From NCBI RefSeq assembly GCF_009914755.1, contig NC_060935.1: DNA of 64,000 nucleotides. The stretch is one strand, 5' to 3'. The position numbers were made by a program, and so were the translations under genes. Shown here piece after piece: positions 1-64,000 of this stretch (positions are counted from its first letter, which is position 1; every line of letters starts with the position of its first letter). The notes under the pieces were generated by a model that was not told the origin of the DNA, made no database searches, and saw nothing but the letters and a program-made list of their open reading frames with translations. This DNA comes from the human T2T-CHM13v2.0 reference genome, Homo sapiens.

Positions 1-2242
1 GTTATAACATTGGTATTCTAAACTGTCTTTAAGGCTTTTCAAAAAAAATGTTAATGTCAATGAAAGACAAATAGGGTAGCTGTTTTTTACTCAAGGAGAC
101 TAAAGAGGCCTGATAACTAAGTGCAAGTGCAATGCATGATCTTTCACTAGATCATGTATTTGAAAAAAACTATAACGGACATTATTGGAACAATTGGGGA
201 AATTTGAATATGGACTGTATATTAATTAGGTAATGTTTTTGTATCAGCGTCAGATTTCTTGGGTGTGATAATACTGTGGTTTGTAGGAGAATGCCCTTGT
301 TCAAAGGAGAACAAGTGTCAAAGCAAAGTTGAAGTGAAGTGATATTTTCATTCAGCTTAAAATTTAAAAAAATAAAGGGCAAACAACTACATAAAGGCCA
401 ATAAACACACACATATCTGGTAGATAAGGCCAATGAAGAGTATATGGTTATTTATTATACTCTTTTTTCAGTTTTTCTGTAGATTCGAGTTTTCAAAATT
501 AAAAATTGGGGGAACTGTTACTGTGTAGAAATCTGAGGTCAGCCTGATAGTCTTCTCACTCACATAGGTGATTCACTTTCTTTCAGGTAGACTCAGAGAT
601 AAAATTTGCATAACATAAGAATCATCACTTTAACCATTTTAAAATGTAAAATGCAGTGCTTTTTAGTATATTCACAAGGTTGTGCAACCATCGCCCCTAA
701 TTCCAGAACATTGCATCACCACGGGGAAAAAAAAACAAAACACCTCTGTACCACCTAGAATCACTCTTTATTCCTTTCTTGCTCCATTCCCAGACAACCT
801 CGAATCTACTTTCTGTCTTTAGGGATTGCCTTTTTGGACATTTTATATAAATGGAATCATATAACATGTAGTCCTTTGGGTCTGTCTGCTTTCATTTAGC
901 ACGTTTTCAAGGTTCATAGCATCTATCAGTACTTTATTCCTTTTTATGGCTGAATAATATTCTGTTGTGTGTATGTATTACATTTCGTTTATCCATTCAT
1001 CCACTCATGGACATTTGGGTTGTTTCTACTTTTTCATCATTATGAATAATACTGCTGTGAACAATCTTGTACCAGTTTTTGTGTGACCATATGTTTTCAA
1101 TTTCTTAGATATATATGGAGGAATAGAATTGTTGGAGCATATGGTAACTCTTCATTTAACTTTTTGAGAAACTGTGAAATGATTTTTCCAAAGCACCTGT
1201 ACCATTTTACATTCCCATCAGTAATGTAAGAGGGTTCCAATTTCTCTACAACCTTGCCAACACTTACTGCCTCCCCTTTTTGCTATGGCCATCCTAGTGT
1301 GTATGAAGTCTTATCTCATTTTGCTTTTGATTTTCATCTCTCTAAAGACTAATGATCTTGAGCATATTCTTATATGCTTATTGGCCATTTCTTTATAACA
1401 GTATCCGGATATTTTGTCCATGCTTTAACTGGCTTGTTTTTATTGTTGAGTTGTTAGAGTTCTTTTACATTCTGGACACTAGAACCTTGTCAGGTACCTG
1501 ATTTGCAAATATTTTATCCCATTCTGTGGGAGAAAATTCCCCCATTCTTTTGTTTTCTTGTTAGTGTCGTTTGATGTACTCAAGTTTTAGATTTTGATGA
1601 ATTCCAGTGGATCTATAATTTCTCTTTTGTTGCCTATGCTTTTAGTGTCAAATTTAAGAAACTGTTGCCTGATGTAAGATTGTAAAGATTTATACTTTAT
1701 GCTTTCTTTTAGGAGTCCCAGCCTCCTAAGTAGCGGGGACTACAGTCTTAAAGTTTAGCTCTTATATTTAGGTCTTTGTCCATTTTGAGTTAATATTTGT
1801 ATATAGTATGATGTAGGGTGCAAATTCAAATGTTTGTATGTGAATATTCAGATTCCAGCACCATTTGTTGAAGATATGTTTTACTATTAGATGGTCTTGG
1901 CACCTTTGTTGAAAATAAATAGGTCATAGATGTATGGGTTTATTTCTGGAATCTCAATTCTTTTTTTTTCCTTTTTTTTTTCTTCCCCTGTGGACTCAAT
2001 TCTTTTATTTCATGGATCTATATGTCTGTGCTATGCCGTTACCACACTATGTTGATTACTGTAGCTTTATAGTGAATTTTGACATTAGAAAATATGAGTT
2101 GTCCAAGTTTGTTCTTTTTTTCAAGGTATTTTGGTTATTTGTGGCCCCTTGTTTTTCTGTCTTTTAGGATTATCTTATTTCTGCAAGAAAAAAATTTGGA
2201 ATTTTAAAAGAGATTACATTGGGGAGTATTTCCATTTTAGTA

Positions 2243-2600
2243 TATATTGAGTATTCTTTATTCAAGGTGCTTGGGACCAAAAGTTTTGTGGATTTTACAT
2301 TTGTTTGGATTTTGGAATATTTGCATATGCATATTGAGATAACTTACAGATGGGACTCAAGTTGAAACATGAATAATTTTATTTATGCTTCATATATACC
2401 TGATACAGATAGCCTGAAGGTAATTTTATACAATGTTTTAAATAATTTTGTGCATGAAACAAAGTTTGTACATTGAACTATCAGAAAGCAAACCTGTCAG
2501 GTATGAAATTTTCAGTTTGTCACATGATGTCAGCACCTGAAAAGTTTTGGAGTTTGGAACATTTTGGATTTCAGATTTGAGATTAAGGATGCTAAACCTC
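2243..2600. mobile_element. Tigger4/MER46-like DNA transposon
   Basis: ttgagtattctttattc..tgcttgggacc.. at the left; ..ttaaggatgctaaacct inverted terminus at the right. Confidence 0.7.
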
Positions 2601-2931
2601 TAATAGTAACTCTTCTAATCCAATAACATGGGGCCTTTTTTTTCCCATTTTTTTAGGGTCTTTAATTTCTTTCAAGAATATTTTGTAGTTTTCAGTGTTC
2701 AAGTCTTGCACTTCCTAGGTTAAATGTAATCCTGTTTATTCTTTTTTTTTTTTATCCTGATGCTGATGTAAATGGAATTTTTTAAAATTTTATTTTCAAA
2801 TTGTTCATTGCTATATGCAAATGAATTTTGTATATTGATCTTGTATCCTGAAAATTTGCTGAATTCATTAACTCCAGTAGTTTTTTTGACAAATTCTTTA
2901 GGTTTTTTAATATATTAAGATTACATTATTT

Positions 2932-3295
<364 letters not shown>

Positions 3296-3526
3296 TTAAT
3301 TCTTTTTGTTTAGTTGTCCTGGCTAGGACTTCCAACATTATGTTGAACAGAAATAGAGTCTTTGTCTTGTTCTTGATCTTAGGGTTAAGTTTCGAGTCTT
3401 TCAGCATTAAGTATGATGTTAGCTGTGGGGTTTTTGTTTTTATGGTGAAAGAGTATTGGATTTTGTCAAATGTTTTCTCCGTCTATTGAGATAATCATGT
3501 GGATTTTTTTTCCCTTTATTAATATA

Positions 3527-3737
3527 GCTTGACCTCCTGTGCCCAAGTGATCCTCTCATCTCAGCCTCCTAAGTAGCTGGGACTACAGGTGTACACTATC
3601 ATACCCAGCTAACTTTTTAAAAATGTTTTTGTAGAGATGCAGTCTCTGTGTTTACCAGGCTGGCCTTGACCTTCTGGGCTCAAGTGATCCTCCTGAGTAG
3701 TGGGTACTACAGGTGTGCACCACCATGCCCAGCTAAA
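3527..3737 (-). mobile_element. Degenerate AluJ fragments
   Basis: cagcctcctaagtagctgggactacagg and related motifs. Confidence 0.8.
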
Positions 3738-3817
3738 TTGACAGTTTTCATCAGTCTGTTTATTTTGTCTAATGTTAGTATATCCACATCAGCTCACCAG
3801 CTATCTTGTGTATTTTC

Positions 3818-3983
3818 CTTTTTTTAGATGGAGTCTCACTATGTTGCCTAGGCTAGACTGTAGTGGCTACTTAAAGGCACGATCATAGTGCAATGCAGCC
3901 TCAAATTCCTGGGCTCAAGTGACCCTCCTGCCTTGGCCTCCCAAGTAGGTGGGACTGCAGGCATGTACCACCATACCCAGCTA
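3818..3983 (-). mobile_element. Alu monomer (FRAM/FAM-like)
   Basis: Single-arm antisense Alu. Confidence 0.8.
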
Positions 3984-4073
3984 CCAGCTCTCTTTTGGTT
4001 ATTGTTTCCATGGTCTATTTTTTTTTTCCTTTTCCTTTTAACCTATTTGTGTCTTTGAATCTAAAGTGCCTTA

Positions 4074-4376
4074 GCCAGGTGTCATGGCTGACACCTGTAA
4101 TTCCAGCACTTTAGGAGGCTGAGGTGGGTAGATCACTTGAGGCCAGGAGTTTGAGACCAGCCTGGCCAACATGGTGAAACCCCATCTCTACTAAAAATAT
4201 TTTAAAAATTAGTTGGGCGTTGTGGTGTGCACCTGTAATGCCAGCTATTGGGGAGGCTTTAGGTGGGAGGATAGTCTGAGCCATTGGAGATCAAGGCTGC
4301 AGTGAGTCGTGATCTGATTGCATGACTGCTCTCCAGCCTGGGTGACAGAGCAAGACTGTCTCAAAAAAAAAAAAAA
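4074..4376 (+). mobile_element. AluJ, fused at its A tail to the U2 fragment
   Basis: Dimeric Alu with J diagnostics (gaggat..aggctgcagtgag). Confidence 0.95.
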
Positions 4377-4433
4377 ATCGCTTCTTAGCCTTTTGGCTAA
4401 GATCAAGTGTAGTATCTATTCCTATCAGTTTAA
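4377..4433 (+). pseudogene. 3'-truncated U2 snRNA retrocopy (U2 nt ~1-57)
   Basis: ATCGCTTCTTAGCCTTTTGGCTAAGATCAAGTGTAGTATCTATTCCTATCAGTTTAA matches the U2 5' end, including branch-recognition GTAGTA, with ~4 substitutions. Confidence 0.95.
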
Positions 4434-5089
4434 GTGCCTTAATTTCTCTTCCACTTTTTGGACAGGTAGTTTTGCTGGATATAGAATTCTTATTAGCTTT
4501 TGTCTTTCAGCACTTTGATTATGCCACTACTGCCTTCTAGCCTTTGTGGTTTCTGATGAGAAATCAGCTGTTAATCTTACTGAGGATCTCTTTTATGTGA
4601 GACGTTGCTGCTCTCTTGCTGCTTTTATGTTTCTCTGTTGACCACAGTTTGACTATGGTGTATCTTGGTGTGGATTTCTTTTTTCATTCTGTTCGGAGTT
4701 CGTTGAGCTTCTTGGATATGTAAATTAATGTTTTTAATCACACTTGGGAAGTTTTTGGCCACAATTTCTTCAGATTTTTTTTTTTATATCTAACTCTCCT
4801 CTCCCTCTTGGACTCATTATGTTTATTGTTGGTATACTTGATGTGCCACAGTTCTTAGACTCTGTTCATTTTTCTTTATTCTTCTTTCTTTATGTTTCTC
4901 AGGGACAGTTTTGGTTGCTGTTTTTCCTTTATAAGGGCCATACTTTGTTTCCTTACATGCTTTGTAATTTTTTGTTGAAAACTGGACATATTGTGGCAAT
5001 ATGTGGCAACTCTAGAAAGTCAGATTTTCCCCTCTTGCCAGTGTTTGTTACCGCTTGATGTAGTTGTTTGTTTTTTTTAGTGGTGTTTG

Positions 5090-5379
<290 letters not shown>

Positions 5380-5888
5380 TAATTTTTTAAAGTTGGTATT
5401 GTTTGTCATGCATGGCTGTACAATTTCTGTCCCATTAGTTTTAGTGGTCAGCTAATGATTGGACAGATTTCCTTAAATTCTGTATACCAAAAACAAAAAA
5501 TCTGCAGAGTGTTCTGTATTTGTGTTGGGGCACACCTGCAATACTCAACCAAGAAGTTTACAACGTTGCTTCAGCCTTCGCTATCTGCTTGTGCAAAATG
5601 CAAAGTTAGGGCACATGTAGAGCTTAGGGGCCTTCTCAGCTCTTTCCTAAGCATATGTACTGCCCTGGTCATGGGTGTGTCTTTTTAGATTCCCAGGTAT
5701 ATGTTGGACCTTTTCAGAGTCCTATTCCCCAGAAACATCTCACTCCCTAACCTCTTCTTCCAAACTTCTTGGGTAGTCTGTTTGCACCAGTTGCTTTCAT
5801 TGCTTCAGGCAACAGAGACTAAAGCATTTTCCTGTAAGTGTTTTCAGCAAACGCTACTCAGGAGTAGCTTTAGCACAAGGTGAGTTAG

Positions 5889-6230
<342 letters not shown>

Positions 6231-6709
6231 TGATCAGGTCATTTTAGAGGGTCAGATCGGCTTAAGATAGTTTGTAAATGAGGTTTATTCTGCTCCCACC
6301 TGGACCTATGCCTTAAATATGAACTGTTATTTTCAAGGCTGCTACTGAGTGAGGAGCAGGGGATAAACAGGGTAAGTTAAAATGCCAGAAAGCTCACTGT
6401 TCTTACTGCGTTTCACTTGTTTTGAATAAGTTGCTGCAAGCTTTTAGCTAGTTTACAATGTTCTGAAAAAGTTGATTCTGACAGGCTTTGGCAGGTTTTT
6501 AAAATTGCTTTTGTGGAGTAATGGACTTCTGGAGTTCTTTTCTCTGCCATTTTCACTGACATCACTCCTTGATTCACTCTCTCTCAGTTCTTGAAGTATT
6601 TTCTTTGTCTTTGAAGTTTAAGAGCTTAATTCAGATGTGTTGAGTTGAATATCTTGTATTAATTTTCCCAGAACATAGTGGGTTATTTCAGTGCTGCACA
6701 GTCGTGGTA

Positions 6710-7030
6710 TAGTTGTGTGTTTTCATAGTTTCTTGAAGTAAGAATTATTACAAAAACTTTTGTAATTTGGGCTGTGTTTTTTGGGCAAATCTGCTGATCT
6801 CGCTCGGGCTTAACTCATCCAGCTGTAGTCATTTGATGTCTTTACTGTGGCTGGTGGTCTAAAACATCCTTACTCCCATATTTGGAGTCTTGGCACTGTC
6901 TGTTAGCTGAGTCTTTTCTTTCTGCATCATTCAGCTAGGCTGAGCGTCTTTCCATGCCATAGGAACGTTCTAAAAGACTGAAAGTGGAAGTTGAAGGCCT
7001 CTCAAGACCTTTGCCATCTTCTAATTGCCG
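6710..7030. mobile_element. Old MLT1 (MaLR) LTR remnant
   Basis: tctgctgatctcgctcgggcttaactcatccagctgtagtca motif. Confidence 0.5.
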
Positions 7031-7319
7031 CTCTAGCTTTTCAGCCACAAGTCAGGCCTTTTTCTTTCTCACATTTTAATAATCTTGTTTTTCCTCCCAT
7101 TATGTTTTCATCTTTGATTGTTTCTTCTTTCAGTGGTATTTTGGTAAAAGACAGTAAGTTTTGTTGCTATGAGTTCATATACACTCAATCCCTAGGAGCT
7201 GCACCCCTGTTGATAGATTGGGTTGGGGACACACATACCCACTGGGAGAAGAGAGACTCTGGAATGAGTGAGATTATCAGCATACTTAATATTACTCCTG
7301 TTATGGAGGTAGCCAGCAA

Positions 7320-8330
7320 ATTTTTTTTAATTGATACAATAATTGTAATGTATTCATGGGGTATGTAGTGATGTTTTGATTCATATAATGTATAATGATC
7401 AGATCAGGATAATTAGCATATTCATAATTTCAAACATTGTGGGAATGGGAATGTTCAGTGATGGGAATGTTCAGTATCCTTCTAGCAATTTGAAACTCTA
7501 TTATTGTTAAGTATAGTCATCCTACAGTGGTCTAGAACTTACTCCTATCTAGCTGTAATTTTGTATTCTTTCATGAATCTCTATCTTTCCCTTCCCTCTC
7601 CCCTTCCTGGACTCTAGTATCCTCTGTTCTGCCTTCTACTTCTATGAAATTAACAGTTTTTTTGTTTCCACATATGAGTGAGAACATGTGATGTTTAATT
7701 TTCTGTTCCTGGCTTATTTCACTTTACATAATGTCCTCCAGTTCCACCCATGTTGCTGCAAATGACAGGATTTCATTCCTTTATATGGCTGAGTAGTATT
7801 TCATTGTGTATATATATCATATTATCCTCATCTGTTTGCTTGGCTTTTTGTTTTGTTTTTTTGAGACAGGGTCTCGCTCTGTCGCCCATGCTAGAGTGCA
7901 GTGGCGCAATCATAGCTCACTGCAGCTTCAACCTCCTGGGCTCAAGTGACCCTTCTGCCTCAGCCCCCTGAGTAGCTGGGCCTGTAGGCATGCACCACCA
8001 TGCCCGCTAATTTTTTGGGAATTTTAGTAGAGATGAGGTATCGATATGTTGCCCAGCCTGGTCTGAAGCGATCCTTCTGCTTTGGCCTCCCAAAGTGCTG
8101 GATTACAGGCGTGAGCCACAGTGCCTGGCCTACACTCATCTGTTGTTGGATACCTAGGTTGATTCCATATCTTGGCTATTGTGAATAATGCTGTAGGGTT
8201 GCAAATTTCTCTTCCATATAATTTCCTTTCCTTTGGATCAGTAGTGGGATTGCTGGAACATATAGGTAGTTTTATTTGTAGTTTTTTGAGAAACTTCTAT
8301 TCTGTTCTTCATAGTGGGTTTACTAGTTTA
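7320..8330 (-). mobile_element. L1MA-like 3' end, antisense, split by an Alu
   Basis: ccacatatgagtgagaacatg..tgttgctgcaaatgacagg motifs. Confidence 0.8.
7845..8130 (-). mobile_element. AluJ
   Basis: Antisense dimeric Alu. Confidence 0.93.
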
Positions 8331-8375
8331 TTATCTACTCACCCATGTGGCTTAACCTTATTTTTGTTGCCTTAG

Positions 8376-8477
8376 GTTACTATATCAACAACTGATAGGA
8401 GAAACAATAAACTCATTTTCAAAGTGAATTTGTTAGAAATGGATGATAAAATATTGGTTGACTTCCGGCTTTCTAAG
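8376..8477 (+). CDS. CHEK1: CHEK1 penultimate coding exon (aa 412-445, C-terminal KA1 regulatory domain)
   Basis: Acceptor ttgccttag|, donor AAG|gtattt; 102 nt, phase 0-0, translates [34 protein letters not shown], the recognised Chk1 sequence. Confidence 0.98.
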
Positions 8478-8679
8478 GTATTTTTATGTTTTATTGTATT
8501 CTTTCTATGGAAATATTTCTATATGAATTTTTTTAATGGCATTATGTTTGTATATATGTGGCATTTGTAAATAGGTTACTTGCTTTTTTCGTTTAATATT
8601 ATGAGCATGTGTTTTCGTTATCTATTTTTCCCGAACATTGTTTTTTTCAAATGACATTTTCCTTATTATAAAAGTTTTT

Positions 8680-9036
<357 letters not shown>

Positions 9037-9854
9037 TCAGTGATCACATTAATATTTCGAAGCATTTTAATATTTTTCTTAATTTATGTCTTTTAATAAA
9101 AATTATGATTTGATACAAATATTTCATTATAATTTAATGAACCTTTACCAGTTATAATAATTCTGTGATTGCTATTTTATGCATAGATTTTTTTGTTCAT
9201 ATTTCTGATGATTTCTTTAGAAATCATTGATTCTAAGATGATAGTATTACAGCCCTTGATATATAAAACCAAAATAACATTTTTCTCTATTTTCTGAGAG
9301 ATTGTATGTGGCTCTAAAGAGGGTTGGAGGGGTAGCTGCTGTGTTAGAGCATTTGCCGCAGTACTCTTTGTATTAGAGATTTGCTGCAATACTGTTTTTC
9401 AGATGCTTGCTACAGAATTAAATTAAGATCGTAGTATAATGAAATTCTTCTCATAACTAAATCTATTGATTTTGGTCAGTAGTGTTATGACAACAAGACT
9501 TCAGTTTAGTTGTATAGTTTATTGTTAGTTTCCAAACCCTCACTGCCTATGGAATGTAATGACTTAGGTCCAGATATACCAACACCTGAAACAGATAGGA
9601 TGCCATGTTTATCCGCTCTCTGAGCTCAGTGCAGTAGGAACAGTGATGGGCATGAAACCACATCAGAATTATTTGTGTAACAATTTTCTCTTCCAGGATA
9701 TTTGGTCTTCATAAACAGACCGAAAAGAAAATGGTAGCTAGACATACCTAAAGATGTTTGTCTCTTGTTACCACTACAAAGAGATTGATTTTAGGACAGA
9801 ATTTTGTTTTTGTTTTTGTTTTGACATAATTTTTTAATACTATTTCTAATATAG

Positions 9855-9950
9855 GGTGATGGATTGGAGTTCAAGAGACACTTCCTGAAGATTAAAGGGA
9901 AGCTGATTGATATTGTGAGCAGCCAGAAGGTTTGGCTTCCTGCCACATGA
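9855..9950 (+). CDS. CHEK1: CHEK1 last coding exon (aa 446-476 + stop)
   Basis: Acceptor ttctaatatag|; translates GDGLEFKRHFLKIKGKLIDIVSSQKVWLPAT*, TGA at 9948-9950. Confidence 0.98.
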   Translation, partial: GDGLEFKRHFLKIKGKLIDIVSSQKVWLPAT

Positions 9951-9987
9951 TCGGACCATCGGCTCTGGGGAATCCTGGTGAATATAG

Positions 9988-9995
9988 TGCTGCTA
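9988..9995 (+). promoter_or_regulatory. miR-15/16/195/424/497 family 8mer seed site
   Basis: TGCTGCTA, the 8mer match to seed AGCAGCA; CHEK1 is an established target of this family. Confidence 0.8.
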
Positions 9996-10838
9996 TGTTG
10001 ACATTATTCTTCCTAGAGAAGATTATCCTGTCCTGCAAACTGCAAATAGTAGTTCCTGAAGTGTTCACTTCCCTGTTTATCCAAACATCTTCCAATTTAT
10101 TTTGTTTGTTCGGCATACAAATAATACCTATATCTTAATTGTAAGCAAAACTTTGGGGAAAGGATGAATAGAATTCATTTGATTATTTCTTCATGTGTGT
10201 TTAGTATCTGAATTTGAAACTCATCTGGTGGAAACCAAGTTTCAGGGGACATGAGTTTTCCAGCTTTTATACACACGTATCTCATTTTTATCAAAACATT
10301 TTGTTTAATTCAAAAAGTACATATTTCTTCCATGTTGATTTAATTCTAAGATGAACCAATAAAGACATAATTCTTGTGACTTTTGGACAGTAGATTTATC
10401 AGTCTGTGAAGCGAAGCCAGCTTCAAAACATATCCCCAAGATTTGTACTTATATTTTCAAAAGGGCCTGGCCAGTTATATAAACCTGTTTTTGAATTATA
10501 ATGATTAATTAAAATTGCAAGTAGGTGTTTTTTCCAGTGTAGTTAGTAAAATACTTGTATTTTACAGTGTTGCATAAACTCTAGTGCTTAACTAACTTTA
10601 CTCTAAAAATTACTGTTGAACATCTTAAATATTTTTCTATATTTTCTACTTTCATAGCCATATTTTAACCTTTTCAACTTACTGGTGACCAAGCTTTTAG
10701 GTGATAAAGAATAAAAGAGGGAAGGGAAGAGTAAGGAAGCTATAAGAAAAATAGATCTGATTCTTTGTTCCTTTACCTGTTAGACTTACAAAAAGTTTGT
10801 TTTTCTAATAAAATTTGTATCAACTTTGGGGCATATTA

Positions 10839-10993
10839 GGTTGAGGCCTTGGCTCCTGCCTGTAGTCCCAGCTACTTAGGAGGCTGAGAGAGGAGGATCG
10901 CGTGAACCTGGAAGTTTGAGGCTGTAGTGAGCTATGATTGCACCAGTGCACTCCAGCTTGGATGACAGAGTAAGACCCTACCTCTAATAAAAA
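10839..10993 (+). mobile_element. Alu monomer in CHEK1 3'UTR
   Basis: cctgtagtcccagctac..gaggctgtagtgagctatgattgcacc. Confidence 0.85.
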
Positions 10994-11751
10994 TTTTTAA
11001 AATTGTAAAACATTATAAAATTAATCAGTTATTTTAATCTGAAGCCAAGAACATGTAGAATGTTATGATTAGAGTTTATCACATATTAATGTATACTGGC
11101 AAATTGTGTTACTGGAGTATACCCATAGGAGGAATAAATTCAAACCTGTTTTATTTATTTGAACCTATTTACGGTATGCTTAAGAATTGAATCAGTATAA
11201 ATTCTCAAATATGGGAGAAATTTTGTTCTTGAGAATTATCTGAGTCATTAATATTTTTCAAAAACAGCTCTCACTGACTTGAACCTCTTCTGTAAGCTCT
11301 AACCTTTTACCTGCTTTACATTTCCACTTGAATGTCTAGTAGGCATCTCTTGACCAAAAACAGCTTTTGATTCCTGTTCTCCAACCTGTTCCTCTCCTAG
11401 TTTTCTCCATCTCAGAAATGTTACTTCCTCTGCAAAGTCTTTCCCTGACTTATCTAAAATAATAACCTCCTCTGTTTGCTGTGGGAATTTGTATAGAATG
11501 GTGGGAAAATTTCAAGTTTCATATTTGGATTAGCTCTGACATTTATTTATCTGAACACTGGTAATTGCCTCAGTAAAGACACTGATAATAAGTACCTTTT
11601 AGAGTTATTTTAATCTTTAATGCTTTAATGTGTAGGAAGAGTATAGTGTCCTGTTTTGCACAGAAAGGCATTCTGTAAATAATAAGTTGCCTTAATTTTC
11701 CTGTAATGTTCATTATATTGTTGTGGGAAGGTATTTACTCCTATTATTAAA

Positions 11752-11757
11752 AATAAA
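11752..11757 (+). terminator. CHEK1: Distal CHEK1 polyadenylation signal
   Basis: AATAAA with a GU-rich tract from 11822. Confidence 0.7.
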
Positions 11758-11820
11758 AATGTGTAAAATTTACTACCTGAAGATAACAGTTCAAATTTTG
11801 ATGGAAAAATCAACCTATGC

Positions 11821-11821
<1 letters not shown>

Positions 11822-11859
<38 letters not shown>

Positions 11860-11973
11860 GTGTACAGTGTGTGTGGTTGTTGAGATAAGCATAATTATAT
11901 AAAAATATGTGTGTGTGTGTGTAATGTGTACAGTGTGTGTGGTTGTTGAGATAAGCATAATTATATAAAAATA
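11822..11973 (+). repeat. (TG)n microsatellite plus perfect 66-bp tandem duplication
   Basis: 11842-11907 is identical to 11908-11973. Confidence 0.95.
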
Positions 11974-12710
11974 CATAAAATATGTACACTTCAATGTGCA
12001 GTTGTAAAGTTAACATTCACTTAACCACAACTCAATTGTAGAAAGATCATTTACAGACCCTTAAGAACTTCCTATATGCAGTCTCCCAATCACAACCCAC
12101 TTCTTTCCCCCAGAAATAATCACAAAATAGACTTTGGTGATAATCTTTTCCTTCGTGTGTTTTAGAGTGTTCTCAGCTATTTATGCAAATAATATCATTT
12201 AGTTTATGTATTTTTAATTAATATGGTTTTTATTAACGAACTTTATATACATTTTGCTGTATTTTTCATGTGTTGATTTTTTATAGCCATGCTTTTGTGC
12301 ATATTGAATTCATTAATTTTAATTTTTATATAGGATGTATTTATGAACATCCCACTAACTATTCTGCTGCTAATTGATATTTGGATTGTGTACAGTTCGA
12401 TGCTATTATAAAATTCTTCTAAGGACATTCTTGTACATGTTCATTTGTTTTGCTAGGTCCTAGAGTCTAAGGTATATATCCAGAAGAGGAATAGCTGGAT
12501 ATTAGGATAGAATAATGACAAACTGTTTTCTAAAGTGATTGTACAGATTTAGTGTTTCCATAGGAGAAAAGTGTACAGTTACTGGAAAAACAGTTTGGAA
12601 TGATCTAAAGCATAAGAATGTTCATAGCAACAGAATGTATTTCTAGTATTCCAAATTTTCACCTACAGTTGGTGTGGTCAGTATAAGTTGTTGTTTTTGT
12701 TTTTGTTAAT

Positions 12711-12926
12711 GTTTTTTTTTCCTTTGAGACAGGGCCTCACTTTGCTGCCCAGGCTGGAGAGCAGTGGTACAAACATGACTCACTGCAGCCTTAGCCTTGC
12801 AGGCTCAAGCAATCCTCCTGCCTCAGCCTCCCAAGTAACTGGGACCACAGGCACATGCCACCACACCTGGCTAACTTTTGTATTTTTTGTAGAGACAGGG
12901 TCTCACCATGTTGCCCAGTCTGGTCT
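12711..12926 (-). mobile_element. AluJ, truncated
   Basis: Antisense right arm plus part of the left arm. Confidence 0.9.
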
Positions 12927-13325
12927 AGTCTGTTTTAACAAGTTGTTGCTGTGTAATGATATATGTGTGGTGTTAATTTGCTTGTTCCTAAGTTTAAATG
13001 AGGTAGAGCATTTTATGACATGCCTGTTCTAGTCTTTTGCTTATTTTTCTAATTGCCTTTTCTTTTTCTTAATAATTTCAGTTCTTCATATGTTCAGCAT
13101 ACTAGTCCTTTGTCAATTTACATGTATTGAATATATATACTCTCCCATTCTGCGGCTTATTGTTCCATTCTTCATGAACATTTGTAATTTTAATGTCCTA
13201 TTTAGACCTTTCCTCTGTCTATTGTTTTATATTTTGTATTAAAGGAGTCATTCATTACTCCAAGATCATGAAGATTTTCTTGTATGTAATCATGTAATCT
13301 TCTTAAAAGCTTTATGGCTTTTGCT

Positions 13326-13627
13326 TTTTTTTTTTTTTTTTTTTTTTTTAAGAGTCTTGTTGTGTCTCCAAAGCTGGAGTGCAGTGGCACAATCACAGCT
13401 CACTGCAGCCTCAGCCTCCCTGGCCCAAGTGATCCTTCCACCTCAGCCTTCTGAGCTGGGACTATAGCCATGCACCACCATGCCCAGCAAATTTTTTATT
13501 TTTTGAAGAGACCAGATTTCACTGTGTTGCCGAGGCTGGTTTCGAATGCCTGGGCTCAAGTGATCATCCTGCCTTGGCCTCCCAGAGTGCTGGGATTACA
13601 GGTGTGAGCCACCATGTCTGCCTGGCC
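13326..13627 (-). mobile_element. AluJ
   Basis: Poly-T followed by antisense dimer. Confidence 0.93.
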
Positions 13628-15029
13628 TGTTTTTTGGCTGATTTAGGTCTATAATTCATCTGAAATTGGCTTTTGTGTAGAATGTGAGGTAGAGATTAGG
13701 TTTCATTTTTTTCCTTCATATGGCTATCCAGTTTAGCACTGGTTATTGAAAAGATCATTATTTTTTTTCACTAGTCTTCATTGATATCCAATCAAGTACT
13801 CAAATGTTTTAATTATTTTTTATACTTTGTATTGAATCAGATCCAAATAAAGTTTAAACATAATAATCGATTGATGTCTTTTAAGTTGCTTTTAGTCTGT
13901 AAGTTCCCTCTTTATTCCCTTTTTTTTCTCTTGCAGTTTATTGGTTGAAGAATCCAGCTGGTTTACTCTATGATTTTCTTAAGTCTAGATTTGTGGGTTT
14001 GATTGCTATGATAGTTTCAGATCTTTCTTCTATTTTCTGCATATCCTATAAATACATTCGAGATACTAGTCCTGTGTCAATTATATGTTGCATATAGGCA
14101 TTTTATAAATTTCCTAAGTACCATTTTTCTTCATGCCACAAATTTTTATGTGTACTATTTTTGTTATCCAGCTCAAATTTTTTTCTAATATTGTTATGAC
14201 TTTTTTCTATATTTTTACATTGTAGTTCTCAGATCTTTATATGATTTATTTTTTGATCCATAAATTATTTTGAATTATGTTTCTGAATTTCCAGGCCTTT
14301 GGGAATTGTTTTTATTTAAAAAATGTTTTTATTGAGATATTCACATAGCTTAAAATTCACTTTTTAAAGTGTTGTACTCCCTTTAAAGTGCACTTCTGTG
14401 GTTTTTAGTATGTTCATAAAGTTATGCAACCATCACCACTCTCAAATTCTAAAACAATTTCATCCTTTCAGAAAGAACCTCCCTGCTCATTAGCAGTCAC
14501 TCCCCACTTTTTCTTCCTCCAGTCTCTGGAAAATACTAACCTACATTTTGTCTCTGTGGATTTGCTTATTCCAGACATTTCATATAAATAGAATTGGATA
14601 ATACATGTGTGGCTTCTTTCACTTAATGGTTTCAAGATTCTCCATGTTGTAGCATGTATCAGGACTCCTTATGGCTGAATAATTTTCGTGTGCGTGTGTG
14701 TGTGTATTGTACATTCTGTTCATTATGTGGACATTTTAGTTCTTTTTACTTCTTGGTTATTATGAATAAGGCTGCTGTGCACATTCTTTTACAGCTTGGT
14801 GTGTGTCCACACATTTTCAGTTTTCTTGGGTATGTACCTAGAAGTAGAATTTTTTGATAGTGATAGTTTTTACAATTGTTGGGTACAGGCTTCTGTATAT
14901 CTCCATGTAATTAACTGAGTTAATCATATTCAGATCTTACATATCTTTACTGCTTATACAGTGAATTACTAGAGAAGCATGTTAAAATTTACTATGATTT
15001 GGATTTGTGTATTTTTACTTGTGGTTCTC

Positions 15030-15163
15030 ATTTTTTTCTTTTTTTAAGAGACAGGGTCTCATTATATTGCCTAGGCTACACTCAAGCTCCTAGGCTCAAG
15101 CGATCTTCCTGCCTCAGTCTCCCAACTAGCTGGGACTACAGGTATATGCCACCATGCCTGGCT
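15030..15163 (-). mobile_element. FLAM-like Alu monomer
   Basis: Single antisense arm. Confidence 0.85.
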
Positions 15164-15328
15164 AGGTTCTGTTAATTTTGCTTTATACATTTTGGGACTA
15201 TTTCCTTAGGTTATATACTGATACATACTTGTCATATCTTCTTAGTGAATTAAACCATTTATTTATTTAGAAGTAACTTCTTTATAGATATAATACTTTT
15301 GCCTTAAATATTCTTTATCTGATATTAA

Positions 15329-15713
<385 letters not shown>

Positions 15714-15798
15714 TGGCATAACTTTTTATCTTTTTACTTTTACTTTTCTAAATCATATAAAATGTCCCTCTTTTAATTATCTTAAAAATCCAATCTGA

Positions 15799-16250
<452 letters not shown>

Positions 16251-16748
16251 TTGCTTAGTATTTTTTAAAAATCACTGTATTTATCCTCCTCTCCTAATTT
16301 GGAATCTATATGCTTTTTTTTTTTGAGGGTTACTCTAGCTATTACAATATGCATACTTGTTATAGTCTGAAGTCAGTCTCTTGTCCTCTTTCTGACAATC
16401 AAAGATCTTTACACTTTTATAATTTATATACAATTGTCTATTTTGATAATATATATGTGTTTCTATGTGAATATATGTACATACATATCTTTGAAGAGAT
16501 AGTAGATTTGCATGTAGTTGTAAGAGTTAATACTGAGACATCCTGTGCACCTTTCACTCAGTTTTCCCCACTGGTATCCAATAAAATAATATAACGAGGA
16601 TATTGGCATTGATAAGGTCAAGATAGGACATTTCCATCAGCACCAGAATTCCTCATGATACCCTTTTATAGCAACATTCACTTTCCTCCCACTTCTGGCA
16701 ACTACTAATCTTTTCTCTGTTCCTGTAATTTTGTCATTATAAGAATGG

Positions 16749-17113
16749 TATCTTAGCCTGTTTAGGCTTCTAGAACAAAAACACTGTAAACTGTGTGGCT
16801 TATAAACAACAAACATCTATTTCTAACAATTCTGGAGTCTGGGAAGTCCGAGTTCAAGGTGCCAGCAGATTCAGTGTCTGGTGAGGGCCTCTTCCCCATA
16901 GATGTCACCTTTTTACTGTGTCCCCACATAGTGGAAGGGGCAAAGCAGCTCTTTAGGGCCTCTTTTTTAAGGGCACTAATTCCATTCAGGAAGGTCCTGC
17001 CCCATAACCTAATCACTTCCCAAAGTCCCCATTTCCCAATACTATCACATTGGGAATTGGGTTTCAGTATATTAATTTGTCTGGAGGGGAATACGAGCAT
17101 TCAGACTACAGCA
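16749..17113 (-). mobile_element. MLT1A-like MaLR solo LTR
   Basis: gtggcttataaacaac..gttcaaggtgccagcagattcagtgtctggtgagggcc. Confidence 0.85.
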
Positions 17114-17114
17114 G

Positions 17115-22562
<5,448 letters not shown>

Positions 22563-23175
22563 GATTTTTAAAAGAGTTTCCAGTAAGTTTTAGTTACTAT
22601 GTTCATTGTAAGGATTAGTCTAAATAATGTATCCCATCATTAAGTCTCAGTTGCTAGTATTTTTCCTCTAATTAATTCAGTATGTATTTCCTTAGAATAA
22701 AGACCTTCTCACAGACAACCTGGTTTAGTTAACAGAAATGAGGGTATTTAACATTGATATAACACTATTGTCTAGTTCAAGGTCCGCATTCAAATTTTAT
22801 CAGTCCTAACAATGTCTTTTGTAAAAAAAAGTTTTTCCCCTTGCCTGTGTTCAAACCCAGATCATGCATGGTTTTCATGTCCCCTTAGTCTCCTTTCATT
22901 TGGAATAGTTCCTCGATGTTTATATTTCTTGACCTTGATACTTTAGAAAAATACAGACCAGCTATTTTGTATAATTTCCCTAAATTTTGTTTTATCTCAT
23001 GTTCTCACATTATTGGGTTCAAGTTATGCATTTTCACAAGACCACTGTAGTGATGATGTATACTCAATTGTTGATATTTGGATTTTTGCCATTTTTTTTG
23101 TTTAACATTTTTATTTGACCCACCTAATTGTTGGGGGTTTTTTAAAATTTCATTTTAATTTCTCATTTTTAATTA

Positions 23176-23496
23176 ATTATTTATTTATTTTTGAGACAAG
23201 ATCTGTTGTCTCAAAAACAGACCTTGTCTGTTGTCCAGGGTATAGTGCAGTAGCACAATCATAGCTCACTGCAGCCTCAAATCCCTGGGCTCAAGGAATT
23301 CTCCTGCCTCAGTCTCTGGGTAACTGGGACTATAGGCGCATGTCACCATGACCAGATACTTTTTTAAAAAATAGTTTTTAGAGAGGGGGTCTTGCTGTGT
23401 TGCCCAGGCTGGTCTTGAACTTCAGGGCTTAAGCAATCCTCCCATGTCAGCCTCCTAAAGTTCTGAGATTACAGGTATAAGCCACCGTCCCCAGCC
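23176..23496 (-). mobile_element. AluJ
   Basis: Diverged antisense dimer. Confidence 0.9.
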
Positions 23497-24140
23497 TTCA
23501 TTTTATTTATTAGCTTTTTAACTGTACCTTTCTGTATTTTTTAAATTCTTTTTTCCAAGGATTATCATATCTTATCACAGTTTAAAGTTAATATTGTACT
23601 ACTTCACTTAAAAATAAGAACCTTTCAAAAGTATAGGTCCACTTATCTCCTCATCCTTTGTGCTATTATTGTCATATATATCTACTTACATTAAAAAAAA
23701 GTCTGTGCAGGCATGGCTTTTAAAATTCAGAAAAATAGTATGTATGTCTTAAATTTACCCACATCTTTACTATATCTGGAACTGTTCATTTCTCCCTGTA
23801 GGTCAGGGTTTCCACGTGGTATTGTTTCTCTTTAGCCTGAAGTTCTTTTAGCTTGTGTGCATCTACTGGTTGTGAATTCTCTTAGCTTTGGTTTATATGG
23901 AAATGTGTTACCTTCGCTTTTGAAGGGTTATTATCTTGGAGATAACATTCTGCTGACAGTATTTTCCCTTCATTACTTCGAAGTATCTCCTCTTGTTTTC
24001 TGCTCTCCATTGTTTCTGATGAGAAATCAGTCAACATTTGTATCAGTGTTCCACTATATGTAATGTATCTTTTCTTTAGACCAGTTTTGAATTTTTCTCT
24101 TTGAATTTCAGTAATTTGCTTATTATGTGCCTAGGTATAT

Positions 24141-24464
<324 letters not shown>

Positions 24465-25587
24465 ATGCCTAGGCATATTTCTTTGTATTTATCCTCCCTT
24501 GAGTTTATTGAGCTTCCTAGATTTTATAAGTTTATGTTTTTCACCCAATTTGGCAAAATTTAGTTATTATTTATTTAAATGTCTTTTTCTGTCTCATCTC
24601 TTTCCTATTCTCAACTGCAATATCTTACATATTATTTGTTATGTTCCACAGTTCACTGAAGCTTTATTTTAATTCTTTTCCTGTGTTCTTCCGATTTGAT
24701 AATTACTATTGATCTGTCTTCAAATTTGGTGACTAAACATGGTCTCCAATATGCTATTAAACCATGTAGGGATTTTTCTCAATTATTGCACTTCTTAGTA
24801 CAGTAAATACAATAATTTCCATTGGTTCATTTTTATAGTTTCAGTATCTGTGTAAGATTCATTGTCTGTTTATTCGTATGGCACTATTTTCCTTTACATT
24901 CTTGAATGTATCTTTAATAGCTGTTTATTGCCTTTGTTCACTTTGTTCCAGTATCTGTGATTCATATGGGGGTCAAGGTCTATAGACTGCTTTTTTTTCT
25001 TGGCTATGGGTCACAATTCCCTGCTTTTTCTATGTGTAATAATTTTTTATTACATAGTAGACATAGTAAATGAGGAATTGTAGAGATTCTGTACTCTTCT
25101 GTTCCTCTGAAGAGTATTGACTTTTGTTCTATTAGGTCTGTCTCCTTCAATGTGGACAGAAGCTAAAATCACTGCCCTATTTTTTCAGCTTTCAGATGTT
25201 ATTGTTTTTGAGCCTCCTGGAGTCAGTGACCAGACAATAATTTGGTCAGAGGTTATCCTCAAATTTAGGGGCTTCTCTGTGGCTGTCTTATTTTCAGGAG
25301 TACCCCCTAATTTTGCAGCTGCTCTGCTAGTCCCAACCTATGTTCTCTGAAACTTCAAACCAGTGAGCCTGTGGCTTTTTGCCAGCCTGTGATGCATGGA
25401 TTGAGAAGTACCCTCCAGCATAAGCTCACAAATCTCTCTTTTTAGTGGTGACTTCTCTTCAGTTCCTTTGGAGGAGCTTTCAAATCTTTTTTTTATGTTT
25501 TGTCCAGAACATATAATTGTTACCTGTGAGAGGGTTACTTCAAATTATTCCACTATAAATGGAAGCCAGAATTTTCCTACCCTTAAA

Positions 25588-25832
25588 TTTTTTTTTTAAG
25601 ATGAGTCTCACTATGTTGCCCAGGCTGTCTTTGAACTCCTGGGCTCAAGTGATTATCCCACCTCAGCCTCCCAAGTAGGTAGGCCTATTGACATGAGCCA
25701 TCATACCCAGTTAATTTTTTAACTTTTTGTAGAGACGGGGTCTTGCTGTGTTGCCCAAGCTGGTCTCAAATTATTTTCCTGCCTCAGCTTCCCAAAGCAC
25801 TGGGATTACAAGTGTGAGCCATCATGCCTGGC
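25588..25832 (-). mobile_element. AluJ-like
   Basis: Diverged antisense arms. Confidence 0.85.
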
Positions 25833-26992
25833 TCCTTAAATTTTAACAACATATTTGAACTTACATTTTTCCCTCAACACCTATACCTAGTAGACTATTA
25901 TTTATCTTCTCCCTTCAAAAAAAAAAGTTATTAGTGTTGACAATGTTGGCAGGCTTTCATTTCCCTTCTGGCCAAGTTGAAAATTCATTTAGGATTTTAG
26001 TTCCTGCTTTGGGGATTTTATTTTTGTATACTATTTTATCTAGGGGTATGAGTATAAGTTCAAAATAATTTTCCTTCAGAAGTTTGAAGATGTTCCATTT
26101 TCTTCCAGCTTACCATTATTGCCAGTGAAGAGCTTGTTAGCAATATATTTTGGGGAAGGGGTCATGATGTGTATATATGTTGAAATTTTAAATTTTATAT
26201 ACAGTAAAATTGACTTCTTGTTGTACTGTTCTAAGAGTTCTTAGAACCATTCTGGCTACTTTCATTGTGGTGGAAACAGCTCAGATTTAGATCTTGCAGA
26301 TTTGGTTGTGGAATCTGCCTATAGCTCTCTGTAGCTCTGTAACCTTGGTAAATTTGGAACAACATGGAGTATGAATAAAGAAAACATCTCTGTGTCACAT
26401 TTCCTTATTTGCAAAAAAGGATGATGCCATCTTTCCTGTCTACCACTCTGGGATCTTTCCTGAGGATCAGATGAGACCGTGTATGTGAAAACATCTTGAA
26501 GAACATAACACTTATATGAGGGACCGTTTAGTATTTCCATTTGCCCTCCTATCCTGTATAGATGATTCAGTAACATTGTGTGTGAAAAAAATGATTTAAG
26601 CATTATGAACTGCTGCAATATATAGCAAATAAGGAATCATTATACTATTATCATTATGTTAGTAGTGGACTACTGAAGACTAGAAACTCTCAAGAGCCAA
26701 AGAAGAGTTGAGTTTTTGTATGCCATAATAAATGGAAGAGTGTGTAGGGATGGAAAAGGGGGGGTGTCAGAAGTACCTGCACGTTTACACCCTGTAAAAG
26801 ATTAATACCTACTTTGCATTCCTCTTTGTTGTCTCTGCCCTTGGAGACTCCTTTACTTTCATAAATATGGAATGCTTAAACAATGCACCCAGTTTAGTGT
26901 CGGTGTGGAAGGAAGCTCATGTTGACCCTGCAACTAGATTAATGGGGGAAAAAAAGGTCTGTCTTGAGCCTGTGTGCTTTAACCATGTGAAA

Positions 26993-26998
26993 TTTATT
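26993..26998 (-). terminator. ACRV1: ACRV1 polyadenylation signal
   Basis: AATAAA on the minus strand ~235 nt after the stop codon. Confidence 0.8.
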
Positions 26999-27233
26999 GA
27001 AAAAAAAATCAGGAATATTGAGAGAAAGAGTTGGAGCAGGGAAGACAGGACAGAGAAGAATGGATAAAAGCATGAATAGAAGAAGAAAGATAGGATGTTT
27101 GAGCATCCTAATGCTCAGGCAGAGGCAGATGTGGTCAGTTGTTGACTGGGGAAGGAACTAAATATAAAATGAGCCAAATAGAGTGATGGAGGCTTTTTAC
27201 TGCCTGAGTCAAAACAAGCAAGGGCCCAGGCTT

Positions 27234-27358
27234 CTAGATCTTATTGCAGAAAGATTGATTTCGACAGCATATAATTTGCATCCTCGTTCCATGGGAGAAG
27301 AGGTTCATAGATGGGCACATGTTCTCACACCCTTGAACCATGAATTGGAGTTTTCCAC
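27234..27358 (-). CDS. ACRV1: ACRV1 exon 4 coding part, second half of LU domain
   Basis: Acceptor ctcctttcag|; [41 protein letters not shown]; exons sum 52+501+120+125=798 nt = 265 aa. Confidence 0.98.
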
Positions 27359-27840
27359 CTGAAAGGAGCAGAGACAGACTAGTGAGCAGAAAGCTTCGTC
27401 CTCCAACCTTAGCCTTTATCTGTGATGCTCAGTGTCTCCATGCAGGATGGTCAAGACCTCCACTTGTCCATTATCCCTTCTCTTTCTCTTCTATTTGCTT
27501 CCTCTGGGAACTTGCCCCCCATCAGTTGCCCACTCCTTTCTTATATTGTCAGTCCGTTTCTATGGACTCCTTTTTTGGTTTACAAGGATGCTCAGGTTAC
27601 CCCAAATTTAAAATACTTTCTCTTAATCGTGCTACTCCCCTAGCACTATCCTTCCTTTCCTTACAGCCTTCCCAGAGTCTGCCTATCCTCCTCACCTTGG
27701 CCCCTCACAGTTTGAATCATGACCCTACTATGCCGAAACCTCTCTCAAAAGTCATAGAGATCTACTCATCAAATTCTGCATCCTTTTCTCAGGACTTTTT
27801 TAACCTCTTTGCTTGCACATCATACTGTGGACTACACCCT

Positions 27841-28136
<296 letters not shown>

Positions 28137-28512
28137 TGAAACTACACCCTTTCTTGATACTCTCTGCTTCTGACAAGGTCTTCCCCACTGCTCATCTACT
28201 CCTCTGGATCCAATTATTTCTGCTCTCCCAAGTTGAACTGTCACATTACCAACTAACCGATGATCACCTCCATGCCAATATGCTAAGGGCATCTAAAACT
28301 TACTATGCCCAAAATGAAACTCATTACTTTCCTCCCCAAACCTGCTTGTTTTTGTGAGTTTCCTTTATATACTTCCTGTACCACACCTTCAAAACCTCTG
28401 TCATCTCTGATTCTTCCCTTTGCTTTTTCCATCCAATTTGTTGTGAAGGTCTGTCAGTTCTACTTGCAATCTAGTTTGTTTCTGTCACTCGGTTTCCATT
28501 TATCAAACATTT

Positions 28513-28786
28513 GGCCGGGCACAGTGGCTCATGCCTGTAATCCTAGCACTTTGGGAGGCCGAGGCAGGTGGATCACTTGAGGCCAGGAGTTCAAGACCAG
28601 CCTGGCCAAAATGGTGAAACACTGTCCCTGCTAAAAATACAGAAATTAGCCAGGCAGGCGCTTGTGATCCCAGCTACTCAGGAGGGTGAGGCAGGAGAAT
28701 CGCTGGGGGGCAGAGGTTGCAGTGAGCTGAGATCGCGCCACTGCACTCAGCCTGGGTGACAGCAAGACTCCATCTCAAAAAAAAAA
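28513..28786 (+). mobile_element. AluS
   Basis: Sense dimer with small deletions. Confidence 0.93.
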
Positions 28787-29657
28787 TTAACGGACCTAGT
28801 AAGGAACTATGCTAGACTCTGGAGAATGCAAAGATTAATAACATCATTTGATGTCAAGAGCTGAGAGAGATAAAAATAGCCAATTATTACATGCAATGGA
28901 AAAACCATGTTATATGCTATGCTGGCAAATAAATGATTAATTTTGGTATTTTGATTAAGGGGGGCATAGTATCAAGGAAATTCTTAGGAAGGAAGTGAGA
29001 CTGAACTAAGCTATGAAGAATTGTTAGCATTTCGATTAGAAAGGAAAGAGGATAATTTCAGGCTGAAGCATAACTGGAGAAAACATGAAAACATGAAACT
29101 GTTCAGGAAGTGGTGACTTGCGTAGCTGGAGTAAGTGTAGAGTGTAAACAGGGATGCAGAATGAGTGAAAAGACATGGGAGAGATGTTAATAAGTCTTTC
29201 CATCAGTCACTCCTATTACCTTTTACTGAAATATTACAATAGCCCTTTAACAGGTTCTCTTGTGTCCACTGTAACTTGCTTCTAAGGTAATCTTCCTGAA
29301 GAAGCGCTTTGACCAACCTGGATGGGCTACTGGCTCTGCCTTTTCCTAGTAACAGGTCTTTAGGCAAGCTCCTACTTTGTGAGGATTAAATGATAAAGGG
29401 TATTTTAAAATGCATATCATACTGTCTGGAAGCAATAAATAAAGGAGAACTATTAAATTCAAACTCTTTTTAACTGACACTGAAGCTCTTGTATCAGCTG
29501 GCTCCAGTCAACCTTTCCAAGTTTATCTTCTATGTCTCTGCTCACCATCCTCAAAAAACTCTTTGCTCTTTTTCCTATTTACATCCTGCACTTTTCTGAC
29601 TTTTGCTTTCATTCCCTGTCTCTGGAATACCCATCAACCATTGCTGTATGACTAAAT

Positions 29658-29835
29658 CAGTATCTCTTTAATCTTGACTGCACATCGGAATTGTCTAGGA
29701 GCCTTTAAAAAAATACTGATGCCTGGATTCTATTCCCAGAGATCCTGGTTTAATTGCTTTGGTGCAACCTGAACATTAGGATTTTTTAAAGTTGCTCAGG
29801 TGATTGTAATGTACAAACAAGATTGAGAACTCCTG
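29658..29835. mobile_element. MER5-like hAT-Charlie element
   Basis: cttgactgcacatcggaat..ctcaggtgattgtaatgtac..ttgagaac. Confidence 0.7.
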
Positions 29836-30450
29836 GCCCAAATCGTAAATGTTCCCTCAAAGCATTTTCTGAATACCACCTTCTCCCCATACTTCTCTGC
29901 ACCTCTAATCTTTCCTTTCCCTGAACTCTCTGCACTTTATATGTGCCTTTCTTAAGACACAATTTTCTCCCTTGTGATATTGTTTCTTATTTCTTACATT
30001 ATAACATAATCTCTTTGTACACAGTTTATATTTGAGTCATCTTTCTGTAGTTCATGGTATGTGTCATTAATGTTTTCCGAGTGATGGTGGATGAATGTCT
30101 GCATGTAGAAATAGGAAAATGACATTTCTAGTGAGGAAGAAGAAAAACTACAAGAGGAGTCAGGCAGTGTGGTTCCTGGGATGGAAATAACCAGTATCCC
30201 TTATTTTAGGGATGAGGAACTGAGAGTAAGGGTAAAGAGGTGTGGGAATATACTCAGACTGGTCTGGTAACCTGTGAACACAGACTTGTAGACAGTTGTT
30301 TATTAGTTTATCCATTCAATATTTACTAAATGCCTACCATATGCTTGACATTGTGCTAGGTCCCAGGAATATATAGCTATAGCTTACAGTCAATGTCCCA
30401 ATGGCTCATGGGGCAATCAACACATTGCTTTAATGGGAAGAGACAGCTAG

Positions 30451-30895
<445 letters not shown>

Positions 30896-30994
30896 CTTGA
30901 TTCTTTCCTGGGCCCCTGTCATTCCAACTGCCCCCTACCAGAAGTAAGTTGATGTGTTCTCAGGCAGAAATTGCCTCATGAAGTCCCCATATAC

Positions 30995-31114
30995 CTTCAA
31001 AGATCTTCTTTAACATGCACTGCTGGGAATTCTGAGTGATGCAGGTTCCCTCTCCACGAAGACATTTTCCTTGATCATTCATATAAGCACATGTGTAGCA
31101 ATTTAATATTGTGC
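30995..31114 (-). CDS. ACRV1: ACRV1 exon 3, first half of LU (three-finger) domain
   Basis: Acceptor attttcag|, donor AAG|gtatat; 120 nt, [40 protein letters not shown]. Confidence 0.98.
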
Positions 31115-32432
31115 CTGAAAATTTAAGATAAGCCTGATGACATTTCCTTGTGGACCAGATGTGTAGCCTTGATTCACATCTGGGAGGGGTAATGGGCAAT
31201 AGGTAGCATGGATACTACACATTTATTTCTTAGTTCTTTTTGGGGATCTGGGCCCTGTGTCTGATAGACCTGTGCCAGAGGAAATTCCTTCATTCTTCTT
31301 CATCTCTGACCCTCATTGCTGATGAATCCCAAATTTCTCTCTCTAATATTTTTACTCCAGTCCATATCTGCATTGACTTCCTGGGCATTTATCATTAGAT
31401 ACCCTTCTGTCATGTGACAGCATAGGAGCAAAATGTATGTGTGATTTTCATCTCCCTTTTGTACTCCCCATCATACTCTCACCCACAAGGCACAAACACT
31501 TGGAGTCATATTTGACCGATTAATAAGCTATGTTAGAATGCTCTAACATTGCAAACCCTGTGAAGAGTGTGTCCTTCTCCATTTTCAAATTGACCTTATT
31601 GAAGGTCACTAACAGCACTATCTTTGAAATACTTCCATGTTGCCTCTTTTACTGTCTCTACTGCTAATCCCCCAGTTTGGGAAGCCTAAAGAAGTGGAAA
31701 GATTATGGGCTTTGCACAGTCCTAAGTTTGAATCCAAAGTTTGCCACTTTCTAGCCATGTGACATTGGACATATTACATTTGCCTCACTTCTTTCATCTG
31801 AAAATTTAGAATAATGATATTTAAACAATAGAGTGAAATGTGAACTATGTCTGGTAATAACTTGAGGCATCAAACTTTGGGTCTTGTTTTCTTTCCCAGA
31901 ACAAACCCTTTTAATTAAGAGCCACAGACTAGCAGTTGTCCTAGGAACTCATTTCTGGATCTAAAAGAAAATAGCTTTACATTCCATGTTCAAACAAAAA
32001 GAACCACCAGCTGCACACATCTCTTTACAGAATTTGTAAAGTTATAGCATTCTAACATGGTTTAAGAGGCAGGGTTAGCATAAAGCTAATGAAGGTTAGT
32101 CTTCAGAACTCTGCACTTTCATGATCCCCTTCTAGGGAAGTCGGAAGGGCTGTGTATTCATAATTTCTTATGGAGAGTGAAGTTGGAGGGGTACTGGCAT
32201 TTTGTATTTGTTTTATTTTTCTTATAGAGGGCCCTCCATATTGTTTAGCTTTCAGGCTCCCACATGCCTCTTGGTATGATTGTGACGAGAACTAGAGAGA
32301 CTTTGAGAGAGCTGTTTGTGAAGTGTTAACAATTCTTTCTTCTGCACTCCTTCCCTAAAATTGGGTTTTCTTGATGTGTTCCCCATTTCCCACCTGAAGT
32401 CAATGACTGGCACCCATCCAAACATGGCTCAC

Positions 32433-32933
32433 CTGTAGATGTGCTTGAAATTGGTGCACCTGAAGCCTGTTCCCCTGAAGCGTGCTCACCTGAAGGCTGT
32501 TCACCCGAGGCCTGCTCACCAGAAGGCTGTTCACCGGAGCCATGTTCACCTGAAGGCTGTTCATCTGAAGGCTGTTCACCTGACTCAAGCTCACTCAAAG
32601 GCTGTTCTCCGGAGAGGTGTTCACCTGAAGGCTGTTCTCCTGAAGGCTGCTCACCTACAGTATGCTCACCTTCAGCATGTTCAGTCGCAGCGGGCTCACC
32701 TGAAGCATGCTCACTCTCAGCATGTTCTCCAGAAGTGTGCTCGGCCACAGTGTGCTTGCTTGAACCATGCTCACTGGAACCATGCTCACTTAAAGTGTTC
32801 AGGCCTGAAGAAGTCTCATATAAAGCCTCAGCATCAGAAGGGTTTTCAAGTGAAAAGAACTCACCTGGAAGTTGCTGAACTGAAGTTTGATGATCTATGG
32901 AGCCAGAAAGCTCATTAGGCTGACTTGATGTTC
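32433..32933 (-). CDS. ACRV1: ACRV1 exon 2, acidic Ser/Gly/Glu pentapeptide-repeat region
   Basis: Acceptor atcccag|, donor CAG|gtgagc; 501 nt, [16 protein letters not shown]...[25 protein letters not shown]. Confidence 0.98.
32455..32790 (-). repeat. 15-bp coding minisatellite (consensus TCAGGTGAACAGCCT, SGEQP)
   Basis: About 22 degenerate 15-bp units within ACRV1 exon 2. Confidence 0.95.
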
Positions 32934-33614
32934 CTGGGATGGAGAAGGAACAGAAGAGAGTTGGTGAAGCTGACAGAATGGGATAAAGACTATCTTCCTA
33001 TGGAGTTAGGCTAATGTTATGAGACTCCTAGGTTTCCTATGGGCCTAGATTGGGCACCTGAAGACTGCAGATGTTGGGAAAAATCAACTAAGTATCCCAA
33101 AAGGCCATGGAGGACAGAAGTGTTTAGTGAAACAAACAGAGGCCACCTCTGGGATTGAAGGGAAGAATCTTAAGTTCCCCAATATTAAGAACTACTTAGG
33201 AGAATCCACTCATCCATGTACAAAAAACCCCTGAAGGAAAATGAATGTGCCTCCCTGACAAAGTCAGCATCAGGAAGTCAGGATACCATCCCTGATAGAA
33301 TCAGAAGTTCGCCACCAACCCTCCCATTCCTCTATGGGTGAAAGACAAGAAGAGTAGAGATAGAAGAGGGAGAGAGAAAGCAAGTAGTTTTCAATACCTG
33401 AGTATTTGTAACCTAAATTAAGGGCGGAAGAGTTAACCTTTGGACAGGGATGACAAGTATGAGCCCACAAAAATTATCAGAAGGGATTAAGCCGCCTGTA
33501 TTTGGTAATGTCAAGTATTTTCTCACACTCAATCCCCAATCCATGTGGGTTGGGGATTCAGAGAGCAAAGTTGCTATAAGCTATTAAGGTAAAAAAAAAA
33601 AAGTCTAGGCATAT

Positions 33615-33615
<1 letters not shown>

Positions 33616-33648
<33 letters not shown>

Positions 33649-33655
33649 CATATAT
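33616..33655. repeat. (TA)n(CA)n microsatellite
   Basis: Seen directly. Confidence 0.9.
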
Positions 33656-33844
33656 GAATTGTATCCTTGTGACATACCATTTACATTCACTTCATGGAGT
33701 TGTCCTGAGTACTTAATAAGATAAATTGTGAAGTGCACCATTGCCTAGTACTCAATTTTATTTTTCTTTTCTTCCCACCTTACACTGGGAATTACAAAAC
33801 TCTTACATGGTTATTTTTTTCTGGCCAGTCTCTTCTACCTTTAA

Positions 33845-34194
<350 letters not shown>

Positions 34195-35368
34195 TAAGTA
34201 TATTTTAAGTGAACAGAAGCACAAAACAGATAATTTGATTATTACTCTTTGATTAAACTGAGCCACCTAGAGGAAGACAAGTAGACTACAACAACCAAGT
34301 TATTTAATTCTAGCCAAAAGCTGAGAGGAATTATTGGATCTTTGAGGCTGAGGTAGTCTAAAACCCCAGAGTACTCAAAACTCTAAGAATCTTGCGATAG
34401 ATATATTTTCTTGGCACAGTGCAGTACTTACAATCAGTGACTTTCTAAATGACTAGGGTGAGAATATGTTGATAAAGGAAAGGTAAGATTTAGTAAAGCT
34501 TTTAGGAGGTTTTTATTTTTTAAACTTATTACATAAATACTATCTACTTGACTGGTTTTTCAATAATTAACACAAGTTTTGATAAAGAGATGTTTCTGAT
34601 ATAGAAAGGAGACATAAAAAGCATGCTAATTTCTTGATCTTATAGTTTATGACTCGTGTCACCATGTGACTGGCACATACTATCACCTGGTGGCTGTGTA
34701 TCTACATTTTTGAGTCAACTTTTGAAGGTCTAACAAAGCAAAAAGCAAAACCTCTGACAGTCGACATTATAGAAAATACATTGTTTTTTCACTAAAAGCT
34801 CAGAGCTCATGGCCTCTTTCTGCTGTAGGAGGCAGGAGGGAACACAGCACACCATGAATGGGGGATCCCAAAAGAAGAGATGATACAGAAAACCTGATTG
34901 ATATAACACAGCCATGAAGAAGAGGCTTATGAAGTCTCTGGCCTATAGCTCTGTCGTGTTCTGAGGTTGTTTTCTGAACACATTACATCTTCCCATCTCC
35001 CATCTTTCCTTGGCACATTAACCACACAAGGATCCCTCACATTTAATTGGTGGGACAAACCTTCATTGGGCTTCTACAGAACCCCTAAGCCTACTTTTTC
35101 ATCTCATGCAGCATCAGGTATAAATGTTGAGTGGCTAAAATAAGTAGAAACCAGACTGTGCCAAGCCAGTGGGACCCTCTGACTGTAAAGCTATGACTAG
35201 AGAAATCAACTGGTTCAGGAGCTCTCCGAGTTGGACTTGTTTAGCTGCTCTTGATTCTGACTCAGATTGGTTTGGGTGACTGAGAGACTGGTCTTCCTTC
35301 TTCAAGGCCTGAAATGTCTTAAGGGAGACCCCTTTTGTATTTACCTGAAGCCTAGATCAAACACTCAC

Positions 35369-35420
35369 CTCTGGCAGATCCAAGCAGATAAAGACTCATT
35401 AGCAAGAGAAACCTGTTCAT
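35369..35420 (-). CDS. ACRV1: ACRV1 (SP-10) exon 1, signal peptide
   Basis: ATG at 35420; MNRFLLLMSLYLLGSAR + G; donor GAG|gtgagt; 52 nt, phase 1. Confidence 0.98.
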
Positions 35421-35599
35421 CTGGATTTAGGAAAAGAGGGGACCCCAGTGTGGGCCACAGCTTCTTCACAGAGCTATGAAGCAAACTGCGAGCAAAAGCT
35501 TCCAGTGCTGAAGCAGAGCTTCTGGGAATTCTAGAACCTCAGAAGTAACCCATGTTTCTTCACAATGGGTTGGGCTCTGAGGTTCTTGTGTAGCCTGTT

Positions 35600-35700
35600 C
35601 AGGCAAGTTGGCCCTTAGCAACCCACTGCTTATTTCACTAGTGAAGACCAATGATTATTTTCTGTGTGCAGGGTAGTGTGTTGGGGCTATCTGCCCTATC
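35600..35700 (-). promoter_or_regulatory. ACRV1: ACRV1 proximal promoter
   Basis: Paired TG-repeat motifs (35663-35668, 35676-35681), adjacent AGAAAA and the 12-bp palindrome TTCACTAGTGAA (35634-35645); resembles the TDP-43-bound element described for the mouse SP-10 promoter (recalled). Confidence 0.65.
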
Positions 35701-35849
35701 TTTAAAAAAAAAAAAAAAAGTATTACCAAAAAGCACATATTTTTTGTAATAAAGTTTAAAAGATATCTACTGTCTTTTAAAAGTGTTTTTGACAATGAGA
35801 TGTAATTGTTGATTGTTTTCTGTTTGGCTTTCTAAATCAGCCTTTCTTG

Positions 35850-36290
35850 GCTCTGATCTGTACCCTGGAAGGTTGACCTCTGTTGACTTTATCACCTGAA
35901 TGCTGGCTGGATTTGGCTTCAGATTGGGTTTATACAGGATTGGAGGGGAGAAGAGAGAAAGAGAGAGAGGAAGAGGGAAGGGAGGAATGGGGAGAAAGAG
36001 AGCGAGACTGGAATATTTGTTCTTCCTATTCCCTTCCTGCCACAGTTGACACTGGCTGAGTCTACATGACAGAGCTTCTGTTGGGTGTCCTCTCTTCCAT
36101 GGCTCCAGCTCTCATCCATGCTATGGTAATATGTTTTTCTCCCCCTGCCCTCTTAGGCCTAGGGATGATAATGGTTTCCTGCTGTTACTAAAATCTGGAT
36201 GCCCAAACTTATCTCTTTTTTTGTTTGTTTGTTTCCTTAACCTTGCCCACTTCTGTAAATAGTCTTTTCATACAGACCTTTATCAACATG
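35850..36290. mobile_element. Old MLT1 LTR remnant just upstream of ACRV1
   Basis: tctgtaccctggaaggttgacctc..aggcctagggatgataatggtttcctgctgttacta..cttaaccttgcccac. Confidence 0.6.
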
Positions 36291-37651
36291 GTTTTAGCAG
36301 GAAACAGGTGGCAAACTCAAATGGGTAACTGAGGAGAGTTTACACAGATATGGGCAGAGTAAAGAGATCAAGAGACAGTAGAAAGCTGCGTTTTGAGCTG
36401 CAACTTGGTAGCAAGGGGGTGGCCAAGCTGAGAAGATGGATGCAGTGAGGCATCCACCTGATATAAAACTAGAACTTATGGAGGATTGAGTGGCAAAGAT
36501 CTGGTAGCTTCCATTTCTCGCTGCTTCTCTGCTCAGCTCTCTTGAACAACTTTGTTTTATATACCACTGAATGCTAAATCTAGAATAGATGTACTTATTG
36601 TTACATTTTGAAAGGAAGGTGAGGGTTAAAGAAAGAGAGAGTGGCGGCTCTACATCAAATCCAGGCTTTCTGTCTAGCATAAGACCTACAGAGGTGGGGG
36701 ACTAGCTTAATGCCAGTGCCCACTGCTTCGTACAGGTTGGGGTACTTGTAGGTATGAGCAGGACGGGTCTGGGCAGTATGGCTTGCTGCCTGGGAAGATG
36801 TTCCCATAATGAGGCATTTTGGCCCTTGTTCCCGCAGAATGTGATGCTGATGTTCCTTGGACTTTTTCCCAGCAGAGTGTGATAAAGTCAGGGAGGCAGT
36901 TGGACAGGCTGTTTCTAAGGGCCCAAACCCCCGTGGAATGCTTCACTTTAGCCAAGGTCTGCAAAATGGCGGGGGTCGGTGGGGGTTACGAAATGGTGCA
37001 GTTTGGACTAACACTTTATCACTGTTATAATTATTTGTTTCATGTTTGTACTCCCCGTTGGACTCTAAGCTTGAATGCAGAGACCCTGTCTTGACTATTG
37101 TTGTAGTCCCAGTACCTAGCAGCATGCCTAAGCTTTTCCTGAAGGAAGGAAGGAATGAGTTACCTTTTGGGGCCTCTCTCTGCCTCATAGAGGAGAATTT
37201 ATAGAGAATCATGTAAGAGAATCTATAGAAGAGAATCTGGATTAAGGTTCTGGGTTAGTTGAAGACAGCAAGATCACCAGGGATCAAAAGTTACTTGACT
37301 TGAGTTAGAGGATAAAGCTAGGATTTCTCAGCCTCAGGCAGGTTCCTTTACAGTAGAGAAAGGTATGAAAGAGCATGCTATCAATAATTCTTTTCCTCCA
37401 GGATGAGTTTGGAAGAACAGCTATGAGCCTTGGGTCTGACTTTTGTTGATAGAAGCAGTGGAAATTAGTAGAAGGGAAGAGGTGCTATCTATTCCACCCT
37501 AACTTAGAACATAGAAAGACAGACAGTGGGCTCTGGAGAGCTGATGCTTTCAGCTGAAAACAATTGTTTTTAAAAATTCCCTATGTAAATTTGCTTCAAA
37601 ATAACCTAAATGAGGGATTGTAGCAATGAACGGGGAAAGAAGATAAAATAA

Positions 37652-37951
37652 GACTGGACACAGTGGCTTGTGCCTGTGATCCTAGCACTTTGGAAGGCTG
37701 AGGCGAGCAGATCACCTGAGGTCAGGAGTTCAAGACCAGCCTGGCCAACATGGTGAAACCCCATCTCTACTAAAAATACAAAAAAATTAGTCGGGCATGG
37801 TGGCGGGCACCTGCAATTCCAGCTACTTGGGAGGCGAAGGCAGGAGAATCGCTTGAACCTGGGAGGTGGAGGTTTCAGTGAGCTGAGACTGTGCCATTGC
37901 ATTCCAGCCTGGGCAACAAGAAAGAAACTCTGTCTCAAAAAAAAAAAAAAA
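37652..37951 (+). mobile_element. AluSq-like
   Basis: Sense dimer, TSD aagaagataaaataa. Confidence 0.95.
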
Positions 37952-38221
37952 GAAGATAAAATAAGATTGGTCCTGTGTGCATGATTGTTGAAGCTGTGTG
38001 ATGGGTACATGCGGGTACTCTCTACTTTTGTATATGTTTGAAACTTTCTATACTGAAAATCTTCAGGGTGGAGGGCAGAAATACCTATTTGGAAAGCCTA
38101 GATAATCAATGCCTTATTTAAAATAGCTTCAGGGGATGATGGAGAAGTCTTTTTAATATGTGTGTGCATTAAGACCTAGATAGGAGCTTAACTGCTCCCT
38201 ATTATACAACTATCCTACACC

Positions 38222-38397
38222 CAGGGCTGGCTTCCTGAGCAGGCGCATGGGCCCACACTCAAAAGGGCCCTGGTTTCTTGCTTTGCTTTCAATCTCTGGA
38301 AATTCTTCGTCACTTTCTAACAAAGGCGCCTCATTTTTGCGTTGCACTGGGTCCCACAAGTGCTGTCTCCAGTCCTGCCTAGATCTCATTTTCCAGT
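38222..38397. mobile_element. MER91-like hAT element
   Basis: cagggctggcttc..ttgcactgggtcccacaa..cagtcctg termini. Confidence 0.6.
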
Positions 38398-38599
38398 CCC
38401 CTTAGGTATATCACCGTCTGGTATTGGAAAGCTTTGGCCTCTGAAACCAGGTTGAGGAAGCTTTCTTTTAGGAAGAGCTGGGGCACACCTAAGTCCAGGC
38501 TGCTGGCTTCAAGCAGACATTCCTCCCCTTCTTGCACTCTTCCCTACTTGATAAATATGTTCCCATATAAGTTTGTTGTGCTCTGATTTTTAGTAGAAG

Positions 38600-39140
38600 C
38601 CTTCTCAGAAACATCCCTTCCAACCTCTCCCTCTACTCCTTAGATTTCCTCAGGTTTGATGCTTTGCTAGAAGGACTTACAGAACTCAGGAAAGTGCTTT
38701 ACTTATATTTACCAGATTATTCTAGAGGACACAGCACAGTAACAGCCACATGGAAGAAATACATAGGAAAGGTATGTGGCGGCAGGTGGGGCGGGGAGGT
38801 GGTTGGGTGCAGAGCTTCCGTGGCCTCTGTGGGTGGGCCATTCTCCCAGCACATCAGTGTGTTCATCAACCCAGATGGTCTCTGAATCCTGTTTAGAGGG
38901 TTTTATGGAGGCTTCATTACATAGGCAAAATTGATTAAATCATTGGCCATTTGTGGAGCTGAACTTCTCAACCCTTGAATCATGGGATTGGTTTCTCTGA
39001 TGACCAACCCGTACCCTGAAGCTACCTAGGCCCACTTCATGAATCATCTCATTAGCATAAAAAGACAGTTCCAAGGGTATTAGGATCCCTGTGCCAGGAA
39101 CCAGGAGCAAGGACCAAATAGATATTTTTATGATGTCACA
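38600..39140. mobile_element. MER21-like LTR fragment
   Basis: tttgctagaaggacttacagaactcaggaaa..catctcattagcataaaaagac. Confidence 0.75.
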
Positions 39141-39542
39141 AAGAAATTCCCAGGATTGCCATGAAGGAAGGCCTCAGCATGATTGCTGTGCAGCTGGGGT
39201 GGAGACAACCCTCCCAGATAAGGGCAGGAGAATGAATGGCCCAAAGTGGAAGTCTCCAGAGAAATAATAATATATTATCTGATAGCTCCGATGACAGCCA
39301 TGTACAAATGTGTACTGAGAAGCTCTTGGAAGGTGGGGAAGCTTAGCCAGAAGCATAAAATTAATTGAGCAAATGATAATGTAATTATTATTTGTAGGAA
39401 AAAGAATATAAAATCATGTAATAAAAAATGTCATCCTAGTACTCATTTTATTTCACTTGTGAATACTATTTAAATATCTACCAGTCAGGGCCCACTTGCA
39501 GGACACAGGAGCTTGTCTGGTGAGTTACCTTCAGCAGAAAGG

Positions 39543-39581
39543 TATTAGGTTGGTGCAAAAGTAATTGCAGTTTTTGCCATT
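39543..39581. mobile_element. MADE1 (Hsmar1 MITE) half
   Basis: ttaggttggtgcaaaagtaattgcagtttttgccatt terminal inverted repeat. Confidence 0.85.
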
Positions 39582-39934
39582 CTTTTTTCTTTTTTTTTTT
39601 AATGGCTGCCACCTCTATCACAATCAGGAAAGTCACTGTAGAGTGTCAGGCAGCTTCCACAGGAACTGTTGGCTTCAGGAGGGCACCACTGTGTGAGCCA
39701 GGAATCAGGAGTGGGCTGCCACTAGGACTTGTAGCTGTATATGCACTCCACGCATGCTAGACGGGCATTGGCAAGACATGGTGTCTTGTTCCTCTTCTCT
39801 CACTATCATAAAGCTGGTACCTGGATGTAGAATGCTGCTTCTGCAAAAACAACCAACAAAATAAAACACAAAACACCTCACAAAATTCCAACATATTCTC
39901 AAACATCGGAAAACTATAGACATAGCAGAAAGAT

Positions 39935-40510
39935 TGTAATACCTAACCTTGTTTTAAGACTCTCCCTTAGCTACCTAACCTTGTTTCAATATGAATAGGC
40001 TCTCCCTTAGTTGAGAAAACCGGACGAACACCATTTGGCTCCTTCATTTACAAGACATCAAGGACTCCTCACCCATCCCCTTCCTCAAGGAGTTAACTTG
40101 TGTAAGCAGATCGAAGAGTCCAATTAACTGATAAGGTACTGTGGCAAGCAATGTCCATAGTTCCCAGGAATTCGCTCAAGAGATAGCACCATAAAGCCTC
40201 GGCGTTTGTGTCCAGCAGAGCCCCCGTACCTATCGCCTTGTGATAAATTTAAAGCCCCTGCTCCTGGAACTGTTTGTTTTCTTGTAACCATTCGTTTTTT
40301 TTTAACTTTTTGCATGTTTTAACTTCTGTAGAATTGCTACAATTAAGCACCCCCTCCCATCTCTAAACCAAAGTATAAAAGAAAATCAAGCCCCTTCTTC
40401 AGGGCCGATTGAATTTCGAGCGTTAGCCGCCTCTCGGGCGCTGGCTGATAAACGACTCCTGAATTCGGCTCAAAGTGTGGCGTTTCTCTCTAACTCGCTC
40501 AGGTACAACA
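39935..40510 (+). mobile_element. ERV1 solo LTR (LTR10-like)
   Basis: TG...CA termini, TSD AGAT (39931-39934 / 40511-40514), TATAAAA at ~40375. Confidence 0.8.
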
Positions 40511-40713
40511 AGATGACCCTCATTTCTGCATTCTTAATTAGTGAAATTTTAATCACACTGGCAAATGTAGTTCTTGGCTTTCCAGAAAGAAGAGCTATTA
40601 GAAGAGATTGGGGAAGATGTTGAGGGCTAATGCACCAAGGCCAGAACAACATAGCCCCCATCTCAAGGCCTTCACATTTACTGCTCCTTCTGCCTGGAGT
40701 CCTTTTCCTTCAG

Positions 40714-41139
40714 TGGCAAAAACTCTCCTTGATCTAACTTGAATCAGGCTCTCTTGAGTCCTCTGCCCCACTAGGCCCAATCTTTGGCTTGCCTTTCTCT
40801 CTGTTTGTAAAATCCACTTTGAGCAGGAATCCTGCTAAGTCAGTGCAGTGAAAATCCCTGCCCTTGATATCTGATCACCTGAATATCTATCACCCTGGCT
40901 TGCCTTCAGCAAGAATCTATTGAGTCTAGCAAGAATCTTAGAAGTTTCCACATGGTAATGTCCCATCCACCGACCCCTACCCTGCTCCTTGACTGTAACA
41001 CCCTTTCCTTGTGTTCAGACTACAGCCCAGTCTCTCCCCACTGCAAGAGCGCACTGCATTGGTCCCTATGCCTACAGTGGTAGTTCCCCCTGAAACAAGT
41101 CATTGTCTTTAGCAAGCGTCCTGAATACTTGTTTTAACA
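40714..41139 (+). mobile_element. MER31-like ERV1 solo LTR within an L2 remnant
   Basis: actctccttgatctaacttgaatcaggctc..cttgatatctgatcacc; TG...CA ends. Confidence 0.7.
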
Positions 41140-41527
41140 CCAGATACCAGCATGTCTTCCTCCCTCAGTCTCCTTAATTCGGTTCTCTGCTGAAATATCA
41201 CTTCTCAGAGAAACCCTTTTAAAAAAGCACTCCCTGCCACTGTCTATTGTCTTAGCCTCCTTCAGTTTTCTTCATTGTTTTTATCATTACCTGGCAATAT
41301 TTTATGTATCATTTTGATTTTTTATCTGTATGAGTGTCCTCTGTGTGTACACTACTCTGTCCCCAGAGTCTGGCATATCTTAGACACGAAATAGATGTCT
41401 GAAAGGACGACTAAGCGTTGACTTATCCTGCACTGTGAATCAACTCTATTGAGAGCATGGAGGGAGGGGCGGGGGGATGTATAAAGGAGGGAAGTTCTCA
41501 TCTATCATCATAAGAAAGTCCATCGAT

Positions 41528-41875
<348 letters not shown>

Positions 41876-41926
41876 TTATTTCACGGAGGTAAATCCCAGA
41901 AGAATGGGCTGATTATGGCTGGGGAC

Positions 41927-42438
41927 TGTTGGGAATAGGCCCCCAAAATCTGACCATAAACTGGCCCCAAAAATGGCCATAAACAAAATCTCTGCAGCAC
42001 TGACATGTTCATGATGGCCATGACACCCACACTGGAAGGTTGTGGGTTTACCAGAATGAGGGTAAGGAACACCTGGCCCACCCAGGGCGGAAAACCGCTT
42101 AAAGGCGTTCTTAAACCACAAACAACAGCATGAGCGGTCTGTGCCTTAAGGACATGCTCCTGCTGCAGCTAACTAGCCAGACCCATCCCTTTATTTTGGC
42201 CCATCCGTTTGTTTCCCATAAGGAATACTTTTAGTTAATCTAAAATCTATAGAAACAATGCTTATCACTGGCTTGCTGTCAATAAATACGTAGGTAAATC
42301 TCTGTTCGAGGCTCTCAGCTCTGAAGGCTGTGAGACCCCTGACTTCCCACTCCACACCTCTGTATTTCTGTGTGTGTGTGTCTTTAATTCCTCTAGCTCC
42401 ACTGGGTTAGGGTCTCCCCAACCGAGCTGGTGTCGGCA
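41927..42438 (+). mobile_element. MER9 (HERV-K9/HML-3) solo LTR
   Basis: tgttgggaa..ccataaactggcccc..gagctggtgtcggca; 6-bp TSD gggga(c/g); AATAAA at ~42281. Confidence 0.88.
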
Positions 42439-44078
42439 GGGGAGGGTGATATAAACTGATTATTTCATAGAGGTAAATCCCAGAAGAAAGAGCTGATTGT
42501 GGTTGGGGAGGGTGGGTGTGGGTGTTGGGTGGAGTGGATGGGAGATTGGGGGAGGATGGCCAAGCTTCTCAATAAGCAGCAGTCCATACATGTGTGCTGT
42601 TACTTAACCACCTGAAATTCGGAGAAATCTGGACAAGCTTCAGAGAGGAGCTCCCATTCCATTAGCCTCTCGCAGTTTATATAGCAGAAATCCCTTCCTG
42701 ACCTCCGCAGGCCCAGACCACTGGTCCATTCTGCATGAACTATCCCTTCCTGGAGGCTGGTGAAGCCTACACGGGCACCAGAAGGCCTCTCAAGTTTGTG
42801 CTGACTTGGAGCCAGAGCCACCAGAGAGGGAGGAGGAAAACAGAAAGAGCAACCGTTTTGTCTCGCGCGCATCCCTCTGTGTGTTCCAGCACTGCCCCCG
42901 CTGATGCGGCTGCACTGGCACGGCGCCACCCAGGAAAGGCCACCATGCAGACTTGAATTGGAACCTGCTCTGAATGTTTCTGGCTATGTGACCTTGGAAA
43001 GAGAATCACCCTCTCTGAGCCTCCGTGGCCTCATGCGTAGAATTGAGATAATACCATTTCCATGTTTCACACTTCTGAGGATGAAATGAGGCCATGTAGG
43101 TGAACACACTCAGCACAGTGCCTGGCATGAGGGAGGCATTCACAGAGTAGCCACTGAGTATGATTTTCCTTCCCTTGAGGGTTTCAGTTTTGCTGATATT
43201 ATAATAACTGTTTAATTTGCTCCTTGTTCACATGGCACTTTAGAGTTTACCCTGTATATCAGTGATACTGCCAAGCATATATTGTCTCTATTTTACAGAG
43301 GAGATTCTGAGAAACTACATAGGATGTAATCCATTTATCTTGACTTGACATCCCATCATGCTCAGGAGTGCATGATTCTCCATGACTGGTAATAATGTGT
43401 GTTGAACACATTCCAGGGCCACAGCTCCAGGGAGAATGACCAGGGCAGTGGCTGGGAGGGAGGAGGAGTCTATGAACTCTGAGAACCTCTCCTCACAGGC
43501 CTGAGGCCAGCTCCTCACTGTGAGCCTCCTCCCACCGCTCCCCACCCTAACCTGAGCACACACCTGGCCCTCACAACCTCAGAGCTCAGGGCACAGGAGC
43601 GAGTGCCATCTTCCCAGACCATGCGGGGGCCTCCACTGCTAAAACCCTGTTCAGGCAGCAACTTCTGCCAGAGACAGTGCTGTGCGAAAAGTGATAATTT
43701 CTTCATCTTCAGCTTAACATTTTATCCCCTTTTAACAAGCAAAGAAAGGATTAGAGAGATTCAATATCCTCTCCAGGACCATACAGTGAATAAGTGGTAG
43801 GTCTGAGATTGAAATACACAGACAGCTGACTTCAGAGCCTAAGGGATATTCTTGTTTAGATTTCTTTTTCAATTATGCCTTGTGGTCTCCTTGGGACAGA
43901 AAAACATTGTAAAAGGAAGAAAAGGGAATACCTATTTACAGATAATGTTCATAGTAAGGCAGAATAGGATTCAGCATTATAAGGGAGGTTAAAATGGAAA
44001 CAGGAAATATTGGAGGCAAAGGTAGGAGAAAAGGGTATCGAATATTTTATGTAAAATTGCCATTGGGATGGGACTACA

Positions 44079-44200
44079 GCAGTGGCTCTCCTCTGGGAGT
44101 GAATTCCCCTCCAGGGCACATTTGGCAATGTCTGGAGAGATCATCAGTTGCACAAGTTGGGGATGAGCTGCCGTTGGAGTGTAATCCTGGAGGACTGGGT
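44079..44200. mobile_element. MER20 fragment
   Basis: cagtggctctc..acatttggcaatgtctggaga. Confidence 0.7.
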
Positions 44201-46313
44201 ATAAGGTGAGGCCCATTTGGGGAGACTCTTGAATGCCACACCAAGGAGTTGCTGTTTCATCAGGTGGACCAGGAAAGTATTTTGAGCAGGAGAGTAAAAT
44301 GATTGTAACTGTACTCTAGGAGGCCATACCCAGGCAGGCATGAGCGCTGCACTGCAGCTGAGAGAGTGAAGAAGTGGTGATTACATCCAAGAACACAAAG
44401 GCCAAAAAATGGACGAGGCCGAATTCCATGGAAGAAGCTGCAGAGACATCAGGAGGAGCCAGAGGTGACGTTCTGAAAGGTTTCACTGCCAGTGCCTGTG
44501 CCACAGGATTGCCCTGAGAGACAGAAGCGTGCAGAGGCAGAAGGGACACATCAGGAGGCTGCACACCACCAAGCTCAGCTCTCTGCATATGTGGAAGCTG
44601 CACTGCCACCCACCCTGCCCTCCACATCTGGCAAATATGTGCAGACAAACATTGCTAGGGAAAAATGTAGTGGGGGTTTTTGCTTGCTCCCCAATGCTTT
44701 CCAAGACAGCAGCTTCACCAAGTCATTGTGGATTCAATGTGTGATCAAATAAATTCTGTGATTCCTCCCATGGGAACCCAGTCAGGGACACCATGATAAG
44801 GATCCTGCCAGTGGCCAGGTCTGTACACTAGCTGTGCAGAAGTGGCATGCTTGCGAGTGCACCTCAGGGAGTCACTGTCAGCTACCAGTGTCCTGACTCA
44901 GCCAAAGGCAAATGCAGAGGCTGCGTGTGCTCCAGCCACAGGTTGCAGTTCTTCACTCTTATCCTTACATCTACTAAAAATCAGAGCACAAAGAAACTTA
45001 TCTAGGAAAAACTTATTGAGGAACATATTCATCAAATAGGGAAGAGTGCAAGAAGAGGAAGAACTGTCTGCTTGGAGCCAGCAGCCTGGACTTAGGGGTG
45101 CCCTAGCTCTTCCTAAAAGGAAACTGCCTCAACCTGGTTTCAGAGGCCAAAGTTTTCCAACATCAGATGGTGATGCTCCTAAGGAGACTGGAAAATGAGA
45201 TCTAGGCAGGACTGGAGACAGTACTTGTGGGACCCAGTGCAGAGCAAAAACGAGGTGACCCTTAGAACAAGGGGTGGTGTTTAGAAGGAAAACCGAAAGG
45301 AATAGTAGCCAGAATTCAAGAGCGTCAGATATTCTAAGAGGCAGTGAGGGGTTAACATAGTCCAAGGACTTTCAGGGGTCCGATCACACAAGGATGACCT
45401 TGGCCATCATTGACGACCTTGGTCAGAGCAAGTTCAGGTGAGAAGCAGAGGCAGAAGGCAGATGAGAGTGAATGAAAGAGTGAACAGAAAGGGAGTGGAG
45501 ATGGCGAGTGTGGCCAGCTCTGTAAAGCAGCTTTAGGAGGAGAATGAGATGATGGTGCGGCAGCCATAGAGAGGGTAGAAGCAAGGACAGCTTTTTAAAG
45601 AAACAAACAAACAAACAAAAAACCCCAATGATTTTGGCATGTTTTTAGGCAAGGATAAATTTCTCTCTTATGTTTTTCTTTCCTCAAATTAATACAGAAT
45701 GTCTACGTTATGGATTTGGGAATCTCTACTTTTATTCATCTTTTTATCACTCTTTGCACCTTTATTTTTTCCTTCAGCTTCCCTCTCTTCATCTGTTTAT
45801 CATGTTTCATATTTCTCTTTTCTTTTTCATTCTTTCCCCTCTCTCTTCTTCCTCTTCACTCTCTCTCTTTTAAAACAGGAGTTAATGTCAAAATAAAGGA
45901 TATTTTTATTATTTATATTATTATTAAATCCATTTTTTAAATTCCCATTTTAATTGTATATGCCTATAATTAGCTTATAACATTTTCTTTCTGATAAAAG
46001 TTTCAACAAGCATGTCTTTAATGCTCAGATTATTACATATGTTTTAATGGACTTTTAAAACATGAGAATGAGAAAGGAGAGAAATGTAAAGCAGATGAGT
46101 CTGTCTAGGTCAGGATCTGGTTAATTCTCCCTGTACCTACACAAAAGCACCAACCCAAACAGAAACAATAACCAAACTCAAATTCTTCAGCCTAAATGAG
46201 GAAATTCAGTCTGGTCCTAATCAAGAGAGACAGGGAAAGACCAAAAATGATAAAGGCAGGACCAATGAGTGGAATTTGTATTGTTTTAAAATGACTTTTA
46301 TAATTTCTCCAAC

Positions 46314-46567
46314 TCCAGTTGAACAATGAGAACACTTGGACACAGGGAGGGGACCATCACACACCGGGGCCTGCCAGAGGGTGGGGGCAAGGGTAGGGAG
46401 GGCATCAGGACAAATACCTAATGCATGCAGGATTTAAAACCTAGACAATGCATTGACAGGTGCATTAAACCACCATGGCACATGTATACCTATGTAACAA
46501 ACCTGCACATTCTGCACTTGTATCCCAGAATTTAACTAAAATAAAAAAATAAAAAATGATAAAAAAT
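46314..46567 (+). mobile_element. 5'-truncated L1PA 3' end
   Basis: gaacaatgagaacacttggacacaggg..A tail; TSD ataatttc(t/c)ccaact. Confidence 0.9.
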
Positions 46568-46925
46568 ATAATTTCCCCAACTTCTCTGTTGAGCAAATTA
46601 AGACTTGGTCACTGTAGTGGATACATATCTTTACATATTTGTTGAAACTCAGAAAGCACAGCACCAACAGTGAACCTTAATGTAAACTCTGGTGATAAGG
46701 ATGTGTCAATATAGGTTCATCAGCTGTAACAAACAGACCTCTCTGGTGCAGGATGTTAATATTGGGGGAGGCTGTGCATGTGTGGGGGCAAAGGATATAT
46801 GGGAACTCTCTGTATTTTCTGCCCAATTTTTCAGGGAACCTAAAACTGCTCTAAAAAATAAAACCACGTTTGTCACTGTAGACAATTTTAAAAATACATA
46901 ACATTATGTATAAAAAGTTAACATA

Positions 46926-47221
<296 letters not shown>

Positions 47222-47622
47222 GTTAACATAACCAATAGCCTGTTAACTAGATAATAGGTTAACCTAATAACCTACTAACGAATATAAATATTTTGGTTTC
47301 CACACTTCCAGGCTAATTATCATGTACATAAGTGTATAACCATCTCCATCTGCCTGGGAAAGAGGGTTTTCTGGGATGTAGGACCTTCAGCGCCAAAGCC
47401 AGGAAAGTCCCAGAGACAACCGAGATGAGTTGGTCATCCTATTATAGTTTTATGTTGTATTCTATTTTCTAAAAAGATAATGAAAATGTAGTATTTGGCT
47501 TTTGAATGGCAATTTTTTCTTGGACCATCAGGTACCAAGGTGTTGCTGGGATCACAAATGAGCCAGCCAAGCTCCTTGACTGCTGACCACCACTCACAGA
47601 CCACCACCCACCCAGGACTCAT

Positions 47623-47671
47623 CGCCCAGGAGGAAGAGCAGAGCCACACTCAGTGCCAATAGCTTGTCCAT
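47623..47671 (-). pseudogene. Orphan PATE-like signal-peptide exon with mutated splice donor
   Basis: ACGATGG start context, MDKLLALSVALLFLLG + G (49 nt, phase 1) followed by ATGAGT, one change from consensus GTGAGT. Confidence 0.55.
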
Positions 47672-49938
47672 CGTCCTCAGGAAGGAGGTCCTGGAAGCAG
47701 GCTGCCACTGAAAGGCCAGCTTTCCCAGGCTTTGGCTCTCTCCTAGCCCTGGGCAGGGGGCAGGGACCCACTGTCTGCAGAGCCGTTTTGCTATCAGCAT
47801 CTTCTGACTCCCACTGCAGGAGTGTTACAGCCCCGTTGCACTTTCTGCAGAGTAAACACCCTAGTTTATGAAACTTTTTTTTCTGTTTTTTTAGGGCGGT
47901 GGGAGAACCTGAGGACAGGATCTCTGAAGGAATAGTAACATGGTGTACAGGAAGAATTGATGTTTGCTGGGAACCTGACACACTCCAAGCCTGAGGTCCC
48001 TGAGCAACTTCCCACCTCACTCCATCCCTCCTTCTCCCCTACCCCCTTACTCTCAGGTAGAGAGCAAGCCTCACACACAACCTGGGGAGAGTCCAGGCTG
48101 CAGTGCAAGGGCAGAGTAAAGGACTCCAGGCTGAAAATGCATCAAGTCGGGGAGCTCCACCTGCCTGAGGAAGAGCTCCTCCATCAGACCACACCTCCTG
48201 CCAAACAGACATACCTGGGGACCAGGTGAGCAGGTGATGGAAGAGGATACCATGTTTCCTGTTGAAACATGAATGGTACCTATCATGGTAAATCTATTCA
48301 TCATCCCGTATCATAGTATTCTCTATTCAGAAGCTGTCTGGACATGGGGAGTTATTCACTTGTCCTGTGGCCCTGGGCTGAGACAGTGACTGCTCAGGGT
48401 AGAACAAGAGTGCAAGGAAAAGTTGAGATGGGAGATAGCCGGCCTCTGTTTTAGGACATGACAAAGAAGGAATAAGGGACTTCATGAATGAGTGTGTGTG
48501 AATGGGAATGGGGTGGCATTGGGAGGAGCTGCTAAGAAAAGCAAAAGTTCATGGAAGAGAAAGGTGTCCCGTATTTAGGCTTCCTTTGATTCCCAGTTCC
48601 GATTTTAAATATGACTTTTTAAAGAGTGTTGTTAATAATAACATACAAGGATAATATGAAGAGTAGAAACAATAGTTATGGTGTCCCAGATCTGCTAAGA
48701 ACCTTATGAACAATAGTCTCATATGTTTCTGATAATAGCCTTAGAATTTAAGTGTGGTTATTTTCTCTATTTCCTTGATGAGGAAATTAAGGAAAACGAT
48801 TCAGTAACTCGTTGCCAGGGTTTCTTAGCCAATAAGTGCTGGCACGAGGCTTCAAACCCAGTCGCATCAGATTCTGGAGTGCGTGTTCTGGCCAGGGCAC
48901 TCCCCTTGTGAGTCTCAGCCTAGATGCTTCACTGGAAGATCTGATGGGGGTTGGAGTGGGCCTGGAAGCTTGTGGTAGTTCTGAACACCCAGTGTCTTGA
49001 ATGGTCAGAGGAGGTGGTTCCTGCACTGGGAGAGAGATTGTGCTTGATGATCTCTGAGTGGGCTGGCCACATAATACACCCTGGGGACTGAGACATAATG
49101 GGGAGGAAAAGGAGCTTTACTAATCATTAAGCTTGGACAAGGCCATAGACTAAGAATAAATCTAAGATTCATCAGGCCAAAATACGTGGCATTCCTCAAG
49201 GACCTCATGTCTTCATGGACCTCCCAATCTTCTTTTTTCTTGAATAGCCTGGATGCTCTGGGGTTTGGCATTATTCAGTCCTCCTAGACCCTCTACACAT
49301 ATCTCCCACCATAAATGAAGCAGAAATGTGGGGTGATGGTGTTCAGGGTCTCTGGAGTGTGGGTGATGGGGAGGAAGTGAGACTGCTTAGTGTGGGGCAC
49401 TATTCTGGGTATGGAAGTGATGATAACCCATGTGGGAAAGGTATGAAGGTTGTAGGTTCAGGTATGAAAGAATGAATATGAACTAAAGGGAATTGTGAGG
49501 AAAATACATACAGGTGGTCTTTGTTTTGCATGTGTCCCATATGCATGAATATAAGTTACCATGGATTAGTTAAATGACACCAGCCCCTCAATAACATAGT
49601 TCAAATTTTGGTTACCATGGTATATGTATTATGGATAGTTACATAAAGATGACCTTTGCTACTAGCTCTTCGGTCCACAAATCAACATGTAAATAATTTA
49701 TGCTTATCAATCAGTTATCAATCATGTCATTTCTTTCAAAGTCTGGCACTGTGCCTCTGTTCATTAGTTCACTCACAGACAACAAAGCATTTAGGTGTGT
49801 TGCTTCCTTGTCTCCTGGGAACATATTCACATGATTCAGGAACTCTCGGATAGACTGCATGATACCAAGAGTGCAAAGGGTAAAATGTTGGAAGCTGATC
49901 CAAACATAGAAAGAAGTATAGCAATCTATTCAGGGAGT

Positions 49939-50417
<479 letters not shown>

Positions 50418-52365
50418 TAATAATTTTGGTCTCTGTACATCAATTATGTTCTTATGCAATAGCAGTCATAAACTTTTCCTAGTGGAACCAAGCCCCATAA
50501 ATGCATAAACCCAGGATTTTGTTTTACAAAAAACAGCCAGGACAGAACATATACACCAGGCTAAATTGTTCCATTGGAAAGGACCCACCACGATCTTTTC
50601 CAGAGGAAACACCATTAGGATGTTCAATAAGCATAAATTTCCACTAGAAAATTTGACCAGATCCTTATTTTCTTTTTCGCAACCTCTCTTCCTATATTCT
50701 CCAGCTGATAGTACTTTTTTTTCCAAAATCACATTTTGTGTTATATTTGTTAATAACACATTCTTTAAGTCTGCAAAAATCAGAGAGGTGTTAGTAAGTT
50801 GATGAGTCAAAGAAATTTATTCTTTGGCATCTGCAATAATTCGTTTGTATCCCATTTCCATTATTTTCTACACCGTCCACAGCCCCTTTTCTGGCACAAT
50901 TATGATGGGGTGATGTAGGATTGGGAATCATGGGCACCCCTGGCATTCCTCAGCCACTGTGTGAGAGGCATATGCTGAGCATCCTGGTGATGGGGGTAAC
51001 ACAGCAAAGTGAGTCAGTTTGGGGTCTGGGTACAACATGGAACCACTTGTTCATGCACCTCACTCCTCCAGTGCTGCGGTGCAAGCCTGTCTTCCATGCA
51101 CGGGGAACGGGAGCTCTCATGCATCATAGCTGTGCACTCAAGGTGTAGATTTCAGGCAGGCTTTCTGTCTATGGAAGCATGGGGGTTCTTGGCCCTTCCT
51201 CTCCAGCAGCTGCTTTCTGGTCCAGCAGACCATCCTGCATTAATTCACAGGTGGTATCATCCTTTGCCTACTAGTACATATCTTCTGAGTGCCTGCTCTG
51301 CCCACTCAGCACGTGCTGTGCAGAGTGCTCTGGTTCACTGAAGATCTGACTGTTAAGGTCTCTGCCATGAAGGGTTGTCTAAATGGAGGAGAGAACCTGC
51401 CACCCCCACCTGGATTATTTTGTCTAGCATCCAAGCTGGAAAGCCCTGGTCTTGTTCCATGCTCTTCCTCTCCTTGGCTAGATCTCAGGAGTGCTGAGTA
51501 TCTAGAGGCTTGATTGTTTTTATCAAGCATGATGAATTAGCTAAAGACATTTTAGAGAATATCAGTAGAAAATTATAATTTAAAAAAAGTGAAAAGTATT
51601 TTGTACTCTAAGTGTCTTACCTGTCACACCCTAGTCCAGGCCCTACAGGTAGTATGTGTGGAAATTCTGAGCCTTCCAGCCTAGTGCTAGAGCAGTAAGT
51701 GAGAGCCTCTATCTACATAAACCCAGCTTGATTCCAATTCCTCTGTGTTTCAGCGACTGAAAAATAAGGGTATCAAAAGTAGCAGGAATTGTTTCTTACT
51801 TTGCAAAATAATCTATCACCTGTAAGGCCTCTGTTACTTTTGTTGTTTAGATAGCATTTGCTGTGTACTTGATGTGCTTTTGATAGACTGAAGACATATC
51901 TTAAGTGACATATTGAATGGTAGTAGCAGATACAGATCCTGCTATATGGATAATACTGAATAAGTATTTGCTATTATGACTACTCCCAGCATTGCCAAAA
52001 CCAATTCAGTAATGGGAGGGCCATGGTCCTGACTATAAGCTCAAACACAGAGAGGGTCGAAAGAAGAGTGAAAGGCCTGGACTTCACCTATGAGGAACAG
52101 GACGGGGCTTCAGGGATGTCCTTTATTCTTGGCAGCTCCAAAGGGGCTGGCTCTGTGGAAATCTTTCCTGAGCCTGGACAGTGGTGAAACACCCACTGGC
52201 GAGTGTGTAAAAGGAAGCTTCTGCCCACAGCCTGGGAGCAGCTCAGTCCAGACTCTCCAGCCTGCTCTCATCTGCACACTGAAGCAGACTGTCTTAGCCT
52301 TTCCGGAGCACTTAGCTGCCTGGTTCCAGCCACCCTGCTGTGTCTTTCTTACCTCCCAGACTGAG

Positions 52366-52426
52366 ATGGACAAGTTCCCGCTCATGCTCCTGCTGCTGGG
52401 GGTTTTTCCTCTTGTGTTCTTCCAAG
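52366..52426 (+). pseudogene. PATE/ACRV1-like LU pseudogene, exon 1 (signal peptide)
   Basis: MDKFPLMLLLLGVFPLVFFQ + G, 61 nt, phase-1 donor AAG|gtgtga; MDK start and hydrophobic core as in PATE1. Confidence 0.85.
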
Positions 52427-53276
52427 GTGTGAGTGAGGGTTTGGGCTGGCTGGGGCAGGAGGTGAGAACAGGGGCGAAGATAGCTGGCGAGCAGGCTGAA
52501 GATGATCTGGCCAGCACGGGAGGAGGTCAACACCAAGATTCTGGGATGATCTGACCAACAAGAATTGGAGGTGTCTCTCTGCTGTCCCCACCTCAACTCC
52601 TACCAGGGCAAGAGGTCAGGCCTCTTCCCGAGGTTTCACTCACTTGGGAAAATCAAGGCTGGTGTGTGTTTCTCAACATGGGGCGTTGAGGCTGTCTGGC
52701 TGGGATTATGTGGCAGAGCCAATGATTGCTCAAGGCTTTCTATATAGAAGCAACCTAGGGACAGTGGTCTAGTAGGTAGAAGTCACTGAAGGGCTTATCC
52801 TAAACCAGTGTTTCCATAGCAAACATCCTGTACAATCTTTCCATGGCAAGTTTCACTTAGATATGTTTGGATATCAGATACCTCTTTAGCAGGGTGTGGT
52901 GGGAAACTTTGTGAGAATGCCTCTCTTCCTTGAAGCCAGCACAGTCTTTATGCCTCTTTCATTTCCCAAGAGATCATCAACCTCAGAGAAGTTGTATGTA
53001 GATGCTCTGACTGTGCTCTGCACAAAGGCACCACTGTCAAAGGGATACCTTTTCTTTTATTTTCAATAAAATTAAATCACTTTACCAAATCTCCAGCTCC
53101 TTAAGGAACTAATGGACAAAATCTGATGGGAACATTTCCACCTTCTAAGACTATGCTGGGAGATGTTCTTAGGGTTATTCTTTGCCCTTGAACTCCTGGG
53201 CCCTAATAGTGGCCTAGCCCACCTTGGTCTCAGCCCATTCAGCCCTGGGCACAGCCTTCACGTTTATTTTCTACAG

Positions 53277-53403
53277 GTGATGCCACAATGTGCATGGTGT
53301 GCAAGCTTTTTAAGAGAGGCCAGTTTAATAGGCAAGGGCAACTGCACTGTGAACCATGGCTCTGGATGCAGAACCAGGGATTTCTTCATTTTTGCTGAGA
53401 CAG
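53277..53403 (+). pseudogene. PATE/ACRV1-like LU pseudogene, exon 2 (frameshifted)
   Basis: Acceptor tttattttctacag|, donor CAG|gtaatg; GDATMCMVCKLFKRGQ / frameshift at ~53324 / LIGKGNCTVNHGSGCRTRDFFIFAET; as it stands TGA at 53396-53398. Confidence 0.92.
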
Positions 53404-53544
53404 GTAATGCTGTGAGCCAGTCTGAGAGAGCCTTGCTGGGTGGTGAATGCATTCGGGGACCAGACGTGGCATGGATGGGGAAGGTCTCCCCACTTTGAGG
53501 TAAAGTATTGTTTCTGGCACTAAATGTGAATGCCTGTCTTCCAG

Positions 53545-53701
53545 GTGGGTGGTTCTATAATCACACGGAATTGAACTGCTTAAATACATGTGCGCCTTCA
53601 CATATGTATCTTATGACCTGAAGGTTTCAACCTTTTGCTGTAAAGATCAAGACTTCTGTAATAGAAATAAAGGACAATTAATGACCACGAAGACTGACTG
53701 A
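53545..53701 (+). pseudogene. PATE/ACRV1-like LU pseudogene, exon 3 (frameshifted)
   Basis: Acceptor cctgtcttccag|; GGWFYNHTELNCLNTCAPSHMY / frameshift at ~53610 / YDLKVSTFCCKDQDFCNRNKGQLMTTKTD*; hallmark CCx5CN motif. Confidence 0.93.
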
Positions 53702-53891
53702 CCATCACTTCCTTGGCAGTGGTGGTTTGCCCTTCACCTCTTTCTGTGCCAGTATCTCTGGTGTGCTCCCCCTCCCCACGTGCTCCTGCTGAGCCTGCAG
53801 GATCCTGGAGTGCCCTCCAAGTATCCCTCCTCACTTCTCTCCAGGCTACTGGCTCCATCCTTCTGACGCCAAATACTCTCAGTTCACCCTG

Positions 53892-54310
53892 TGATATTGT
53901 TGCGATGTTTGTCCCCTCTAAATCTCATGTTGAAATGTGATCCCCAATATTGGAGGTGAGGTCTGATGAAAGGTGTTTTGGTCATGGGAGCAGATTTCTC
54001 ATGAATGGCTTGATGCCCTCCTCATGGGAATGAGTGAGTTCTCACTGTATTAGTTGACATGAGAGCTGTGGTTTAAAAGAGCCTGGCACCTCCTCTCCTC
54101 TCTCTTGCTTTGTTTCTTACCATGTGGCACCCCTGCTCCCCCTTTGCCTTCTGCCATGAATAAAAGCTTTCTGAGGCCTCACCAGAAGCCAAGCAGATGC
54201 TGCTTCCATGTTTGTGCAGCCAGTATAGCCATGAGCCAAAATAAACCTTTTTTCCTTATAAATTACCCCGTCTCAGGTATTCCTTTATAACAATGCCAAA
54301 TGGATTAACC
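53892..54310 (+). mobile_element. MST (MSTB-like) MaLR solo LTR
   Basis: tgtttgtcccctctaaatctcatgttgaaatgtgatcccc..ttataaattacccc. Confidence 0.88.
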
Positions 54311-54579
54311 CTCGCTTCATTCTCGTCTTCATTCACATCTGCTCATCCCCAGCAGCCCTGTGTCGCTTGCATCTTCTCAGCCCTCACCATTCCTGCATTA
54401 ATTTGACTGACTAACTGCCCAGTTTCCAGTACCAACAACTTAGCAGTGACTGTAGAGAGCACAGAAAGGTAATGGGCTCCATTTCATACACCAGGAGGCA
54501 GAGGGGTCAGGGGAAAACTCAGGAAAACATGTCCACTTGGCAGAGGGACAGAGAGGGCTTAACGTCCAGGAAGGTATCA

Positions 54580-55010
54580 AGGCCTGGGGCAGACCAGTGG
54601 GGTCATCAGCTTTAGATGCCACCTACACACCCAGAACCTACTGATAGCCTAAGTTATGAGATGGAAAGAAGTAACCAGTGAGTTGAGTGAGAACAGGGGT
54701 GGATGAATCATAGACACTAGCGACCACCCAAATACAAAGGCAGTGAAGGTCTCTCTCCAAAAGATTGTTGAGTGGTGGTCAGAGAAGTAGCAGGGGAGCC
54801 AGCATTCAGCGGCATCACTGTCTGCTTGGACAACGTGGAGTCTGGGGCAGAGCAGCCTCACTGGGGAAGTGGGACAGAAGCCGCATTTCACTGGATGAGG
54901 AAAGAGGAGTCTGGGACAGGAGGAAATGGTGAGTAAGCGCAGCTCTTCCAAAAAGTGTAGGAAGAATGGAGAGAGTGGAGTCAAATTTTGTAAAGAAGAA
55001 TGAGTGTAAT
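54580..55010. mobile_element. L2 remnant
   Basis: ggtggtcagagaagtag..actggggaagtgggacagaagcc. Confidence 0.55.
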
Positions 55011-55763
55011 ATGTTTTTAGGCAAAAGAAGGTGTGTCTTCTCATTTTTTCACATTCCTTTAATGTAAAATTTCTCTTGTTTTGGCTATAGGAGTCTTTGT
55101 CATCATCTTATTATCTCTCTCAATGCATAGTTAAACATTTTTTCTCCCATTCTATAATTAATATATCCTGCTCGTTTTGTCTATCTCTTTCTGCTTGTTT
55201 TTCTTTTCATGTCTCTGCCCTTATCCATTTTTTCCTTTGTCCTTCTTTTTGCAGTTCATTTTGCAAAAATGGAATTATTATTTACATTTTAAAATTACTG
55301 TTTCCCATTTAATATTTAAAACAAAGTAAATGGAGTATGTTATATTTCTGTTGAAAAGACTAACAAAAATAAATTTCATTCCTTTTCTGTGGCTTATGTT
55401 TAAAACTTTTTCCTAACTCATTAGAAAAATATTCTAAAAATCTACTTTTCTGTGAGAATGTCAAATTTAAATATTTTCCATAGAATTTTTTCTCGAAATT
55501 TGAGACAAGATAGGAGATGAAAGGAAAAGCAGGTTAGATGAGGCATTGTGAGGCATGCCCTAAGTCATAACTTTGTTAGTAAATGTTAAAATATCAGTAA
55601 TAACCGTGACAGTATCCATGATGATAATCCTAATGCAAATATTCCAGCCTCAATTTATCTGGGTCTACTTATGCCTGGTCTCACCAGAAAAAAACCACAG
55701 ATGGATCATGGTGATGAAGGCAGGGGCGAGAGCGCTTTTTATTGTTTTTTAAGTTGCCTTTTA

Positions 55764-56465
55764 TCACCTCCCAGCCATTAGGATGGTTACTATCAAGAAG
55801 GCAGAAAACAACAAGCGTTGGGGAGGAGGTGGAGAGATAGGAACTCTTGTGCCCTGTTGGTGGAAATGGGAAATGGTGCAGCGGCTGTGGAAATCAGTGC
55901 AACGTTTCCTCAAAAAATTAAAAATAGAATGACCATATGATCCAACAATTCCAGTTCTGGGTGTATATCCCAAAGAATTGGAAGCAGGGTCTTGAAGAGA
56001 TATTTGCACATGCATATTCATAGCTGCATATTCACAATAGCCAAAAGAAGCCAGCAACCCAAGTGTCCACTGACAGATGGATGGATAAACAAAATGGGTT
56101 TCTATATCCTGTATAATTTTATTCAGCCTTAAAAAGGAATGAAATCCTACCACATGCTGCAGCGTTATGCTAAGTGGAATAAATCAGCCACAAAAAGACA
56201 AATACCTTGTGATTCTACTTATATGAGATATCTAAAGTAGTCAAACTCATAAAAACAGAAAGTGTTAATAAAATGATGGTTGCTGGGTTTGGGAAAGGGC
56301 AAAAGGAGTGTTGTTGTTTACTAGGTATAGAGTTTCAATTTTGGACGATGAAAAACTTCTGGAGATTAGCTGTACAACAATATGAATAAACACTACTGAA
56401 CTGTTTATTTAAAAATGGTTACAATGGTAAATTTTATGTCTTTTTTACTACAATTAAAAATTTTA
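55764..56465 (+). mobile_element. L1MB-like 3' end
   Basis: caacaagcgttggggagg..aaaatggttacaatggtaaattttatg. Confidence 0.85.
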
Positions 56466-56474
56466 GATACTCAG

Positions 56475-57450
56475 GGAAAATGGCAGATAAGAGGCAGGAC
56501 TAACCACTTGGATGGACACAGCAGTAGGTGGAGACCCACACTGTGAACTTTTGCTCCAAGAACCACCATAGGAACACACCAGGAAAGCTGAGAGAATCCA
56601 CAGGCCCTTTGAAAGAGGTAGATTGTTGCTGCAGGCTCCGTGGGACAGCTGAGGAACTGGGACAGCTTGCTTTCTCAGCTGGCAGGCTTGTAGCCTGGGG
56701 CAAGTTCTCAGACCTGCCCAGAGGCTGCCTGGAAATAAACTTAGTGCTGTCGGTGGGGGGCACGGGGAAGTGAGACTGGCCTTTCAGGCTGCAGGCTGCA
56801 GGGGAGCTGAGTGAGGCCTGTGGCTGGAGGCTTTCCCCCACTTTCCTGGTGAGCTGTGTGACACAGCAGAGGCAGCTATAATCCCCCCGGAAACATAACT
56901 CCATTGGTCACCCCCATACCCCACAGCAGCCATAGCAAGCCCCATCCCAGAAGAGTCAGCTCAAACATGCTTAACTCTGCCCCCACCTGATGGTCTTTCT
57001 CTACCCACCCCGGTAGCTGAAGACAAAGGATAGCTCTATGGGAGCTCTATGGCCCTGCCCACCACCTAAGAAACCTGAATACTTATCCAAAGGCAACCCT
57101 AGGGTAAACTTGTATCCTCCCTATAAAACTGTAGCTAATGCATTCTTGAAAGTGCCACCTTCTGGCTGGAGACCAACCAACACAAAACCAGTGCACTTAT
57201 CAAAAATACAACCAACGACCCTCACAGAGTCCACTTCACTGCCCAGCTACCTCCACTGGAGGAGGTTTCTCCATGGCTGAGAGACCTGAAGATGGATCAC
57301 ATCATATGACTCTTTGCGGACACTCCCCAGTACCAGCCTGGTGCCTGGTAGCTCTGCTGGGTGGCTACATCCAGAAGGGAAATAACAAACACTGCAGCTT
57401 GGCTCTCAGGAAGCCACATCCCTAGGGGAAAGGGGAGAGTACCACATCAA
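56475..57450 (+). mobile_element. L1PB-type 5'UTR fragment
   Basis: aaaatggcagataagaggcaggactaac start; cctaggggaaaggggagagtaccacatcaag end. Confidence 0.65.
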
Positions 57451-57784
57451 GAAGGTCTGAGAAACTGCCACAGCCGAGAAGAGGGTAAGGACACATGATG
57501 AGTAAAAACAATGTGTTGCCCTGGAAGAGAAAGACAACGTTAAGTAAGACATTAATGAAATCTGAATATGGTATAGAGTGTAGTTACTAATATCAGACAA
57601 ATCAAAATTGGTTCGTTTTTTGTGGACAAATAGACCATTTTAATGTAAGCTGTTAACAACAGGGGGCACTAATGGGGAGTACGAGGAAACTGAGCTATGT
57701 CTGAAATTTTTCTGTAAATTTAGAATTACTGTAAATTAAAAGTTGTTAAAAAAATTCAAAACAATTATTAAAGAGAGATATTAT

Positions 57785-60700
57785 GGAGGAGGGGCCAAGA
57801 TGGCTGAATAGCAACAGCTCTGATCTGCAGCACCCAGTGAGACCAACGCAGAAGGCAGATGATTTCCGCATTTCCAACTGAGGTACCCAGTTCATCTCAC
57901 TGGGACTGGTTAGCCAGTGGGTCCAACACATGGAGCGCAAGCAGAAGCAGGGTGGGGCTTCGCTTCACCCAGGAAGTGCAAGGAGCTGGGGGACCTCCCT
58001 CCCCCAGCCAAGGGAAGCCATGAGGGACTGTGCTACCCAGCTAGGTTACTATGCTTTTCCCACAGTTTTTGCAATCTGCAGATCAGGGGATTCTTTCATG
58101 TGCCTACACCACCAGGGCCCTGGGTTTCAAGCACAAAACCTGGCGTCTGTTCAGGCAGACACCGAGCTATCTGCAGGAGTTTGCTTTTTTTTTTTTTTCA
58201 TATCCCAGTGGCGCCTGGAACCCTAGCGAGATAGAACCATTTACTCCCCTGGAAAGGGGGCTGAAGCCAGGCAGCCAAGTGGTCTCACTCAGCGAGTCCC
58301 AATCCCATGCAGCCCAGCAGGCTAAGAACCACTGGCTTGAAATTCTGGCTGCCATTACAGCAGTCTGAAGTCAACCTGAGATGATTGAGCTTGGTGAGTG
58401 GGAGTGTGTCCGGAATTGGTGGGTTCTTGGTCTCACTGACTTCAATAATGAAGCCGCGGACCCTCGCGGTGAGTGTTACAGCTCTTAAGGTGGCGCGTCT
58501 GGAGTCTGTCCCTTCTGATGTTCAGATGTGTTCGGAGTTTCTTCCTTCTGGTGGGTTCGTGGTCTCGCTAGCTCAGGAGTGAAGCTGCAGACCTTCGCGG
58601 TGAGTGTTACAGCTCTTAAGGTAGCGCGTCTGGAGTTGTTCGTTCCTCCCGGTGGGCTCGTGGTCTCGCTGGGCTCAGGAGTGAAGCTGCAGATCTTCGC
58701 GGTTGAGTGTTACAGCTCATAAAAGCAGCGTGGACCCAAAGAGTGAGCAGTAGCAAGATTTATTGCAAAGAGCAAAAGAACAAAGCTTCCACAGTATGGA
58801 AGGGGACCCGAGCGAGATGCCAATGCTGGCTCGGGCAGCCTGCTTTTATTCTCTTATCTGGCCCCACCCACATCCTGCTGATTGGTAGAGCTGAGTGGCC
58901 TGTTTTGTCAGGGCACTGATTGGTGCGTTTACAATCCCTGAGCTAGATACAAAGGTTCTCCACTTCCCCATCAGATTAGTTAGATACAGAGTTTCCACAC
59001 AGGTTCTCCAAGGCCCCACCAGAGCAGCTAGATACAGAGTGTCGATTGGTGCACTCACAAACCCTGAGCTAGACACAGGGTGCTGACTGGTGTGTTTACA
59101 ATCCCTGAGCTAGACATAAAGGTTCTCCAAGGCCCCACCAGAGCAGCTAGATACAGAGTGTCGATTGGTGCACTCACAAAACTTGAGCTAAACACAGGGT
59201 GCTGATTGGTGTATTTACAATCCCTGAGCAGGACATAAAGGTTCTCCACGTCCCCACCAGACTCAGGAGCCCAGCTGGCTTCACCTAGTGGATCCCGCAC
59301 CGGGGCTGCAGGTGGAGCTGCCTGCCAGTCCCATGCCGTGCGCTCGCATTCCTCAGCCCTTGGGTGGTCGATGGGACTGGGCGCCCTGGAGCAGGGGGTG
59401 GTGCTCGTCGGGGAGGCTTGGGCCGCACAGGAGCCCATGGAGGGGGTGGGAGGCTCAGGCATGGCGGGCTGCAGGTCCCGAGCCCTGCCCCTCGGGAAGG
59501 CAGCTAAGGCTCTGTGAGAACTCAAGCGCAGCGCCGGTGGGCTGGCACTGCTGGGGGACCCAGTACACCCTCCGCAGCCACTGGCCCGGGTGTTAAGTCC
59601 CTCATTGCCCAGGGCCAGCAGGGCTGGCTGGCTGCTCCCAGTGAGGGGCCCACCAAGCCCACGCCCACCCGGAACTCCAGCTGGCCCGCAAGCGCCGCAC
59701 ACAGCCCCGGTTCTCGCTCGTGCCTCTCCCTCCACACCTCCCTGCAAGCTGAGGGAGTGGGCTCCAGCCTTGGCCAGCCCAGAAAGGGGCTCCCACAGTG
59801 CAGTGGGGGGCTGAAGGGCTCCTCAAATGCCACCAAAGTGGGAGCCCAGGCAGGGGAGGTGCCGAGAGCAAGTGAGGGCTCTGAGGACTGCCAGCACGCT
59901 GTCACCTCTCAGGAGGAGGGTCTACCATTACTGAGGCTTGAGTAGGCGGTTTTCCCCTGACAGTGCTAAGGAGGCTGGGAGGTCTGGACTGGAAGGAATT
60001 TACCACAGCCCTGCAAAGTGGCTGTGGCCAGACTGCTTCTCTAAATTCCTCCTCACTAGGCAGGGCATCCCTGAAGGAAAGGTAACAGCCCCAGTCAGGG
60101 GCGTACAGACAAAACCCCCATTTTCCTGGGACAGAGCACCTGGGGGAAGGGGTGGCTATGGGCGCAGCTAAAGCAGATTTAATCATTCCTGCCTGCTGGG
60201 TCTGAAAAGGGCAGCTGATCCTGACAAGGGGGATTCTCTCAGCACAGCACACCAGCTCTGCTAAGGGACAGGCTGCCTCCTCAGGTGGGTCCCTGACCCC
60301 CATGCCCCCTGACTGGGAGAGACCTTCCAACAGGGGTCAACAGACACCTCATACAGGAGAGCTCTGGCTGGCATCAGGCTGGTGCCCCTCTGGGACAAAA
60401 CTTCCAGAGGAAGGAGCAGGTAGCAATTTTTGCTGTTCTGCAACCTCCACTGGTGATACTCAGGCGAACAGGGTCTGGAGTGGACCTCCAGCAAACTCCA
60501 GCAGACCTGCAGAAGAGAGGCCTGACTGTTAGAAGAAAAACTAACAGAAAGAAACAACATCAACATCAGCATAAAGGACCCCCACACAAAAACCCCATCC
60601 AAAGGTCATCAGCCTCAAAGATCAAAGATAGATAAATCCACAAAGATGAGGGAAAACCATTGCAAAAATGCTGAAAATTCCAAAAACCAGAATGCCTCTT

Positions 60701-63700
60701 CTCCTCCAAATGATTGCAACTCTTCTCCAGCAAGGGCACAAAACTGGATGGAGAATGAGATTGACAAATTGACAGAAGTAGGCTTCAGAAGGTGGGTAAT
60801 AACAAACTCTGAGCTAAAGGAGGATGTTCTAACCCAATGCAAGGAAGCTAAGAACCTTGATAAAAGGTTGTAGGAACCGCTAACTAGAATAAACAGTTGA
60901 GAGAGGAACATAAATGACCTGATGGAGCTGAAAAACACAGCACGTGAACTTTGTGAAGCATACACAAGCATCAATAGCTGAATCGATCAAGCAGAAAAAA
61001 CGATATCAGTGATTGAAGATCAATTTACTGAAATAAGGCATGAAGACAAGATTAGAGAAAAAAGAAAAAAAAGGAAGAAACAAAGCCTCCAAGAAATATG
61101 GGATTATGTAAAAAGACCAAATCTATGATTCACTGGTGTACCTGAAAGTGACAGGGAGAATGGAACCAAGTTGGAAAACATACTTCAGGATATTATCCGG
61201 GAGAACTTCCCTAACATAGCAAAATGGGCCAATATTCAAATTCAGGAAATACAGAAAACACCACTAAGATACTCCTCAAGAAGAGCAACCCTAAGATGCA
61301 CAATCATCAGATTCTCCAAAGTTGAAACAAAGGAAAAATTATTAAGGGCAGCCAGAGAGAAAGGTCAGGTTACCTACAAAGGGAGTCCCATCAGACTAAC
61401 AGCAGATCTCTCTGCAGAAACCCTACAAGCCAGAAGAGAGTAGGGGCTAATATTCAACATTTTTAAAGAAAAAAATTTCAACCCAGAATTTTGTATCTAG
61501 CCAAACTAAGCTTCATAACTGAAGAAGAAATAAGATTTTTTGTAGACAAGCAAATGCTGAGAGATTTTGTCAGCACCAGGCCTGCCTTACAAGAGCTCCT
61601 GAAGGAAGCACTAAATATAGAAAGGAAAAACTGGTACCAGCCACTGCAAAAACACACCAAAATATAAAGACCAATGACACTATGAAGCAACTGCATCAAC
61701 TAATGTGCAAAATAACCAGCTAGCATCATGATGACAGGATCAAATTCACACAAAACAATATTAACCTTAAATGTAAATGGACTAAATGCCCCAATTAAAA
61801 GACACAGACTGACAAATTGGAGAAACAGTCAAGACCCATCAGTGTGCTGTATTCAGGAGACCCATGTCACGTGCAAAGAAACACATAGGCTCAGAAGAAA
61901 GGGATGGAGGAATATTTACCAAGCAAATGGAAAGCAAAAAAAAAGTAGGAGTTGCAATCCTAGTCTCGGATAAAACAGATTTTAAACCAACAAAATCAAA
62001 AAAGACAAAGAAAGGCATTACATAATGGTAAAGGGATCCATGCAACAAGAAGAGTTAACTATCTAAATATATACGCACCCAATACAGGAGCACCCAGATT
62101 CATAAAACAAGTCCTTAGTTACCTACAAAGGGACTTAAACTCCCACACAATAATAGCGGGAGACTTTAACACCCCACTGTCAATATTAGACAGATCAATG
62201 AGACAGAAAATAAACAAGGATATTCAGGACTTGAACTCAGCTCTGGACCAAGTGGACCTAATAGACATCTACAGAACTCTCCACCCCAAATCAACAGAAT
62301 ATACATTATTCTCAGGGCCACATAGCACTTATTCTAAAATTGACCACATAATTGGAAGTAAAGCATTCCTCAGCAAATGCAAAAGAAAGGAAATCATAAC
62401 AGTCTCTCAGACCACAGTGCAATCAAATTAGAACTCGGGATTAAGAAACTCACTCGAAACCGCACAACTACATGCAAATTGAACAACTTGCTCCTGAATG
62501 ACTGCTGCGTAAATAACAAAATTAAGGCAGAAATAAAGAAGTTCTTTGAAACCAATGAGAACAAACAGAAAATGTACCAGAATCTCTGAGACACAGCTAA
62601 AGTAATGTTAAGAGGAAAATATATAGCACTAAATGCCACATCAGAAAGTGGGAAATGTCTAAAATCGATGCCCTAACATCACAATTAAAAAAACTAGAGA
62701 AGCAAGAGCAAACACATTCAAAAGCTAGCAGAAGACAAGAAATAACTAAGATCACAGCAGAACTGAAAAAGGTAAAGACATGAAAATCCCTTCAAAAAAA
62801 TCAATGAAACCTGGAGCTGGGTTTTTGAAAAGATTAACAAAATAGATACACTGCTAGCTAGACTGATAAAGAAGAATAGAGAGAAGAATCAAATAGACAA
62901 TAAAAAATGATAAAGGGGATATCACCACTGATCCCACAGGAATACAAACTACCATCAGAGAATACTATAAACACCTCTATGCAAATAAACTAGAAAATCT
63001 AGAAGAAATGGATAAATTCCTGGACACATATACCCTCCCAAGACTAAACCAGGAAGAAGTCAAATGCCTGAATAGACCAATAACAAGTTCTGAAATTAAG
63101 GCAGTAATTAATAGCCTACCAAACAAAAAAAGCACAGGAACAGATGGATTCACAGTTGAATTCTACCAGAGGTACAAAGAGGAGCTGATACCATTCCTTC
63201 TGAAACTATTACAAACAATTGAAAAGGAGGGACTCCACCCTAACTCATGTTATGAGGCCAGCATCATCCTGATAACAAAACCTGGCAGAGACACAACAAA
63301 AAAAAGAAACTTTGAGGCCAATGTTTCTGATGAACATTGATGCAAAAATCCTCAATAAAATACTGACAAACCAAATCCAGCAGCACATCATAAAGCTTAT
63401 CCACCATGATCAAGTTGGCATCAACCTTAGGATGCAAGGCTGGGTTCAACTTACACAAATCAATAAATGTCATCCACCACATAAACAGAACCAATGACAA
63501 AAACCACATGATTATCTCAATAGGTGCATAAAAGGCCTTTGATAAAATTCAACATCCTTTCATGCTAAAAACCGTCAATAAACTAGGTATTTATGGAACA
63601 TATCTCAAAATAATAAGAGCTATTTATGACAAACCCATAGCCAATATCATACTGAATGGGCAAAAACTGGAAGCATTCCCTTTGAAAACCAGGACAAGCA

Positions 63701-64000
63701 AGGATGCCCTCTTTCACCACTCCTATTTAACATAGTATTGGAAGTTCTGGCCATGGCAATCATGCAAGAGAAAGAAATAAAGCATATTCAAATAGGAAGA
63801 TAGGAGGTCAAATTGTCTTTGTTTGCAGATGACATGACTGTATATTTAGAAAACCCCATCATCTCAGCCCAAAAACTCTTTAAGCTGATAAGCAACCTCA
63901 GCAAAGTCTCAGGATACCAAATCAGTGTGCAAAAGTCACAAACATTCCTTTACATCAAAAATAGACAAGCAGAGAGTCAAATCATGAGTGAACTCCCATT
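57785..64000 (+). mobile_element. 5'-intact, inactivated older primate L1PA (continues past window end)
   Basis: YY1 motif ccaagatggc at ~57796; ORF1 ATG 60646 with TAG at 60871; ORF2 from 61728 (MTGSNSH..LNVNGLN) with frameshifts and stops; RT motif LFADDM at ~63820. Confidence 0.95.
58405..59911 (-). mobile_element. LTR12C (ERV9) solo LTR inserted in the L1 5'UTR
   Basis: Minus strand starts TGAGAGGTGACAGCGTGCTGGCAG and ends CCAATTCCGGACACA; TSD GGAG (58401-58404 / 59912-59915); tandem CCAAT-box repeats; CpG-rich. Confidence 0.95.

What the first reader, a model, noticed from the sequence alone, without database searches (positions are those of the whole stretch)
52366..53701. Hidden three-exon secreted three-finger (LY6/uPAR, PATE/ACRV1-like) gene, inactivated by two frameshifts
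SEEN: exons 52366-52426, 53277-53403 and 53545-53701, all with GT-AG sites and phase-1 introns, the same architecture as ACRV1 exons 1/3/4. Restoring 2 nt at ~53324 (CAG T[GT] TTA, recreating Cys3) and 1 nt at ~53610 gives MDKFPLMLLLLGVFPLVFFQ-GDATMCMVCKLFKRGQ[C]LIGKGNCTVNHGSGCRTRDFFIFAET-GGWFYNHTELNCLNTCAPSHMYxYDLKVSTFCCKDQDFCNRNKGQLMTTKTD*. This has a signal peptide, 10 Cys, the CCx5CN end and N-glycan sequons NCT and NHT. It aligns to ACRV1 ([10 protein letters not shown] vs GQ[C]LIGKGNC; C-x15-CC spacing identical). The ORF track shows only fragments of it. KNOWN: rodents carry additional Pate genes next to Acrv1, expressed in the male reproductive tract; I recall that inactive human counterparts (PATE-A/PATE-C type) have been mentioned, so it may not be wholly undescribed. 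INFERENCE: few lesions and intact splice sites suggest a fairly recent primate-lineage loss of a reproductive-tract secreted protein.
Basis: partly seen in the sequence, partly recalled or inferred. Interest (0 to 1): 0.88.

Follow-up and report, generated by a model that had tools for sequence, protein, structure and literature searches.

The report
Dead human copy of Pate5
This is the broken, unannotated human remnant of a small secreted sperm-maturation protein gene (mouse Pate5/Pate-A) that is still intact in an Old World monkey, a lemur and many other mammals, so it is an ordinary lineage-specific gene loss.

Summary
Window 52366-52426, 53277-53403 and 53545-53701 (+) are three colinear exons with GT-AG borders and phase-1 introns. 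They encode a signal peptide and one Ly6/uPAR (three-finger) domain. The frame breaks twice, at 53324 and at 53613-53614.

Searching one stop-free piece found intact 111-121 aa mammalian proteins. Read with X at each break, the human sequence matches a 115-aa gelada protein at 100 of 113 positions, with the same start and stop. In trees it sits beside gelada, inside a clade with full support that contains mouse Pate5 (Pate-A).

No second copy exists in T2T-CHM13, and RefSeq lists no PATE pseudogene. The locus lies inside the last exon of lncRNA LOC105369551. The first break falls on the third conserved cysteine codon and leads to a stop at 53396-53398, so no three-finger domain can be made.

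Two papers say the mouse Pate5-Pate14 block has no human counterpart; this corrects them for Pate5. I could not test the timing within apes, fixation in people, or expression. It is a new member of a known kind and of moderate interest.

The parts
52366..52426 (+). Exon 1 coding part: ATG and signal peptide (20 codons plus the first base of a split Gly codon). Donor GT at 52427-52428.
   Evidence: Exon-1 profile E=2.4e-8, the only hit below E=1 in 204 kb. tblastn with gelada P0018 residues 1-21: 90% identity, E=3.5e-7.
53277..53403 (+). Exon 2 (127 nt): first half of the LU domain, cysteines 1-5, sequon NCT. Acceptor AG at 53275-53276, donor GT at 53404-53405.
   Evidence: Exon-2 profile E=6.8e-15 (53289-53399) and 1.2e-5 (53276-53323, other frame).
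53324..53324 (+). First frame break: one leftover base where all 20 intact clade members have the third cysteine codon.
   Evidence: column C in 20 of 20 intact proteins.
53396..53398 (+). TGA reached by the frame that starts at the ATG after the first break. With orthologue-like splicing the product would end here after 60 residues.
   Evidence: (ORF 53288..53398).
53545..53701 (+). Exon 3 (157 nt): second half of the LU domain, cysteines 6-10, sequon NHT, the CCx5CN end. Ancestral-frame stop at 53699-53701. Acceptor AG at 53543-53544.
   Evidence: Exon-3 profile E=1.3e-13 and 1.2e-9 in the two frames. The stop is at the same position as in gelada P0018.
53613..53614 (+). Second frame break: a two-base remnant of one codon. 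The incoming frame then meets TGA at 53619-53621.
   Evidence: 100 of 113 positions identical to gelada with the break placed here.
47895..54265 (+). Last exon of the Gnomon lncRNA LOC105369551 (XR_007081814.1). It contains all three relic exons and both relic introns unspliced. AATAAA at 54240-54245 lies just before its end.
   Evidence: Annotation given with the finding. Sequence.

Best explanation
The locus is a unitary (non-processed, single-copy) pseudogene. It is the human remnant of the gene called Pate5 / Pate-A / Anlp3 in mouse.

The ancestral gene had three coding exons and made a precursor of about 115 aa. That precursor had a signal peptide of about 20 residues, one Ly6/uPAR three-finger domain with ten cysteines, two N-glycosylation sequons and no GPI tail. 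It was therefore a secreted protein.

In mouse the gene is specific to the initial segment of the epididymis and is regulated by testicular luminal factors. It lies inside the Pate8-Pate10 block. Deleting that block strips ADAM3 from maturing sperm and makes males severely subfertile.

In the human reference the frame breaks twice. The first break sits on the third cysteine codon and runs into a stop five bases before the end of exon 2. Even a correctly spliced mRNA would therefore give only a 60-residue product without fingers 2 and 3.

Shown here: the anatomy, the breaks, orthology, intact relatives and single copy. Inferred: loss of function, and the ancestral role taken over from mouse. 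Not shown: when the loss happened within apes, whether it is fixed in people, and how the locus is expressed.
For: Anatomy and breaks.

Intact relatives:
- One search gave 5 of 5 scored candidates, four of them carrying PF00021.
- One search gave 29 of 29 scored candidates. All are mammalian proteins, all but one of 99-138 aa (a 93-aa Cricetulus fragment), and include gelada P0018 and Prolemur P0012.
- One search gave 25 of 25, including mouse 'prostate and testis expressed A precursor / Pate5' (P0030).

Similarity of the X-read-through:
- gelada 100 of 113 positions identical, with the same length and stop;
- lemur 70 of 110;
- mouse Pate5 60 of 113;
- human PATE1-4 and ACRV1 only 21-31 of 82-102.

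Trees:
- (32 rows): human + gelada 94/99; the clade holding mouse Pate5 100/100.
- (27 rows, the five long paralogue rows left out): human + gelada 99; Euarchontoglires 97; clade 100. The clade excludes a sister 'b' paralogue group.

Single copy.

Position between ACRV1 and PATE1, and phase-1 architecture like PATE3, PATE4 and ACRV1.

Family membership of the orthogroup: 18 of 24 members hit PF00021 at E<=0.01. P0004 scores 28.8 bits against a cut-off of 24.8.

Relaxed constraint: of 46 columns where at least 18 of 20 intact proteins agree, the human sequence departs at 3. These are the broken Cys, an Asp invariant in 20 of 20 that is Asn in human, and one change shared with gelada.

No human or ape protein appears among the 29 + 25 hits. 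RefSeq lists no PATE pseudogene and annotates only a lncRNA here.

Mouse biology, from passages or sections read: PMC3192744, PMC10266198, PMC6744855 section 6.
Against: - Pfam's UPAR_LY6 model does not detect the human locus. None of the five pieces scanned reached it. None of its 51 six-frame matches in the genome lies here, although exons of ACRV1 and PATE1-4 are found.
- The gelada protein is a computational prediction. It misses the Pfam thresholds itself: only Toxin_TOLIP at 15.1 bits against a cut-off of 21.2, and no family at E<=0.01.
- A profile search of PDB sequences gave only spurious Cys-rich hits.
- Mouse Pate14/Sslp1, Pate6-Pate12 and Gm5916 sequences were not obtained. Orthology to Pate5 rather than to those rests on their absence from the hit lists, and the search needs shared 5-residue words.
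- In mouse, Pate5 is not the gene next to Acrv1. Pate12, 11, 9, 8 and 14 lie between them (PMC4839075 passages).
- Fixation of the breaks in people, and their presence in other apes, were not tested.
- The subfertility in mouse is for a multi-gene deletion, not for Pate5 alone.
Confidence: 0.88

Rival explanations
1. It is a live or polymorphic gene. On this view the two breaks are errors of, or private to, the haplotype in this assembly, and other people carry an intact PATE5.
For: Start codon, all four splice sites, the stop position and 9 of 10 cysteine codons are intact. The human branch is short (0.05). No population data could be consulted here.
Against: There are two independent breaks, plus loss of an Asp that is invariant in 20 of 20 intact proteins. 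No human or ape protein of this family appears among 29 + 25 named-source hits, whereas pipelines predict it in many other mammals. RefSeq models only a lncRNA here.
Confidence: 0.04
2. The relic has a new job. It might act as part of the lncRNA LOC105369551, or it might encode the 60-residue signal-peptide-bearing product that the ATG frame still specifies.
For: The whole relic lies in the last exon of an annotated lncRNA that ends just after an AATAAA. The ATG sits in a good context (G at -3 and at +4). The premature stop is only 5 nt before the last exon junction. By the usual 50-nt rule (recalled) this would spare a spliced mRNA from nonsense-mediated decay.
Against: The lncRNA is a Gnomon model, and none of the full texts in the searched library mentions it (0 occurrences of the name). 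The 36 residues after the break match no Pfam family (protein 8). Nothing here shows constraint on the shifted frame.
Confidence: 0.05
3. It is the remnant of a different Pate gene, for example Sslp1/Pate14, the gene next to Acrv1 in mouse, and not of Pate5.
For: [quoted passage not shown] The human relic is the first LU gene after ACRV1, as Pate14 is in mouse (PMC4839075).
Against: The only mouse protein returned is Pate5/Pate-A. It nests among the other rodent members of the clade (77% identity to the Peromyscus query; trees). Source names for this one clade are inconsistent: PATE2-like, PIP-1-like, urinary protein 2-like, SP-10-like. They look automatic. Mouse Pate-A is 117 aa and Sslp1 is 99 aa (PMC3192744 Table 3). 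The clade members are 111-121 aa.
Confidence: 0.05

Closest known systems
Mouse Pate5 (Pate-A, Anlp3, 9230110F15Rik) and its mammalian orthologues
   Same: Same orthogroup in two trees. Same three-exon layout, signal peptide, ten-cysteine LU pattern with a CN end, two sequons, size of about 115 aa, and cluster location.
   Different: The human copy has two frame breaks and has lost cysteine 3 and an invariant Asp. It shares 60 of 113 positions with mouse. In mouse, five further Pate genes lie between Pate5 and Acrv1 (PMC4839075). I found no relics of them in human.
Human PATE1-PATE4 and the C-terminal domain of ACRV1 (SP-10)
   Same: Same gene cluster on 11q24.2, same LU-domain cysteine pattern, same phase-1 intron positions.
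   Different: These are only distant paralogues: 21-31 identical positions of 82-102 aligned, tblastn E no better than 0.36. They are intact and annotated.
Annotated human LU-family unitary pseudogenes (LYPD9P, LY6G6E) and fertility-gene pseudogenes ADAM3A/ADAM3B and CST12P
   Same: The same kind of event: a gene alive in mouse and dead in human (for LYPD9P, LY6G6E and ADAM3A/B; for CST12P and again ADAM3A/B). ADAM3 and Cst12 belong to the same mouse sperm-migration phenotype class as the Pate8-Pate10 block (PMC6744855 section 6; PMC10266198 passages).
   Different: Those are named and annotated. This one is not in the RefSeq set for this assembly.
Snake three-finger toxins (Pfam Toxin_TOLIP, PF00087)
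   Same: Weak profile similarity: 8 of 24 orthogroup members at E<=0.01. The shared fold class is recalled, not tested.
   Different: The two members whose scores were printed fall below the family cut-off: 20.4 and 15.1 bits against 21.2. These are endogenous reproductive-tract proteins, not venom components.

Membership tests
Ly6/uPAR (LU, three-finger) domain, Pfam PF00021 | Match to the family profile above its curated cut-off | tested here: inconclusive
   Human pieces: no PF00021 match. The C-terminal piece hits only Activin_recp, which I recall as a related three-finger family, at 18.7 bits against a cut-off of 20.9. None of the 51 genome-wide PF00021 matches is at this locus. Intact orthologues: 18 of 24 match at E<=0.01, and P0004 scores 28.8 against 24.8. 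The pieces are 15-37 aa, too short to reach the cut-off.
Ly6/uPAR (LU, three-finger) domain, Pfam PF00021 | Ten-cysteine pattern of PATE proteins, C-x2-C-x7-8-C-x6-C-x7-8-C ... C-x3-C-x15-16-CC-x4-5-CN (as quoted in PMC3192744 and PMC3316536) | tested here: met
   All spacings fit: x2, x7, x6, x7; then x3, x15, CC, x5, CN. Nine cysteine codons are present and the third position coincides with the first break.
Ly6/uPAR (LU, three-finger) domain, Pfam PF00021 | Three-finger fold | not testable with these tools
The sequence profile against PDB gave no three-finger chain.
PATE cluster, Pate5/Pate-A orthogroup | Location in the ACRV1-PATE-DDX25 interval, and the three-exon, phase-1 architecture | tested here: met
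   The locus lies between ACRV1 and PATE1. Coding-part lengths are 61 / 127 / 157 nt. This compares with PATE3 49 / 123 / 125, PATE4 58 / 117 / 122, and ACRV1 52 / (501) / 120 / 125.
PATE cluster, Pate5/Pate-A orthogroup | Groups with Pate5 rather than with other cluster members | tested here: met
   Trees. Limitation: the only paralogues in the tree were the 'b' group and human PATE1-4/ACRV1. Mouse Pate6-12, Pate14 and Gm5916 were not available.
PATE cluster, Pate5/Pate-A orthogroup | Secreted (signal peptide, no GPI-anchor tail) and expressed in the epididymis | not testable with these tools
   A hydrophobic N-terminus and a short polar C-terminus are visible. There was no signal-peptide predictor and no expression data. 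Rat PATE-A is predicted to have a signal peptide at 1-23 (PMC3316536 Table 2).
Unitary pseudogene | Disabling lesions in a gene with introns, in its ancestral place | tested here: met
   Two frame breaks and premature stops. The introns are retained.
Unitary pseudogene | No functional copy elsewhere in the genome | tested here: met
   only this locus matches P0018 below E=2.9. The tool scores only the best candidates and hides closed regions.
Unitary pseudogene | Intact orthologue in related species | tested here: met
   Gelada P0018 (115 aa), Prolemur P0012 (112 aa), colugo, rabbit, rodents, carnivores, bats and artiodactyls. These are predicted proteins.
Unitary pseudogene | Lesions fixed in the species | not testable with these tools

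The most novel reading that the evidence does not exclude
The death of PATE5 in the human (perhaps whole ape) lineage may not be an isolated loss. It may be one step in a partial dismantling of the rodent-type sperm maturation route, which depends on the epididymal initial segment and on ADAM3. ADAM3A/B and CST12 are also pseudogenes in human. In mouse the Pate block containing Pate5 is needed to keep ADAM3 on sperm. If so, the order of these losses along the primate tree would show how sperm passage to the oviduct was rewired in apes.
Probability: 0.12. Interest if true: 0.55.

Novelty: new member of a known kind. Interest (0 to 1): 0.33.

Why it matters
Two papers treat the mouse Pate5-Pate14 block as lacking any human counterpart. 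One suggests the block arose in mouse by duplication after the split from human (PMC4839075 passages). The other calls the Pate8-Pate10 region 'not conserved in humans' (PMC6744855 section 6).

For Pate5 this finding shows the opposite history. The gene is old, with intact relatives in primates, colugo, rabbit, rodents, carnivores, bats and artiodactyls, and it was lost on the way to humans.

This matters for carrying mouse male-fertility genetics over to people, because the Pate8-Pate10 deletion is severely subfertile. It also matters for annotation: the locus deserves a pseudogene entry instead of, or besides, an anonymous lncRNA. It does not reveal a new kind of biology.

Tried and rejected
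- Human PATE1-4 and ACRV1 as tblastn queries barely see the locus (best E=0.36). They are not the parents.
- Pfam on the separate pieces and PF00021 across the whole genome did not pick up the locus.
- A profile of 24 orthologues against PDB sequences gave only zinc-finger and TRPV4 noise.
- A minus-strand 'FCC' match at window 63269-63322 (E=0.001; translated) lies almost wholly in a masked repeat at 62875-63316. I read it as a chance hit. I recall the peptide as LINE-like; that is not tested.
- Dating by protein change failed. Of 14 human-gelada differences, 5 are human-derived, 6 gelada-derived and 3 unresolved. One unresolved difference was an artefact of where I first put the X. With the corrected placement there are 13 differences. 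Because the intact gelada branch changes as fast as the human one, this says nothing about when constraint ended.
- Literature searches found no description of a human Pate5/Pate-A pseudogene. Searches for PATE + pseudogene + three-finger + ACRV1, for Pate5/Pate-A/Anlp3/9230110F15Rik/PATE5P (13 papers, and 0 occurrences of PATE5P), for LOC105369551 and related names and for PATE + unitary pseudogene were run.
- Passages from five Pate/LU papers whose find calls included the word 'pseudogene' hold no such description. PMC4839075, PMC3316536, PMC6744855 and PMC2686098 had 0 occurrences of the word. PMC6600238 mentions pseudogenes only for CD59 and teleosts.
- In PMC3192744 I did not search for the word. 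Its Table 3 gives no human homologue for Pate-A.
- The two papers most likely to mention it were not held: Levitin 2008 (PMC2423272) and Margalit 2012 (PMC3329192). Kaplan 2007 was seen only as a reference entry. Supplements were closed. I recall only the Levitin abstract, which does not mention pseudogenes. So 'undescribed' is not established.
Full report
WHAT IS THERE

The sequence shows an ATG at 52366 followed by 20 codons of a typical hydrophobic leader, MDKFPLMLLLLGVFPLVFFQ. One further base follows, then a GT donor.

A second block, 53277-53403, sits between a pyrimidine-rich AG acceptor and a GTAATG donor. A third block, 53545-53701, starts after another good acceptor and ends in TGA.

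Exon 2 reads DATMCMVCKLFKRGQ in one frame. From 53325 it reads LIGKGNCTVNHGSGCRTRDFFIFAET in another frame.

Exon 3 reads GWFYNHTELNCLNTCAPSHMYL and then hits TGA at 53619-53621. The remaining part, DLKVSTFCCKDQDFCNRNKGQLMTTKTD*, is in a different frame.

The mechanical ORF list shows only fragments. The second break is best placed at 53613-53614 rather than ~53610.

IS IT MORE THAN CHANCE?

Human PATE1-4 and ACRV1 proteins, spliced from the annotation in a script, barely detect the locus (best E=0.36). I therefore searched the protein database with a stop-free 111-codon frame of the window, restricted to the 40 residues around the second exon-2 piece.

All five scored candidates were mammalian proteins of 99-121 aa, and four of them carry PF00021. 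Five more candidates were left out by the tool as unnamed.

Using one of these (P0004) as the query gave 29 of 29 scored candidates, with nine more left out. Using a Peromyscus member (P0027) gave 25 of 25, with seven left out.

I aligned 24 of the 39 proteins fetched (A1), leaving out 15 partial or N-terminally aberrant ones. From A1 I built exon-wise profiles and searched 12,072 six-frame pieces from the 204 kb between CHEK1 and beyond PATE4:
- Exon 1 scored E=2.4e-8.
- Exon 2 scored E=6.8e-15 and 1.2e-5 in its two frames.
- Exon 3 scored E=1.3e-13 and 1.2e-9 in its two frames.
- All hits lie at the claimed places and in order.
- The next best hits were true ACRV1, PATE2, PATE4 and PATE1 exons, at 1e-5 to 0.03.

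A six-frame search of the whole assembly with the gelada protein put its five best matches at this locus. The sixth had E=2.9.

WHAT IT IS

I read the human pieces through in a script. They were joined at the natural splice junctions, with X at each break.

This read-through is 115 residues long, like gelada P0018. It is identical to P0018 at 100 of 113 comparable positions and has the same start and stop. Identity to other relatives falls with distance:
- lemur 70 of 110;
- colugo 72 of 109;
- rabbit 71 of 111;
- mouse Pate5 60 of 113;
- human PATE1-4 and ACRV1 only 21-31 of 82-102.

In a maximum-likelihood tree of 32 rows the human sequence pairs with gelada (94/99). The pair sits inside a 100/100 clade that holds mouse 'prostate and testis expressed A precursor / Pate5' (P0030).

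Human PATE2 was drawn into that clade on a branch of length 5.7, which the tool flags as unreliable. Without the five long paralogue rows (27 rows), support is 99 for the human-gelada pair, 97 for Euarchontoglires and 100 for the clade. A separate sister group of six 'b' paralogues falls outside it.

Source names for clade members are inconsistent: SSLP1-like, PATE2-like, PIP-1-like, urinary protein 2-like, SP-10-like and Pate5. I give them little weight.

The cysteine spacing fits the published PATE motif quoted in PMC3192744 and PMC3316536. Nine of the ten cysteine codons are present, and the third coincides with the first break. The coding-part lengths and phase-1 introns match those of PATE3, PATE4 and ACRV1 exons 1/3/4.

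HOW IT IS BROKEN

There are two breaks.

The first is at 53324. A single base stands where 20 of 20 intact clade proteins have the third cysteine. The frame coming from the ATG then runs to TGA at 53396-53398, five bases before the exon-2 donor. An mRNA spliced like the orthologues would give a 60-residue product: the leader, the first two cysteines and 24 unrelated residues.

The second break is at 53613-53614, where a two-base remnant of a codon remains.

There is a further sign of relaxed constraint. Of the 46 columns where at least 18 of 20 intact proteins agree, the human sequence departs at three:
- the broken cysteine;
- an Asp that is invariant in 20 of 20, which is Asn in human;
- one Ile-to-Val change that gelada shares.

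It belongs to the three-finger superfamily, and 8 of 24 members touch Pfam Toxin_TOLIP. I therefore made no repaired version and name no repairing change.

CONTEXT

The relic lies 16.9 kb from the 5' end of ACRV1 and 48.5 kb before PATE1. It sits wholly inside the last exon (47895-54265) of the Gnomon lncRNA LOC105369551. That exon ends about 20 nt after an AATAAA at 54240-54245. RefSeq lists no PATE-family pseudogene in this assembly.

The mouse gene order is Pate4, 2, 13, 3, 1, 10, 7, 6, 5, 12, 11, 9, 8, 14, Acrv1 (PMC4839075 passages). I found no relics of Pate12 through Pate14 between the human relic and ACRV1. My profiles are specific to this orthogroup, however, and could miss old relics of distant paralogues.

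WHAT THE ANCESTRAL GENE DID (from papers, not tested here)

Mouse Pate-A is detected strongly in epididymis, weakly in vas deferens, and in none of the non-reproductive organs tested. It is highest in the initial segment. After gonadectomy it falls to near the detection limit even with testosterone replacement, which indicates lumicrine regulation (PMC3192744 passages).

Pate5 is among the top initial-segment transcripts (PMC10266198 passages).

Male mice lacking the Pate8-Pate10 block, which includes Pate5, sire 0.3 pups per litter against 9.6 for controls. Their sperm lose ADAM3 during epididymal transit, barely bind the zona pellucida and cannot pass the utero-tubal junction (PMC6744855, section 6 read in full). 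This is a multi-gene deletion, so the share due to Pate5 is unknown.

COMPARISON WITH WHAT IS KNOWN, AND NOVELTY

Unitary pseudogenes of LU-family genes are a known kind. LYPD9P and LY6G6E are annotated in this assembly.

Two papers state that the mouse Pate5-Pate14 genes have no human orthologues or are 'not conserved in humans'. One of them suggests a mouse-specific origin by duplication. For Pate5 that is wrong. The gene predates the rodent-primate split and was lost in the lineage leading to humans, after that lineage separated from the one leading to gelada.

Five full-text searches found no description of this relic (one search was used only to locate the Levitin paper). The two most relevant papers were not held, supplements were closed and GENCODE could not be consulted.

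WHAT REMAINS OPEN

- Timing. At protein level the human branch (0.05) is shorter than the gelada branch (0.093), and the derived changes split 5 human to 6 gelada. The gene evolves fast even when intact, so protein data cannot date the loss.
- The absence of ape proteins from the hit lists hints at a loss shared by apes but does not show it.
- Whether the breaks are fixed in people.
- Whether the locus is spliced or merely read through as part of the lncRNA.

A BOLDER READING

ADAM3A, ADAM3B and CST12P are also pseudogenes in this annotation. In mouse, the Cst cluster and the Pate block give the same ADAM3-loss phenotype. PATE5 may therefore belong to a set of linked losses in the ape lineage.

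Against this, OVCH2, TEX101, LY6K, PRSS37, CMTM2, PMIS2 and LYPD4 are annotated as protein-coding. The pathway as a whole is not gone. I give this reading a probability of about 0.12.

VERDICT

The locus is a unitary pseudogene of the Pate5/Pate-A orthogroup (confidence 0.88). It is a new member of a known kind. It is useful for annotation and for carrying mouse fertility genetics over to humans, but it is not a surprise to a specialist.

Noticed in passing
L008:1181-2361 (+), i.e. chr11:125,749,181-125,750,361, outside the window and between it and PATE1: A second PATE-like relic or unannotated gene. There is an exon-3-like stretch ..CCRNDETLTKGIIRWITCCKTQDFCNSF (tblastn with PATE4 E=0.007; exon-3 profile E=0.11). 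About 1 kb upstream is an ORF with a hydrophobic start and a cysteine-rich stretch whose spacing departs from the family pattern. Neither has a Pfam match. Its orthology is unknown.
   Followed up: partly
window 63248-63409 (-): A match to the exon-3 profile, [10 protein letters not shown] (E=0.001; translated). It lies almost wholly in a masked repeat at 62875-63316. I read it as a chance hit in repeat-derived sequence, not a gene relic.
   Followed up: partly
window 37961-54265 (+): The lncRNA LOC105369551 starts 2.5 kb from the ACRV1 start (35487, opposite strand). Its 6.4-kb last exon swallows the whole relic and ends about 20 nt after AATAAA at 54240-54245; a second AATAAA lies at 54159-54164. 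It may be divergent transcription from the ACRV1 region. No paper in the library names it.
   Followed up: partly
proteins P0010, P0015, P0017, P0028, P0035, P0037 (no human locus found): This is a sister 'b' paralogue group of the Pate5 clade in carnivores, artiodactyls, bats and rodents; one member is named 'PATE13-like'. No human counterpart or relic appeared in the 204 kb searched.
   Followed up: partly
window 52145-52204 (+), upstream of exon 1: The odd N-terminus of a pig protein model (P0016) aligns here (50% identity over 20 residues, E=0.01, one stop inside). This hints at a conserved upstream segment or alternative first exon.
   Followed up: no
window 30564-35785 (+) against 26163-35487 (-): Long 3' exons of CHEK1 transcript variants overlap ACRV1 on the opposite strand (annotation).
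   Followed up: no
genome annotation, chr8, chr16 and chr20: ADAM3A, ADAM3B and CST12P are annotated pseudogenes. OVCH2, TEX101, LY6K, PRSS37, CMTM2, PMIS2 and LYPD4 are annotated as coding. This bears on the co-loss idea.
   Followed up: partly
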